Assembly: GCA_963749915.1 (NCBI GenBank)
Contig: CAVVOP010000008.1
Location: forward strand, 640,001 to 704,000
Origin: an uncultured cyanobacterium
GTDB lineage: Bacteria; Cyanobacteriota; Cyanobacteriia; Cyanobacteriales; Cyanobacteriaceae
Length of the DNA stretch: 64,000 nt
Reading direction: 5' to 3'
Shown: piece after piece, positions 1 through 64,000 of the stretch
Layout: each line of letters begins with the position of its first letter
How positions within the stretch are numbered: position 1 is the stretch's first letter
Program-made: the position numbers and the translations under genes
The notes under the pieces: model-generated
What the model was told of the DNA's origin: nothing
Databases searched by the model: none
Seen by the model: the letters and a program-made list of their open reading frames with translations, nothing else

Positions 1-750
1 ATAGCCAAATCTGAAGATTGGTTTTATTTGGGGAATCAAACATGGTTAACGGAACATAATATTATGGTTAACGAGATGATCGCCCATCAAGTAGCACAAT
101 TACAAAAAGAAGGTAAAACTGTCATTTATTTAGCTCATAATCATAATATTATCGGTGCCATTGCTTTAACCGATAGCCTCAGAAAAGAAGCCAAAGAAAC
201 CATCGATAAATTACAAAAAATGGGCTTACAAGTGATCATGATCAGCGGAGATCAACCGGAAATAGCCAAAAATATTGCTCACCGACTAGGCATCAAAACT
301 TATTACGGAGGAGTCGCACCCATGGAAAAAAGTGTCTTAATCCAACAAATCCAAGAACAAAACCCCGATCAAATAGTAGCGATGGTAGGTGACGGTGTTA
401 ACGATGCCCCAGCCATGACCACCGCTCAATTTTCCATTGCCATGCCTCAAGGAGCGGAAGTAGCAATTAAAACTGCAGGAATAATACTCACCAGAGGAAA
501 ATTAACCGATGTAATCACCGCCATTAATTTAAGTCAAATTACCCTCACAAAAATTAAACAAAACCTATTTTGGGCTTTAAGTTATAATCTTATCGCAATA
601 CCCATCGCCGCAGGATGTTTATTAGCAAATTACCATATTCTCTTGAATCCCGGCACCGCAGGGGCTTTAATGGCATTAAGTTCGATTTTCGTTGTTAGTA
701 ACTCTTTATTATTAAAATCCCAATTTAAAAAATTTCAACAATTTTCCTAA
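1..750 (+). CDS. Heavy-metal (Cu+-type, P1B) translocating P-type ATPase, C-terminal part; 5' end lies outside the window
   Basis: Frame open from base 1. SGD and MVGDGVNDAPA hinge motifs, QNLFWALSYN and MALSS transmembrane signatures typical of Cu+-ATPases (PacS/CtaA type). Confidence 0.9.
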   Translation: MAKSEDWFYLGNQTWLTEHNIMVNEMIAHQVAQLQKEGKTVIYLAHNHNIIGAIALTDSLRKEAKETIDKLQKMGLQVIMISGDQPEIAKNIAHRLGIKTYYGGVAPMEKSVLIQQIQEQNPDQIVAMVGDGVNDAPAMTTAQFSIAMPQGAEVAIKTAGIILTRGKLTDVITAINLSQITLTKIKQNLFWALSYNLIAIPIAAGCLLANYHILLNPGTAGALMALSSIFVVSNSLLLKSQFKKFQQFS

Positions 751-914
751 AGTTGAGAAATTTAATGATCCTCAAAATAAAACATGGATAAAAAAACCCT
801 CATGATGGATAATAGAAGTGTTCAATACCTAAGTATTTAGACTAAAATAAAAGAAGATCTTCTGAACTTTATAAAGACTTTATATCGATCACTATATTTA
901 CTTAGAACTCTTTA

Positions 915-1349
915 ATGCTACAAAATCCAGCACAACCTCACAAATCGCATATTTTAATCGTCGAAGATGATAAAGGCAGACGAGAAATTCTCCTGAGAAA
1001 AAGTAAATATTCCATCGGCAGGGCCCAACAATCAGATATTAGAATCCATTCTCTCTTTGTCTCCCGTCATCATGCCACCATGATCAGACAATTTGACGAT
1101 CAGGGCTATGCTTATTATGAGATTGTAGATGGAGATGGTTATCAAAAAGGCAGTGCCAACGGTATTCTAGTTAACGGTAGAAAAGTTAGTAACCAACAAC
1201 TAAAACATGGGGATAAAGTAGTTTTTGGTCCACAGGTTTTCATTATCTATCAACATACTCAACGGGATATTTTCCCTTCTTTACCGGATGATCCTTTTGA
1301 CATTACACTAATTGACCCTGCTATGATGGCAAATGAATCGGAAGAGTAG
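915..1349 (+). CDS. FHA domain-containing protein
   Basis: IGR...VSRHHA...SANG FHA motifs. Confidence 0.88.
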   Translation: MLQNPAQPHKSHILIVEDDKGRREILLRKSKYSIGRAQQSDIRIHSLFVSRHHATMIRQFDDQGYAYYEIVDGDGYQKGSANGILVNGRKVSNQQLKHGDKVVFGPQVFIIYQHTQRDIFPSLPDDPFDITLIDPAMMANESEE

Positions 1350-1420
1350 TCATCAACAATTAATCATAACTATTGGTTATAATTTCAAGATGTTAAATAA
1401 ATTATCCCCGACGAAGTTCT

Positions 1421-2590
1421 ATGGTCGTATCGTCAGATATAATCGCCAGTATAGCCAATGATTTAAGTAATTTACAGGAAACAAAAAGAGCTAAAAAATT
1501 AATCTTTTATGTAAGTCAAAGATATTGGGAGTCTGATTTTGCCATAGTGAACAGTTATTCTTTTGAATTTTTACTACAAAGTCTTTATGAAAGTAATCCT
1601 ACTATTGACGACATAAAGGCCCTACTATATCATGCGGTCAATACCCTCAATCGCAAAGAAGTTTACAATAAAATTGCTAACTATATATTTAAAAGAATGT
1701 CAGAGTTGTATAACAACACTGATATGAGTCTTGTTGATCAAAGCGTGAGTCAAGGGGATGAAGATGAATTAATCGATTACATTGTCGAAAATATTCAATA
1801 TCATGAAGAATTCCCCAGAATCAAAAAATTAATTTTCGCTACCTGTAAACAATATTGGGAAAATGATGTCAATGTGATCGAGATGTACGATCTCAGGAAA
1901 TTGTTATTGGAACTACACCAACATTATCCCAGTTCCCGAAGATTAAGAAAAGCCCTTGATGATATCGTTGCCACCATTAACCGTCAAAATTTTTATTCTT
2001 TTATCGCTGATACCATTATGGGGGAATTAACCCCTTTATATCAACACGAAACCAATGAAGTAATATCAGGGGTGGATACTGGGGAACAAGTAGTAGAAAC
2101 TGGATTAATTAAGGCTAAAAGTCACAATACCTCAGATCAACATTCCCAAGCTAATACTGCGGCAAAAGATTCCACCAATATTCAACCCCCCTCTGAATTA
2201 GAAAAATGTGATTCCTCTGACCCAGTGGCTGATATTGTTCCTAGTAGTGTTCCCGAAGGGCAAGTTATTCCTTGGCTTAAAATCGATAATCTTTTTGATC
2301 TCAAACAGGAGATCATGCAATATACGAATCCTCTGCGGGCTAAGATCATTTTATTCTATGCAGTTTATCAGATTGAACCCTCGGAACAACATTGGTCCAT
2401 CGTCCGCACCTGTAGTATAAATGATTTACTAATTAAAATACTTCAGCAGTACGACAAAAATATTAAAACCATTGAGACTCAATTATCACACGTAGCTAAC
2501 TCCAGTATAGAAGGCTTAGAGCCGGAAGATAATGCTCAAGCCGTTAGTGCCATCGTCGAATCTATTAAGCACTTTTATAAAAAGTCATAG
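1421..2590 (+). CDS. Conserved hypothetical protein with an internally repeated helical domain
   Basis: Long ORF. Repeated units KKLIF..(S/C)..YWE(S/N)D...(L/I)NR at about aa 20-95 and 130-205. Confidence 0.7.
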   Translation: MVVSSDIIASIANDLSNLQETKRAKKLIFYVSQRYWESDFAIVNSYSFEFLLQSLYESNPTIDDIKALLYHAVNTLNRKEVYNKIANYIFKRMSELYNNTDMSLVDQSVSQGDEDELIDYIVENIQYHEEFPRIKKLIFATCKQYWENDVNVIEMYDLRKLLLELHQHYPSSRRLRKALDDIVATINRQNFYSFIADTIMGELTPLYQHETNEVISGVDTGEQVVETGLIKAKSHNTSDQHSQANTAAKDSTNIQPPSELEKCDSSDPVADIVPSSVPEGQVIPWLKIDNLFDLKQEIMQYTNPLRAKIILFYAVYQIEPSEQHWSIVRTCSINDLLIKILQQYDKNIKTIETQLSHVANSSIEGLEPEDNAQAVSAIVESIKHFYKKS

Positions 2591-2647
2591 ACATCGACAA
2601 AATCGAAATAAGAGACAATTAAATTATCAATTATCAATTATTGACCT

Positions 2648-3640
2648 ATGGAAGTTAATGAATTTATCGAACGTTATACCTCTGGAGAAAATCGCTTTAC
2701 GGGGGCAATGTTAGCCGGAATCGATCTTGTTGGTGCAGATTTAATTGGTATTATCCTTAATGAGGCTAATTTACAGAAGGCTAATCTAACTTTTTGTTAT
2801 TTAAGCCGTTCTAACTTTAGTCGAGCTAATTTAGTGGAAACTAACTTTAGTGGTGCGAATCTCAATCAGGCTAATTTAGTAGGTGCGGATCTTCATCGTT
2901 GCGAATTGCACGGGGCAATTTTACAAAAAGCCGACATGAGAAATGCACAATTAACTTTAGCCAACTTGTTAGATGCTAATTTAATTGAGGTGGATTTACG
3001 TTTTTCTGACTTAAGTAGTGCCAACCTTAAGGGTTGTTGTTTAAGGGGTGCAAATATGCGTCAAGAAAAGCGCTCTAAACCCACAAACTTAAAAGGTGCT
3101 AATTTAGATGGGGCTGACTTAAAAAGTGCTGATCTTCGGGGTGCAGATTTAACAAATGCGAGTTTAGTGGGTGCGAATCTGCGGGAAGTGAATTTACGAG
3201 GTTGTTTATTAATGGGTGCAGATTTAACCCAAGCTAATTTAAAAGGTGCTTTCTTAACCGATGCAGATTTGACTGGTGCAAAATTAATTGGTGCAAATCT
3301 TTCTAATGTTAAGCTCGAAAGGGCTAATTTCACCGATGCGGATCTGAGCATGATTAACTTAGAAAGTGCAACAATGCCTGATTGTAAATTAATTCGTGCT
3401 AATCTTATTCAAGCAAATATGAGTTTTGCCCGCCTTAACCGTGCGGATTTGAGTCGTGCTAATTTGTATGGTGCTGTTATGCGTAATGCTTCTTTAATGG
3501 AGGTGTTTTTTGCCCGTACTAATCTAACCTCCGCTGATTTAACTAACGCTAATTTAATTGGTGCTGATTTAACCAGTGCCAATATTACTGAGGTTAGTTT
3601 TGAAGGGGCGATTATGCCTGATGGTCAAGTTTATCATTAG
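2648..3640 (+). CDS. Pentapeptide repeat protein
   Basis: Continuous A(D/N)Lxx repeats, N-terminal RYxxGExxF and C-terminal AIMPDG typical of cyanobacterial PRPs. Confidence 0.93.
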   Translation: MEVNEFIERYTSGENRFTGAMLAGIDLVGADLIGIILNEANLQKANLTFCYLSRSNFSRANLVETNFSGANLNQANLVGADLHRCELHGAILQKADMRNAQLTLANLLDANLIEVDLRFSDLSSANLKGCCLRGANMRQEKRSKPTNLKGANLDGADLKSADLRGADLTNASLVGANLREVNLRGCLLMGADLTQANLKGAFLTDADLTGAKLIGANLSNVKLERANFTDADLSMINLESATMPDCKLIRANLIQANMSFARLNRADLSRANLYGAVMRNASLMEVFFARTNLTSADLTNANLIGADLTSANITEVSFEGAIMPDGQVYH

Positions 3641-3710
3641 ACTTGTTGTGGAATTCAGGTAAGTAAAATATTAAGTTTAATGTGTAAATCTAAAATTAAT
3701 CTTCAATTTA

Positions 3711-4427
3711 ATGACTATTAAAAGTAAATCAGAAATTATCTCTCGTTTTCTCACTCCAGCGATTAAATTTTGGTTGCGATCGCAATTATCTACCGTTGAA
3801 GATTTAAAGATGGAAATTCATGCCGGAGATAAACAAATTTTGAGGGGAAAAATCAATGAAGTTTCAGTGCAAACAACTAAGGCCGTTTATCAAGATATTC
3901 ATATCAGTCAAGCCTCCGTTTCCACAGAAAATATTGCGGTGAATTTAGGGGGAATATTAAGAGGAAAACCGTTCAAATTATTACAACCAATCTTTGTTAA
4001 CGGCGAGTTAATTTTAACCATAGACGACCTACAAACTTCTCTTAATTCATCACTTTTAAGTCAAGGCTTAGTGGATTTAGTTGAACTTTTATTAGCACAT
4101 CAAGCCATAGAAGATTACAATAGAATCTTAGCAGAATATGAATTTAATTGGCACAATATCGTCCTGCATAACGATAAATTTGTGTTAAAAGCTATTCTAA
4201 CGAATAAACTCGGGGAAGTATTTAATTTAAGATTAGTCTCTAGTTTGACTTTAAACAATGGGAATACCTTATTATTTAACCCCATTAAAATTGACGGTAT
4301 TCCTTATTTAGACACGATAATTATCAATAATTTTGAAGTCGATTTAGGCACTGATGTAGAATTAGAGCAACTAATTTTAAATAGTGATCAATTATCTTGT
4401 TTAGGAAGAATAAAAGTAGTTAGTTAA
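3711..4427 (+). CDS. DUF2993 / LmeA-like protein
   Basis: PAIKFWLRSQ, QILRGKI, AVYQ, NLGGILRGKPFKLL motifs resembling cyanobacterial DUF2993 proteins. Confidence 0.65.
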   Translation: MTIKSKSEIISRFLTPAIKFWLRSQLSTVEDLKMEIHAGDKQILRGKINEVSVQTTKAVYQDIHISQASVSTENIAVNLGGILRGKPFKLLQPIFVNGELILTIDDLQTSLNSSLLSQGLVDLVELLLAHQAIEDYNRILAEYEFNWHNIVLHNDKFVLKAILTNKLGEVFNLRLVSSLTLNNGNTLLFNPIKIDGIPYLDTIIINNFEVDLGTDVELEQLILNSDQLSCLGRIKVVS

Positions 4428-4573
4428 CAATTAACAATTTTATTCTTGGGAATGTAAATAATTAGCAATTAAACTAGACTTAAAAAATATGGTTAACCTT
4501 CAACTATCAATTATGAACATTTACTGTTAAGTTATAATAAAGTTTAAAGATTTCTTAAGTAAAATAAAAAATT

Positions 4574-5668
4574 ATGTCTGTACTGGCGACCATCGCAGTT
4601 TTAGCTATTTTAATTGTCATTCACGAATTAGGGCATTTTGGGGCGGCAAGATTACAAGGTATCCGCGTCAGTAAATTCTCCATTGGTTTTGGTCCCGTGT
4701 TGGCCAAGCATGATGGAAAGGAAACCGAATACGCATTGAGGGCATTTCCCTTGGGAGGTTATGTTGGTTTTCCTGATGAGGATCCAGAGAGTAATATACC
4801 CTTGGATGATCCCAATTTACTGCGTAACCGTCCAATATTTGATCGAGCGATCGTCATCAGTGCTGGAGTGATAGCTAACCTAATTTTTGCATACTTCTTA
4901 TTAGTTGGTCAAGCGGTGACAGTAGGGGTTCAAGATATAAATTATCAACAGGGTGTATTGATACCGCAAGTTCTCACGGAAGTAAAATCTCCTGCCGCTA
5001 ACGCAGGTTTACAAAACGGTGATGTTATTTTAGCTATCAATAATCAAGTATTTTCCAGCGGTGAAACGGCGATGGAATCCTTGAGAAAAACCATACAAGA
5101 CTCCCCAAATCAGAGTTTAAACTTCACCATCAAAAGAAGCACTAAAACTTTTACTGTGGCTATTACCCCAGAATTGGGAGACAACGGCAAAGGTAAAATC
5201 GGTGTCATGTTAGCACCTAACGGAGAATTAATCAAACGTCGTCCCCATGGTCTTATTGAGGCCTTTACTGTGGGTGCGGAACAATTTGAACGTTATACAA
5301 ACCTGACTCTACAAGGTTTTGGGCAATTAATCACCAATTTTCAAGAAAGTGCAAAACAAGTAGCTGGACCAGTTGCCATCGTAGCTGTAGGTGCAGAATT
5401 AGCGAAAAATGACTTCGGAAACTTATTTCAATTTGGAGCATTAATCAGTATCAACCTTGCCATTATTAATATTTTACCCTTACCTGCCCTTGACGGCGGA
5501 CAATTAGCTTTTTTAGCGGTAGAAGGAATTTTCGGTAAACCCTTACCAAACAAATTACAGGAAGGCATTATGCAAACAGGCTTAGTCTTATTACTAGGTT
5601 TAGGTATCTTTTTAATCCTACGTGACACCGCCAATTTAGCTTTTTTTCAACAACTCTTCCCTGAGTAA
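4574..5668 (+). CDS. rseP: RIP metalloprotease RseP (M50 peptidase with PDZ domain)
   Basis: HELGH zinc motif, FSIGFGP, PLGGYV, PDZ region, NILPLPALDGG. Confidence 0.93.
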   Translation: MSVLATIAVLAILIVIHELGHFGAARLQGIRVSKFSIGFGPVLAKHDGKETEYALRAFPLGGYVGFPDEDPESNIPLDDPNLLRNRPIFDRAIVISAGVIANLIFAYFLLVGQAVTVGVQDINYQQGVLIPQVLTEVKSPAANAGLQNGDVILAINNQVFSSGETAMESLRKTIQDSPNQSLNFTIKRSTKTFTVAITPELGDNGKGKIGVMLAPNGELIKRRPHGLIEAFTVGAEQFERYTNLTLQGFGQLITNFQESAKQVAGPVAIVAVGAELAKNDFGNLFQFGALISINLAIINILPLPALDGGQLAFLAVEGIFGKPLPNKLQEGIMQTGLVLLLGLGIFLILRDTANLAFFQQLFPE

Positions 5669-5785
5669 AAAATAATTGTCTCAATTTTATGTTAATGATT
5701 TAGGTGAACAATTCAGGTTGATAGGAGCATCTTTATCTCTAAATCATCATGAACTTCAGCAAATTTTATTGGGAAAATGACGGTC

Positions 5786-7111
5786 TTACGTTAGCGGTGG
5801 GTTTAAATCCCCCGCTAACCCTCTTCCTGCCTCCTGCCTTTCAACTCCTGCCTTCTTTAAACGATCAGGGATGCCTTGACACCCCCCCGGAATAGTAGAA
5901 CGGGTATATTCTCCACCCCAACAACAACAATAATAACGATTTTCTTCACTGAGGTTTTTTACCCCGCTTAAGTTAGCTTTTTCAATAACAACACCCGTAC
6001 CTTCACCAGTGAGATAACTAGGGGCATGAATACGACTACGAGGAGTCGCGGTATTATAGTTCCCATAAAATAATTTGACACCTTTGAAATCTGCCCTCTC
6101 TAAATTAGCCTCACATAAAATAGTACGAGATAAATTAGTTTTAACCAGATCACATTTACTCAAATCCGTTCGCACCAGATTTGCTTCACTTAAATCAATC
6201 CACCGTAAATCTTGCCCTCTAAAATTACATCCTGCCAAAACAACCCCTAGATGAATTACTCTTGTACCAAATTGACGATCTTCTTCATAACCCCCAGATC
6301 CATCTAAAATTGGTCGCCCTAAATGACTATCTCTTCTCAATGGAGTTATTAAACGAGAACGAGATAAAAACCTTAATATTTTTGCTTTCCCTGATGCATC
6401 GACACTACTTAAAATTGCTGCTGTCCTACCCTCTGCGATCGCCCGTTCTTGAGGCCAATCTTCCAATAAACCATCAGGACCCAAAACTAGATCAGAAATA
6501 CCCTGAAAATAAGCATCAATAGTTTGTTGTTGAGTAATACGATTTTGTTGAATAGTTAAATCCTTAGAAATAACATACTGTTGCCATGCTACATACACCG
6601 CTAACACCGCAATCAAAATTTGCCCCAATGCCCCAACCCATTCAGCCCAAGAACCAAATTCATCATATTTAAAGGTATTTAGCCAGAAACCAACACGGCG
6701 ATATATCCCGAAATAATTTCCCAAAATAGCAACAGCAATTACTAAGCCGACAAAACCCACTAAAGTTTGCCTTTCTTGAGCAGTAAGAAAAAACTTGATC
6801 CATTCTTGAACATTGGGTACAACTTGGATCAAGGCAAAACTAAAAGCTAAAAGAGACCCAGTTAATCCTAACCAATGAATGCCAGAAAAAATACCGACAA
6901 GGGCAACCAATAAGGAGATAATAATCTTACCAGAATAAGATGTTTTTTCTTTCTTGATATAAGTTAGCTGTTTTGGCGGAATATCCCCCGAATTTAATTC
7001 TCCTTGAGGAGAAATAGAAGAATTAACCGGAATAACATTACCTTGGTCATTAGTTTTGTTTGATTTAATTAGATTATTAGACAGATTAGATTTTTCTATT
7101 TTTTCACTCAT
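5786..7111 (-). CDS. Membrane-anchored pentapeptide-repeat protein
   Basis: N-terminal hydrophobic helices, conserved ITQQQTIDAYFQGISDL segment, C-terminal pentapeptide repeats. Confidence 0.82.
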   Translation of the reverse strand: MSEKIEKSNLSNNLIKSNKTNDQGNVIPVNSSISPQGELNSGDIPPKQLTYIKKEKTSYSGKIIISLLVALVGIFSGIHWLGLTGSLLAFSFALIQVVPNVQEWIKFFLTAQERQTLVGFVGLVIAVAILGNYFGIYRRVGFWLNTFKYDEFGSWAEWVGALGQILIAVLAVYVAWQQYVISKDLTIQQNRITQQQTIDAYFQGISDLVLGPDGLLEDWPQERAIAEGRTAAILSSVDASGKAKILRFLSRSRLITPLRRDSHLGRPILDGSGGYEEDRQFGTRVIHLGVVLAGCNFRGQDLRWIDLSEANLVRTDLSKCDLVKTNLSRTILCEANLERADFKGVKLFYGNYNTATPRSRIHAPSYLTGEGTGVVIEKANLSGVKNLSEENRYYCCCWGGEYTRSTIPGGCQGIPDRLKKAGVERQEAGRGLAGDLNPPLT

Positions 7112-7349
7112 GTTTGTGGATGTCGTTCGAGGATCGGTATTTTAAGGTTTTTACTTTATTGTGAGTGGAAGGAAAAACAACTATTAACTATTAATTATTA
7201 ACTATCAATTATCTATTATGTTAGTATCAGAACAGATAAGTCTCTTTTAGTTAAAATTGGCATTAGTTCATTTATTTAATTGAATGAAGTTACATTTTAA
7301 CTTCGGGATTTCCATTCCTTTATAAGTTTTCAGTATAGATTATTAGAAT

Positions 7350-8615
7350 ATGAGCATCACTAAACGTGGACTTGTTCTCGGTGCGACTGCATTGGCCGTA
7401 TCCAGTGTAGCGGTTACAGGCTTTGGACTTCGTTTTTCCCAAAGTCAGGCTTTTTTTCAAGATAGCCCGAAAGAACTAGTAGATGAAGTATGGCAGGTAA
7501 TTAATCGTAAATATGTAGATGCAACTTTTAACGGGGAAGATTGGCGCAAGGTTAGAACCGAATATTTAGATAAAAAATATTCCGATAAAGAACAAGCCTA
7601 CGAAGCCATTCGGGAAATGCTCAAAAAGCTCAACGATCCCTATACTCGCTTCATGAGTCCTGAAGAATTTAAAACCATGCAAATTGATACTTCAGGAGAA
7701 TTAACCGGGGTTGGTATTCAAATTACGAAAGAAGAAGACACGCAAAATATTGTTGTTATTTCTCCCATCGAAGACACTCCAGCTTTTAAGGCTGGGATTG
7801 TTTCTAAAGATATTATCCGGGAAATTGATGGTAAAAGTACCAAGGGAATGGAACTTAATGATGCTGTTTCCATGATTCGAGGTAAACCCGGTACTTCTGT
7901 TAAGATTGTCATTGAAAGAGATGGAAAAAATATCGACTTTACTATCACTAGAGCTAGTATTGAAATTCATCCCGTTAGGGCTAGAATTGACACTAATCAG
8001 GGGTTAGGAAAAGTTGAATATGTTCGCTTGGTTCAATTTAGTGGTAACGCTGCCCAGGAGATGAAACAAGCCATCCTCGATGGAGAAAAAGATAACGTGA
8101 CTGGTTATATTCTTGATTTACGATCGAATCCGGGAGGATTACTATACTCCAGTGTTGAAATTGCCAGAATGTTTATCAACGAGGGTAAAATCGTCTCTAC
8201 CGTTGACAGAGTTGGTGAAGTGGAAGCTCACAGTGCTGATGCTACAGCCTTAACCAGTAAACCCGTAGTTGTTTTGGTCGATGGCGGTTCCGCCAGTGCC
8301 AGTGAAATTCTTTCGGGAGCATTACAAGATCATAAGCGAGCTACAGTCGTCGGTACACAAACCTTTGGCAAAGGCTTAGTACAATCCGTCAGAGGATTAG
8401 GGGATGGTTCTGGTTTAGCGGTGACGATCGCCAAATATCTCACCCCTGATGGCAGAGATATTAATAAATATGGTATCACTCCTGATATAGTTTATGAGAT
8501 GACTGAACAAGAAAAAGAAGTCTTAATCAAAGATCGAACAAAAGTTGGCACCATCGAGGATGCACAATTTAAAAAGGCCATGGAAATTTTGTCTCAAGAA
8601 ATAGCCAAAAAATAA
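7350..8615 (+). CDS. ctpC: Carboxyl-terminal processing protease (S41, CtpC-like)
   Basis: DPYTRF, PDZ GVGI, LDLRSNPGG, SASASEI catalytic Ser, TFGKG. The N-terminus MxITKRGLVLGATA suggests the CtpC paralog; the family call is firmer than the paralog call. Confidence 0.8.
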   Translation: MSITKRGLVLGATALAVSSVAVTGFGLRFSQSQAFFQDSPKELVDEVWQVINRKYVDATFNGEDWRKVRTEYLDKKYSDKEQAYEAIREMLKKLNDPYTRFMSPEEFKTMQIDTSGELTGVGIQITKEEDTQNIVVISPIEDTPAFKAGIVSKDIIREIDGKSTKGMELNDAVSMIRGKPGTSVKIVIERDGKNIDFTITRASIEIHPVRARIDTNQGLGKVEYVRLVQFSGNAAQEMKQAILDGEKDNVTGYILDLRSNPGGLLYSSVEIARMFINEGKIVSTVDRVGEVEAHSADATALTSKPVVVLVDGGSASASEILSGALQDHKRATVVGTQTFGKGLVQSVRGLGDGSGLAVTIAKYLTPDGRDINKYGITPDIVYEMTEQEKEVLIKDRTKVGTIEDAQFKKAMEILSQEIAKK

Positions 8616-8635
8616 TTAACAATTAACAATTAACA
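8613..8635. repeat. Short tandem heptamer repeat (AATTAAC)n, STRR-like; similar tracts near 4424, 13828 and 62450
   Basis: aattaacaattaacaattaac directly after the stop codon. Confidence 0.6.
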
Positions 8636-8769
8636 TTTCTCCACCATATCCCTCAATTAGAAAGAAAATCCCTTCTATAGATTGTTAAGAACTGTTAAGA
8701 ATAATGACTGCAGTGTTTAATTAATCAAAATTTTCTGCAATTTAGACATTTATCATCACAAATAACCCT

Positions 8770-10281
8770 ATGGCTAGAGATTTGCGTGGATTTATTAAAC
8801 TATTAGAAGAAAAAGGACAACTAAAACGTATTAAAATAGAGGTTGACTCGGATTTAGAAATTGCGGAGATCGCTAATAGGATGTTGCAGGCAGGGGGACC
8901 AGGGTTGCTGTTTGAAAATGTTAAAAATTCTCCTTTCCCCATCGCTGTGAATCTATTAGGCACTTTACAACGGGTTTGTTGGGCGATGAAAATGGAAAAT
9001 CCCCAAGAATTAGAAGAATTAGGTAAAAAATTGGGGATGTTGCAACAACCAAAACCACCGAAAAAAATTAGTCAGGCGATCGATTTTGGTAAAGTGTTGT
9101 TTGATGTGGTGAAAGCCAAACCAAGTAGAGACTTTTTCCCCCCTTGTCAGCAGATGGTTATGGAAGAGAAAGATTTAGACTTAAACTTATTACCCCTAAT
9201 TCGCCCTTATCCCAAAGATGCAGGGAAAATTATTACTTTAGGGCTAGTTATCACCAAAGATTGCGAAACTGGTACGCCGAACGTTGGAGTTTATCGTTTA
9301 CAGTTACAATCTGACACAACCATGACGATACATTGGTTGTCTGTGAGAGGTGGTGCAAGACATCTACGAAAAGCGGCTTTAATGGGCAAAAAGTTGGAAG
9401 TTGCCATCGCCCTTGGAGTTGATCCTTTAATTATTTTAGCGGCGGCTACTCCCATTCCTGTGGACTTATCAGAGTGGTTATTTGCCGGATTATATGGTGG
9501 ATCTGGGGTAAAATTAGCTAAATGCAAAACCCTTGATTTAGAAGTACCTGCGGATTCTGAATTTATCTTAGAAGGTACAATTACACCAGGAGAAATGTTA
9601 CCCGATGGTCCTTTTGGCGATCACATGGGTTATTATGGTGGGGTGGAAGATTCTCCTCTAGTGCGTTTTCACTGCATGACACACCGTAAAGATCCTGTTT
9701 ATCTTACTACCTTTAGTGGAAGACCACCCAAAGAAGAAGCGATGATGGCGATCGCTCTCAATCGTATCTATACCCCCATTTTACGACAACAGGTATCGGA
9801 GATCACAGACTTTTTCTTACCGATGGAAGCATTAAGCTATAAAGCGGCGGTGATTTCCATTGATAAAGCCTACCCAGGACAAGCAAAACGTGCGGCTATG
9901 GCTTTTTGGAGTGCTTTACCCCAATTTACCTACACAAAATTCGTGATAATTGTCGATAAGGAAATCAATATCAGAGATCCTCGTCAAGTAGTGTGGGCGA
10001 TTACTTCCAAAGTTGACCCCGTGCGAGATGTCTTTATCTTACCAGAAACTCCTTTTGACACCCTTGATTTTGCCAGTGAAAAAATCGGCTTGGGGGGGAG
10101 AATGGCGATAGATGCTACTACTAAGATATATCCCGAAACGGATCATCAATGGGGGGAAGTCTTAGAATCTGATGAAGCCATCTCTGAAAAAGTAACTCAA
10201 AGATGGGCAGAATATGGCTTAGGAGAGTTAAACTTGGGGGAAATCAATCCTAATCTATTCGGCTACGAAATCAAAGTCTAA
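8770..10281 (+). CDS. ubiD: UbiD family decarboxylase (4-hydroxy-3-prenylbenzoate decarboxylase, plastoquinone pathway)
   Basis: DLRGFI start, NVGVYR, DGPFGDHMGYY, IDATTK motifs. Confidence 0.92.
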   Translation: MARDLRGFIKLLEEKGQLKRIKIEVDSDLEIAEIANRMLQAGGPGLLFENVKNSPFPIAVNLLGTLQRVCWAMKMENPQELEELGKKLGMLQQPKPPKKISQAIDFGKVLFDVVKAKPSRDFFPPCQQMVMEEKDLDLNLLPLIRPYPKDAGKIITLGLVITKDCETGTPNVGVYRLQLQSDTTMTIHWLSVRGGARHLRKAALMGKKLEVAIALGVDPLIILAAATPIPVDLSEWLFAGLYGGSGVKLAKCKTLDLEVPADSEFILEGTITPGEMLPDGPFGDHMGYYGGVEDSPLVRFHCMTHRKDPVYLTTFSGRPPKEEAMMAIALNRIYTPILRQQVSEITDFFLPMEALSYKAAVISIDKAYPGQAKRAAMAFWSALPQFTYTKFVIIVDKEINIRDPRQVVWAITSKVDPVRDVFILPETPFDTLDFASEKIGLGGRMAIDATTKIYPETDHQWGEVLESDEAISEKVTQRWAEYGLGELNLGEINPNLFGYEIKV

Positions 10282-10316
10282 ATGATGGGTGTTTTTGAAT
10301 GATTTTTAATTCTGGC

Positions 10317-10513
10317 GGCGATGTTCAAAAAGGGGGAATTTTAGGTAACACAAGCAGGTCAAATTGAGCCAAGTGAAAACTTAGCTTGAAGGACGGCAGT
10401 ATTGTTTTCGAAGTCAAACGGTCAGGCTCGTTGAAATCTTTCAAAGCCAAGCATTTGTTCTGTTCCGCCGACTGATTTTTGGCGCTTTGTGTAACCCTGT
10501 TTTGAACATCGCC
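10317..10513. mobile_element. MITE-like element of 197 bp with terminal inverted repeats
   Basis: GGCGATGTTCAAAA at 10317-10330 and its exact reverse complement TTTTGAACATCGCC at 10500-10513. No intact ORF; no target-site duplication seen. Confidence 0.65.
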
Positions 10514-10576
10514 TAAAACGGTTATTTTATCTCCTCAAGAAATTGATGAAAATGAAAATCAAAATCAAAATCAAAA

Positions 10577-11413
10577 TCAAAATCGAGGTAAATTAATCTT
10601 AGATGCCAGTTGTCCCCCAAGACAAAGAAGACCAAGAAAAGAAACCAGTAGAATTTGGGGGTAAAATAAGTGCCAGTATTTATAAAAATTAAGAAACTTG
10701 GTGGCTTCGACTAGAGTATTGTGATCTTGTTTCCCAGAAGCTCCAAGTTCGTCGCTGACTTCTTTAATTCTGACCTTGACCACTTCTGGTTTCTCTTCGG
10801 GTACAATCAAGGAACGGACGCGATCGCCCATTTTTTGGACCAAATGTTTGACCTGCTGGGATTTTTCGCTTAAAAAGCCTTTAAGTCCTTCAGATTCGCT
10901 TTTTAAATGGTCTTTTGCCCCATTTTTGATTACTACCACTCCCCCATCGATCGCTTCTACATCCTCAGGGAAGAGTACCGCCTGCCCACCAAAAGGTTCG
11001 GCAATATCCCCACCTAAGATATAGGCCATAATTTCTCCTGTTTCCCAATCAAAGAGAAAATCCTCAATCCAACCAAAGGAATCTGACAGCGGAGAATTTA
11101 CCCTCAAACCGTTGAGGCGGCGGAGATTGCCAGGGGGCTCGAAAAGACTACTGCTGTAAGTTAAGACCGCATCAGGACCAACTACAGATACTTGTTCTAA
11201 AGGAGTATAGCCTTGACTACCCCCCAGGTAAACTACTTGTCCTTTTTCGTCTAGCCAAACTTCCTCGACGCGATCGTATTCGGTGGCGGTAGAACCGTCC
11301 ATTGTCATCAAACCAATAATTTGACTGCGACGAATTACATTACAAGGAGGACAAGGAAGGAAAGTAGACAAGGGAGTGAAAAGCCTATTCTTTGGTTGAG
11401 GAATCTTCCCCAT
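10577..11413 (-). pseudogene. PRC-barrel domain protein, apparently damaged at both ends
   Basis: Core NVIRRSQIIGL...VEEVWLD...GWIEDFLFDWETGEI resembles tandem PRC-barrel proteins. The first ~22 aa are encoded by repeat-like DNA and the tail after ~LVEATKFL reads into IS debris. Confidence 0.6.
10642..10677 (+). pseudogene. Very short IS5-family transposase remnant
   Basis: Translates KPVEFGGKISAS, resembling the IS5 GKxxKPVEFGAKxS motif. It lies where the PRC-barrel gene loses homology. Confidence 0.4.
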
Positions 11414-11704
11414 CTTCCCCCTCTTCCAAGTCCCACTTTCTGCTTGGGGATTTCGCCAAGTCTCACCTCGCAGACAATTTTATCTCCCTCAAATAAGGTT
11501 AGGACATGAGGGTTGAGATTGATCGAGTTGCTTAAGAAGATTTACTTACCTTCATTGAAGTCAAAATTATTCGGGTTTCTGTTCACTAGTTAAACGGATC
11601 AATGTCAGAAACCCGATTTTTAAGGTTCAGCTTGCCATCTTTCTATCTGATTCGATTCTCTGGACGATTTGATTCTCTGGTCAACCGAAAGGGAGAAGAG
11701 AGAA

Positions 11705-12160
11705 TTAGGCAACATTTACCTTAACGACTTTATTTTTTTCCTCTTCAGCTTTGGGCAGAGTTAAGCTTAAGATACCTTCTTTGTACTCTGCTTTCACGTT
11801 TTTATTTTGGACATGGGCCGGCAAAGGAATGACACGGCGGAAACTACCATAGCGGAATTCACTCCGACTTATGCCTTTTTCTTCCGTTTTGCTTTCTTCT
11901 TTGCGTTCGCCGCTAATGGAAACACTGTCAGGAGAAACTTCAACATCGATGTCTTTAGCATCCATTCCTGGAACTTCCAGTTTCAGATGGATTTCTTCTG
12001 GGGTTTCGTCCATTTCAGCAGCGGGCACAAAAGCCGAGCCCCACTGACCAGTCGTCTCCCGTGCTAGACCGTCAAATAAGCTGTTCATTTCCTTTTGTAA
12101 GCCAGCAATTTCCGAAAAAGGTTCCCAACGCATTAATGTCATGGTTTTTACCTCCTTCAT
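11705..12160 (-). CDS. hspA: Small heat-shock protein Hsp20/alpha-crystallin
   Basis: RWEPFSEI, EVPGM, SEFRYGSFRRVIPLP, AEYKEGILSLTLPK. The true start is probably the internal MTLMRW. Confidence 0.92.
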   Translation of the reverse strand: MKEVKTMTLMRWEPFSEIAGLQKEMNSLFDGLARETTGQWGSAFVPAAEMDETPEEIHLKLEVPGMDAKDIDVEVSPDSVSISGERKEESKTEEKGISRSEFRYGSFRRVIPLPAHVQNKNVKAEYKEGILSLTLPKAEEEKNKVVKVNVA

Positions 12161-12490
12161 TAATTATTATGTTTTCTACCTTTATCTTAACACAAAACTG
12201 CTTCACCTCAGTTCGATATAACAATAATGCTGAAAGCCTGCTATAATAAGTATTTTCACCTTTTTCCTAATTAGGGCTTGCTGAATAAATTACTAATAAT
12301 TTCATCTGTAATGAGAAAGAAAAAAACTAAGTTTATCGGAAGAAATTTTGTTAACTTTATACTATTTACATCGAGATCCCCTGAAAAGTCAGATCGCCAA
12401 AGAAAGGTGCCACTCCGAGGTCGCGTAGTGGTATTTCACGATAACTTTTAAGTTATGGTATGCTGAAATATGGACTATTAAATTAATGAA

Positions 12491-13831
12491 ATGAGTGTAT
12501 CTAATTCCACTAAAAATATACCTGTTAATTATTCCATAAATTGGTTTTTTCGCAAGGTAATTACGACTATTGCTGATTTACGTTTAGCTATTATTTTATT
12601 ATTAATAATTGCTTTTTTTAGCATTAGTGGCACAGTTATTGAACAAAATCAGCCCGTTAATTATTATCAGGAAAATTATCCAGAAAGTCCTGCTTTGTTC
12701 GGATTTTTAACATGGCAAGTATTATTGACCATGGGCTTAAATCATGTCTATACTACTTGGTGGTATTTAAGTATTTTAGTTTTATTTGGTAGCAGTTTGA
12801 TTGCCTGTACTTTTAGACGGCAATTGCCAGCTTTAAAAGCGGCAAAAATATGGAATTTTTATGAGCAATCAAGACAGTTTAATAAATTGGCTTTAAGTGC
12901 AGAAATTACGACGGAATCCTTAGATAAAATTAACTCTGTCATAACTCAAAGAGGTTATAAAGTTTATCAAAATGATAATTCCTTATATGCTCAAAAGGGT
13001 ATAACTGGAAGAATCGGACCTATAATTGTTCATATGGGGATAATTCTTGTTTTATTAGGAGCAATTTATGGTGCTTTTACAGGATTTTTTGCTCAAGAAA
13101 TGATCCCTAGTGGGGAAACTTTTACTATTCAAAATTTTTTAGAGGCTGGTAAATTTACTAACTTACACTATCCTCAATCTTTTGATATTAAAGTTAATAA
13201 TTTTTGGATTAAATACACTTCTAATGGTTCAGTAGATCAATTTTATTCTGATTTATCGGTCGTGAATAAAACCGGTAAAGAATTAGAGCGAAAAACTATT
13301 TTTGTGAACCAACCTTTAAGATATAAAGGCATCACTTTTTATCAAACAAATTGGGGTATTTCCGCCGTTAAAATTCAACTCAACAATAGTCCTATTTTTC
13401 AATTACCTATGGCAGAATTAACCAACGAAAGAAAAGGACGTATTTGGGGTACATGGATTCCTATTAAACCAGATCTAAGTGAAGGAATTTCTTTAGTTGC
13501 TAAGGATTTACAAGGCACAATGTTTCTCTATGATATGCAGGGGAAATTAATTAGTGCCGTACGTCCCAATATGCCTGTAGAGGTTAATGGGGTTACTGTC
13601 AAAATACTAGATTTAATCGGTTCTACCGGGTTACAAATTAAGGCAGATCCCGGTGTACCCTTTGTTTATCTGGGTTTTGCTCTTTTGATGATCGGTGTGG
13701 TCATGAGTTATGTCTCTTTTTCTCAAATTTGGGCATTACAAGAAGGCGATCGCTATTTTATCGGCGGTAAAACTAATCGTGCACAGGTCACTTTTGAAAA
13801 GGAAATATATCAAATTTTAGAACAACTTTAA
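12491..13831 (+). CDS. ccs1: Cytochrome c biogenesis protein Ccs1/ResB
   Basis: [41 protein letters not shown] motifs. Confidence 0.92.
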
Positions 13832-13878
13832 CAATTAACAATTAACGATTATTTACTATTACTATTTTCTATAAAATT

Positions 13879-14217
13879 ATGAGTATTAACAGTATAAATG
13901 TGGAAGAATTAGCGGTTATTTTAACGGAAGAAAATAAGGAAATACAATTCATTGATGTCAGGGAAGAAAACGAAGCAGAAATTGCATTTTTACCTTCTTT
14001 TAAACTATTACCTTTGAGTCAATACAAACAATGGGAAAGTAAAATTAAAACCATATTTAGTGCAGATTTAGAAACTATCGTTATGTGTCATCATGGTATT
14101 CGATCGGCTAATATGTGTCAATGGTTGATAAGTCAAGGATTTTCTAAGGTGAAGAATGTTTCGGGAGGAATCGATGCCTATGCAGTATATATTGATTCTT
14201 CTATCCCTCGTTATTAA
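13879..14217 (+). CDS. Rhodanese-like domain protein
   Basis: IDVRE, CHHGIRS active loop, NVSGGIDAY. Confidence 0.9.
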   Translation: MSINSINVEELAVILTEENKEIQFIDVREENEAEIAFLPSFKLLPLSQYKQWESKIKTIFSADLETIVMCHHGIRSANMCQWLISQGFSKVKNVSGGIDAYAVYIDSSIPRY

Positions 14218-14256
14218 TCAAGGAATTTACTGGAAACATGGTAGGTTATAAATATA

Positions 14257-15396
14257 CTAATCCTGAGGGTAAATTAACGTCGTCACAGGGTTGGCTTCAT
14301 TTCCCTCTACTATAATATTTTTATCCTGCAATTTACCTTTGGCTTTAACTCCCCGCAAATTAAAGTCAGGATTTATCTGTTTATAATAAACATTTCCATC
14401 GGCATTTATTTCTTTATTATCTAAATTCCACACCAAATTATCGGCATAAATTTCTACTTCATTTTTCACAGCTTGTCCATAAATTCCTTCATGTAAATAA
14501 ACTTGATTTTCCTCTAAATCAAATTTCACGGTATTCGCCGTTAAGGTCATATTGTCTTCTGGTTGAAACAATCTAGTTGCTTGATTAGATTCTACTTTGC
14601 GATCGCCATAATACCATATAACTCTGGTGGTAGCGGCTTGTAAAGGAGGTTTTAAAGATTGATATTCAACGTTACCGTTAATAATGGCAATATTATTATT
14701 CAAATCTATTTCTGCTTGATCAGTTTTTATTTTATCTGTAACTAATTTATTTTCATCAAAACGCACCATTTCTAAAAAGCTATTTCCAATTAATTTATTT
14801 TCGGTAATTTTCCAATATAAATGCTGAGTTTTTAGTTGTAAAGAAGGATTTCTCGTATTAGCAATAATATTTTCAGATAACTCTAATATTTGATTTTTTG
14901 TGTTATATTTTGCCTCTTTCGCACTTGCTAATAACTTAGTATGATTGGCTTTTATGCCTTTGTTTCCCGTCATCATCATAAAATTCTCTTCTGGTTTCCA
15001 TATAACTTCTTGCCCTTTAAACTCTGCTTTATTACGAGTATCAAAAGCGATAATTTCCCCAGATAAATAAATTTCTTTACCGTCATTTTTGATCTCTCCT
15101 GTTTTCGCACTAACTTGTAAAATAATTTTTCCCTTTTCAAATAAATTACCCGTTAAATCTTCTAAAATAGCACTTTTCTTATCTTGAGTATAAGTGGCTT
15201 TTTTCGTACTTAAACGCCATAAAATTTGACCTCGAGAATTTGATTGTTCTAGGGTAGCATTGTACAAAACTAAACCTTGTTCTATTTCCCTTTTAAAGTT
15301 GGAATTATCTGTTTCTTCTGACTGATTATTTCCTTGGCAACTAACTAACAAAAAACACAAAAAAATGGCAGAAATTTTTTTTTTAAATAACATCAT
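14257..15396 (-). CDS. lptC: LPS export periplasmic protein LptC (long cyanobacterial type, lipoprotein)
   Basis: Lipobox LVSC, TLEQSxxxGxxLW motif, repeated beta-jellyroll segments. Confidence 0.75.
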   Translation of the reverse strand: MMLFKKKISAIFLCFLLVSCQGNNQSEETDNSNFKREIEQGLVLYNATLEQSNSRGQILWRLSTKKATYTQDKKSAILEDLTGNLFEKGKIILQVSAKTGEIKNDGKEIYLSGEIIAFDTRNKAEFKGQEVIWKPEENFMMMTGNKGIKANHTKLLASAKEAKYNTKNQILELSENIIANTRNPSLQLKTQHLYWKITENKLIGNSFLEMVRFDENKLVTDKIKTDQAEIDLNNNIAIINGNVEYQSLKPPLQAATTRVIWYYGDRKVESNQATRLFQPEDNMTLTANTVKFDLEENQVYLHEGIYGQAVKNEVEIYADNLVWNLDNKEINADGNVYYKQINPDFNLRGVKAKGKLQDKNIIVEGNEANPVTTLIYPQD

Positions 15397-15492
15397 TTAA
15401 TAACTCATATTTAACATAATAGATGACAATGTATAGTTGATAGTTGATAATATACCGTAATTGTTTGTTGTCTTTTCCAGGGAGAATCAAAA

Positions 15493-15996
15493 TTAATTGT
15501 TAATTACCAATTGATCTCGCACATGATCCACAAAAAGAATGCCATTAAGATGATCTAATTCATGTTGAATAATTCGAGCGATAAAATTACTATATTCTTC
15601 CTGTCGAAAATTACCATCACGAGCAATATACTCTACCATAATATCTTGATAGCGGGGAACATTGCCCCGTTTTTTTTGAACACTGAGACAACCTTCTGTT
15701 CCCATGACAACTTCTTCTGAATAGCTGATGATACGGGGGTTGATCATTGCCAAAGGAGGCATAAAAGGTGCATCAGGATAACGAATATTCGGGTGCGAGG
15801 ATACAATAATAATTCGACAAGATTCACCAATTTGAGGTGCGGCGATCCCAACGCCGTGAGCTTGTTTTGTAATCAAAATTAGCTCACCAATGAGGGCTTG
15901 TATTTTTGGGTGATCAACTTCTGTGACTTCGGCCGCTATTTGTCGTAAAATGGGATTACCAATTTGCAATATTTCTGTCTCTATATTGGTGTTCAT
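15493..15996 (-). CDS. def: Peptide deformylase
   Basis: GVGIAAPQ, EGCLS, QHELDHL motifs. Confidence 0.95.
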   Translation of the reverse strand: MNTNIETEILQIGNPILRQIAAEVTEVDHPKIQALIGELILITKQAHGVGIAAPQIGESCRIIIVSSHPNIRYPDAPFMPPLAMINPRIISYSEEVVMGTEGCLSVQKKRGNVPRYQDIMVEYIARDGNFRQEEYSNFIARIIQHELDHLNGILFVDHVRDQLVINN

Positions 15997-16124
15997 GAGT
16001 TTCTACTTATTAAGTATTACTTATTGATTGGACACTTCCAAAAAATCTAATTTTTGACGATCCTGGGGGATGTCCCTTTTTTTTGACAAAGTTAATATTG
16101 TGTTATTTGGTTAACTTAAAAGGT

Positions 16125-16571
16125 TTAAAAAACGAAAATAGCCCCAGTTGTTTGTAAATTAAAAGTACGATTCCCTTGACTAACACTATCTATTTGTGTA
16201 ACTCTCAATTCAATAGTATTATCTGGAGTCACTTCTACTAAATACTTAAGATTGATTCTTGAACTATTGGGATTTTTTGTGTCTGGATATATAACTATAT
16301 AGGATGGCGGTTGAAGACTTTCAATGGTTTCTGTCGCCCCCACCTCTATTTCTGAGGGTTCTGATATAGTGTCTGTCAATGCATAGTCTAAAGCGGTGCC
16401 ACTGTCGTTGATAATTTTTAAAGTTATCGGTTTGCTTAAATCTACCCTAGCTATTGGCTGCCAAAATCCGGGTTGAAAAGTTTCGGCCGGAGGGTTTTGA
16501 TCCTGTGCGATCGCTGGTACATGGCTGGCGATGGCTAAAACTAGAGAAGAAATCACAAGAGATTTAAACAT
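16125..16571 (-). CDS. Exported hypothetical protein
   Basis: Signal peptide ending AIA-Q, FQPGFWQPIARV motif. Confidence 0.7.
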   Translation of the reverse strand: MFKSLVISSLVLAIASHVPAIAQDQNPPAETFQPGFWQPIARVDLSKPITLKIINDSGTALDYALTDTISEPSEIEVGATETIESLQPPSYIVIYPDTKNPNSSRINLKYLVEVTPDNTIELRVTQIDSVSQGNRTFNLQTTGAIFVF

Positions 16572-16631
16572 GGTTTAACTAATTTTTGACAATAATAAAG
16601 TTGTTATTCTAACTCAAAATTAAATTTATAG

Positions 16632-17207
16632 TTAATTGGTTTTCAGTAAATTTTCGGCGTTGACTTTTTCCTCGTTTTGACGACGTTTTTTCGCATATAG
16701 CTGAATAGTTACCGCCATTAAAATTACTAAGCCAATAATTAACCAAGTGGTAATATCTAAAGGTAAATTATTTTTAAACACGGCTAACAGCACTATCACT
16801 AATAATAAAATAGTGGGGGCTTCGTTTAAAGCTCGAAATTTTTGCCCACTCCATGAATTTTCACCCTTTGCGAGTTGTTTGATGATTCTGCCACACCAAA
16901 AATGATAAATCAACAACAAACCCACAAATAAAAATTTGATATGTAACCATCCAGATTTTAACACCTCTGGTTCAGTACTTATTAATCCCATCGCCATTGC
17001 CACGGTGACAATCATCCCTGGGGTGGTAATGATGTTATAGAGACGTTTTTCCATCAACTCATATTGTTGCTTTAAAATGCTTTGGGCTGGTTCGGGTTTT
17101 TCATATGCTTCAGCGTGATATACAAATAAACGTACAAGATAGAATAATCCTGCAAACCAAACCACGATACCGATAAGGTGAAATGCTTTATACCAAGAAT
17201 AAGCCAT
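16632..17207 (-). CDS. hemJ: Protoporphyrinogen oxidase HemJ
   Basis: WxKAFH, WFAGLFYLVRLFVYH, MEKRLY, RALNEAPT. Confidence 0.93.
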   Translation of the reverse strand: MAYSWYKAFHLIGIVVWFAGLFYLVRLFVYHAEAYEKPEPAQSILKQQYELMEKRLYNIITTPGMIVTVAMAMGLISTEPEVLKSGWLHIKFLFVGLLLIYHFWCGRIIKQLAKGENSWSGQKFRALNEAPTILLLVIVLLAVFKNNLPLDITTWLIIGLVILMAVTIQLYAKKRRQNEEKVNAENLLKTN

Positions 17208-17323
17208 AATTTTTTATGCAGATTTTTATAAAATAATTATTAATGAATCAACACTTATTAATCATTAATGATAAAAAAATAAATGCGTCTTGATTAATTA
17301 ATGTTTACATTTATTATCAACTA

Positions 17324-18382
17324 TCAATTATCAATTATTGCTTTTAACCATGACTCAAAATTATTTCCCCATGCTGTTAATGAGTAAATTTCTTCCGCAC
17401 ATTGGCGACAATCATAACGATTAATTTCGGAGAGACGAAGAATAGCTGAAACTAATCCTTCGATACTGTCAGGAGTCACTAAAAAGCCTGTTTTACCCTC
17501 AGTGACGATTTCTCCGGGACCTCCTCTAGCGTAACTGATAACGGGAACTCCACAGGCTAAGGCTTCGATGGCCACGTTCCCAAAGGCTTCCATCCAACGA
17601 GGAGTCATTAATAAGGCTTGACAATTACCTAACTCTCTTTGTAAATCGATGGTGGATAAGAAACCTTTATAGTCTATGGGTGCATGGGGATGTTCTGTAA
17701 GGATATTTTGCCAGTAGTCTTCATCTTGGATTTTGCCGAAAATTAATAAGGGTATTTGAGTTATTTCTGAGGCTTTGACGGCATCTTCTAAGGCTTTTTC
17801 CGGTGCAATTCTGCCTAACCATGCTAATTTTTCCTCGGCTTTTTCCCTAAATTCGTATAAAGACAAGTCAATACCACTGCCTAAATGTTGACAAACTTCA
17901 GGAAAGGGAAAAGTTTCCGCTTGAGATTTGGTATAAACACCAAAATTTTGAGGATATTTACGAGCAGTTGCCGCCATGATTTGATCTAAACTATTAGATA
18001 ATGAACCCATACTGATAAAGTGGGCGATCGCCGTCTCAAAAAAAGGTGTAAGATAAAAAGGTAACCAGTCAAAAGCAAAGTTTATCAAGACATCATAATC
18101 AGATTGTACACCTCTTGCATATTGCCACATGTTCGCTAACACGGAGTTTTCGGGTATAATGGCGGGAATATCACGGGTTTGGGTTTGTGCGGGAATATGT
18201 AAATTGCCCTCTATCTGGACTATATCCGCATTGGCAAAAAAAGATCCTTCTGGTGCAACTATTTTGACAATATGGTTACGCCGTTGCATTTCTTGAATAA
18301 GATTATATATGGTTAATTCTACACCGCCTCCCATACCTGAGCTTAAGGCACCCACAGGAGTAGATAAAATTAAGATTTTCAT
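17324..18382 (-). CDS. Glycosyltransferase family 4 (GT-B)
   Basis: GGVE N-terminal loop, GRIAPEK, EAFGNVAIEALACGVPV. Confidence 0.9.
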   Translation of the reverse strand: MKILILSTPVGALSSGMGGGVELTIYNLIQEMQRRNHIVKIVAPEGSFFANADIVQIEGNLHIPAQTQTRDIPAIIPENSVLANMWQYARGVQSDYDVLINFAFDWLPFYLTPFFETAIAHFISMGSLSNSLDQIMAATARKYPQNFGVYTKSQAETFPFPEVCQHLGSGIDLSLYEFREKAEEKLAWLGRIAPEKALEDAVKASEITQIPLLIFGKIQDEDYWQNILTEHPHAPIDYKGFLSTIDLQRELGNCQALLMTPRWMEAFGNVAIEALACGVPVISYARGGPGEIVTEGKTGFLVTPDSIEGLVSAILRLSEINRYDCRQCAEEIYSLTAWGNNFESWLKAIIDN

Positions 18383-18390
18383 TGAAACAA

Positions 18391-18444
18391 TAGACCTCTT
18401 GCAAAAATAGATTTCTTCGTTAGGTAATTTTGGATTTTGGATTA
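18391..18444 (+). repeat. Dispersed repeat / MITE end; inverted copy at about 43683-43736
   Basis: TAGACCTCTTGCAAAAATAGATTTC..GTTAGGTAATTTTGGATTTTGGA is nearly the reverse complement of the sequence ending ...TGCAAGAGGTCTA at 43736. Confidence 0.75.
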
Positions 18445-18528
18445 TAGACTTGTTTGTTCCCTCAGTAAAACAATAGGCGATCGCTCTGTTATATTAATAA
18501 GAGATAAAAGCCATTAAATAACAAAAAT

Positions 18529-18816
18529 ATGAGTATTAGTAAAGAAGAAGTCAAAAAAGTTGCCAATTTAGCTCGTTTGGAAATTACTTCGGCACAAGAA
18601 GAAGAATTTGGCACTCAATTAAATGCTATTCTCGATTATTTTGAACAATTGAGCGAATTAGACACAGACAATGTACAACCGACTACACGAGCCATCGATG
18701 TTAGTAATATTACCAGAAAAGATGAACAAGTAACTTATATAGATAGAGAAAGTTTATTAAACTCGGCACCAGAAAGAGAAGAAGACTTTTTCCAAGTGCC
18801 GAAAATTTTGGCTTAG
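18529..18816 (+). CDS. gatC: Asp/Glu-tRNA amidotransferase subunit C
   Basis: [12 protein letters not shown]...LDTDNVQPT...FFQVPKI. Confidence 0.95.
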
Positions 18817-18931
18817 TTGATTTAGCCTCGACACTTCTCGGTTAAGGAAAATATAATTGCCCCCTGCCTCCTGCCTCCTGCAGTTTTTTATTTATTAATT
18901 TCTTATTTATTAAGTTGACCAACAGTGTCAG

Positions 18932-19936
18932 TTAATTGTAATAAGTCTTATACCAATCAACAAATTTTTGAATACCTACCTCTATGGGTGTACTTGGTTT
19001 AAAACCTACATCCTCGACTAAATCGTCCACATCAGCATAGGTAATGGGAACATCTCCGGGTTGTATTGGTAACAGATTTTTTTCCGCTTTCATCCCTAGA
19101 CAATGTTCGATGGTCTCGATAAACTTAACTAACTCAACGGGTTGATTATTGCCAATATTATAAACCTTATAAGGAGCATTGCTAGTGCTAGGATCTCGAT
19201 TCGTCCCTGACCAGTTAGGATTAGGTTGAGGAATATAATCCATAACCCTTACCACCCCTTCCACAATATCGTCAATATAAGTAAAATCCCGTTGCATTTT
19301 GCCATAATTGAATACTTTAATGGGTTTTCCTGCCAAAATCGCCTTAGTGAATAAGAAATAAGCCATATCCGGTCTTCCCCAAGGACCATATACCGTAAAA
19401 AACCGTAAACCCGTACAGGGCAAACCATATAAATGACTGTAAGTATGAGCCATTAATTCATTAGCTTTTTTCGTAGCGGCATAGAGGCTGACCGGATGAT
19501 CCACATTATCATGGGTGGAAAAAGGAATCTTTGTGTTAGATCCGTAAACAGAACTTGAGGAAGCAAAAACTAAATGTTTGACATCATGATAGCGACAGCA
19601 TTCCAAAATATTCATAAATCCCACAAGGTTACTATCAACATAAGCATGGGGATTTTTTAGGGAATATCTAACCCCAGCTTGGGCGGCAAGATTTACCACC
19701 ACCTCAAATTTATTTTCCGCAAAAAGTTGTTGAATATTATCTTTATCTGTTAAATCTAATTTATGAAATGTAAAACATTTTTTCCCCCTAATCTTGTCTA
19801 GTCTAGCAGTTTTTAAAGAGACATCATAATAGTCATTAATATTATCTAAACCCACGACCTCATTACCGAGAGATAAGAGTTTTTTGCTTAAATAAAACCC
19901 TATAAATCCTGCGGCACCAGTTACTAATATTTTCAT
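18932..19936 (-). CDS. NAD-dependent epimerase (UDP-glucuronate 4-epimerase type)
   Basis: [42 protein letters not shown]. Confidence 0.92.
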
Positions 19937-19945
19937 TTTTTTATG

Positions 19946-20497
19946 TTATTGATAATTCACTTTTAAGTTCAAATAAAATTCGCTTAAAATAATTAAAATA
20001 ATCGTCAATAATAAGCTATATAAAGCACCATAAAGGGTGAAATAGAAAATTAAACATCCTATAATCAATGTTAGTAATATATAACTCCATGCTACTGCCT
20101 TATGAGTCCATCCCGATTGTTGTAGTCGTTGAAAAATGTGTGTGCGGTGAGCTTCAAAGATATTTTCTCCCTTCCGTAATCTGGTAATTAGGGTATAAAT
20201 GGTATCCCCTGCAATAGGTAAAACAATGGCTAAACTTGACCAAGCAACGGTAACATCAGAAGATTGAATGAGTGCTATGGGAATAACTGCCCCTAAAAAA
20301 GTACTACCTACATCCCCCATAAAGATCTTAGCAGGAGACCAATTCCAGTACAAAAATCCTAACAAAGCCGAAACTAAGATGAACCATTCATATTGATGTA
20401 AATAGATAGCTAAAAAGGATAATTGCACCACAGAAACCCCTGCCACAAGACCATCCAAACCATCCATAAAATTATAGAAGTTAATCAAGGCGGTAAA
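19946..20497 (-). pseudogene. MraY/WecA-like (Glycos_transf_4) phosphoglycosyltransferase, C-terminal fragment
   Basis: FTALINFYNFMDGLDGL, FMGDVGS, AHRTHIFQRL. No N-terminal half in frame. Confidence 0.8.
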
Positions 20498-20715
20498 GCG
20501 TCTACTTGTGTAATACTTGAAGAACTCGCTTGAGCGGAGGGAACGTTGGCTGTATTGACTGCCATACTACGAAACTTCAATAGTTCAAACAATTGACCGT
20601 CTTTGCCCACGCGCTGCTGGCGAAAAAAGGGGGAACCACCATCCTCTAGATATATTGCCCAACCGATGAGGGTTAAGATTGTTGCAAAAATGATACCAAT
20701 GTACGAATAAACCAA
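20498..20715 (-). pseudogene. Bacterial sugar transferase (Bac_transf) N-terminal fragment
   Basis: TM helix then PFFRQQRVGKDGQLFELLKFRSM, truncated. Confidence 0.7.
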
Positions 20716-20717
20716 AA

Positions 20718-20900
20718 TTAGTTAACCTCAAGATATCTAGTAGTCAAAGCGTGAAAGGCTGTTTGAAAAGCTTCTGCGTATTTCATCCCTGCTTGTCCAC
20801 CTCGGTATGCAGCCAAACCTTTTAAGATTTCTTCACTACGAGGGTGAGGAAAGTCTCTCATCACACCCCGGTAGGAACCAAGGCTTCTAGCTTTCGTTTC
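20718..20900 (-). pseudogene. PIG-L/LmbE-family deacetylase C-terminal fragment
   Basis: YRGVMRDFPHPRS...LAAYRGGQAGMKYAEAF matches the C-terminal signature of PIG-L deacetylases from polysaccharide loci. Confidence 0.6.
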
Positions 20901-20918
20901 AGAAAGGTTTCGCATCAA

Positions 20919-21284
20919 AGGTTGGGGAAAAATTCCGTAACGGATAATCGCAAAAATAGCGACACCTAATTGTACTCCATAACGAACAATAGAAGGCAAA
21001 TTATAGCGATCGTCTAGAAAACCGATGATTGCTAAGGGCAAAAGAATTAAGGGTAATAGAGGATCGGATTTTACCGGTGAGATGGGAAGTAAGGTAACAA
21101 CAAGAATGCCGATAATAAAAGTGATAACAAATCCTAAACCTCCCCCCCTCGGAGTTGGTCGAACATGAGAACTACGTTCGTTGGGAATATCTAAAAGTTG
21201 TTTACTAAAGTTTTGGATGATGAGAAAGACTAATAGTAAACTGAGTAAAAAACTAGCAATTAAAAGAAACACAACAGAGGTCAT
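20919..21284 (-). pseudogene. MraY/WecA-like phosphoglycosyltransferase, N-terminal fragment
   Basis: DIPNERSSHxxPTPRGGG and GFLDD motifs. Homology ends at GIFPQP, then reads in frame into the PIG-L fragment. Confidence 0.8.
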
Positions 21285-21568
21285 ATTTATGAGTTTATCT
21301 TTTTTCTACGAATATCTAACAGTTTACACCTGTTTCTAAGTTGACACTAGTTAAGTAAGACATTCTTGAGAAGTACTACCCTTATTAACTTTGAGATAAA
21401 ACTTACTTCACTTCCAACATATATAAGCTAATATTTCATGAATAAAGTTGATATCCTCTGGCGACATTTAAGATAGGCTTGTTGGGAAATAGGATAAAAT
21501 TAAGCAAATTGATTAGAGAGGCGATCGCCCTCGAAAAACCTGATTACTTCGCTCTACGAGCATAGATA

Positions 21569-22441
21569 TCAGATAACTTGAAGAGATATATCAGCTGTTA
21601 TCTTTGACTTAGTCAGCTCACCATCTTCTGTTAAAGATTGAACTGGCGTAATCTTACCAGTAACAGCGGCCGCATAACTAGGGAAACAACTAGCGGCTAA
21701 AGCTACGTGGCGATCGCTGACTGCTAATCCGTGAGTAGGATCGTAACCTCGCCAGCCACCACCAGGTAAATAAACCTCAGCCCAAGCGTGTAAGTCTCGG
21801 TTGTCTTGTTCTAGGTCTCCTTCTTGATAACCACTGACAAACCTGGCCGCTAAACCCATAGCACGACAAACTTCTATAAACAATACAGCTAAATCCCGAC
21901 AAGAACCTTGCTTGCGTCTCCAGGTTACTCCTGCTGGCCAGGGTTCTCCATTTTCACGAGTAATATAATTACAACTTTCATAGAGACGCTGATTTGAATT
22001 GGAAACAAAAGCAATGGTATTACCGTTGACTTCTAAATCAATTTCTTGTGCAAGTTCTAATACTACCGGATCCAATAGGAAACTGTGGGGTTGTAAATAA
22101 GGTTGAAGTTGAGTGAATAAGGAACTAGGATAATCAATGGGTAGCTTAACTGCCCAAGGCTCAAGGAGATAGTCAAAAGGATTTGTTTTGTAGGTTTCTA
22201 CTTGGGTAATGATTTTGAGTTCCAATTGCTCTGTTGCTTTAGTAAACCAGACCTTGGTCAGATTATTCCCATCCAAATCGACAATGTGGGAAACGGTTTC
22301 TGGGGTAGGTTCTATGAGCAGAGAAAAGGAATGGAGTTTTTGCCAACTATCGCTACGAGGTCGTAGTCTGATCAGATGGGGCTGTAACCACACGGGTTTA
22401 TTATAAGTGTAACTTGTCCTGTGAATAATGTTGTATAGCAC
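21569..22441 (-). CDS. Transglutaminase family protein (Bact_transglu_N plus core)
   Basis: IIHRTSYTY...RLRPR N-terminus; GSCRD (Cys), HAWAE (His), GYDPT (Asp) catalytic triad. Confidence 0.92.
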   Translation of the reverse strand: MLYNIIHRTSYTYNKPVWLQPHLIRLRPRSDSWQKLHSFSLLIEPTPETVSHIVDLDGNNLTKVWFTKATEQLELKIITQVETYKTNPFDYLLEPWAVKLPIDYPSSLFTQLQPYLQPHSFLLDPVVLELAQEIDLEVNGNTIAFVSNSNQRLYESCNYITRENGEPWPAGVTWRRKQGSCRDLAVLFIEVCRAMGLAARFVSGYQEGDLEQDNRDLHAWAEVYLPGGGWRGYDPTHGLAVSDRHVALAASCFPSYAAAVTGKITPVQSLTEDGELTKSKITADISLQVI

Positions 22442-22442
22442 T

Positions 22443-23390
22443 TTAAGAATTATCTATGGCAAAAAAAGTAGAATAAATTCGCATGGCCACTTCATTAATA
22501 GAGCTTTGCATCCGATCCAAAAATTCGTGTAAACCAGATTCAGTAATATCCTCTATGGTTAAATAACCTAGTTGAGAACATAATTGACCAAGGGATCGCT
22601 CCGCACTATTGCACCAAGTACCAACAGGGGTGTTGGTAATTTCATGTAAACATTGTTCAGCTTGCCATAGACAAAAATGAACGGAACGAGGAAACTGTCG
22701 GTTTAAAATTAGAAATTCAGCGACATCGTTGGGAGTGATGCGATGTTGATATTTGCGGTACATTTCGTAAGCACTAGCTGATTTTAACAAAGCGATCCAT
22801 TGAATTTGATCTAAAGGTGTTCCCACCCATTCTGCTGAAGGCAATAATACAAAATATTTTACGTCAAGAATGCGAGCCGTTTTATCCGCTCTTTCTAAGA
22901 ATCTCCCAACTTGCCCAAAATGCCAACCTTCATTATGACTCATGGTGGCATCCATCACTCCGGTAAAGCGGTGACTAGACATTTTTACCTGAGCAAAAAA
23001 ATCAGGTAGTTCATCTAAGGGTTTGCCTGATGAAGTTTCCTTCAGCATCAAGTAAAAAGCATTCACCTCCTCCCACATCTCTGAGGAAATAATTTCCCGA
23101 ATCGAGCGAGCATTTTCTCTCGCTTTTTGCACACAGGAGATAATGGAATTGGGATAATCCCCATCGAAAGTGAGAAACTGAATCACATTTTCCCCATTGA
23201 TTTCCCCGTAATGATTTTGAAACAGTTCTAAATCTCCTGTTGTATAAATTAAAGGTTGCCACTGCTGGTTTATATCCGTGGGCAAATCAAGCATTAAATG
23301 GAGATTGACATCAATAAAACGGGCGACATTTTCCGCTCGCTCGATGTAGCGGTTTAGCCAGTAAATAGAATCAGCAACTCGACTTAGCAT
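22443..23390 (-). CDS. Alpha-E domain protein (DUF403)
   Basis: MLSRVADSIYWLNRYIERAEN, ARENAR, GRFLERADKTAR, FPRSV. Confidence 0.92.
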   Translation of the reverse strand: MLSRVADSIYWLNRYIERAENVARFIDVNLHLMLDLPTDINQQWQPLIYTTGDLELFQNHYGEINGENVIQFLTFDGDYPNSIISCVQKARENARSIREIISSEMWEEVNAFYLMLKETSSGKPLDELPDFFAQVKMSSHRFTGVMDATMSHNEGWHFGQVGRFLERADKTARILDVKYFVLLPSAEWVGTPLDQIQWIALLKSASAYEMYRKYQHRITPNDVAEFLILNRQFPRSVHFCLWQAEQCLHEITNTPVGTWCNSAERSLGQLCSQLGYLTIEDITESGLHEFLDRMQSSINEVAMRIYSTFFAIDNS

Positions 23391-23400
23391 AAGTTGTTGG

Positions 23401-24891
23401 TTAGGAATTATTCGTTATTTGTTGGTTTACTTGATATTGTTGGCAATGATTGCCTTCCCCGGTTAGAACCCAAGTATCTTTACTTCCTCCACCTTGGGAA
23501 GAATTGACGACTAGAGAACCTTTTTTCAGAGCTACTCTAGTAAGTCCCCCGGGATGAACATAAATTTCCTCACCTCGATGGATGATATAAGGGCGCAAAT
23601 CTACGTGCCTTCCCTCAACAGCATCACCGATTAAAGTAGGAACTCGTGATAAGCTGAGGATTGGTTGAGCAATATAATTACGGGGATTAGCCATAATACG
23701 CTGAGCAAATTCTTGGCACTGCACTTCAGTCGCTGATGAACCGACCAACATTCCGTAGCCTCCGGCTTCGTTAGCAGATTTGACTACTAAACTCTTTAAA
23801 TTCTTGAGAACATAATTTCGCTCTTTTTCTTGCCAACATAGGTAAGTGGGAACATTAGCTAAGATTGGCTCTTCTCCTAGATAATAGCGAATCATCTCAG
23901 GTAAATAGGCATAAACCACCTTATCATCTGCTACCCCTGTTCCGGGGGCATTGGCTAGTGCGACGCGACCTTGTTGATAAACTTCCATTAATCCGGGCAC
24001 TCCTAATAAGGAGTCAGAACGAAATACCAGGGGATCTAAAAAGTCGTCATCGACTCGACGATAAATCACATCTACTCGCTGAAGTCCTTTAGTAGTTCGC
24101 ATTTGCAAATAACCGTCTACCACCACCAGATCGCGACCTTCTACTAACTCCACACCCATTTGCTGTGCCAAAAATGAGTGTTCATAATAAGCGGAATTGT
24201 AAATTCCGGGGGTGAGGACAACCACTGTGGGATTGGGTAAGTAGGGAGGTGCTAGATTTAACAAACTTTCCAGCAAATGACTAGGATAATCATCCACTGG
24301 CTTAACTGCCATAGTCTGAAAAATATCAGGAAAAGTAGTTTTCATGACTCGGCGGTTATCTAGTACATAAGAGATACCTGAAGGTACTCTTAAATTATCT
24401 TCTAGCACATACCATTGTCCATCGCGATCGCGTACTAAATCCGTACCGGTAATGTGGCACCAAATTCCTGAAACAGGTTTAATGCTAAGACAAGGTTTTA
24501 AAAACCCTTTGGCTGAATTAATAATTTCAGCAGGTATTTTGCCATCCTTAAGAATCTTTTGTTCACCGTAAATGTCTCCTAAAAAGAGGTTCAGTGCCGC
24601 AATTCTCTGCTTCAGACCTTTTTCGAGCTTTTGCCATTCTTGAGCTGAGATAATCCGAGGAATAATATCAAAGGGAAAAATTTTTTCGACACCTTGATCG
24701 TCGCTATAAACATTAAAGGTTACTCCCAGTTTAAACAGAGCGATCTGGGCTGTCTGTTGGTGTTGCTGCAATTGTTTGATGCCGAGAGCTTGCATCCATT
24801 CCATTAAGGATGCCGCCTGGGCTCGTGGTTGTCCCTTAGCCAGAAAAAGTTCATCATAAAAATCTTCTGGATCGTATGCGTTTAAATGCAC
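23401..24891 (-). CDS. Circularly permuted type 2 ATP-grasp protein
   Basis: [52 protein letters not shown]. Start placed at GTG 24891 after a GGAGGGAG RBS; the ORF track starts at 24903. Confidence 0.92.
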
Positions 24892-24948
24892 AACTCCCTC
24901 CAAGAGCTTTTTTCTGAATCAATTTTGATGCTTATTTAACTAAAAAAT

Positions 24949-24964
24949 TGTAGCTCAGGCTACA
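24949..24964. promoter_or_regulatory. Putative NtcA binding site
   Basis: TGTAGCTCAGGCTACA equals TGTA-N8-TACA, in the divergent intergenic region. No clean TAN3T -10 box at canonical spacing. Confidence 0.55.
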
Positions 24965-25074
24965 AGTTCACCAAATTTTGGCAAAAATATTGGGTCAATG
25001 TCCCAATTTTGATCACTTTTCCTGTGCCCACGATAAAATTGAAAATTAATCAATTAATTTAGGATGCAAGCCTC

Positions 25075-25638
25075 ATGATTTACTTAGGCAATCTGGGTGC
25101 AAATCAGCAACTTTATACCGAGAATCGAGGAAGCCAAACCCTCATAACTCTAGTTAGTAGTGGTGGCGGACAGCAACAAAGTCAAAGTAGCAGTTTGGAG
25201 ACGGGAAGTTGGACAGCACCGCCGAGTCTTTTCCGGATGGACGGGATGTTCCTGTTACGCATCGATTCTGTTGGAGGGCAGCATTTAATCCAAGTGCATG
25301 CTAACGGATTTAATTCCCTCAAGACAGTACCTTCTCTAATTAATGCTGATGTCATACCCTTACAAAAAGTTGCAGAAACAGAAACATCGAGTCAAAGTTC
25401 AGTACCGTTTCAGCCGATAGAACCCATGGAACCGATGAGGCCGATGAAGTTGGGTAATATGTCTATGGGAATGAACCCGATGGAAATGCGTATGGGTAAT
25501 ATGTATATGCAGATGCCACAAGACTCGAACAAAGAATCACCATCTAAATCAAATCAGCAATTCTGCACTCAATGCGGTACTTTAGTAAAGACAGGTGATC
25601 GCTTCTGTGCTCATTGCGGTCATAAACTGGAGGGTTGA
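25075..25638 (+). CDS. Zinc-ribbon domain protein with a Met/Pro-rich linker
   Basis: C-terminal FCTQCG...FCAHCG; PMEPMRPMKLGNMSMGMNPMEMRMGNM tract. Confidence 0.8.
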   Translation: MIYLGNLGANQQLYTENRGSQTLITLVSSGGGQQQSQSSSLETGSWTAPPSLFRMDGMFLLRIDSVGGQHLIQVHANGFNSLKTVPSLINADVIPLQKVAETETSSQSSVPFQPIEPMEPMRPMKLGNMSMGMNPMEMRMGNMYMQMPQDSNKESPSKSNQQFCTQCGTLVKTGDRFCAHCGHKLEG

Positions 25639-25647
25639 CCGGAAATT

Positions 25648-26415
25648 ATGACTTATTGTTTAGGGATCATCAACCATTTTGGCATAGTTATGGCGGCTGA
25701 TTCGCGTACCAATGCGGGGGTTGATTATATTTCTGCTTACAAAAAACTTTTCGATTTTTCCTTACCCGGAGAACGAGTTATTCTTATCTGTGCTTCTGGC
25801 AATCTCTCAATTACTCAGGGAGTTGTAACTAAATTAAATCGGGATATTCAACATCAGGAAGAACCCAATCTGCATACTATTCCTAGTATGTACGATCTGG
25901 CCCGCTACGTGGGCAATAAAAGTAGAGAGATTCAAGAGCAAGATCGTAATTGGTTAGAACGAGATAACATCGATTTTCATTGTAACTTTTTACTTGGTGG
26001 ACAAATAAAAGAGGAAGAACCACAGTTGTTCCTTGTTTACACTCAAGGAAACTACATTAAAGCAACTAGAGAAACTCCTTTTTTGCAAATTGGCGAGACT
26101 AAATATGGCAAGCCGATCCTTGATCGCACTATTGCTTATGATACTCCTTTAGAAGACGTGGCCAAATGTGCTCTTTTATCCATTGACTCGACGATGAAAT
26201 CGAATATTTCTGTCGGTCCGCCCATTAACTTAGCCATGTATGAAGCAAATAGTTTTGTCATTCGTCACACCTTGGAACTGCGTTTGGGAGCTCGCTATTT
26301 AGCTAAAATTCGTAAGTTGTGGGAAGATTCCGTACGTAAAGCGTTTGAGGAAATGCCTAATATAGAATGGCAACAGGAATCAGAGGAGTCTCTAGAAGAC
26401 CTACTAATTGACTAA
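25648..26415 (+). CDS. Proteasome-type protease (Anbu, Ntn-hydrolase)
   Basis: MTYC N-terminal Thr nucleophile, DSRTNAGVD, QIGETKYGKPILDR, DSTMKSNISVGPP. Confidence 0.92.
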   Translation: MTYCLGIINHFGIVMAADSRTNAGVDYISAYKKLFDFSLPGERVILICASGNLSITQGVVTKLNRDIQHQEEPNLHTIPSMYDLARYVGNKSREIQEQDRNWLERDNIDFHCNFLLGGQIKEEEPQLFLVYTQGNYIKATRETPFLQIGETKYGKPILDRTIAYDTPLEDVAKCALLSIDSTMKSNISVGPPINLAMYEANSFVIRHTLELRLGARYLAKIRKLWEDSVRKAFEEMPNIEWQQESEESLEDLLID

Positions 26416-26618
26416 TGGGATAGTTAGTTTATCAGTCATAAAAAGATTTTTTTGAGTCTTTTTCAATTACTATTAATAAAGTATCTCTTTTCTAACCTTT
26501 AAAACTATGTATTGTATGTAGAAGATTTTGTGTTTCCTATATTCATCCAAAAAAAGAGCGTTAAGATGAGCATAAAGCCCATCCTAATTATTATAAAACT
26601 AACAGAAACGAACCATTA

Positions 26619-29600
26619 CTACACAGCAGTTAACTCTTTTTGAGCTTTAGCTTCAGGATTATCTGCTTCCGAAGGTGGTACAACCTGCCAAAATTTAGAT
26701 AAATAGTGTGCCCAATTATCTAAGATTAATTGACCTTTTTTACTAACTGTTTTATTCACATGATTAGTGATTAATTCCTTTAATTGTGCTTCACCTTCAG
26801 CAGTGCAAATACGCTGAATTTTGACGATTTCGGGATTAACTTTTGCCTCGAAATTACCTTCTTCATCAAGAAAGTAACCTAAACCACCAGTCATACCCGC
26901 ACCCACGTTACGCCCTACACTACCTAAAACTACTACTAAACCGCCTGTCATATACTCGCAACAGTGATCTCCAGCACCCTCAATTACGGTTGTTGCTTTG
27001 GAGTTGCGCACAGCAAAACGCTCTCCTGCACGCCCGTTAGCATATAAACTTCCGCCCGTTGCACCATATAAGCAAGTGTTACCGATAATTACGTTTTCTG
27101 AGGCCTTGTAGGTGGCTTCGGTGGGGGGAATGATGACGATTTCACCGCCATTGATACCTTTGCCTACATAGTCGTTGGCTTCCCCTTCAAGATGAATATT
27201 CATTCCTTGAATGTTGAATGCACCAAAACTTTGTCCTGCTGTGCCTTTAAAGTTAAGGTTGAGTTTCCCGTTAAAACTGTAATCGCCGTATTGTTTGGCA
27301 ATAACTCCGGCAATTCTCGCCCCAACGGATCGATCCGTATTGATTATGTTAATCTCCTTAGTAACGTTGGTTTGATTTGCGATGGCACTTATTATTTCAT
27401 TATCTGCTAAGATTTCATCATCTAAGACAGCACCGTTGCTATGGGTATCACCATGATTTAACCATTGACGGTTATTTTTGACATCGGGTAAATTGGTTAA
27501 ACAATCTAACACAAGGGCTTTAGTTTTAGTTAATTGTACCGATTTACGGTAGGCTAACAAATCGCCACGCCCGATAATCTCATTTAAATTACGATAGCCC
27601 AATTTGGCAAGGATCGACCGCACTTCTTCCGCCACAAAATAGAAGAAATTAACTACATCCCCAGGCACACCCGAAAAACGCTCCCTTAAACGCTCTTGTT
27701 GGGTTGCAACGCCGACAGGACATTGATTGGTATGGCAAACACGAGCCATGATACAACCTTCAGCAATCATCGCAATGCTACCAAAACCATATTCTTCAGC
27801 ACCCATTAATGCCGCCATGAGAATATCCCAACCAGTCTTTAAACCGCCATCGGCACGGAGTAAAACTCGATCGCGCAACTGGTTTTCCAATAAGGTACGG
27901 TGCACTTCAGTAACTCCCAATTCCCAAGGGCAACCCGCGTGTTTAATAGAGCTTAAAGGTGATGCACCAGTACCACCGTCATGTCCTGAAATTTGGATCA
28001 CATCAGCATTAGCTTTAGCTACACCTGCGGCAATTGTACCAATGCCAACTTCAGACACTAACTTAACGGACACCTTAGCGGTGGGATTAATTTGATGTAA
28101 ATCGTGGATTAATTGAGCCAAATCCTCAATGGAGTAGATGTCATGATGGGGAGGGGGAGAAATGAGGGTGACACCGGGTTTAGAACGGCGTAACATGGCG
28201 ATATATTCGCTGACTTTCTTACCAGGTAACTGCCCCCCTTCACCGGGTTTTGCCCCCTGTGCCATTTTAATTTCTAATTGTTTACCACTCATCAAATACT
28301 CAGGGGTGACACCAAAACGCCCAGAGGCAATTTGTTTAATGGCAGAAGTAGCACGATCACCCTTACGCAATCCTTTAAGATGAGGGAATAAATCACTCTT
28401 CCCCTCCTCATCCACTTCCTCAATAATATTGTAACGGTTCGGGTCTTCTCCCCCTTCCCCAGAGTTAGATTTACCGCCAATACGATTCATGGCAATGGCT
28501 AGGGTTTCGTGGGCTTCTTGGCTTAATGCACCCAAAGACATTCCCCCGGTACAAAAACGCTTAACAATATCCTCTACGGACTCCACATCATCAATAGGGA
28601 TAGATTCTCGGTCAGTCTTAAACTCCAACAAATCACGCAGGGCAGTAACAGGGCGCTCTTCCAAATAATGACGATACCAATCATAATGATCATAACCTTC
28701 CTGAGTACCGTAGGCAGCCACCGCTTTATGTAACGACTTCGCCATTTCGGGGGAATTCATGTGATATTCGCCACCTTTTTTATAGTTGACATAGCCGTAA
28801 TTTTCGAGCTTTTTGCCCTGTAACTCAGGGAAAGCTTTATGATGGAAGGAAATCACCTCGTTAGCTACCTCAGAGAGACTTAAACCACCCACACGGCTAG
28901 TGGTGCCTTTGAAAGCTAATTCCATCACATCCGCACCTAAACCGATACATTCAAAAATCTGGGCACCATGATAGGAAGATAAGAGAGAAATACCCATTTT
29001 TGAGAGAATTTTGAGCAATCCTGCCTCTACCGACTGGCGATAACGATTTAAGGCTTCAATCTCGCTAATTTTCTCGATTTTTTCATTTTCCATCAATTTC
29101 TGAGTTTTGGTATCATGCCACCAACTGGAAACCGTTGTCAGAGTCAAATAAGGGCATACCGCCGACGCACCGAAACCGATTAGACAAGCGTAATGATGAG
29201 TACTCCAACATTGAGCCGTATCCGCAATTAAGGAAGTTTTCAGTCTTAAGCCTTCTTTAATTAAATGTTGATGGACTGTACCTATAGCTAATAAAGGAGG
29301 AATGTAAGAAGATTTAGCGGAAACTTCCCCACCTATTCTGTCACTTAAAATTACAATTTGATAACCCTGATTAACTGCCTCTACTGCTTCAGTACAAAGT
29401 TCATCTAGGGCTAATTTTAAGGCATCAGGTCCTTGGTTAATAGGGAATAAGCAAGATAATTCCTTAACTTTAAAGTCAGATTTTTTGATGAAGTCCAACT
29501 CTGAGTCCGACAACACAGGGGAATCGATTAAGAGTGTGTGGGCATTTTTTGGCTCAATTTGCAGTACATTACCTCTTTCTCCTAAGTGCATCTGTAACGA

Positions 29601-31247
29601 CATTACTAAACTTTCCCGTAAAGGATCAATTGGGGGGTTGGTAACTTGCGCAAAACGTTGCTTGAAGTAGTCGTACAATAAACGAGGTTTATCCGATAAC
29701 ACTGCCAAAGGAATATCATCACCCATGCAGAAAGTAGGCTCTTTGCCATCCCGTGCCATAGCCGTAATTACCATTTCTACATCTTCGGCGTTGTAACCGA
29801 AAGCCGTTTGCAACTGTAATAAATCAAAGTTCTCTCCCTTGTTCCCTGGGGAGGGTGTAAATTCTTGTCTATCTAAATGTGAACGATATTCTTGTAACCA
29901 TTGCCCATAAGGTTTTTGGGCGGCAATTTCCTGTTTAATTTCCCAGTTTTTGAGGACCTGATTATTTTCTAAATCTACGACAATCATCTGACCCGGACCG
30001 AGTTTGCCCTTCTCGATAATTTCTGATTCGGGTAAATCGATAACTCCAGCCTCTGAACCTACTACCACGTAACCTTCTTTGGTGATAGTATAGCGTGCAG
30101 GACGTAAACCATTGCGATCGAGGCAAGCACCCACAGTTTTTCCTTCACTAAAAGCAAGTAATGCAGGACCATCCCAGGGTTCTTTTAAACCGCTATAGTA
30201 GTGATAGAAGTCGAGAATTTCGGGATATTTTTCTAATTCAGGTTGATTTTGATAGGCCTCAGGTACGAGAATCATCAACGCTTCAGGAATACTGCGCCCT
30301 GTCCGTACTAATAATTCCAAAGAACTATCAAGGTTATAGGAGTCACTATTTGCCATGTTAACAATGGGGGTAACACCGTCGAATTCTTCTTTGGTCCATC
30401 CGGGTAACTCTAAATTGGCCTCCCGTACAGTCATCCAGTTGATATTACCGATAAGGGTATTAATTTCGCCATTATGTCCTAAAACCCGCATCGGTTGAGC
30501 AAAAGGCCATTTAGGCATAGTATTGGTACTAAAACGACGATGATAAACAGCGAAACGACTTTGATATTCAGGGTTTTGTAAATCTAAGTAAAATTTTTCT
30601 AATATTTCCCCACGCACTAAACCCTTATAGACCAAGGTACGACAAGAAAAAGAACAGATATAAAAATCATCAGATAAATGCTTACCCACTCTCGAACGTG
30701 CTACGTATAAACGGCGATCGAGTTCATCACCTTTGTAGTGTTTTCCCCCTGAAGTAACGATAATTTGCTCAATACGGGGTTGATTTTCCCTGGCCTGTTG
30801 CCCTAAGACATCAGAATTTACAGGCACTTCGCGCCAACCGAGGGTTTTGAGACTTTCTACCTCTACCATCTCCTCCACAAACTTACGCCCTTTTCTCGCT
30901 TCAGCCTCATCTTGGGGTAAAAATACCATGCCAACTCCCCATTCTTCAGCTAGAGGCATCTCGATATTATTTTCACTAAACCATGCCTTAAATATTTCTA
31001 CAGGAATCCCTGTTAAAATTCCCGAACCATCACCACTATCTTGATCTGCACTACATCCGCCTCTATGTTCCATACAATGTAAGGCTTTCAGGGCTTGTTT
31101 TACTAATTTATGAGATTGACGATTCTCTTGATAGGCGATGAAGCCAACTCCACAAGCGTCTCTTTCTTCCACTAACCAAGGTTGTCCTTGAAATGGTGTT
31201 AATTCATTATGATTATGGGAATTTGTCATTATATCTTGACCTTGCAT
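26619..31247 (-). CDS. glsF: Ferredoxin-dependent glutamate synthase
   Basis: ERDACGVGF amidotransferase start, [34 protein letters not shown] 3Fe-4S motif, GXGXG domain. No small-subunit gene adjacent. Confidence 0.93.
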
Positions 31248-31482
31248 ACTTAGATTTGTTATCTTACGACCTATCGATTATCAAAATTTAGTAATAACTG
31301 ATACAGGGCTTTACTGTTCTGATAACGACGTTTCTATATCCTTCCCATTATAAAGAATTGTTAAGTATTTTTTGAGATTCTCTACAATTATTTTTCTCTG
31401 TGGAAATATTCCATTGACGAAAGTTAAGGGATATAGACTATACTCGAAAGCACTTTTATCTTAATCTTGCAACTTTAGCATT

Positions 31483-32244
31483 TTGTTTAATCCTCATTTT
31501 TTAATTAAATTAACGAATAAATTGAGCAATTACTTATTTGCGTCAAAACCAAAAAAGATTTTGTTTAATCATCTCCCAAAATGCGGAGGATCATCCCTTA
31601 ATACTTATCTAGGAACTCAGTATCCAGAAAATAAAATTTTTGCCATCGAAGGTTCAGATCCCCGTAAATCCGTTGATTTGTTTAAAACATTATCTCAAGA
31701 AGAAAGATATAGCTACGATCTGATCACAGGTCATAATGCGAATGAATTATTGGATTATGTTCACCCGGACTGCCTTAAAATAACCGTTTTCAGAGACCCC
31801 ATCCATCGCATTGTCTCCCACTATTACTACGCAAAAGATACCAAAGATCACTATTTACACTCAAAAATAAACGAGTTGAAATTAAACCTTGAACAATACG
31901 CAACCTTAAATTTAAGTGATGAACTTCGCAATTACTATACAACACATTTTTCCGGACTGACGATCAGTGATGCGGAAAAAAATCCCGAAGATTCAGTGAC
32001 GAAGGCACTAGAATTTGTTTTGGAACGATACAACCTTATGGGAGTTTTAGACGAATTTGAAACTTTTATTACAAAACTTAAGAATCAAGCTCAGTTTAAA
32101 GAGGAATATGAAAATCAGAGAGTCAACGTTACAAAAGATCGACCATCTATTAATAATATTTCACCATCTACCATCAGAAAACTTGAAGAAGTAAACTTCC
32201 TTGATGTGGCTTTCTACAAGAAAATCACAGAAATAATTTGCTGA
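31483..32244 (+). CDS. Sulfotransferase family protein
   Basis: HLPKCGGSS 5'-PSB motif and FRDPIHRIVSHYYY 3'-PB motif. Confidence 0.8.
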   Translation: MFNPHFLIKLTNKLSNYLFASKPKKILFNHLPKCGGSSLNTYLGTQYPENKIFAIEGSDPRKSVDLFKTLSQEERYSYDLITGHNANELLDYVHPDCLKITVFRDPIHRIVSHYYYAKDTKDHYLHSKINELKLNLEQYATLNLSDELRNYYTTHFSGLTISDAEKNPEDSVTKALEFVLERYNLMGVLDEFETFITKLKNQAQFKEEYENQRVNVTKDRPSINNISPSTIRKLEEVNFLDVAFYKKITEIIC

Positions 32245-32262
32245 TTTTAGCTTAAATGTCAA

Positions 32263-32512
32263 AAGAAGCCCCACGCCGTAAACACGACAAAAAAACAACT
32301 AGGTTTCGGCGTGGGATGCAATACTACTCGGTTAAGCTGAAAAACTTGATCAAATGAGAAGTGTGGGGAGTGTGAGGAGTGTGGGAAGTATGGGATTTTT
32401 CTTCCCCATCTTCCCTATCCTTGTCACAACACATAATTATTCAAATCCCTCGCAGTATTGGGGATGGTCAAAGTGTAAGACAAGACATGATCGGGATATA
32501 AATGCGGCAATG
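32263..32512 (+). mobile_element. IS200/IS605-family debris: end hairpin, STRR-like repeats and a TnpB C-terminal fragment
   Basis: Hairpin CCCACGCCG (32270-32278) / CGGCGTGGG (32307-32315). About 32455-32512 encodes W..KCKTRHDRDINAA, the TnpB Zn-finger/RuvC-III motif. Confidence 0.6.
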
Positions 32513-32696
32513 GAACTGAAGCCAGTAATAATAACTCTCGGTTCGATAACGCTATAAATATTGATCATCTTCTTATTGATCTGGTAATCATCACTATTTG
32601 TGCTGTGATTTGTGGTGCCAATAATTGGGTGGAAATTGAAAATTATGGTCACGCTAAAAAAGAATGGTTACTCTGTTTTAAGATGCGTTTGCCCTG
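32510..32696 (+). mobile_element. Internally deleted ISAs1-family element remnant
   Basis: Encodes (frameshifted) MELKP...HLLIDLVIITICAVICGANNWVEIENYGHAKKEWL, an ISAs1 transposase N-terminus, joined to the ISAs1-type end GATGCGTTTGCCCTG. Confidence 0.75.
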
Positions 32697-32958
32697 TGGT
32701 GTGAAGAAGTAATCGTGCTATTAAGTTAAGAATGAAGTAAAATTTCCTCTATGGGGTTTTTTGGACAAAGCCCCGGAAAGAAAGTTGGAATAAGGGGTTA
32801 AAAAAAGGTCGGAGATCCATATGAGGCATATATTTGAGTAAATTCCTAAACTACTGCATTGATATCGATAGCGGAAAGAGCTTTACGTCATGCCGCGATT
32901 GTCCGTGTGAATCAGTTATGGAAAAAGAACATCTGAGGTAAGTTCTCCATCATCACTA

Positions 32959-33699
32959 ATGAAAAAAGACAAGTCAATTAAATACTACCAAGAAAAAAGA
33001 AAAGCGTATAAAAAGAAGAAATCTCATCGATTCTATAAAAAATTGATAAATTTACTTCTAATGATTACTCTTAGTTTTTTAGGTGGTTTTATGGTTGCAC
33101 AAGGGCAAAAATTTGAGCCTTATCAAAACAAGCCTAAACAAGATTCAGAAGAAGAGGTTCTTGAGAGCAAGAATACTAATCTAGTAGTATCTCCTCAAGA
33201 AGAAGTGGTTGAATCAAATCCTGAAAAATTAGATCAAGACGTTAAGGTTATAGGCATTGAAAAAAATAGTCCTGAATTTCGGCAGAAGGTAGCCGACATT
33301 GCTGCTCGCCTCGAAACTCAACCTATTTTCCTCATGGCAGTAATGAGTTTCGAAACAGCAGGCACTTTCAGTCCCTCAATTCCAAATTTTGCACGAAGTG
33401 GTGCCACTGGATTAATTCAATTTATGCCTGAGACGGCTAGAAATTTGGGCACTAGCACCGAATCTTTAGCAAAAATGACTGCTTTAGAACAATTAGACTT
33501 CGTAGAGAAATATTTCTTGCCCTATAAAGGCAGACTTAACACTTTGGAAGATGTCTATATGGCTGTTCTCTATCCCAAGGCGATTGGTAAGGCTGATGAA
33601 TACGTTCTCTTTAAAAATCCTTCTATTGACTATAGGCAAAATAGTGGATTAGATCTTAATAAAGATGGGTTAATTCGGGTTAATGAAGTAACTAAGTAA
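32959..33699 (+). CDS. Membrane-anchored lytic transglycosylase-like (lysozyme-fold) protein
   Basis: Basic N-terminus plus TM helix; AVMSFET (catalytic Glu), ATGLIQFMPETA (SLT motif II-like), EQLDFV, YxQNxGLD. Confidence 0.72.
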   Translation: MKKDKSIKYYQEKRKAYKKKKSHRFYKKLINLLLMITLSFLGGFMVAQGQKFEPYQNKPKQDSEEEVLESKNTNLVVSPQEEVVESNPEKLDQDVKVIGIEKNSPEFRQKVADIAARLETQPIFLMAVMSFETAGTFSPSIPNFARSGATGLIQFMPETARNLGTSTESLAKMTALEQLDFVEKYFLPYKGRLNTLEDVYMAVLYPKAIGKADEYVLFKNPSIDYRQNSGLDLNKDGLIRVNEVTK

Positions 33700-33782
33700 C
33701 TTAAAACAATTTAATGTATCGAAATCTTCAAGGGGAGAATAGAGGTTTCAGGTGTCATGAGAGTCACCCAACCAAGATGAAT

Positions 33783-33828
33783 TCACCCTAGATTTAGCTT
33801 CTTCGGGCAGAAGCTAAATCTAGGGTGA
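33783..33828. terminator. Perfect 20-bp stem-loop between convergent genes (terminator or REP-like element)
   Basis: TCACCCTAGATTTAGCTTCT-tcgggc-AGAAGCTAAATCTAGGGTGA. Confidence 0.55.
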
Positions 33829-33947
33829 GGGAAAAGTCAAAAGGAGGCAGGATATGGGAGACTGCCTCCTGCCTTGCTCGAGGATCTGTGTAGTATCTTA
33901 GCCAGATATCTGTTCTATTGCCTGTTACCTTTTTTTATTGCTCATTT

Positions 33948-36900
33948 TTAAAAATAATCCTGTAAAGCCTTGACCTGTAGAGGTTCTGACTGAAGCGATC
34001 GAATTGCTTCCACTGTCGCCTTGGCACCAGCGATGGTGGTAATAATCGGTAACTTATAGTCTAAAGCCGATCGACGAATTTTACGCCCGTCAGTTTGGGA
34101 TTCTTCCTCACTGCTGGGGGTGTTGATGATAAATTGAATTTGGTTATTTTTTATGGCATCAACCACATGGGGTCGTCCTTGGTGTAATTTTAAGACTAAT
34201 TCTACATTTTTCACTCCGTGTTCGTTCAGCACTTTTTTCGTCCCTTCTGTGGCTGCGATCTTAAATCCTAACCCCACCAAGTCTTTGGCTACAGGGACGA
34301 TCGCCTTTTTATCTCTGTTATTCATGGAAATAAACACCGTACCAGAAGTATGCACAATTACTCCTGCACCTATCTCAGCTTTAGCGAAGGCTTTACCAAA
34401 ATCACTGTCTATACCCATAACTTCTCCTGTGCTACGCATTTCAGGACCAAGTAAGGTATCTGTACCAGCAAATTTATTAAAAGGTAAGACAGCCTCTTTA
34501 ACGGCGACGTGTTTCGGGATAATTTCCTCTGTAGCTCCTAATTCCTCTAAGGTTTTACCTGACATCACTAAAGAAGCTATTTTTGCCAGTGGTCTTCCTA
34601 TGGCTTTAGAGACGAAAGGAACAGTACGAGATGCACGGGGATTGGCTTCTAAGATATAAGCGGTATCTCCTTGTACCGCGTATTGGATGTTCATTAAACC
34701 CACTACTTTTAAAGATTGAGCTAATTTTTCCGTCCAGGTGCGTAAGGTGAGTAAAATGTTATCAGAAAGAGTAATATAGGGAATTGAACAAGCAGAATCC
34801 CCGGAGTGTACTCCTGCTTCTTCGATGTGTTCCATAATGCCGCCGATTACCACTTTTCCTGTCATGTCACAGATAGCGTCAACATCAACCTCAATGGCAT
34901 TTTCAAGGAATTTGTCGATTAAGATGGGGTGATCGGGTTCAATATCCACAGCATATCTCATATACTGTTCTAGTTCAGCATCGTTATAGACAATACGCAT
35001 ACCACGCCCACCAAGAACATAGGAAGGACGCACCACTACAGGATAACCAATTTTGTTAGAAACTATCCTGGATTCTTGAAAACTCCTAGCGATACCATTG
35101 GGAGGTTGTTTGATATCTAAATCGTATAAAATCGCTTCGAATTTTTCTCTATCTTCCGCAATATCAATGGAGTCGGGAGACGTTCCCCAAATTTTAGTAC
35201 TAACGATTACATTAGGATCAGCGAGATAGTTTTTCAAGGGGACAGCTAATTTAAGGGGTGTTTGTCCTCCAAATTGGATAATTATGCCTTCGGGGTTTTC
35301 CGCTTCGATGATGTTTAATACGTCTTCTTTGGTTAAGGGTTCAAAGTAAAGGCGATCGCTGGTATCATAATCCGTAGATACGGTTTCGGGATTAGAGTTA
35401 ACCATGATAGTTTGAAAACCTGCATCTTGCAGAGAGAAAGAGGCATGACAACAACAATAGTCAAATTCTATACCTTGTCCGATACGGTTGGGTCCTCCGC
35501 CTAAAATCATTACTTTCCTTTTATCGCTGGGGATACTTTCATTTTCCCCTGCTTCGTAGGTCGAGTAATAATAAGGGGTAAAGGCTTCAAATTCGGCGGC
35601 ACAAGTATCAACTAATTTATAGATGGGTAATATTTTTAAGGATTTTCGGTAAGTTCTGACTTCATCCTCTGTAGTTTTGGTCGCAAAGGCAATTTGGCGA
35701 TCGCTAAAACCATGTTGTTTAATCAAACGCATTTCTGGTGCACTAATCTGTTTTAAAGCAGTGCGTCTCATAAACTTCTCAATTTCCAAGATTTCCCGCA
35801 TTTTATCCAAAAACCAAGGATCGATGGCCGTTAATTCGTAAATTTGGTCAACACTCATACCTAATCTCAAGGCATGATAAATGCTAAAAATTCTTTCGGG
35901 GGTGGGAGTGCGTAATTGAGAGCTAATTTGGGATAACGTGGGTAAAGTCTCGTTACGATCGCAACCAAAGCCAAAACGTCCAGTTTCAAGAGATCTTAAG
36001 GCTTTTTGGAAAGATTCGGCAAAAGTACGCCCGATAGCCATTGCTTCCCCTACAGACTTCATTTGCGTAGTTAATACAGGGGATGATCCAGGGAACTTTT
36101 CAAAGGCAAAACGGGGTATCTTAGTTACAACATAGTCGATAGTAGGCTCAAAAGAGGCAGGAGTTTTCTGAGTAATATCGTTAGAAATCTCATCCAAAGA
36201 GTACCCCACAGCTAACTTAGCCGCAAATTTGGCGATGGGAAAACCAGTAGCCTTAGAAGCCAAGGCGGAAGATCGAGATACACGAGGATTCATTTCAATT
36301 ACAATTACGTCTCCATTAACAGGATTAACGGAAAACTGAATATTAGATCCACCAGTTTCCACCCCGATCTCCCGAATAATAGCCTTAGAATAATCCCTTA
36401 GCCGTTGATATTCTTTATCTGTAAGGGTTTGAGCCGGGGCAACGGTAATAGAATCTCCCGTGTGTACCCCCATAGGATCGATATTTTCAATGGAACAGAT
36501 AATAACCACATTATCCGCCATATCTCGCATAACCTCCAACTCATATTCCTTCCAACCGATGAGGGATTTTTCTACCAGAATTTGGGACATGGGAGAAGCG
36601 TCAATGCCAAATTTCGCCATATCCTCATATTCTTCCTGGTTGTAGGCAATACCCCCCCCAGTCCCACCCATAGTAAAGGCGGGACGTATAATCAGAGGAT
36701 AGGAACCGATTTCCTCAGCCACAGCTTTAGCCTCATCCCAGTTATTGGCAATACCGGAAGGGCACACGGGGACACCAATTCTCGCCATCGCTTCCTTAAA
36801 TAACTCCCTATCTTCCGCCATTCTAATGGCAGGTAATTTAGCACCAATTAACTCGACACCATATTTATTCAATACTCCCGACTCGGCTAGGGATACCGCA

Positions 36901-37193
36901 GTGTTAAGGGCAGTTTGTCCTCCCATTGTTGGTAAAAGTGCGTCAGGTCTTTCCTTAGCGATGACTTTCTCAACTATTTCGGGGGTAATAGGTTCAATAT
37001 AGGTACGCTCTGCCGTCCCAGGATCGGTCATAATGGTAGCAGGGTTAGAGTTAACCAAAACTACTTGATAGCCTTCTTCTCGTAGTGCTTTACAGGCTTG
37101 AGTCCCAGAATAGTCAAATTCACAGGCTTGTCCAATAATAATGGGACCTGAACCTAAAATAAGTATTTTGTTGATATCGTCACGACGTGGCAT
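33948..37193 (-). CDS. carB: Carbamoyl-phosphate synthase large subunit
   Basis: [17 protein letters not shown], duplicated ATP-grasp halves, MGS domain. Confidence 0.97.
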
Positions 37194-37555
37194 AGATTTA
37201 TCGCTTTAAGTTTAGAGTGTACATCGATCAAACCTGAGTTCGGAGTTCGGGGTTCGAAAGTTAGATATATGGGAGTCAGAAATCAGAATTAAAACCTTGA
37301 TTACAAAAAAGATATAGATTATTAGAATCTTCTGATAATTATAACTGCCGCTATAATCAACACTTGTCCCTATAATTTTTAATTCTTGAGGTCCCAAACT
37401 TAGGTGATCGTGATTATTGTAATCTAATCAGTAAATAAATTCTGCATTGGTTTATCTAGTTTTGTTGACACTTATTATTTTTCACTTATTACCACTTATT
37501 ATTCTCATTAGTACTTAAGGGATTATAATATAAGCTATTTAACCCTATTAATCGG

Positions 37556-38989
37556 ATGACAAAACCTCTATTTTGTATTTGGAACAAGGAATCAGTTACT
37601 CTGATGGAAAGTAACCGAACCTTAGCCATTGAGAATCTAAATTTAATATCAGAGAAAATCATTCCCATTTTTGATGAAGCGACCCAAACCGCAGCTCATT
37701 GTTTAAATATACCTGTGTGTTGTTTAGGAATTTTACTAGAGAAAGAATATAAACTTAAATCTGCCTATGGTTTATCTAATTTGGGGTTGATGAATGATTT
37801 GGCAAAAACAAGAAAAATCGACCGCCAAAATGCTTTTGCAACCCATGTCATTGATAGTGGTAACTCTTTACTCATCGACAACACTTTAAGTGATCCTTTT
37901 TTTGGGCAAAGTCTTCTCACTCAACACTATGGCATCATCTCCTATTTAGGTGTGCCCTTAACCATCTCCAGTGGCATCTGTATCGGTTGTTTAGAAGTGA
38001 TTGATACAAAACCTCGACAATTTACCCCTACGGATATTAATTTTCTCATGATCACTGCTCGTTGGTGTATAGCAGAATACGAACGCAACGAATTAACCAC
38101 TAAAAAAGAGATAAATTCTGAGTCCAATAAAAATGATCAGGATATTAACCAAAATAGGTTAACAGTTGATTTTAAAGATACAACCTCTTCTACTTCCATT
38201 ATCAAAGATCAAAAAAATAAATATAATAATTCTGAGCAATATATCCGACAATTAAGTTTTCAACTGTTGAATAAATTAGCCCATAAGCTATCTATTCCTT
38301 TAACTTCGGTCATTGGAATGTCCAGTGTTCTCAAACAGGAAATTTACGGAAAACTTAACCCCAAACAACTAGAATATTTAGAAATTATCCACGATAGCGG
38401 TCAGGAAATGACTACTTTAATCAATGAAATTACTAAATTAGCTAGTATTAAAACCGAAGTTAACCTCGAATTTGTACCTGTAGATTTAGAAAATTTAGCC
38501 ACGCAAGTCATTAAAAATTTAGAAACCGTTGCTCGTAATCGTGAACATACTTTAAGATTATCTATTGAACCTGGCGAAAAAGTTTGGAATTTAGATCGAG
38601 AAAAAGTCAAAAAAACTTTATATTATCTTCTTATTACTATTATTGAAGGTTCAAGGGCAGGGGGAGAAATACAAATACACATATCTCACCGATTCCAAAG
38701 GCTCAAAATTAATTGTTGGGTAAATCATCCTTGGTTGGGGGATGGAATTTCTTTCGAGAAAATTAGTAGTTATGAGCAGGCTTTGAAAAGTAATACTAAA
38801 CTTGCTCAAATCTTAGAAGATAATGAGGGCATAGACCCCAATTTAGCTATTCAAAATTACTATGATTATGATTTAATTTGCTTATTATTTAGTGCTTATT
38901 TAGCACATCTTCAGAAGGGTAGTATCTCTTTGCACGGTTCAGCCGAATCCACCTATCGTTTTGTGATTTTTATCCCTCTTCCCCACTAA
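37556..38989 (+). CDS. GAF domain sensor histidine kinase-like protein with a degenerate ATPase domain
   Basis: GAF (YLGVPL...IGCLEVIDTKPRQF), H-box-like LAHKLSIPLTSVIGM, poorly conserved N/G boxes. Confidence 0.78.
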   Translation: MTKPLFCIWNKESVTLMESNRTLAIENLNLISEKIIPIFDEATQTAAHCLNIPVCCLGILLEKEYKLKSAYGLSNLGLMNDLAKTRKIDRQNAFATHVIDSGNSLLIDNTLSDPFFGQSLLTQHYGIISYLGVPLTISSGICIGCLEVIDTKPRQFTPTDINFLMITARWCIAEYERNELTTKKEINSESNKNDQDINQNRLTVDFKDTTSSTSIIKDQKNKYNNSEQYIRQLSFQLLNKLAHKLSIPLTSVIGMSSVLKQEIYGKLNPKQLEYLEIIHDSGQEMTTLINEITKLASIKTEVNLEFVPVDLENLATQVIKNLETVARNREHTLRLSIEPGEKVWNLDREKVKKTLYYLLITIIEGSRAGGEIQIHISHRFQRLKINCWVNHPWLGDGISFEKISSYEQALKSNTKLAQILEDNEGIDPNLAIQNYYDYDLICLLFSAYLAHLQKGSISLHGSAESTYRFVIFIPLPH

Positions 38990-39031
38990 AATTAATGGTA
39001 GTGAACAAGTAATTTATTTAAGTCCTGTTTG

Positions 39032-39805
39032 TTAAACTTCTTCAGCACTGACTAAACTTTTCATTTTTGTAATACCTTTTTTGACCCGTCGGGAAACAGT
39101 AATCACACTAATGCCCAATTTTTCTGCGGTTTCTTTTTGGGTTAAATCTTGTAGGAAAACAAATTCTAGTACTTTACGGGTACCTTCTTCTAGTTGACAT
39201 AAAGCATTATTTAATCTTATTTTATCTTCTTGTACTAGCTGAAAACTATGATATTGATTGTCTGGTAAACAATCTACTAGACTATTTTGATCCTCTTCTG
39301 GGTTGGCGGTAGCGTCTAGGCTGATGGGTTCTCTATTTTGATGTGCTAATTTTACCTCATTCCATTCTACTAATGATACCCCTAATTCTCTGGCAATTTC
39401 TGTATCGGTGGGTTGACGATTAAGTTTGTTTCTTAAATTTGTGACAATACGGTTGGATTTGTTTTTCAATTCTAAACAACGACGGGGAATACGAATTGAA
39501 TCACTTTTATCTCTCAAATAGTGTTGAATTTCACCTTTAATATAAGAGATGGCGAAAGAACTAAAAGCAAAACCTTTTTCCGGATCAAATCTTTCAATGG
39601 AACGAATTAAGCCCATACATCCCACCTGTAATAAATCATCATAGTTTTCTTGACACTGATGGATCCAGTGAGATACTTCTTTTCTGACTAGGCCTAAGTT
39701 TAGTTCCAAAATTTGATTGCGGATTTTGAGATCCTGATTTTGCCGATAAAGAACGAATAACCTCTTATTTTCAGCTTTATATTCGGAAGCAGTTTTGTTG
39801 GACAT
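39032..39805 (-). CDS. sigF: RNA polymerase sigma factor SigF (group 3)
   Basis: NLGLVRK, YDDLLQVG, FDPEKGFAFSSFA, GEIQHYLRDK, region 4 LTQKETAEKLGIS. Confidence 0.88.
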   Translation of the reverse strand: MSNKTASEYKAENKRLFVLYRQNQDLKIRNQILELNLGLVRKEVSHWIHQCQENYDDLLQVGCMGLIRSIERFDPEKGFAFSSFAISYIKGEIQHYLRDKSDSIRIPRRCLELKNKSNRIVTNLRNKLNRQPTDTEIARELGVSLVEWNEVKLAHQNREPISLDATANPEEDQNSLVDCLPDNQYHSFQLVQEDKIRLNNALCQLEEGTRKVLEFVFLQDLTQKETAEKLGISVITVSRRVKKGITKMKSLVSAEEV

Positions 39806-40111
39806 AATATTAGATTCCTATTTGACTACTAATAAGACCGATTAATTTTATTAAACTATTCCTTTAAGAAATATTGATTTTTCATAAAGTTTTCGTTTTC
39901 TATACTTCCCTATTCTATTTGACGAATTAAGAGGAAAACAACGGGATATTTACGGTATTTTTATGTTTATTTTCTGATAATTTCCTTATTTATACGTAAC
40001 TCCTAAGTATGGAAAAAACCTCTCGTAGGTAGATAAAATCATTGATAGATTTACTACTTAGTTATATTTTCTGTTGTGTTCTGTCCCTTGTCTAACTACT
40101 TGATTAATTTA

Positions 40112-40564
40112 TTAGCTGATTACAAACCTCGCTCTCCCCGATGGCGATTTTTCTAGTTCTTTTTCCAAGTTTTCCAAGTCTTCAGCGAATAACTCTCCAT
40201 TTGCCTGATGATTAAATCCAAAGGCAAAAGATTTTTCCGAATAACGACGAAAGTACTCCCGATAGGCAGTGACAGCTTGCTGTAATTCCCTGACTAAAAA
40301 AAATTCCCCCCTCAAACCCAGTTCTCTTTCAACATTTTCTTCAAATTCTTCCCAATCATCGCCTTCTGGTTCTCCACCGAACTCTTCTTCAATGATTTCC
40401 GTTAACTCCTCTTCGTTACTAGTCATGGGTACGGCGAGGAAATTTACCGTCTCCAACGAATCTTTTAAGGACTCAAAAAGTTCAAAACTCTTTGAGAGTA
40501 AATTGCTTTCATATTCACTTGGGGGGTTATTTTGGTAAAATCGAATTCTCAGTTGTTGTGACAT
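40112..40564 (-). CDS. Hypothetical acidic protein
   Basis: 150-aa Glu-rich ORF with ATG start and a GGAG upstream; no recognised motif. Confidence 0.55.
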   Translation of the reverse strand: MSQQLRIRFYQNNPPSEYESNLLSKSFELFESLKDSLETVNFLAVPMTSNEEELTEIIEEEFGGEPEGDDWEEFEENVERELGLRGEFFLVRELQQAVTAYREYFRRYSEKSFAFGFNHQANGELFAEDLENLEKELEKSPSGRARFVIS

Positions 40565-40692
40565 TAATCAACTCCATTGACAAAGTTATGGGTAACGAAG
40601 TGAGTATATTTTCCCGTTCATGCTAACTCATTGATGACATTTTGTTGAAAAAGACTAATAATTGATCACAGATAACCAATAAATTAGATAAG

Positions 40693-43323
40693 ATGCAGCC
40701 AACTGACCCAAATAAGTTCACTGAAATTGCCTGGGATGCTATTGTGCGATCCCAGGAGATTTGTCGTAATTTAAAAAATCAAAATTTAGAAGTAGAACAT
40801 CTAATTCTAGCTTTGTTAGAAGAAAATACCATCGCCACAAAAATTTTCAGCCAAGCTAACATTGATTTAACTAGGTTAGATAAACAGTTACAGACATTTG
40901 CCGCCCGTCAACCGAGAATGTTTAGTGTCGAACAGTTATACTTGGGGCGCAGTTTGGATTTAATGTTGGATAGGGCCGAAAATTGTCGAGAAAGTTGGCA
41001 AGATGAGTTTGTTGGCATATCTCATTTATTAGTTGCCTTTGCCGAAGATCAAAGAATTGGCAAGAAAACCTTGCGTAGTTTTAACCTCGATCCTCAAGAC
41101 TTCGAGATCAAAGTCAAAGATTTTAAGATGTTGATCGAGAAAACCGAAGCTGAATCCACAGAAACCTCAGAAAGCACTGAAAAAGAGCCTCCTTTAATAA
41201 AATTTGGTCGAGATTTAACGGAAGAAGCCAAAGCTGGGAAATTAGATCCCGTTATCGGGAGGGATGATGAAGTTAGACGTGTTATTCAAGTATTGTCAAG
41301 GCGTTCTAAAAATAATCCCGTCTTAATTGGTGAACCCGGGGTAGGTAAAACTGCCATCGCAGAAGGATTAGCCCAAAGAATCGTTAACGGAGATGTGCCA
41401 GAATCATTGAAAAACCGTCAGTTAATTTCCCTTGATATGGGGAGTTTAATCGCTGGGGCAAAATATCGAGGACAATTTGAGGAAAGATTGCGATCGGTCT
41501 TAAAAGAAGTGATCAACTCTGATGGGCAAATAATTCTATTTATTGATGAACTACATACAGTTGTCGGTGCCGGTTCGAGGGAAGGGGGGGCAATGGATGC
41601 CGGAAACTTGCTCAAGCCTTTATTAGCGAGGGGAGAATTACGTTGTATCGGTGCTAGTACCCTTGATGAATACCGTAAACATATCGAAAAGGATCCTGCC
41701 TTAGAAAGACGTTTTCAACAGGTGTATATTAAACAGCCTAGCGTCGAGGATACCATTTCTATTCTACGGGGATTAAAAGAACGTTATGAGGTGCATCATG
41801 GGGTAAAAATCACCGATTCAGCTTTAATTGCGGCGGCTACTCTTTCTCATCGTTATATTACGGGGCGTTTTCTTCCTGACAAAGCCATTGATTTAGTAGA
41901 TGAGGCAGCGGCTAAGTTGAAAATGGAGATCACCTCTAAACCCGTTGAATTAGAAGTCCTCGATCGCCGTTTGATGCAACTACAAATGGAACAATTATCT
42001 CTGCAAGGAGAGGAAAAAAATGATAAATCTGCCCAAGAAAATTTAGAACGCATCACCGCAGAAATTGATGATTTGCAGATAAAACAACGAGAATTATCCT
42101 CTCAGTGGCTAATAGAGAAGGAATTGCTTGATGAAATTCACGAGTTGAAAGAGGAAGAAAAAGAGCTAAGATTACAAGTCGAACAGGCAGAAAGAGCTTA
42201 TGATTTAAACACCGCCGCCCAATTAAAATATGGCAAATTAGAGACTCTACAGCATGATATTGAGGGTAAAGAAGCAAAATTACTCGAAATTCAATCACAG
42301 GAAAACGCTATGCTTAGGGAAGATGTCACCGACGCGGATATAGCGGAAATAGTAGCAGGATGGACTGGTATTCCTGTTAACCGACTGTTAGAAACAGAGC
42401 GTCAAAAATTACTGGAACTAGAGACCCATTTACATGAGCGAGTCATCGGGCAAACTGAAGCCGTAGCCATTGTTTCTGCTGCCATAAGAAGGGCTAGGGC
42501 TGGCATGAAAGATCCCGGTCGTCCCATCGGTTCATTCCTGTTTATGGGACCTACAGGGGTCGGAAAAACTGAATTAGCAAGGGCATTGGCGGCTTTTTTG
42601 TTCGACTCGGAAGAGGCAATGGTCAGAATAGATATGTCCGAGTACATGGAAAAACACGCAGTGTCAAGGTTAATTGGTGCACCTCCGGGGTATATCGGTT
42701 ACGAAGAAGGAGGGCAATTATCGGAAGCTATACGCCGTCGTCCTTATTCAGTGGTATTGTTAGATGAAGTGGAAAAAGCCCATCGAGATGTATTCAATCT
42801 CCTTCTGCAAGTGTTAGATGATGGCAGAATTACCGATAGTCAAGGGCGTGTTGTCGATTTTCGCAATACGATTATCGTCATGACTTCTAATATCGGCAGT
42901 GAGTATATTTTGAATTTAGCTGGGGATGATAAAAATTACGAACAGATGCGAGATAAAGTATTAGTTTCTTTACAAAAACATTTCCGTCCTGAATTCTTGA
43001 ACCGCATCGACGACTTAATCATCTTCCATGGCTTGAAAAAAGAAGAATTACGGGAGATTGTCAGTTTACAATTAATTAGACTACAAAAACTCTTAGCAGA
43101 GCAAAATATTACCATTGAATTAACCCCAGAGGCACAGGATTATATTGTCGATGTGGGTTACAACCCTACCTATGGTGCTCGTCCTTTAAAACGGGCAATA
43201 CAGAGGGAGTTGGAAAATCCTCTGGCCACAAAAATCCTAGAAACTACTTTCAGCGATGGGGATAAGGTGATGGTTAGTTTTGAAGACGATGGATTAGTGT
43301 TTAATAAAAGTTTGCATGACTAA
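40693..43323 (+). CDS. clpB: ATP-dependent chaperone ClpB
   Basis: Two AAA+ modules ([16 protein letters not shown]), coiled-coil middle domain, GARPLKR. Confidence 0.95.
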
Positions 43324-43330
43324 AGGTACA

Positions 43331-43736
43331 GTGACGACCCCCTCCTGACAAGGGTAGGTTTTTAACATTTGGGTGGAGACAAGACAAGGAAGACTGAAGA
43401 CAAGGAGACAAGGGAGATAGTACAAACGAAAAATGGTCTTTTCAGTCATTTGTGTAATATTTATAAACAAATATTTCTTAAAGAATTTCCCTCTCCCTTG
43501 TCCACTTTCCATCCTTGTCCACGCAAGTCTTCACCCTCACCAGAATGCCATTGTAAAAAACCTACCCCTGTGAGACGACCCCCTCCCGCACCGCTGACAA
43601 GGGTAGGTTTTTAACATTTGGGTGGAGACAAGGATAGGGAAGAGGGGAAGAGAGGCTTGGATAATCCAAAATCCAAAATCCAAAATCCAAAATCCAAAAT
43701 TACCTAACCGAGAAATCTATTTTTGCAAGAGGTCTA
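43331..43736. repeat. Composite repeat: MITE-like unit, partial tandem second copy, (TCCAAAA)n tract and an inverted copy of the 18391 repeat
   Basis: 39-bp direct repeat CTGACAAGGGTAGGTTTTTAACATTTGGGTGGAGACAAG at 43345-43383 and 43594-43632; inverted end AAAAAACCTACCCCTGT at 43555-43571; TCCAAAA tandem at about 43664-43699. Confidence 0.75.
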
Positions 43737-43915
43737 ATAAAGTGGGGACAAGCTATAACTATTAGAGCCGATTCGCTTATCCAATACTCAGGTTATTTCT
43801 AATGCCAGATTGCTCAGGAAAAATTAGCTTTTTTGCTCCATTTTGAATAGTACAAATCAACACCTTGAAAAGGCTGCTGTTGAGTGATGGCTTTTTCTTC
43901 AATTTCTCAAAGGGA

Positions 43916-44938
43916 CTAACCACAATTACACATCGGTTCGTTCTCCTTCTGTTCCAGATAAATAGGCCAATGGAACCAAGCATAATAAGTATCACCACAC
44001 ACTTTTGCCCCCAGATACTGCTTCTCGATGGCCTCATCAGAAGAGACACCAAAACTGGCAGCAACTAAATCCACACAACTGGATAACCCAATTCCCTGTC
44101 CACCCCTAGTATAACCACCCTGAAACAGGTCCTGTAGTCTTTCCCCTAATGCCTCTTGTAACCAGGTCTTTTGTCTGTGTGTTACCTGATTTTCTACCAC
44201 CCAACGAGTAAATAAGTTGTTAATGGGAATCACCTTCAGGCGAACATGGTCTCCGGCAGAAAAACGAATAGCATTGTTGATGTAGTTATACAAAATGCGA
44301 TCAACCGCAGAGCTTTCTAGACAACGATTGGTGATATAACAATCCAAGTCTGTCTCGGCCAAGATATGGACGCACTTGGAACCAATCTCCATGGTCAGTT
44401 GATGCCACTTATCGATAAATTCATGGATGTTGTGTAACTTCAGGCTTTCATCGGCGGCTCGGATGGCCACATCTAAGTCCGGGAGTATATTGCGCATCAT
44501 CTTGGCATGATCACGAGCCAAGAAAACTGCTTTGCGGACTAAGTTATCATCTTCTGGTAACCGAGAAATCAGTTTGGCGTAACCCGTCAATGAGCTTAGG
44601 GCCCCTCCACGAAGATCGTGACAGGCTTTGCGTAATTGTGGTGGTGGATCGTCGAGATTGTAACTGGCAACTCCAATGGCTCTTGCCGCCATAATTAACT
44701 CTGAGCTACAAGTTTGTTGAAGATGAGTACGTAAAAGTTGATAATTGGGACTATCACCCATATACAACCAGAGATCGTAAATGCTTTTTAGGGATTGGTA
44801 AAGTCGGAGCACCAGTGAGACATCCTTGGGGGCCATGTCACTCAAGGAAACACTAAACCCGCTACCATCATAACGCTCTTGGCGATTGATTTTTAAGTCG
44901 GTGCCAGTCAAATTGAGGTAAATTTCTTGGTTGTTCAT
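43916..44938 (-). CDS. Cytoplasmic histidine kinase-like protein (HisKA plus HATPase), no recognisable sensor
   Basis: HDLRGG H-box, RILYNYINNAIRF N-box, GGQGIGL G2 box; G1 box replaced by VENQV. Confidence 0.72.
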   Translation of the reverse strand: MNNQEIYLNLTGTDLKINRQERYDGSGFSVSLSDMAPKDVSLVLRLYQSLKSIYDLWLYMGDSPNYQLLRTHLQQTCSSELIMAARAIGVASYNLDDPPPQLRKACHDLRGGALSSLTGYAKLISRLPEDDNLVRKAVFLARDHAKMMRNILPDLDVAIRAADESLKLHNIHEFIDKWHQLTMEIGSKCVHILAETDLDCYITNRCLESSAVDRILYNYINNAIRFSAGDHVRLKVIPINNLFTRWVVENQVTHRQKTWLQEALGERLQDLFQGGYTRGGQGIGLSSCVDLVAASFGVSSDEAIEKQYLGAKVCGDTYYAWFHWPIYLEQKENEPMCNCG

Positions 44939-45079
44939 GGAGTTACTTACTTACTTTACTACAGTTTATGACCCTTGTTTTGCGGGGAAAATCTTCTTTT
45001 TTTGAATTTTGAATTTTGAATTTCCCCGTCAAGGACTTATTACTATCAAGAAACACAATTATTTAGGGTGACTGAGCTA

Positions 45080-46954
45080 CTAGTAAGGCAGTTGAGATAT
45101 TTGTTGGCAACAAATGTCACTGAAACTTAGACCATCGCTTAAGTATAATTTTTCTTCAGATTCCTGGGTTTTCACTAAAATTTCATTGTCTTGCCTAATA
45201 AGGAGGATGCCTTTGGGCAAAAGATCTCTAGCTAAAATCTTCTCTATTTCAGTCGGATTATCTAAAATAATTAGGTCACTACCTTGGTAAAAAGTACCTT
45301 GTGAGGCAAAAATTTCTTCTGAATATTCTGCGATTAAACAATCAAGTCCGGGATGACGAAGCAACATTTCTATATTCAAATTGTAATTTGAACGTAAAGT
45401 TTGCTGAGTGTGATTTAACCACATTCCCCCCTGACAAACACCGCCAATTAACCACTGGGGATGGGAAGATAAGATGGTGTTGATATACTGAGAAAGCGAC
45501 TCTTGTTCAAGACGATTGCAAGTGATAATCGGAATACGACTTTCTTGGCTAGAAGGGAAAAAATGCTTTATAATTCGACTTGGGACATCAACACTCTCGC
45601 CGATAGCTGGGTGCAAATGCATAAAAACGCCGGGGGCAGCATTAATTTCCAACACGGCAAGCCCACTTTCATGCCAAGATTGAGAAATATTTTCGGTGAT
45701 GACATCAACTCCTAGACAAACAAGACGAAAATATTGGGCGATATAAGTTGCTAGTTTTTGATTATCAGGATGAACTTTGTCCGTTACGTCAATGCTAACA
45801 CCACCACCAGAAATATTGGCAACTTGACTTAAATATACTGTTTGATCCAGTTTAGGAGTGCTGTTGAAAGATAACTTCTGTTGGGCGAGATAATTATCCA
45901 TCCTTGCATCAGGACGAATTTTAGTCAGGGTAGAAGTGGGGGTGTCTTGACGAGCAACAGTGGCATTTTCTTGCTCAATTAATTCAGCGATCGTCAACTT
46001 GCCATCACCAACGACAAATGGTGGACGACGTTCCAAACCGGCGACAAATTTCCCTCCCACACAAAGAAGACGAAAATCGGCACCGGCGATATTTTTTTCG
46101 ACAATAATAGGTATTCTGTAATGATTTGTGTCCGGATTGATTTGACGAAATGCTAAACGTAAGTCATCCTCTTCCTGGATATTAGCCGTTACACCAATTC
46201 CTTTGTGCCCACTTACCGGTTTGACAGCTACAGGATAACCAATTGTTTCTGCCACAGCTAAAGCCTTTTTTTCCGAGTAAACTACTTCCCCCTGGGGTAT
46301 GGGAAAACCACAATTAGCCAAAAAGTCTTTGCAATCATCTTTTTGGGTGGTGAAGTCTGAATCTAAATGACTATCGACATCAAAAGTAGTGCCCATTCCT
46401 CTAATTTGCAATTTTCCATAACCATATTGGATTAATCTTTCTTCGGTTAGATAAAAGAAGGGAATTTTTTGTAAATGAGCTGCTTTTAAGATAGCGTAGC
46501 TGGTGGGTCCACCATAAGGAGAGCTGGAAAAGATATCTTGTAGCTGATTCAGACGTCGATGGAATTTAAAGTGCTGATCATTAGCAATGGCGTCAAACCA
46601 ATCCTTAACTAAATAGATAGCTTCTTGTAATGTTTGATGGTGAAGAGACTCTATCGCAATAGAGCAACCTTTATCCTTGCTGGTTAAACTAAATTGGTGA
46701 AGGTGTAGTCCCATGTCTAGTCGACTTACGAAAGAAACTGTTTGAGCAAACAAATCTCCATAGGAGGAAAATTGTAATGAAGTTAACCCAGAAAGATATT
46801 TGCCAATTTCTTGTTGGTAATTTTCCAAGCTCAAAGATGCGACATTTTCCCCGGCAACGAAATCAAATGCGATCGCTTTACAATTGAGATAAGGATTTGG
46901 TCCGGCATAATATCTGAAATTGGAAAGATCTAAATACGAAGATTGATGATTCAC
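45080..46954 (-). CDS. cphA2: Cyanophycin synthetase-like protein CphA2 (ATP-grasp with truncated Mur-like domain)
   Basis: YAGPN N-domain, GPTS, IQYGYG, VKPVSGHKGIGVT, DFRLLCV, ANISGGG, EINAAPG, SRIPII. At 624 aa it is shorter than CphA1 and lacks the GTNGKTT P-loop. Confidence 0.8.
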   Translation of the reverse strand: MNHQSSYLDLSNFRYYAGPNPYLNCKAIAFDFVAGENVASLSLENYQQEIGKYLSGLTSLQFSSYGDLFAQTVSFVSRLDMGLHLHQFSLTSKDKGCSIAIESLHHQTLQEAIYLVKDWFDAIANDQHFKFHRRLNQLQDIFSSSPYGGPTSYAILKAAHLQKIPFFYLTEERLIQYGYGKLQIRGMGTTFDVDSHLDSDFTTQKDDCKDFLANCGFPIPQGEVVYSEKKALAVAETIGYPVAVKPVSGHKGIGVTANIQEEDDLRLAFRQINPDTNHYRIPIIVEKNIAGADFRLLCVGGKFVAGLERRPPFVVGDGKLTIAELIEQENATVARQDTPTSTLTKIRPDARMDNYLAQQKLSFNSTPKLDQTVYLSQVANISGGGVSIDVTDKVHPDNQKLATYIAQYFRLVCLGVDVITENISQSWHESGLAVLEINAAPGVFMHLHPAIGESVDVPSRIIKHFFPSSQESRIPIITCNRLEQESLSQYINTILSSHPQWLIGGVCQGGMWLNHTQQTLRSNYNLNIEMLLRHPGLDCLIAEYSEEIFASQGTFYQGSDLIILDNPTEIEKILARDLLPKGILLIRQDNEILVKTQESEEKLYLSDGLSFSDICCQQISQLPY

Positions 46955-47445
46955 GGGGTTAATCGATAAAATCTCGAATATTCTTTTGATTAATTATTAC
47001 TATTATAATGGTTCTGTTGCCAAAAATTTATGTTTTCATCGAGCTGACGTTGATTAAGTTATTTGTATTTCTTCTTAAAAGAACCGCATCGATGTCCAGC
47101 AATTCTCATTTTGGAAAAATATTAACTATAACCTCAAGTATCTCACCATCAAAATTAATTGAATTTCTCAAACTAGAATTAATGGAAAAAGCAAACAAGA
47201 TTGTGAAAATGTAGCCAGAAAAAGATAGCTGTTAAGAAATCCAAATAATCAGGAAAAAAATCAAAATTTTTTGTTCCGGAGTACTCTCTCAGTTTTGCCA
47301 TATTTGTGAACTTGATGATGGCCGCAGAGAAAACATTTCATAGACAGGATAAGAATGTTATTGTCCCATGGTACTCCCCTCATCCCTCAGTTTTTCCTGT
47401 TACCACCCTAGAGAGTTTGCTATAATCTTTACAACTTAATTCTTA

Positions 47446-50334
47446 ATGAGATTAATAATGGAATCACTAGAGATTAGTCCTAATTTTAGTTTTCTTAAGG
47501 TTGTCGATCTAGCAGAATTAGCTACTCTTGCTGAAAAATATTACAAATCAGATCCCAATATCTCTTTATTTAAGTGTCGTCAGTTCGTAGAAGTTTGTGC
47601 TAAATATGTTTCGGCTCAAATCGGCATTTATGAAGAAGTTAAAAATGAAAAACTAATCTACATTATCAATCAACTTCGCAAGAAAAAAGCCATTCAAGAT
47701 CGTATCTATTACTTATTGAACGATGCGAGAAATCTAGCTAATTCAGAAGTTTATTTAGATGCTCAACACTCTACCACTACTAACCCCGAAAAGAACAATA
47801 AGATTAACTCCAATATAGCTTTAAAATGTGTAAAAAAAATACATAAATTAGCAATTTGGTACCACAAAGCATTTTGTTCAGATAAAAATAAACCTTTTAA
47901 AGAACCTGAATATATTATCCCAATAGGTCTAGAAGATAAAATCAGAGAATTAGAAGCACGATTAATAAGTCAAAATGAACCTAAATTAATCAAAGAAATT
48001 GAAGAAGAAATTGAATATGTACAATTAAAAAAAGAAGAAGAAGAAAAAATCATGGCTCAATCTAACCATGATCTTGACGATCATCTTCAATCTAGTGATT
48101 TAGATGAAGAATTAACTCGTATCTTCCAAGAAACAACATTAAAACCCGAAGTTATAAAATCTAATTTAAGTAATGCAGCAAAAGCTGAAAATGACACGAT
48201 TTTAGGGGATGACAACATTATCCGAACTACTGAAATTAATAAATTAGCACAGGGATTAATTCTGAGACATCGTTACAAAATTATAGAAGAATTAAGTTCA
48301 GGAAGTTTTGGCACAACCTATATTGCCCATGACTTAGATAAACCCAACAAACCATTATGCGTAGTTAAACAATTTACTCCTAAACAATCTGATAGTGGCA
48401 CGTTTAGTAAAGCTCGATGTTTATTCAATCAAGAAGCTGAAATCTTACAAAAATTAGGGACTCATACTGAAGTCCCCTGTTTATTGGCTTTCTTTGAAGA
48501 TAATCATAATCTATTTTTAGTACAAGAGTATATTGAGGGATATATATTAAGAGAAGAATTAACTATACAATCGGGAGAAAAACAAGTGATTCAATTGTTA
48601 AAAGATATACTTAAACCATTGTCTTATGTACATCAAACTGAGATAGTTCACCGTGATATTAAACCCGAAAATTTGATTCGCCGTGCCATCGATGACAAGA
48701 TAGTGATTATTGATTTTGGAGCTGTTAAGCAAATATTAAAACAAAAGAATACAAAAGGTACTGTTATTGGTACAAAGGCTTATATGTCTCCAGAACAGTT
48801 CAAAGGACAGATTACTTATAGTTGTGATGTCTATGCAGTGGGAATAATAGCCATAGAAGCATTAACAGGCAGAAGAATGCCAGAAAATATTTATCCAAAA
48901 CAGTACTTAGCATCAATAAATTTTATCAGTGATGGATTCAAAGAAATATTATTGAATATGACGGCAATTAATTATGAAGACCGTTATAGTTCTGCTCAAG
49001 AAGTATTAAGAGCGATCGAGGAATGGGAGGAAAAAGAAAATGAAACACCGACAAAAATTTCCCAACCACTAACATCACAAGATAATTCAAATTTAATCAC
49101 AATTCCTGAACCTCGAGGAAGTATATCGGAACAACCATTACAATCTCCAGTATCAGGAGAAAAAACACCAAAAACCTTAATAGAGCAAATTAGATCAATA
49201 CCTTTAGCCTTCAAATTAGGGGGGGGGATTGTCGCTTTATTACTGTTAGGATTATTCATCAAATCAATTCCCTATTTAACTAAAACCAAACTTGCTCAAA
49301 CAGAATTAACCATCGGTACTCTCTGGACACCAGAATCATTGCAGGGATTAACTGAACATATTGAAGAAAACTCAGTACCCGCTAACTATTTTGATTTTCT
49401 CTCCGGCAAAAAAATAAAAGTATTAACTAATGGTAATAAGAGTATTCCCTATGGTGAAGCCCAAAAAAGAATAGAAGTTAAACAGTGGGATATTGCCTTC
49501 GCTAATTCTCCCATGCTTTCTATCTTTGCTAAAGAGCAAGGTTATACTCATATTGCTGGAATGTTTCCCAAAACTCCTAATTATCAAGCTGGTTTATTTG
49601 TCAAAAATAATAGTTCGATTCAATCATTAAATGATATTAAAACCTCAACTAGAGTGGCATTAGGAGGATTTTATTCGGCTTCTAGTTTCTATATGCCTGT
49701 TTATGATCTTTACGGTAAAACCATTACTGCTGATACGGGTAATAGAGGACAGGCCATCATTGAATTAGTTAGAGACGGTAAGACAGATGTCGGGGCTGCG
49801 GCAATTGGGGACTCCATTCGTAAAGATGATCCAGATTTTAGAATTATTCATGTTTCAAGGAATATACCTAGTTCTGGTGTTTATGCTTCTCCTGATTTAT
49901 CCGAATCTGACCAACAAAACATCAAAAAGTTAATGTTAACTGCTTCGGATGAAGTCCAAAAAAAAGCTAACTATGGAGATAGAGCTGAAGCTGATTTTAC
50001 TGAATTTAAGAAAATAGTTGAAAGAGTTGGAGAAATCTTAATCTGTACTGATTTTAATAAAAATCCTGTTACTTTAGCTTGTACTGGCAATATTGAGACT
50101 TTAGAAGGCAAAATCAATGGTGCCTCCATCGAAGGAAATAATGCCATTCTTAAACTATCCGCTAATAATCAAATCTATAATCTTTCTCTCTCTTTAAAAA
50201 TTACTCAAGAGTTATTTGATAGTGATAAATTGACTGATATACAAGGAAAATCAGTGATAGTCAAAACTAATCAAATTAATGGTAATAACGTCAAAATCAA
50301 TCAAACAAATCAACTTAAAGTGAAAAATAATTAA
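47446..50334 (+). CDS. Membrane Ser/Thr protein kinase with N-terminal DUF4145/HsdR-N-like domain and C-terminal PhnD-like substrate-binding domain
   Basis: Kinase motifs GSFG, VVKQ, HRDIKPEN, DFG, YMSPE, DVYAVG; TM helix LGGGIVALLLLGLF; C-terminal WDIAF..SP, SASSFYMPVYDL periplasmic-binding features; N-terminal NFSFL..LAELATLAEKY..DPN.SLFKCRQF.E. Confidence 0.85.
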   Translation: MRLIMESLEISPNFSFLKVVDLAELATLAEKYYKSDPNISLFKCRQFVEVCAKYVSAQIGIYEEVKNEKLIYIINQLRKKKAIQDRIYYLLNDARNLANSEVYLDAQHSTTTNPEKNNKINSNIALKCVKKIHKLAIWYHKAFCSDKNKPFKEPEYIIPIGLEDKIRELEARLISQNEPKLIKEIEEEIEYVQLKKEEEEKIMAQSNHDLDDHLQSSDLDEELTRIFQETTLKPEVIKSNLSNAAKAENDTILGDDNIIRTTEINKLAQGLILRHRYKIIEELSSGSFGTTYIAHDLDKPNKPLCVVKQFTPKQSDSGTFSKARCLFNQEAEILQKLGTHTEVPCLLAFFEDNHNLFLVQEYIEGYILREELTIQSGEKQVIQLLKDILKPLSYVHQTEIVHRDIKPENLIRRAIDDKIVIIDFGAVKQILKQKNTKGTVIGTKAYMSPEQFKGQITYSCDVYAVGIIAIEALTGRRMPENIYPKQYLASINFISDGFKEILLNMTAINYEDRYSSAQEVLRAIEEWEEKENETPTKISQPLTSQDNSNLITIPEPRGSISEQPLQSPVSGEKTPKTLIEQIRSIPLAFKLGGGIVALLLLGLFIKSIPYLTKTKLAQTELTIGTLWTPESLQGLTEHIEENSVPANYFDFLSGKKIKVLTNGNKSIPYGEAQKRIEVKQWDIAFANSPMLSIFAKEQGYTHIAGMFPKTPNYQAGLFVKNNSSIQSLNDIKTSTRVALGGFYSASSFYMPVYDLYGKTITADTGNRGQAIIELVRDGKTDVGAAAIGDSIRKDDPDFRIIHVSRNIPSSGVYASPDLSESDQQNIKKLMLTASDEVQKKANYGDRAEADFTEFKKIVERVGEILICTDFNKNPVTLACTGNIETLEGKINGASIEGNNAILKLSANNQIYNLSLSLKITQELFDSDKLTDIQGKSVIVKTNQINGNNVKINQTNQLKVKNN

Positions 50335-50421
50335 TTTAGCTATTTCCCCTGACGAAAAATGGATTTCTTTACTTATTGCTTATCGATCGAAATCATGCTA
50401 GCATTGCGGGGTTTAACCTCA

Positions 50422-50515
50422 GGTCTGTCAAGATGGTTTTGAGGGACTGGGAACGGATAATTTTGGATTTTGGAGGATTGTTTTATCCCTCATTTCAAAA
50501 TTGGCAGACCACTAG
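50422..50515. mobile_element. Small MITE-like element upstream of the sterol operon
   Basis: Imperfect inverted ends GGTCTGTCAA (50422-50431) / TTGGCAGACC(ACTAG) (50501-50515), inner TGAGGGA/TCCCTCA pair and a TTTTGGA heptamer. Confidence 0.55.
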
Positions 50516-50572
50516 ATGTTTTAGTCCTATTGAACAGTTAACTAAGAGAAAGTAACAGCAAGACCTAGAGAC

Positions 50573-51679
50573 ATGAATAAACTTATATATTCAATTACCC
50601 CAGTTGGTCTGGGTTATGCATCAATAATCTTTGTCGGCTTTGTGACTGTGATGTTTTTGGCTACAATCTTCTTGCCAGGGAAACAATATACAGGCTGTTT
50701 ACAACCAGACGGTAATCGCAAAACTTACAAACTTAATGGATTGCTGGTATTTATAGCAACTACCCTCATTGTAGCAGTACTCACCTTCAGATTCCACCTG
50801 ACACTCGCACCCCTAATTACCTATTTCTGGTCTTTGTTCATTGTTGCTAACCTATTTGCTTTTCTTTGGACTGGCATTTTATATGTAAAGACGCAAAGAA
50901 AACAGGCTGTTAGTAATCAACCACAACCGTTGGCTAAAATCTTTAGTAATTTATGGTTTGGCATGGAACTCAACCCAACTTGGCTGGGGGTTGATTTAAA
51001 AATGTTCGCCTACCAACCCTCTCTCATTAGTTTAGGACTAATAAATGCAGCATTTGCCTACGTGCAATCTGAAAAGTACGGGGAAATTACTCCACAAATG
51101 TTGATGTTCCAGGGGTTTTGGTGGCTGTACCTTGCCACTCACTATTACTATGAAGAATTCATGCTTTCGACCTGGGACATTATTGCTGAGAAATTGGGGT
51201 TCATGTTGATCTGGGGGGACTTAGTTTTGGTTCCTTTCTTTTACAGTATCATCGGCTGGTATTTAGTGGATGTAATTGAACCAATCCCAGTAGCTGGAGT
51301 AATTGCTATTAGCTTGCTTTACCTCGTGGGATTAACGATATTTCGGGGTGCTAATGCCCAAAAGCATCGCTTCAAGAAAAATTTTCAGGCAAGGATTTGG
51401 GGTCAGCCAGCTCAAACTTTAGAAGGAAAGCTTTTGGTGTCTGGTTGGTGGGGTATTGGTCGCAAGCTTAACTATACAGGTGAAATTTGTGTCTATTTTG
51501 CACTAGCATTAACCACCGGGTTTAACTCAATTATCCCCTACCTGCTACCTCTGTGGTTGTGCGTCCTCTTATCTCATAGGGCATGGCGTGACGAACAGCG
51601 TTGCCAAGCAAAGTATGGTAATCTTTGGAAGATTTACTGCACTAAAGTCCGATTTCGGATGCTACCCTTTGTTTATTAA
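50573..51679 (+). CDS. ERG4/ERG24-family sterol reductase (delta14 / delta7 / delta24(28) type)
   Basis: YKLNG, GMELNP, DLKMF, TWDIIAEKLGFMLIWGDL, ANAQKHRF, LLVSGWWGIGRKLNYTGE, HRAWRDEQRCQAKYG; multi-pass membrane protein. Confidence 0.9.
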   Translation: MNKLIYSITPVGLGYASIIFVGFVTVMFLATIFLPGKQYTGCLQPDGNRKTYKLNGLLVFIATTLIVAVLTFRFHLTLAPLITYFWSLFIVANLFAFLWTGILYVKTQRKQAVSNQPQPLAKIFSNLWFGMELNPTWLGVDLKMFAYQPSLISLGLINAAFAYVQSEKYGEITPQMLMFQGFWWLYLATHYYYEEFMLSTWDIIAEKLGFMLIWGDLVLVPFFYSIIGWYLVDVIEPIPVAGVIAISLLYLVGLTIFRGANAQKHRFKKNFQARIWGQPAQTLEGKLLVSGWWGIGRKLNYTGEICVYFALALTTGFNSIIPYLLPLWLCVLLSHRAWRDEQRCQAKYGNLWKIYCTKVRFRMLPFVY

Positions 51680-51708
51680 ACTTAAATTTTTGAAGATTAA
51701 TTTTAAAA

Positions 51709-53034
51709 ATGGTGAGAACACTTTCCCCTGATATAGTCGTGATTGGTGCAGGTCCAGTCGGTTGCGTGACTGCCATAGCTTGGGCTCATAGTGGGGCAAA
51801 AGTCATGTTGTTGGAGGCGCAAGCCCAAAAGAAAAAACGGCTGGCAGGAGAATGGTTGCACCCCCCTGGCGTGCAAGTCTTAGAGCGTTTGGGTCTTTTA
51901 ATGGCTTTTGAGCCAGTTAATTATGCGACAGGTCTTGGTTTTGTTGTCTTTACTGATGATGGTAGTGAGCCAATTCCACTTCATTACCCTAATCATGCAA
52001 TGGGGATTAGTTGTGAACATAATCACATCGTTTCTACACTGCAGAAAGCGGCCGCTGATTGTGAGGGGGTAAATTATATCCCTAGTGCTCGGGTGACGAA
52101 GATTCAGGGGGGGCAGTTAACCTTTAAAGACCTCAAAGGAGGAGAAAATTTTACTATCTCCAGCAAACTCATTGTGGGAGCAGATGGTCGTTCCTCAGCA
52201 GCTCGCAAAGCTCTGGGTATTCCCCATAAAGTCCAACCGGTTTCCTATATGGCGGGGGTGCTACTGGAAAATGTTGAGTTACCCTTTGAAGGCTTTGGTC
52301 ATTTGTTTTTAGGGGGACCAGGACCTATCACTGCATATCGCGTTAGTCACAATCAAGTCCGTATTTGCCTCGATGTGCCACTGGATTTTTCTAAAAAATC
52401 TGTTGATTTGTGGGATGTCTATAGTCCTATTCTACCGTCGGAATTGCTGGAGGCATTTCGCCAGACCTTAGAAAAAGGGGAAGTCTTGTGGGTGGCAAAC
52501 CAGTATAGTCCTCGCATTCACTACGGTTGTCAGAGTTTGGCACTGGTAGGCGATGCAACTGGATACTTCCATCCGATGACGGCAACAGGCATGACCATCG
52601 GTTTTATGGATGCAGAGTGTCTTTTGCACAGTAACAGTTTTAACAAGTACCAGAGTCAACGTAGTTGGGGAACCTATGTGCCAGAAATGCTCGCGACTAC
52701 TCTTTATGAGGTGTTTTGCCATGATGATGACAGTGCTGTAGCCATCCGCAGGGCCGTATATAAAATGTGGCGACAAGACCCAAAAGAATGCGTTCGCACC
52801 ATGCATTTACTATCCGGCGCTCAAACAAATCTCTGGCATTTTATCAGCTCATTTCTCAAAGCATTGGTGCTGGCTGTCGAATCAGTAATCCAGAAATATG
52901 GTTCTCAGAGGCAATGGCGACAGTTGATCCCAGCTTTGGGGGCTTTTGGTAAGTGGCTGCGATGGCCCATTGTTATTGCCTGGTCCCGTCTTCCCATCAT
53001 TAACATTTTTCTAAATCATGAACCAAGACATTGA
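51709..53034 (+). CDS. Squalene epoxidase / monooxygenase (FAD-dependent)
   Basis: VIGAGPVG Rossmann, GEWLHPPG (cf. GE.LQPGG), VGADGRSS, LVGDA..HPMTATGMT (cf. HPLTGGGMT). Directly upstream of and overlapping the cyclase. Confidence 0.85.
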   Translation: MVRTLSPDIVVIGAGPVGCVTAIAWAHSGAKVMLLEAQAQKKKRLAGEWLHPPGVQVLERLGLLMAFEPVNYATGLGFVVFTDDGSEPIPLHYPNHAMGISCEHNHIVSTLQKAAADCEGVNYIPSARVTKIQGGQLTFKDLKGGENFTISSKLIVGADGRSSAARKALGIPHKVQPVSYMAGVLLENVELPFEGFGHLFLGGPGPITAYRVSHNQVRICLDVPLDFSKKSVDLWDVYSPILPSELLEAFRQTLEKGEVLWVANQYSPRIHYGCQSLALVGDATGYFHPMTATGMTIGFMDAECLLHSNSFNKYQSQRSWGTYVPEMLATTLYEVFCHDDDSAVAIRRAVYKMWRQDPKECVRTMHLLSGAQTNLWHFISSFLKALVLAVESVIQKYGSQRQWRQLIPALGAFGKWLRWPIVIAWSRLPIINIFLNHEPRH

Positions 53035-55003
53035 ATTCACCGCCAACTCCACTACCACTCTTGAACGTGCCATTAGGTCTTTGATTTCCCGACAACAAGC
53101 CGACGGTTCTTGGGAGGGAGAGGTAGTGTGGTGTCCCCTGCTACCAGCCCAGTATGTGCTTATGTGTCACATTACTCAAACACCAGTTTCAACAGAACGC
53201 CGGCAGGCTATCCTACAGCAATTCAAGACAACTCGTCTGCCTTGTGGTTTGTGGGGATTGCATGATAAGTCCCAGCCTTACTTATTTGTCACAACCCTTG
53301 TCTATGTATCTGCCCGTCTCTTAGGTCTGCCCAAAGAAGACCCGCTTTTAGCTCAACCCCTAAAATTTATACGGGAACAGGGGGGTGTGGTCACCATTCC
53401 CACCTGGGGAAAATTCTGGTTAGCTATGATGAATCTTTACGATTGGCGTGGTGTTAATCCAGTATTGCCCGAAGTATGGCTGCTGCCAAAATGGATACCT
53501 GTTCATCCAGGAAATTTTTACTGTCACACGCGACTAATTTATCTGCCGATGGGCTTTATTTATGGGCGGAAGTTTCAGCTTCCCTTAACACCATTAATTG
53601 AAATGTTACGCTCCGAGTTGTATGTGGATGATTACCAGCAGGTTAACTTTAAGGCAGCACGGTTAATGTTAAGGCAAGAGGAAGTTTATAGTCCTCCCGG
53701 TGCACTCCTGAAGCTAATCTACAAATTAAGTGGTCTTTACGAACGATGGCATCATCAAGGTTGGCGACGAAAAGTGCTTGCTCAAATGATAGACCTGATC
53801 CGCTTTGAGTTACAGACAACTGATTATACGAGTCTGTCTCCCGTTAGTGGCTTACTAAACATGATCGCCCTTTGGCTGCACGACCCCAAGGACGCAGACT
53901 TGCACAGAGCATTAGAACGCTTTGAAGGGTGGATCTGGCAAGACGAACAAGCGGGAATTAGGGTTGTAGGGGCACGCAGTAGTACTTGGGACACTAGTTT
54001 TGCTATTCAAGCCTTACAAGCAGCCAGTTCTTATGAAGACGTTTCTGCCAGTCTTTTGAAAGGGCAGCAGTTTCTTGCCAGTCAACAGATTTGCCAAACC
54101 TTTGCTAATCTACAAATGTTTCCAGGAACTTCTCTAAACTATCGCATCGATCCCAAAGGAGGATTCTGCTTCGCTGGGGTTTGGCATGGGTGGCCCGTGA
54201 GTGACTGTACTGCTGAGGCACTCCTAGCATTATTAGATGCCCCACCTGAAGTAATTGCCAATTGTAATTTGCAGGATGCGGTGGAATTTATCCTCCGTTG
54301 TCAAAACGCCGATGGTGGTTTTGGCAGTTACGAGCGCCGCAAGATTGCCTCAACCCTGGAGTGGATGAACCCAGCCGAGATGTTTGCTAACTCAATGACC
54401 GAGCATTCCTATATCGAGTGTACAGCCTCTAGTCTCATGGCACTGAGGGAATTTTTGACTTATTACCCAGAAATAATGAGTGATAAAATTGACACTGCTA
54501 TTCAACGGGCTAGCTTATGGTTGCGACGACAGCAGGGGCCCGACGGCTCTTGGTTAGGTTTTTGGGGCGTGAATTTCATCTATGGCACCATGTTTGCCAT
54601 TCACGGCCTATTAGCAGCAACTAATACGACCAATGACCCGGCCATCCGCAAAGGGTGTCGTTGGTTAATAAGTAAACAAAGACCAGATGGGGGATGGGGA
54701 GAACATTTCCGGGGCTGTTTGACGGGTGAATATGTGGAACATACTGAAAGTCAAGTCACTCAAACTGCTTGGGCAATGATGGCCTTACTTAAAGCAGATG
54801 GGAACCATTGGCAGGAAATTACCAGAGGGGCAAGTTTTCTGAGAGATATGCAATTAGAAAATGGCGAATGGGCCGAACAAGATTGGAGTGGGTTGTTCTT
54901 CCAGACGGTATTGTTGGATTATAAGCTTTATCGCCTTTACTTTCCAGTATGGGCACTATCTTTGTATGAGTCGCAGCGGCAGAAAGACTTACTTTCTCCC
55001 TAG
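53018..55003 (+). CDS. osc: 2,3-oxidosqualene cyclase
   Basis: Catalytic VSDCTAE (OSC type, not the DXDD of squalene-hopene cyclase), IPTWGKFWLA, YCHTR, YIECT, several QW repeats (QxxDGSW, QNADGGF, QRPDGGWGE), WGVNFIYGT. Confidence 0.93.
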   Translation: MNQDIEFTANSTTTLERAIRSLISRQQADGSWEGEVVWCPLLPAQYVLMCHITQTPVSTERRQAILQQFKTTRLPCGLWGLHDKSQPYLFVTTLVYVSARLLGLPKEDPLLAQPLKFIREQGGVVTIPTWGKFWLAMMNLYDWRGVNPVLPEVWLLPKWIPVHPGNFYCHTRLIYLPMGFIYGRKFQLPLTPLIEMLRSELYVDDYQQVNFKAARLMLRQEEVYSPPGALLKLIYKLSGLYERWHHQGWRRKVLAQMIDLIRFELQTTDYTSLSPVSGLLNMIALWLHDPKDADLHRALERFEGWIWQDEQAGIRVVGARSSTWDTSFAIQALQAASSYEDVSASLLKGQQFLASQQICQTFANLQMFPGTSLNYRIDPKGGFCFAGVWHGWPVSDCTAEALLALLDAPPEVIANCNLQDAVEFILRCQNADGGFGSYERRKIASTLEWMNPAEMFANSMTEHSYIECTASSLMALREFLTYYPEIMSDKIDTAIQRASLWLRRQQGPDGSWLGFWGVNFIYGTMFAIHGLLAATNTTNDPAIRKGCRWLISKQRPDGGWGEHFRGCLTGEYVEHTESQVTQTAWAMMALLKADGNHWQEITRGASFLRDMQLENGEWAEQDWSGLFFQTVLLDYKLYRLYFPVWALSLYESQRQKDLLSP

Positions 55004-55038
55004 ATCGACAAACTTTTGAAAAAAATTTACGAATTGTT

Positions 55039-55635
55039 ATGAATTACATTTTTGATCCCAAAATACTACATAAAATTACCAAGAAAGCCATGGGACTACC
55101 TTACGAACAAATGTTTGAGACAGTCAGAATAGAGTTAGAGCAAAAATATCCAGGCAGAATTAACGACAAAATCCAATGGATGTTTAACAATGCTGGAGGC
55201 TGTATGTATAGCGTTGCCGTTCTTCATGCTTCTTTAAGAGAATATCTTCTGATCTTTGGCTCCCCTATCGGTACCCAAGGACATACAGGTCGGCATTTTA
55301 CACAAATCTACGATTTTGTCATAGACGGAGAACTTTGGTACTTTAAAGAAGATCGTCCTTTTGAACGCATAGTGCATAAATCTGGAGATAGATACCATTT
55401 GGGCAAATCCCAGAGTGAGGGGCTGTGTATTCCTGACCAAGCTTGGGTTCTGGAATATGCCAGGGGATTTATCCCTTCTATGCTTCCTTTTGGTTTGGCC
55501 GATTCTGTTTTTAGCACCTTAGACTGGAAAACAGTGGGTTATACCTTTGGCATCTATGGTAAGCTTTTACTTAAAGATCTCTGGAACAAAACTCACACCA
55601 ATTCTCGACCATCCGCGTCAAAGGAGATGCCATGA
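55039..55635 (+). CDS. ERG2 / sigma-1 receptor-like sterol C-8 isomerase
   Basis: WMFNNAGG.M, LHASLREYLLIFG, GHTGRH, WVLEYARG, PSMLPFGLAD..FSTLD. Confidence 0.9.
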   Translation: MNYIFDPKILHKITKKAMGLPYEQMFETVRIELEQKYPGRINDKIQWMFNNAGGCMYSVAVLHASLREYLLIFGSPIGTQGHTGRHFTQIYDFVIDGELWYFKEDRPFERIVHKSGDRYHLGKSQSEGLCIPDQAWVLEYARGFIPSMLPFGLADSVFSTLDWKTVGYTFGIYGKLLLKDLWNKTHTNSRPSASKEMP

Positions 55636-56621
55636 CTGCACGCTTTCCCTTTTCTGCTTTTCCCAATGGCTGGTTTCGAGTTGCCTACAGCGATGAACTA
55701 CCTCCTGGTGAGGTCAAACCTCTATATTACTTTGGTAAGGATTGGGTTCTTTTTCGCACAGAAGATGGTTTACCCCGAGTGTTCGATGCTCATTGTCCAC
55801 ACTTAGGAGCTCACCTTGGTTATGGGGGTCGAGTAGAAGGTGACAATATCCGCTGTCCTTTTCATGGCTGGTGTTTTGACCATGAGGGGCAATGCGTGCA
55901 AATTCCCCACAGCACCAAAGTACCGCCTAAAGCCCAAATCGGTTCTTTATCAGTTTGTGAGGTTAACGGGCTGATTATGGTTTACCACCACTCACAAGGA
56001 GAAGCACCCAGTTGGCAAATGCCCAAACTTCCGGAGTGGAATTCTCAAGATTGGATCCCCTTTCAACGACGAAGTTGGAAAATCCGCACCCATCCCCAGG
56101 AAATGGCTGAGAATGCCATGGATACAGCCCATATGCTCCATTTGCACGGACAATCATTCCGCACCATAGAAAAGGCTGAGTTTGATATCAACGGTACTAC
56201 CCTTGTGCATCGATTGAGCCCCCAATATCGGTTGTCCATCTTTGGAAAATTGGGAATTGGTGCGGAGGGTTTGGTAGAAATTAGCTGCTATGGCTTGGGC
56301 TGTCAGGTTAGTTATGCCCAGGTGAAAGCGATGATTGAGTTTCATAGTCTGACGTTATTTATGCTAACTCCCATTGATGGAGAGTTTCTCGATGTCCATG
56401 TATTAGTAAGTACAAAAAAGGTCTTCAATAAAGTCATTACCTATGCCCTAAGAAGTAAAAGTATGGCGGAAGTTAGTTACAATTTAGAGCAAGATATTCC
56501 GATTTGGGAAAACAAGGTTTATCGCAGTCAGCCGTTGCTCAGTGAAGCAGATGGACCAATTATGCAGTATCGGCACTGGGGGCAACAATTTTATGCTCAT
56601 GTACCTCTGAACAGTCAATAA
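55632..56621 (+). CDS. Rieske non-heme iron oxygenase (Neverland/DAF-36 / KshA-like sterol-modifying)
   Basis: FPNGWF, CPHLGAHL...CPFHGW [2Fe-2S] ligands, ENAMDTAHMLHLH iron site, QDIPIWENK. Confidence 0.85.
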   Translation: MTARFPFSAFPNGWFRVAYSDELPPGEVKPLYYFGKDWVLFRTEDGLPRVFDAHCPHLGAHLGYGGRVEGDNIRCPFHGWCFDHEGQCVQIPHSTKVPPKAQIGSLSVCEVNGLIMVYHHSQGEAPSWQMPKLPEWNSQDWIPFQRRSWKIRTHPQEMAENAMDTAHMLHLHGQSFRTIEKAEFDINGTTLVHRLSPQYRLSIFGKLGIGAEGLVEISCYGLGCQVSYAQVKAMIEFHSLTLFMLTPIDGEFLDVHVLVSTKKVFNKVITYALRSKSMAEVSYNLEQDIPIWENKVYRSQPLLSEADGPIMQYRHWGQQFYAHVPLNSQ

Positions 56622-56737
56622 TCTTTAGCATCGAGACTCAAGATCTATTTTTCAATTCTCCTCTTTTTTTCTGATTTTTACCTTAAGTATATATACTTAT
56701 TTTGTTTTCTTTTGTTTTAAACTGCGGAATATGGGTT

Positions 56738-58990
56738 TTAACTATTACTGATGCTAGAAACTTCGCTGACTCGGCGAATATTTAACACATCGCTTATGTT
56801 TTTTATTTGACTAATGACATATTGAAATTGGGCAGAATCTTGTACATCGATGGTCAAAGAAATTAACGCAGGTTTACCAAAATCCGTTTTAACACCAGCG
56901 TTACTTACGTTAATATTTTGATCCGTTAATCTTCCTAAAATATCTCGTAAGATACCAACACGATCTAAAGTTTCGATTACTATATCAACTGGGTAAGTGG
57001 CATTGCGACTTTTACCATCACAGGAATTCCATTTTACGGGAATTAAACGCTCTCCGGGGATAGTTGTTAAATTCGGGCAGTCAAGATGATGAATAGAGAT
57101 ACCACGAACATTGGTAACCACTCCGATGATATTTTCTCCGGGTAAGGCACGACAACATCCGGCTATATGATACATTAATCCTTCTACCCCACAAATGGGA
57201 TATTTATTGCTGTTGATTTCTTTATAGGTCTTTGTTGTACTCGTAGGCAAAGGACTTTCTCCTAAAGTTTGGGGTTTAACTTCAGGTTGTTGTTGTTTGT
57301 TTTCTTCTCGCAGACGGTTAATAATCTGCGTACAGGTCACTTCACCATAACCCAGTGAGGCTAATAAATCATCTACTTTTTGAAAATTGCATTTTTGTGC
57401 TACTTTTTGCATGGTATCCGACTTTAAGAGAGATTCTAAACCGTTTTTGCCCAATTCCTTCTCTAATAATTCTCTACCTCTGGCTATGTTTTCATCTCGA
57501 TGGGATCGCTTATACCATTGACGAATACGGTTTTTTGCACTGGGAGTTACCACGAAATTGAGCCAATCGAGACTAGGATGACTATTATTGCTAGTTACAA
57601 TTTCTACTATATCTCCATTTTTGATAGCCTGATCAAGAGGACACCATTTACCGTTAATTCTTGCTCCTTTCATGTGATTGCCTACCTCACTATGAATGCG
57701 ATAGGCAAAATCAACCACCGTTGCACCCCTGGTTAAAGGGATAACTTCGCCTTTGGGAGTAAAACCGTAAACATCATCATCGAATAAATTTTCCTTGAGA
57801 TTATCTACATATTCCTGTGCGTCTTTTAAGTCTTTTTGCCAATCCAATAATTGCCGTAACCACGTAAATTTTTCCTCATCGCTGGATAAATGAGTATTAC
57901 TAGAATTTCCCGCTTCTTTATATTTCCAATGGGCGGCAATACCATATTCAGCGATATAGTGCATTTCTAGGGTACGAATTTGTATTTCCAACGGACGCCC
58001 ATTAGAATTAACCACACTAGTATGCAGAGATTGATATAAATTAGGTTTCGGTAAACCGATATAGTCCTTAAATCTTCCCGGAATCGGGCGAAAAGCATCA
58101 TGAACCACTGCTAAAGCACGATAACATTCATCATTAGTATTAACAATAATTCTCACACCAGCCATATCATAAATTTGCTCAAACTCTTTATTTTGAAGCT
58201 CCATCTTATGATATATCCCGTATAGGTGCTTAGGTCTGCCTTTGACTTCTACAGGTTTAATATGCAGTTTTTCTAAGCGTTGGTTAATGATTTTAACAAC
58301 ATTTTCAATTCTTGCTTCTCTATCTTTGCGTCTTTCAGCAATTAATCCCTTAATGGTGGTATAGGCGATAGGATTAAGATATTTAAAAGATAAGTCTTCT
58401 AACTCCCATTTAAAATGCCACATACCGAGACGATTGGCTAGAGGGGCGAAAATTTCTTTGGTTTCTTCGGCAATTAACCTTTGTTTTTCGGGTGCTAAAA
58501 ACTCAAGGGTACGCATATTGTGCAATCTATCTGCCAATTTTACCACAATCACTCGAATATCTTGAGCCATGGCCACAAACATTCGTCGAAAATTCTCGGC
58601 TTGTCTTTCTGTTTTACTGGAAAAATTAAATTTCGATAACTTTGTTACTGCCTCTACTAATTGACGCACATTTGCACCGAATAAGGCTTCGATTTCATCG
58701 GGAGTAATATCAGTATCTTCGACGACATCATGTAAAAAACCTGCGGCAATCATTTCACTATCACCACCCAAATCCCGTAATAACTCGGCAACTGCTATGG
58801 GATGGGCGATATAAGGTTCACCGGATTTACGATATTGTCCTTCATGTAAAGAATAAGCGAATTGAAATGCCCTACATATTAGGTTATTATCGCGATCGTT
58901 TTGGTCGCCGATTAAACAATTATTTAACCAATTGGGAATATGTAATTTCTTGTCTGGTTTAATTTCAGGAATTAGGGTGGTTGTATTCAT
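56738..58990 (-). CDS. rel: Bifunctional (p)ppGpp synthetase/hydrolase (RelA/SpoT)
   Basis: HxGQxRKSGEPY, LHDVVED, KLADRLHNMRT, YQSLHT, EIQIRT, TGS and ACT domains. Confidence 0.96.
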   Translation of the reverse strand: MNTTTLIPEIKPDKKLHIPNWLNNCLIGDQNDRDNNLICRAFQFAYSLHEGQYRKSGEPYIAHPIAVAELLRDLGGDSEMIAAGFLHDVVEDTDITPDEIEALFGANVRQLVEAVTKLSKFNFSSKTERQAENFRRMFVAMAQDIRVIVVKLADRLHNMRTLEFLAPEKQRLIAEETKEIFAPLANRLGMWHFKWELEDLSFKYLNPIAYTTIKGLIAERRKDREARIENVVKIINQRLEKLHIKPVEVKGRPKHLYGIYHKMELQNKEFEQIYDMAGVRIIVNTNDECYRALAVVHDAFRPIPGRFKDYIGLPKPNLYQSLHTSVVNSNGRPLEIQIRTLEMHYIAEYGIAAHWKYKEAGNSSNTHLSSDEEKFTWLRQLLDWQKDLKDAQEYVDNLKENLFDDDVYGFTPKGEVIPLTRGATVVDFAYRIHSEVGNHMKGARINGKWCPLDQAIKNGDIVEIVTSNNSHPSLDWLNFVVTPSAKNRIRQWYKRSHRDENIARGRELLEKELGKNGLESLLKSDTMQKVAQKCNFQKVDDLLASLGYGEVTCTQIINRLREENKQQQPEVKPQTLGESPLPTSTTKTYKEINSNKYPICGVEGLMYHIAGCCRALPGENIIGVVTNVRGISIHHLDCPNLTTIPGERLIPVKWNSCDGKSRNATYPVDIVIETLDRVGILRDILGRLTDQNINVSNAGVKTDFGKPALISLTIDVQDSAQFQYVISQIKNISDVLNIRRVSEVSSISNS

Positions 58991-59230
58991 AATCGGGGAT
59001 AAAAAAATAGATAAATTTAGTATTATGAGTTATGATATTGGGCGGTTGTGATCCAGTAAAAAATTTTTAAAACTAAAATCATTCTCTCAAGGAAACCTTA
59101 GATTCTATTTCCATTGATAGTAAAACTGCCCCCACTGCGATTCTTTCTTTCATTTACGCTCACAGTTAGGGGGTTGATATTAGCACTAATTAGTTTCTAA
59201 TTTCTTAAATTCTAACTCAATTTAGCCCAA

Positions 59231-59599
59231 ATGTTACCAAAATCCTATCGACAAGAATTGTTAAGTTGGTTAGATTTGCTTAATAGTTTAGACTCATTAT
59301 TCTGTAACGACAAAAATAATTCTGCTGTTGTTAAAGACAAATGGCATCAAATTCAAAAGTATTTACAAGCAAAAATAATGACCCTTGATAGTGGTGACTT
59401 AGATATAAGTCAAAAATCGTTATTTCAATCGTGGCAGACGGAAACTTATCGTTATATTCGACTTTTACAAACCGATTTTTTATTTTATGAATCAGCTAAA
59501 CAAGCTAACACGAAACAATCTCGTTTTTTGATAATTAAACAACGCTTAAAGGGTGCTATCAATTTAACCGACAATTATTTATTAGTAACTGAAACCTAG
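59231..59599 (+). CDS. patD: PatD-like protein
   Basis: QSWQTE..RYIRLLQTD..F...AKQ..T...R motif; divergent from rel, as I recall for cyanobacterial patD. Confidence 0.65.
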   Translation: MLPKSYRQELLSWLDLLNSLDSLFCNDKNNSAVVKDKWHQIQKYLQAKIMTLDSGDLDISQKSLFQSWQTETYRYIRLLQTDFLFYESAKQANTKQSRFLIIKQRLKGAINLTDNYLLVTET

Positions 59600-59684
59600 G
59601 CAAAATCGATTTTTAAACTTTGTCTATTAAGTTTTTTGTACTGTTACAACATCCCAACATCATTAAGTTTTTCCATCATTATTT

Positions 59685-60293
59685 TTATAAAGGTAGGATA
59701 CTTCTCAATAAATTTCCCACTTCTTGAAGGGAAAAACCGAAAGTAATAATTCCTTCTCGATGTCCTGCCATGACAATTATCTTTTCTTGCGTTACTTTAG
59801 TTTCTTGAAATAAACGAAATATCTCTTTTGCCATTTCAGGTGTACCATAAGGGACTTCTTTTTTTGTGGTGGGAACTTTATCCATTAAATCTTGCCATAT
59901 TGTAGAATTATGAATATGAATAATGGCATTAATATTTTCATCTGATTCATAAATTGCTATGTGTGTCATTGATTCTGATGAAGCCTTAATTGAACCTTGA
60001 CAAGTTACTATGTTTTGATTAATGTCATAATCAGTAACTAATGTAAAGTGTTGCGGTTGAATGGGGTAAATATTCCCTGTTTGTGTGCCTGAAATGAGAA
60101 TCCCTTGAGGTGTTCTTACACTAATATTACCATAACCTATCTTTAGTTCTTCGTAATATCCTATTTGTTTAAGTTCATACATTCGATCGCGCCACATTAA
60201 AAGTTCATCAGGAACATTAATCGTCAGTGGTTGATTAATCCATTGGCAATTAAACTTAACATAGCCTTCGTCAATATTACTCTGATTACTCAT
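59685..60293 (-). CDS. Class II aldolase/adducin family protein
   Basis: DEGYVKF, GNIS, ISGTQTG, ASSESMTH, IIHIH, YGTPEMA, GHREG metal-binding pattern. Start placed at the ATG at 60293, adjacent to the mtnA stop. Confidence 0.82.
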   Translation of the reverse strand: MSNQSNIDEGYVKFNCQWINQPLTINVPDELLMWRDRMYELKQIGYYEELKIGYGNISVRTPQGILISGTQTGNIYPIQPQHFTLVTDYDINQNIVTCQGSIKASSESMTHIAIYESDENINAIIHIHNSTIWQDLMDKVPTTKKEVPYGTPEMAKEIFRLFQETKVTQEKIIVMAGHREGIITFGFSLQEVGNLLRSILPL

Positions 60294-60294
60294 G

Positions 60295-61401
60295 TTAGAA
60301 TTTTTCGGGGAATAAACTCTTAATACCTTCCTCAGAGGCATTACACACGCCTCGTTCCGTAATTAATGCGGTAACATATTTAGCAGGAGTTACATCAAAG
60401 CCGTAGTTAATTGCTGGTGTGGTTTCTGGGCAAATTAACACTGATTTAATCTCACCATTTACTTTTCCCTGTATGTATTTGACCTCGTTTTGATCTCGTG
60501 TTTCTATGGGTATTTCTTTGATACCATCGGAAATAGAACAATCTAAGGTAGAAGAGGGTAATGCTACATAAAAAGGAATCTTATTATCATATGCCGCTAA
60601 TGCTTTTAAGTATGTACCTATTTTATTGGCAACATCACCATTTCGAGTAGTTCTATCAGTTCCCACTATTACCAAGTCTACCATACCATGTTGCATTAAA
60701 TGTCCACCAGTATTGTCCGTAATTAGGGTATGTGGCACCCCTTGTTGGTTCAATTCAAAAGCAGTTAAATTTGCTCCTTGATTTCTTGGGCGAGTTTCGT
60801 CAACCCACACGTGAATATCGATGCCAGCCTGTTGTGCTTGATAAATAGGAGAGGTTGCAGTTCCCCAATCGATAGTTGCTAACCAACCTGCATTACAGTG
60901 GGTAAGAATGTTGACTTGTTTTCCTTTTTTAAATTCAGCAATTTGTTTGATAATTGACAACCCATATGTACCGATTTTAAAACATATATCAATATCTTCT
61001 TGTTTGATTTCATGTGCTCTTTGTAAAGCAATTTTAACTTTTTCCTCAAGACTATTAACTTGATTAATAGCCGCCAACATTTCCTTAATTGCCCACGGTA
61101 AATTTACCGCAGTGGGACGTGTTTGTGCTAATTTTTTAGCTACTTCTTTTATGTATAAATCTGGGTTAGATTGTTTTTTTGCTTCAATACAGGCCAAGTA
61201 TATTCCATAGGCAGATGTAACACCAATTAAAGGAGCTCCTCTTACCACCATTTCTTTGATCGCAAAAATAGCATCATGAGTATTTTCTATATTGAATATT
61301 GCTCTTTTATGGGGGAAAAATCTTTGATCAAAAACCTGTATTAGTTTTTCATTTTCATCATTTACCCAGATAGTTTGATAATGTACTCCATTAATTTTCA
61401 T
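60295..61401 (-). CDS. mtnA: S-methyl-5-thioribose-1-phosphate isomerase
   Basis: DQR, MVVRGAPLIG, RPTAVNL, LTHCNAGWLA, DETRP, NKIGTY, FDVTP. Start placed at MKING (61401). Confidence 0.92.
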   Translation of the reverse strand: MKINGVHYQTIWVNDENEKLIQVFDQRFFPHKRAIFNIENTHDAIFAIKEMVVRGAPLIGVTSAYGIYLACIEAKKQSNPDLYIKEVAKKLAQTRPTAVNLPWAIKEMLAAINQVNSLEEKVKIALQRAHEIKQEDIDICFKIGTYGLSIIKQIAEFKKGKQVNILTHCNAGWLATIDWGTATSPIYQAQQAGIDIHVWVDETRPRNQGANLTAFELNQQGVPHTLITDNTGGHLMQHGMVDLVIVGTDRTTRNGDVANKIGTYLKALAAYDNKIPFYVALPSSTLDCSISDGIKEIPIETRDQNEVKYIQGKVNGEIKSVLICPETTPAINYGFDVTPAKYVTALITERGVCNASEEGIKSLFPEKF

Positions 61402-61504
61402 AAAAATTGCCTGGTAAGTCAAATTATATTGATAACTTATCAAATTTTGTTCCTAAAATTTATGATTCTTTCATTATAAGCATTTGAAACCTTTTTACTC
61501 CTAG

Positions 61505-61963
61505 GGCGATCGCCAAACTAATAGAGCGGAAAATCAAGGTAATCGCCAGGAAAATCAGAGCGATCGTCAGGATAACCGCCAAGACTTTGTCAATGACAAT
61601 TGGTATGGTGGCGGTTGGTATGGTGGCGGTTACTATGCACCTCCCGGATGGGGTGCTTGGGCTGCGGCAGCAGGATTAACAGCAGGACTTGTACTGGGAG
61701 CGACTGTTGCCACACCACCACCCTATTATGACACCGTTTACCTTGGTTCAGCTCCTTATATATATTCTGATGGAGTTTATTTCCAACCTGCCAATGGCTC
61801 TTATGTTGTAACTTCTCCTCCTGTCGGTGTTGTGGTTAGCTATCTTCCCGATGGATGTAATGTAGTTCAACAAGGTAATGTTCAATACTATGATTGTGCA
61901 GGTATTTATTATCAGACTTTTTACCAAAACGGTTCTACAGTATATAAAGTTGTACAATTTTAA
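61505..61963 (+). pseudogene. 5'-truncated DUF6515-like Tyr/Gly/Pro-rich protein (not in the ORF track)
   Basis: Open frame of 152 codons plus stop: GDRQTNRAENQGNRQ...WYGGGWYGGGYYAPPGWG...GATVATPPPYY...YVVTSPPVG..V..LPDGC...YYQ...YKVVQF*. Preceded by an in-frame TAG with no start codon. Confidence 0.7.
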
Positions 61964-62213
61964 GATTAATGCTAAGAGAGTTAGGAATTTTTATTTTCTC
62001 TTTCAATCTTGGACCTTGAGACAATCCCTGGAAACTCTCAATTGTTAGCGGCAAGTCCGTAATTAGTGGGATCGGCTTCATAGCTAGGGGCAAAAATCTC
62101 TACCCTTTACTCACTTAGGAATACGGTCTTAGAGGCTCATGAATAGCAGTCTCTTTACTATCATCTTGATGATAAGATAAGATAGTTGAAATCAGTCTTT
62201 AAATGTAATCAAT

Positions 62214-62303
62214 ATGGATATTCTTACTTTAGGTTGGGTTGGAGTACTTTCTTTATTCACATGGTCAATAGCAATGGTAGTATGGGGCAGAAAGGGTTTC
62301 TAA
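62214..62303 (+). CDS. petN: Cytochrome b6f complex subunit PetN (not in the ORF track)
   Basis: Translates [29 protein letters not shown] (29 aa). Confidence 0.93.
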
Positions 62304-62306
62304 ATC

Positions 62307-62444
62307 GTGGAATCATTACCAGTTCTTAATCTTCTTTTTATTGCCGCCATCGCCTTATTAATCTTTGTTAGTGGTGGGATTCTCTATCTAACCACTCTTG
62401 AATGGCGAGATCGTCGTCGTCGGGATCGGGATAAAAAACTTTAG
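62307..62444 (+). CDS. Small single-TM hypothetical protein, 45 aa (not in the ORF track)
   Basis: GTG start after a 3-nt gap from the petN stop. MESLPVLNLLFIAAIALLIFVSGGILYLTTLEWRDRRRRDRDKKL*: TM helix plus basic tail. Confidence 0.7.
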   Translation: MESLPVLNLLFIAAIALLIFVSGGILYLTTLEWRDRRRRDRDKKL

Positions 62445-62582
62445 CTATGAACAATTAACAGTTAACAATTTATCCCCTATTGCCTATTCCTCATTCCTAA
62501 GAAGTCTATTTATCAGTTAATAATAATATAATATTTGTTAACTTGTATAGATGATGATTGACAATTATAAAAACCTGATATT

Positions 62583-64000
62583 ATGACAGTAAGCAATTTG
62601 GAAAAGCAGACGAATCCTTTACCAAAGCAAAGTAACCCTTTACCTTGGATTTTTGGCACAATGATTGGCGGTGTTCTTTTGGTAGCAGTGTTCGCCTACT
62701 CATCTGTGAATCGCAATAATTCTCCTTCTAGGGTAATAGATAAATATACGGTTCCCATCACCAGAACAACGATTAATGTCGAAATACAGGCCAGTGGAAC
62801 TGTTGAACCGATCCAAAGTGTGAATATCAGTCCTAAAAATCCGGGGAGATTAGAAAGATTATTAGTAGATCAAGGGGTTATAGTAAAGAAAGGGCAACCT
62901 ATAGCCGTTATGGAAAATCAACAATTATATGCCCAAGGTGTCCAAGCCGAAGCAAGATTACAAGAGGCTCAAGCTAGTTTACAAGAGGCTGACATAAAGT
63001 TACAGGGAGACGTGCAAATATTTTCGGCACAATTAGCTCAAGCATTAGCCCGTTTAGAAGAGTCGAAACGCAGAATCCCGACACAAATTGAACAAACAAG
63101 AGCACAACTAGCAGAATCAGAATCAAGATTAAGGTTAGCACAAGCTCAATTACAAAGAAATCAAAAACTATTACAAGAAGGTGCAATTACGGCGGATCGA
63201 TTTGATCAGTTAGCCAATGAGATGATTGTTTCTCAGGCTAATGTACAACAAGTTCTTAGGCGCTTAGAGGAGTTACAAACCACAGAAGATCCCGAAATTA
63301 AGCGCTTAGAAGCCGCAGTAAGGGAGATTCAAATATCTTTAGAGGAGAGAAAAGTTAGCGGCAAAGCCGAGATAGAAAGACTCAAAGCCAATATGAAAGC
63401 GGTACAAGCCAATTTAGAAATCGCTAAAATTCAATTTCAAGATACCTTCATTACCGCTCCTTTTGATGGCATTATCACTCAAAAATTTGCTACGGAGGGT
63501 GCTTTTGTGACCCCCACCACCTCCGCTTCTACCACTGCTTCGGCCACTTCTTCTTCCATTGTGGCCTTGGCTAAGGGTTTGGAAATTGTGGCGAAAGTGC
63601 CGGAAATTGACTTAAATCAAATAAAATTAGGTCAACCAGCAGAAATTATTGCCGACGCTTATCCGAATGAGGTTTTTAAAGGTGTCGTAAAAAGTATTGC
63701 CCCGGGGGCGATCGTCGAACAAAATGTAACCTCCTTTGAAGTTAGAATTGGCATTTTGACGGGACAAGATCGGTTATTGTCTAAGATGAATGTAGAAGTA
63801 AATTTTTTAGGGCGAAAATTAGATAATATCTTAGTTGTTCCTACCGTTGCTATTGTCACAGAAAAAGGTCAAACAGGGGTGATGATTCCTGATGAAAATA
63901 GCGATCCGAAATTTAAACCTATTACCATCGGTATTTCTGTTGATGATAAAACGCAAGTATTGGGGGGTTTACTACCCGGAGATCGAGTTTTTATTGATTT
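62583..64000 (+). CDS. Efflux RND/ABC transporter periplasmic adaptor subunit (HlyD/MacA-like), runs off the window (not in the ORF track)
   Basis: MTVSN...PWIFG TM helix, ASGTVEPIQSVNISPKNPGRL, long coiled coil, ITAPFDGIITQKFATEGAFVTP, VPEIDL, VPTVAI. Frame open to the end. Confidence 0.9.
   Translation, partial: MTVSNLEKQTNPLPKQSNPLPWIFGTMIGGVLLVAVFAYSSVNRNNSPSRVIDKYTVPITRTTINVEIQASGTVEPIQSVNISPKNPGRLERLLVDQGVIVKKGQPIAVMENQQLYAQGVQAEARLQEAQASLQEADIKLQGDVQIFSAQLAQALARLEESKRRIPTQIEQTRAQLAESESRLRLAQAQLQRNQKLLQEGAITADRFDQLANEMIVSQANVQQVLRRLEELQTTEDPEIKRLEAAVREIQISLEERKVSGKAEIERLKANMKAVQANLEIAKIQFQDTFITAPFDGIITQKFATEGAFVTPTTSASTTASATSSSIVALAKGLEIVAKVPEIDLNQIKLGQPAEIIADAYPNEVFKGVVKSIAPGAIVEQNVTSFEVRIGILTGQDRLLSKMNVEVNFLGRKLDNILVVPTVAIVTEKGQTGVMIPDENSDPKFKPITIGISVDDKTQVLGGLLPGDRVFID

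Follow-up and report, generated by a model that had tools for sequence, protein, structure and literature searches.

Sterol genes of an uncultured, small-genome cyanobacterium: a five-gene operon as the probable opening half of a bacterial-type pathway acquired by horizontal transfer

What do five tightly packed, sterol-type genes encode in the genome of a cyanobacterium whose sampled relatives lack them: a complete pathway, part of one, or a stray acquisition? The genes lie in a 64,000-nucleotide stretch of DNA (the window), the remaining genes of which are housekeeping genes. A preliminary description of the locus had reported five co-oriented, closely spaced genes with intact reading frames. 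This layout was reproduced: two of the junctions are gaps, of 29 and 35 bp, and the other two are overlaps, one of 17 bp and one at ATGA. Internal stops were absent, the catalytic motifs were found in a check of the sequence, and Pfam searches bore out the proposed gene identities, as follows.

50422..50515, no strand: MITE-like dispersed repeat of ~95 nt with terminal inverted repeats, ending 58 bp ahead of the reductase gene and outside the pathway
50573..51679, + strand: ERG4/ERG24-family sterol reductase, cluster type, 368 aa (PF01222, 251 bits, 2e-74)
51709..53034, + strand: squalene epoxidase (SQE), 441 aa, a separate ORF (SE, PF08491, 1.1e-28, plus FAD_binding_3)
53018..55003, + strand: 2,3-oxidosqualene cyclase (OSC), predicted lanosterol synthase, 661 aa (SQHop_cyclase_N/C, 3.7e-55 and 8e-58)
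55039..55635, + strand: ERG2/sigma-1-like sterol C-8 isomerase, 198 aa (ERG2_Sigma1R, PF04622, 200 bits, 3.5e-59)
55632..56621, + strand: KshA-type Rieske nonheme iron oxygenase, 329 aa (Rieske, 6.8e-24; KshA_C, 6.4e-34)

The SQE/OSC overlap recurred with 0 differences in a contig from another study (run X2, 52778-53263) and is therefore not a frameshift of the present assembly alone. Nor is the array a product of chance, because the same order returns in other cyanobacterial loci: Calothrix rhizosoleniae SC01, Rivularia sp. MS3, and an uncultured Nostoc MAG carry the same genes at 66 to 90% identity (70 to 90% for the SC01 orthologs), in the order ERG4/24, SQE, OSC, ERG2, KshA-like Rieske, Bsr-like, SdmB, CYP51, and SdmA, and the overlap between the ERG2 stop and the Rieske start is common to these SC01-type clusters and the window. 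This cluster type is already published in cyanobacteria, its genes being tabulated in Supplementary Data 1 of Lee et al. 2023 (PMC10202945) and Table S2 of Lee & Welander 2025 (PMC12004948); the novelty lies in the host. SC01-type genes form one contiguous cluster (ten genes at two loci; nine visible at the third, where ERG4/24 is cut by the contig end), which has a linked squalene synthase of its own, and SQE is often fused to OSC, as in many proteins of about 1110 to 1150 aa among several relatives. In contrast, the genome studied here holds the gene set at two loci, keeps SQE and OSC separate, has a native squalene synthase only, and contains a second ERG4/24 gene. Its host also differs, having a 4.7-Mb genome from which HetR was absent (positive control, 2/2), and is therefore not heterocystous; the unicellular habit ascribed to it earlier is putative.

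The operon reductase has as its best PDB match 4QUV, a Delta14-sterol reductase (227 bits; query 27-368 on chain 84-427), and is N-terminally short, lacking roughly the first 80 residues of this solved bacterial homolog. Orthologs in four cyanobacterial loci are 77 to 85% identical, and a BLAST-based assignment in the table of Lee 2023 (PMC10202945) lists orthologs as C-14 reductase; from that table, the operon enzyme is predicted to be Delta14 specific. The epoxidase scored 100.6 bits on PF08491 (cutoff, 20.1) and carries an FAD-type GAGPVG at residue 13. For the cyclase, the earlier assignment to the OSC rather than the SHC type held: DCTAE stands at residue 396, aligned to human D455, DxDD is absent, and human lanosterol synthase (1W6K) was matched at 464 bits versus 198 for SHC. 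SHC identity was rejected on these scores and on that of the hopene-cyclase equivalog (286, below 431). On the OSC side, TIGR03463 gave 718.4 bits, under its curated cutoff of 851, and the broader TIGR01787 gave 539, over its cutoff of 323. According to Wei et al. 2016 (PMC4919349), Val versus Ile at human position 453 separates lanosterol from cycloartenol formation; V394, which aligns to human V453, is the lanosterol-type residue. Together with the catalytic D, the residues at human positions 381/449/453 (A/H/V) are identical to those of the experimentally verified Calothrix sp. NIES-4105 enzyme, and such a match to a verified lanosterol synthase extends to 16/16 cyanobacterial loci. We therefore predict a lanosterol former, the activity having been demonstrated for the 65%-identical NIES-4105 ortholog (PMC10202945).

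The ERG2-like isomerase aligned to the sigma-1 receptor at 140 bits, with query residue 2 on chain residue 35; starting at this point, it is devoid of the N-terminal membrane helix, and its first 40 residues are hydrophilic. Among 13 orthologs, E139 and D155 do not vary; the Asp of IYDFV is kept within cyanobacterial orthologs, and the acidic residues are presumably equivalent to sigma-1 D126/E172. The stop of its gene overlaps the start of the Rieske gene (ATGA). The Rieske protein carries the CxH...CxxH cluster ligands and the DxxHxxxxH mononuclear iron site and, with its KshA_C domain, aligned to the 3-ketosteroid 9-alpha-hydroxylase oxygenase KshA (PDB 4QDC, 2ZYL) along its full length (142 bits on 4QDC). 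KshA serves steroid catabolism on 3-ketosteroids, whereas the gene described here sits in a biosynthetic operon. The Neverland/DAF-36 sterol 7-desaturases of animals and ciliates are also relatives, and some cyanobacterial paralogs bear the NCBI name "cholesterol 7-desaturase." An identity as SdmA was rejected for the window protein (74.4 bits versus a cutoff of 600, over the Rieske domain only). Published bacterial sterol pathways give a KshA-type Rieske protein no step; we propose that its substrate is the product of ERG2, on which it would work as a desaturase of the ring or as a hydroxylase.

The five genes had first been read as a compact sterol/triterpenoid biosynthesis operon. The sterol genes are real, but the operon comprises only about half of the pathway, with other genes on contig C27 of the same genome and at a second site on C8. 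C27 encodes a Bsr-like C-24 reductase, SdmB, CYP51, and SdmA. The P450 is a CYP51 over its full length (440 bits), with best PDB matches 7JJ1 and 6MCW, both titled Cytochrome P450 51, which we take to be methanotroph enzymes. On the NCBIfam models, SdmA (407 bits) and SdmB (327 bits) both fell under the cutoff of 600; their identity to the NIES-4105 proteins is 76% and 72%, respectively. The Bsr-like protein shares 89% identity with a C. rhizosoleniae gene product that, by its cluster position, is taken to be the Bsr homolog of Table S2 (PMC12004948). The second ERG4/24 reductase, at the other C8 site (510 kb), likewise has 4QUV as its best PDB match and scored 257 and 174 bits on Delta14 structures; since it thereby outscores the operon paralog, sequence alone cannot separate the reductase activities. 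It is 53 to 55% identical to Minicystis and Byssovorax proteins named 7-dehydrocholesterol reductase or sterol reductase at source. The squalene synthase, a short one, is encoded on contig C22, with 86 to 91% identity in 4/4 congeners, and is native to the lineage as judged from this comparison.

On this evidence, we assign a probability of roughly 80% to the window holding the opening half of a bacterial-type sterol pathway, acquired horizontally and leading to a tailored Delta7 sterol. The genome data show that the genes are present and intact, that they have syntenic orthologs in other cyanobacteria, and that among its kin this genome alone carries them. The native squalene synthase would supply squalene, which the operon epoxidase would convert to 2,3-oxidosqualene and the OSC to lanosterol. 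The C-14 methyl would be removed by CYP51, followed by Delta14 reduction by the operon reductase; SdmAB would remove both C-4 methyls, the ERG2-like enzyme would shift the double bond from Delta8 to Delta7, and C-24 would be saturated by the Bsr-like enzyme. The minimum product expected is a lathosterol-type 4-desmethyl Delta7 sterol, which the Rieske protein, translationally coupled to ERG2, might then desaturate in the ring or hydroxylate, and the second ERG4/24 reductase may act on one more double bond. Lanosterol formation and full C-4 demethylation would follow from orthologs 65 to 76% identical, for which others have shown these activities; all other steps, as well as expression and the end product, we infer.

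Three comparison systems bear on this scheme. The 21-kb cluster of Calothrix sp. NIES-4105 contains orthologs of the nine acquired genes (52 to 76% identity); lanosterol formation by its OSC and removal of both C-4 methyls by its SdmAB have been shown in E. coli (PMC10202945; Nat Commun 14:2904). Unlike the window genome, NIES-4105 has two Rieske genes of the KshA-like kind, a truncated ERG4/24 of 171 aa, and genes for an EBP-like protein and a methyltransferase; good counterparts of its extra genes were absent from the window genome. Section 9 of PMC10202945 describes sterol production by this strain as inconclusive because it stopped in the course of the study. The myxobacterial cholesterol pathway (Enhygromyxa salina, Minicystis rosea, and Sandaracinus amylolyticus) shares SQE, OSC, CYP51, C-14 reductase, SdmAB, C-8 isomerase, and Bsr; a C-5 desaturase is tabulated for myxobacteria and none for cyanobacteria in the tables of Lee 2023 (PMC10202945), and in the myxobacterial loci compared, Rieske matches beside OSC were only 23 to 34% identical. 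Methanotrophs (Methylococcus capsulatus and Methylomicrobium alcaliphilum; SdmAB, CYP51, and MaSR1, the protein of 4QUV) share the SdmA/SdmB-type C-4 demethylation, but their SdmAB takes off one C-4 methyl, and the published table shows their system without a KshA-like Rieske protein or Bsr (PMC10202945). Of the "eukaryote-like" biosynthesis initially suggested, the sterol genes stand, but the pathway is of a bacterial type, in which SdmAB would demethylate C-4 and a GGR-family enzyme would reduce C-24, alongside a Rieske protein of the KshA-like kind.

It is conceivable, if doubtful, that the product is a specialized metabolite derived from a sterol (tailored, conjugated, or hydroxylated) rather than a bulk membrane sterol, with the Rieske protein as a hydroxylase, e.g., of a tertiary carbon, as in KshA. 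Its best structural relatives are indeed hydroxylases, i.e., KshA and, at 76 to 81 bits, the SxtT/SxtDIOX structures, and six relatives' loci carry 2 to 4 additional KshA-like paralogs within the cluster or next to it, a pattern typical for tailoring enzymes. Paralogs at 40 to 53% identity in 5/400 sampled cyanobacteria, all five OSC-less, point to a wider Rieske family that is not sterol specific, and PMC10202945 reports that Calothrix sterols were visible only after acid hydrolysis and that 25-hydroxycholesterol was detected. Against this, the Rieske gene is single copy in the genome studied here and glycosyl- and acyltransferase genes are absent from both the operon and the C27 locus; furthermore, the adjacency of Rieske orthologs (≥57% identity) to ERG2 in 9/9 loci suits a core ring-modification step at least equally well. 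As far as the Delta7 sterol, this explanation and the preferred one coincide.

An unlikely extension would make the route a complete, cholesterol-type one, coupled to a switch from hopanoids to sterols. The Rieske protein would then be the nonhomologous ring-B (C-5) desaturase that cyanobacteria are missing, with the ERG2 product as its direct substrate; Delta7 would be removed by the second ERG4/24 reductase and C-24 saturated by Bsr, and the host squalene-hopene cyclase would be disabled or re-tuned to oxidosqualene. That cyclase has DxDY in place of DxDD, the sole case among 15 compared; the third Asp was lost by a GAT-to-TAT change, and the Tyr in its place lines up with the Cys of DCTAE in OSC. 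The change may disable hopanoid synthesis or may re-tune the enzyme toward the more easily protonated oxidosqualene from the acquired epoxidase.

More improbable still is that the sterol genes are a silent or decaying acquisition, currently without a lipid product. What was ancestrally a single cluster now occupies three sites, C27 holds a 96-nt relic of the second ERG4/24 reductase, and IS elements and an ISL3 fragment adjoin the relocated pieces; the fragmentation and the relic show that the pathway was rearranged, and part of it could now be disused. Rieske and Bsr genes have, moreover, been deleted in Hormoscilla relatives (3/3 loci). However, the nine acquired genes and the second reductase are all full length with intact catalytic motifs, and near-identical copies occur in metagenome contigs of a second study.

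As to origin, the rarity of OSC in cyanobacteria, noted at the outset, was confirmed: 0/400 sampled genomes carry OSC, and ERG2 was likewise found in 0/400. Among 60 relatives, OSC (including 0/6 congeners) and CYP51 orthologs were each found in none. Eight of the 10 sterol genes lie at the 91st to 95th GC percentile, with typical flanks, and in a quick tree the window OSC falls within a group of Nostocales and Hormoscilla sequences (SH-aLRT, 99), at odds with taxonomy. Absence from kin, raised GC, and this conflict together make horizontal transfer likely, and the sterol genes appear to have been gained from other cyanobacteria by this genome alone among the sampled relatives. Congeners were examined for a clean empty insertion site, and none could be shown. 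The upstream operon junction is marked by the MITE-like repeat, which is native to the genome and has 62 genome-wide blastn matches, including itself, at 85 to 99% identity (per-base coverage, 24 to 49 copies). That the operon stems from contamination or from a misjoin at repeats is scarcely credible: both junctions do lie at repeats where short-read contigs stop (upstream, contig ends and loose ends at 50422-50516), no contig among the listed pieces spans either junction, the operon genes have atypical GC, and the estimated genome contamination is 2.09%, but native genes flank the operon (a kinase and SpoT, the latter 87 to 92% identical to congeners) at ~690 kb of the 940-kb contig, operon and flanks have similarly low depth at ≥99% identity in runs X2 to X4, no joint skipping the operon was seen among the contigs examined, and a single misjoin cannot explain the other pathway half and the second reductase, both on native stretches.

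Cyanobacterial sterol synthesis is an old, disputed question that bears on the use of steranes as markers of eukaryotes. The locus suggests that a whole bacterial-type sterol toolkit can pass between distant cyanobacterial lineages into a small-genome, nonheterocystous host. The ERG2-linked Rieske protein and the second ERG4/24 reductase provide concrete candidates for unassigned steps, and the unique DxDY of the host hopene cyclase offers a natural experiment on the interplay of sterols and hopanoids in one cell.

The operon consists of five co-oriented genes, all on the plus strand and located exactly where the preliminary description had placed them:

50573-51679, plus strand, ERG4/ERG24 reductase (Pfam ERG4_ERG24, 2e-74)
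51709-53034, plus strand, squalene epoxidase (SQE; Pfam, 1.1e-28, and an FAD domain; GAGPVG motif)
53018-55003, plus strand, oxidosqualene cyclase (OSC; both triterpene-cyclase Pfam domains; DCTAE at residue 396)
55039-55635, plus strand, ERG2-like isomerase (Pfam ERG2_Sigma1R, 3.5e-59)
55632-56621, plus strand, KshA-like Rieske oxygenase (Pfam Rieske and KshA_C, 6.4e-34; CxH...CxxH and iron-site DxxHxxxxH)

The packing is as tight as described earlier: two gaps measure 29 and 35 bp, one overlap spans 17 bp, and another is of the ATGA type. Each of the catalytic motifs (DCTAE, GAGPVG, CxH...CxxH, and DxxHxxxxH) was recovered; almost certainly, these genes encode sterol synthesis. Scanning window positions 50200 to 56900 yielded 6 promoter-like sites (12.3 expected) and 10 terminator-like sites (7.2 expected). 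A complex prediction for the Rieske protein with ERG2 scored 0.00, which has no bearing on whether the two bind. Here (positions 51709 to 55003) and in the nearest unnamed relatives, SQE and OSC occupy distinct ORFs that overlap; their matches share one frame in Calothrix rhizosoleniae SC01 and Rivularia sp. MS3, a fused SQE-OSC Rivularia protein of 1114 aa is on record, and a single locus tag covers both parts (SMO/OSC) in C. rhizosoleniae (Lee 2023, PMC10202945). SQE-OSC fusions also occur in many noncyanobacterial MAGs. Elsewhere in the window, a Sulfotransfer_2 family gene (positions 31483 to 32244) lies 19 kb from the operon and bears no sign of a sterol link.

The cyclase is of the OSC type: among solved structures, human lanosterol synthase matches it best (464 bits, versus 198 bits for squalene-hopene cyclase [SHC]), and it fails the hopene-cyclase equivalog (286 bits; cutoff, 431). 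It passes the general cyclase model and reaches 718 bits on the curated OSC subfamily model, below the cutoff of 851. At the positions of human residues 381, 449, and 453, it carries A, H, and V, respectively; according to Wei et al. (2016; PMC4919349), V453 tracks lanosterol production in bacteria and I453 tracks cycloartenol production. Species-representative genomes yielded 79 loci that encode OSC relatives, and the A/H/V+D pattern is present in all 16 cyanobacterial loci among them and in 62 of the 63 other bacterial loci. The 16 include Calothrix sp. NIES-4105, whose OSC yields lanosterol in Escherichia coli, according to PMC10202945.

The operon is only half of the sterol pathway. We annotated the published cluster of Calothrix NIES-4105 and used its 19 ORFs as queries against the window's genome (4.69 Mb in 34 contigs; 100% complete, 2.09% contamination). 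A second sterol locus of four genes was located on contig C27, and a family search retrieved a second reductase gene on contig C8, which also carries the window (C8:640001-704000):

C27, GGR-family flavoprotein (TIGR02032, 165 bits)
C27, SdmB homolog (327 bits, below the NCBIfam curated cutoff of 600)
C27, CYP51 (440 bits over the full length against PDB entries titled Cytochrome P450 51)
C27, SdmA homolog (407 bits, below the NCBIfam curated cutoff of 600)
C8:510451-511746, second ERG4/24 reductase (full length, 431 aa)

The SdmB, CYP51, and SdmA proteins encoded on C27 share 72 to 76% identity with those of Calothrix NIES-4105. An ISL3 transposase fragment lies on one side of the intact second reductase gene and glycogen phosphorylase on the other. 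The family search also picked up a 96-nt relic on C27, immediately upstream of the GGR-family gene; the relic shows 94.8% identity with the 3' end of the second reductase gene and terminates at the stop codon, from which we conclude that this reductase gene once stood at the head of the C27 locus. A catalase-peroxidase gene lying directly upstream of that locus (C27:128726-130921; L091:4727-6922) has a GC content of 0.586 and a GC3 of 0.689, at the 99.8th to 99.9th percentile of the genome, and appears to be an independent foreign insertion at the point of second-reductase loss. The sole candidate squalene synthase (SQS) in the genome is encoded by an SQS-like gene on contig C22 (270 aa). This gene is native: identity to it is 86 to 91% in four of four congeners and reaches 80% in a family member, in line with the divergence seen for SpoT (85 to 92% in five of five).

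Most filamentous cyanobacteria carry hetR. HetR (PF03574) was not found in the window's complete genome and was detected in both heterocystous genomes used as controls; genomes of family members measure 2.1 to 4.8 Mb. The host had been called unicellular: a nonheterocystous organism fits these data, and a unicellular one is possible, morphology itself not being shown by them.

When all sterol proteins were mapped onto the 16 cyanobacterial loci, Rivularia sp. MS3 and an uncultured Nostoc MAG proved to contain a contiguous ten-gene cluster (SQS, ERG4/24, SQE, OSC, ERG2, KshA-like Rieske, GGR/Bsr-like, SdmB, CYP51, and SdmA), whereas the set is split in the window's genome, with the break falling between the Rieske gene and the Bsr-like gene. 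C. rhizosoleniae SC01 has the same arrangement, nine genes of which are visible before the contig stops inside ERG4/24. These nine genes are 66 to 90% identical in the three loci to their counterparts in the window's genome, and the linked SQS of Rivularia and the Nostoc MAG is 65 to 67% identical to the native C22 gene. The order seen in C. rhizosoleniae agrees with the gene numbers in published tables, which list the C-14 reductase (_116820), SMO/OSC (_116819), C-8 isomerase (_116818), SdmB (_116813), CYP51 (_116812), and SdmA (_116811) (Lee 2023, Supplementary Data 1, PMC10202945); in a later table, _116814 is entered as homologous to Bsr, the sterol C-24 reductase of the GGR family that was characterized there (Lee & Welander 2025, Table S2, PMC12004948). 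The tables in PMC10202945 and PMC12004948 contain no column or entry for a KshA-like Rieske protein, and for cyanobacteria, a C-5 desaturase and a 7-dehydroreductase are absent from them as well. The loci of Amazonocrinis nigriterrae CENA67 and Nostoc sp. NIES-4103 have kept ERG2, Rieske, Bsr-like, and SdmAB genes and are without a CYP51 or ERG4/24 ortholog, their only P450s being 23 to 24% identical; such a gene content would imply 14-methyl sterols or a different C-14 demethylation route. This kind of system is already in print, its best-studied example being without firm lipid evidence (PMC10202945, section 9). New are the host lineage, with evidence of transfer between cyanobacteria; the fragmentation of the sterol cluster; an SHC variant; and the second ERG4/24 reductase, which of the 11 other cyanobacterial genomes with a sterol cluster that were searched (12 including the window's), only Scytonema PCC 10023 shares.

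The Rieske protein was ruled out as an SdmA (74 bits; cutoff, 600) and aligns over its full length with KshA (142 bits). Orthologs (at least 57% identity) occur in nine loci, in eight of which the gene lies directly downstream of ERG2, several of these with overlapping stop and start codons; in the ninth, that of Scytonema PCC 10023, one gene separates the two. Of 400 cyanobacteria lacking OSC, 5 have paralogs (40 to 53% identity), so the link to sterols is restricted to the orthologous subgroup; some paralogs bear the automatic NCBI name "cholesterol 7-desaturase." In all three Hormoscilla MAG loci (L014, L029, and L036), a single deletion runs from about residue 45 of the Rieske protein into the 3' end of the Bsr-like gene, with loss of both genes; the OSC and SdmB matches in L029 are each in two pieces. 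Filamentous relatives carry two to four extra KshA-like Rieske paralogs each (44 to 55% identical) beside the sterol cluster (L013, positions 437 to 3563; L015, positions 3 to 4750; L017; L019; L023; and L025), likewise accompanied by extra SdmB-like genes, and these extra paralogs suggest a diversification of sterol tailoring. The Rieske gene is single copy in the window's genome. As for its function, the protein is possibly a hydroxylase; a C-5 (or other ring) desaturase is a more doubtful candidate, as is something else altogether. Neither a KshA-like Rieske step nor a DHCR7-type gene was found for cyanobacterial sterol synthesis in the literature searched, which lay outside subscription journals and bioRxiv supplements.

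One specific version of the desaturase role is that the Rieske protein acts on ring B and feeds a Delta7 reductase, namely, the second reductase. The latter is 31% identical to the operon reductase, and ten named or top-ranked relatives that were checked are 52 to 67% identical to it and 28 to 33% identical to the operon reductase, several members of the group (among them proteins of Minicystis, Byssovorax, and Polyangia) being named "7-dehydrocholesterol reductase" by JGI or NCBI. The best support for a ring-B desaturase comes from Scytonema PCC 10023, which has the only region of the second-reductase type among the 34 ERG4/24 regions in the loci compared, located between ERG2 and the Rieske gene. 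The Scytonema genome weakens a strict DHCR7 assignment, however: since this reductase is the sole ERG4/24-family match there despite the presence of a CYP51, it probably has to carry out Delta14 reduction. Against each of the two solved Delta14 reductases, the second reductase also scores better (257 and 174 bits) than the operon reductase does (227 and 118 bits). An alternative desaturase candidate, poorly linked to the pathway, is a foreign FA_hydroxylase ("sterol desaturase family") gene on contig C2 (C2:12148-12963), which adjoins a phage-type integrase and transposases, occurs in 0 of 20 relatives, and is 70% identical to a gene of a MAG of Cyanosarcina radialis, an OSC-carrying nonheterocystous cyanobacterium. 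With an ortholog in just 1 of 11 sterol-cluster cyanobacteria, it is a weak alternative as an ERG3-type C-5 desaturase; its protein atlas names are generic only, and in five myxobacterial genomes, no such gene was found beside DHCR7-like genes.

An assembly artefact, through contamination or a mis-join, is very improbable. The stretch is present in seven public DNA runs labeled sediment metagenome, from four studies, and in no RNA runs; four runs were compared over window positions 48500 to 59500. None of the contigs listed from public runs bridges either operon junction, and contig ends cluster at 50422 to 50516 and 56629 to 56740, as an artefact would allow; one run (37% of it read) covers the flanks only. 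The upstream break is accounted for by a MITE-like repeat of about 95 nt with inverted termini (50422 to 50515), which ends 58 bp upstream of the first operon gene and has 62 blastn matches genome-wide, including itself, at 85 to 99% identity; at the downstream break lies a T-rich segment, of which three short copies occur elsewhere. The runs showed no joint that bypasses the operon, and in the other three, all from one study, the flanks and the operon alike are covered by short contigs of at least 99% identity and similar low depth. The operon lies deep within a 940-kb contig, ordinary chromosomal genes make up the remainder of the window (GltB, CarB, ClpB, ResB, UbiD, and a sigma factor), and a single mis-join leaves the complementary genes on C27 and at 510 kb on C8 unaccounted for.

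OSC was found in none of 60 relatives, 6 of them congeners and 19 from the same family, and in none of 400 genomes sampled across the phylum, and ERG2 was likewise found in 0 of 400. In the 60 relatives, no CYP51 orthologs were detected (the sole other matches being two distant P450s at 32 to 33% identity), and the ERG4/24 family gave just weak, partial C-terminal matches (19 to 33 bits). Eight of the ten sterol genes have a GC content of 0.45 to 0.48, at about the 91st to 95th percentile of 1,631 long ORFs; that of the flanking kinase, SpoT, and Spherulin4 is typical, as is that of the native SQS and the second reductase. In a quick maximum-likelihood tree (42 rows, SH-aLRT support only), all 26 cyanobacterial OSC rows fall into a single clade (support, 100); they comprise the window, 14 named loci, and 11 unnamed proteins. 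The window OSC belongs to a 10-row subclade (99) that also includes C. rhizosoleniae, Rivularia, Hormoscilla (Gomontiellaceae), and the Nostoc MAG, and two unnamed proteins (85% and 81% identity) are the nearest neighbors of the window OSC. This placement conflicts with organismal classification. Distribution, composition, and phylogeny together lead us to favor transfer of the whole cluster from another cyanobacterium, followed by rearrangement. An empty-site test on the DNA past the SpoT 3' end in three congeners revealed no clean insertion site, since the genes around SpoT follow a scrambled order in this genus.

The native SHC (C8:448690-450639, minus strand; L121:12655-14604) scores 895 bits on the hopene-cyclase equivalog (cutoff, 431), and its catalytic acid motif reads D-I-D-Y-S-S, D-x-D-D being kept in all 14 relatives compared (6 congeners, 4 same-family, and 4 same-order genomes). 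The D-to-Y change is a single GAT-to-TAT substitution in an otherwise intact gene, and pairwise alignment places the Tyr opposite the Cys of the OSC DCTAE motif. The SHC protein is alone in its 90% cluster, with the altered base seen in one assembly only. Relaxed selection gave no signal: pairwise dN/dS does not differ (0.093 with the window's genome [n = 6] versus 0.104 among congeners [n = 15]), so long-term decay is not indicated. About 3 kb from SHC, near an IS630 transposase, a cytochrome P450 is broken into two ORFs by stops within the match (C8:444486-445866; L121:8486-9866). The Asp residues of the DxDD motif are essential in the SHC of Alicyclobacillus, and SHCs can accept oxidosqualene. 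Should the change prove real, then the one genome to have acquired an epoxidase and an OSC has also altered the catalytic acid of its hopene cyclase.
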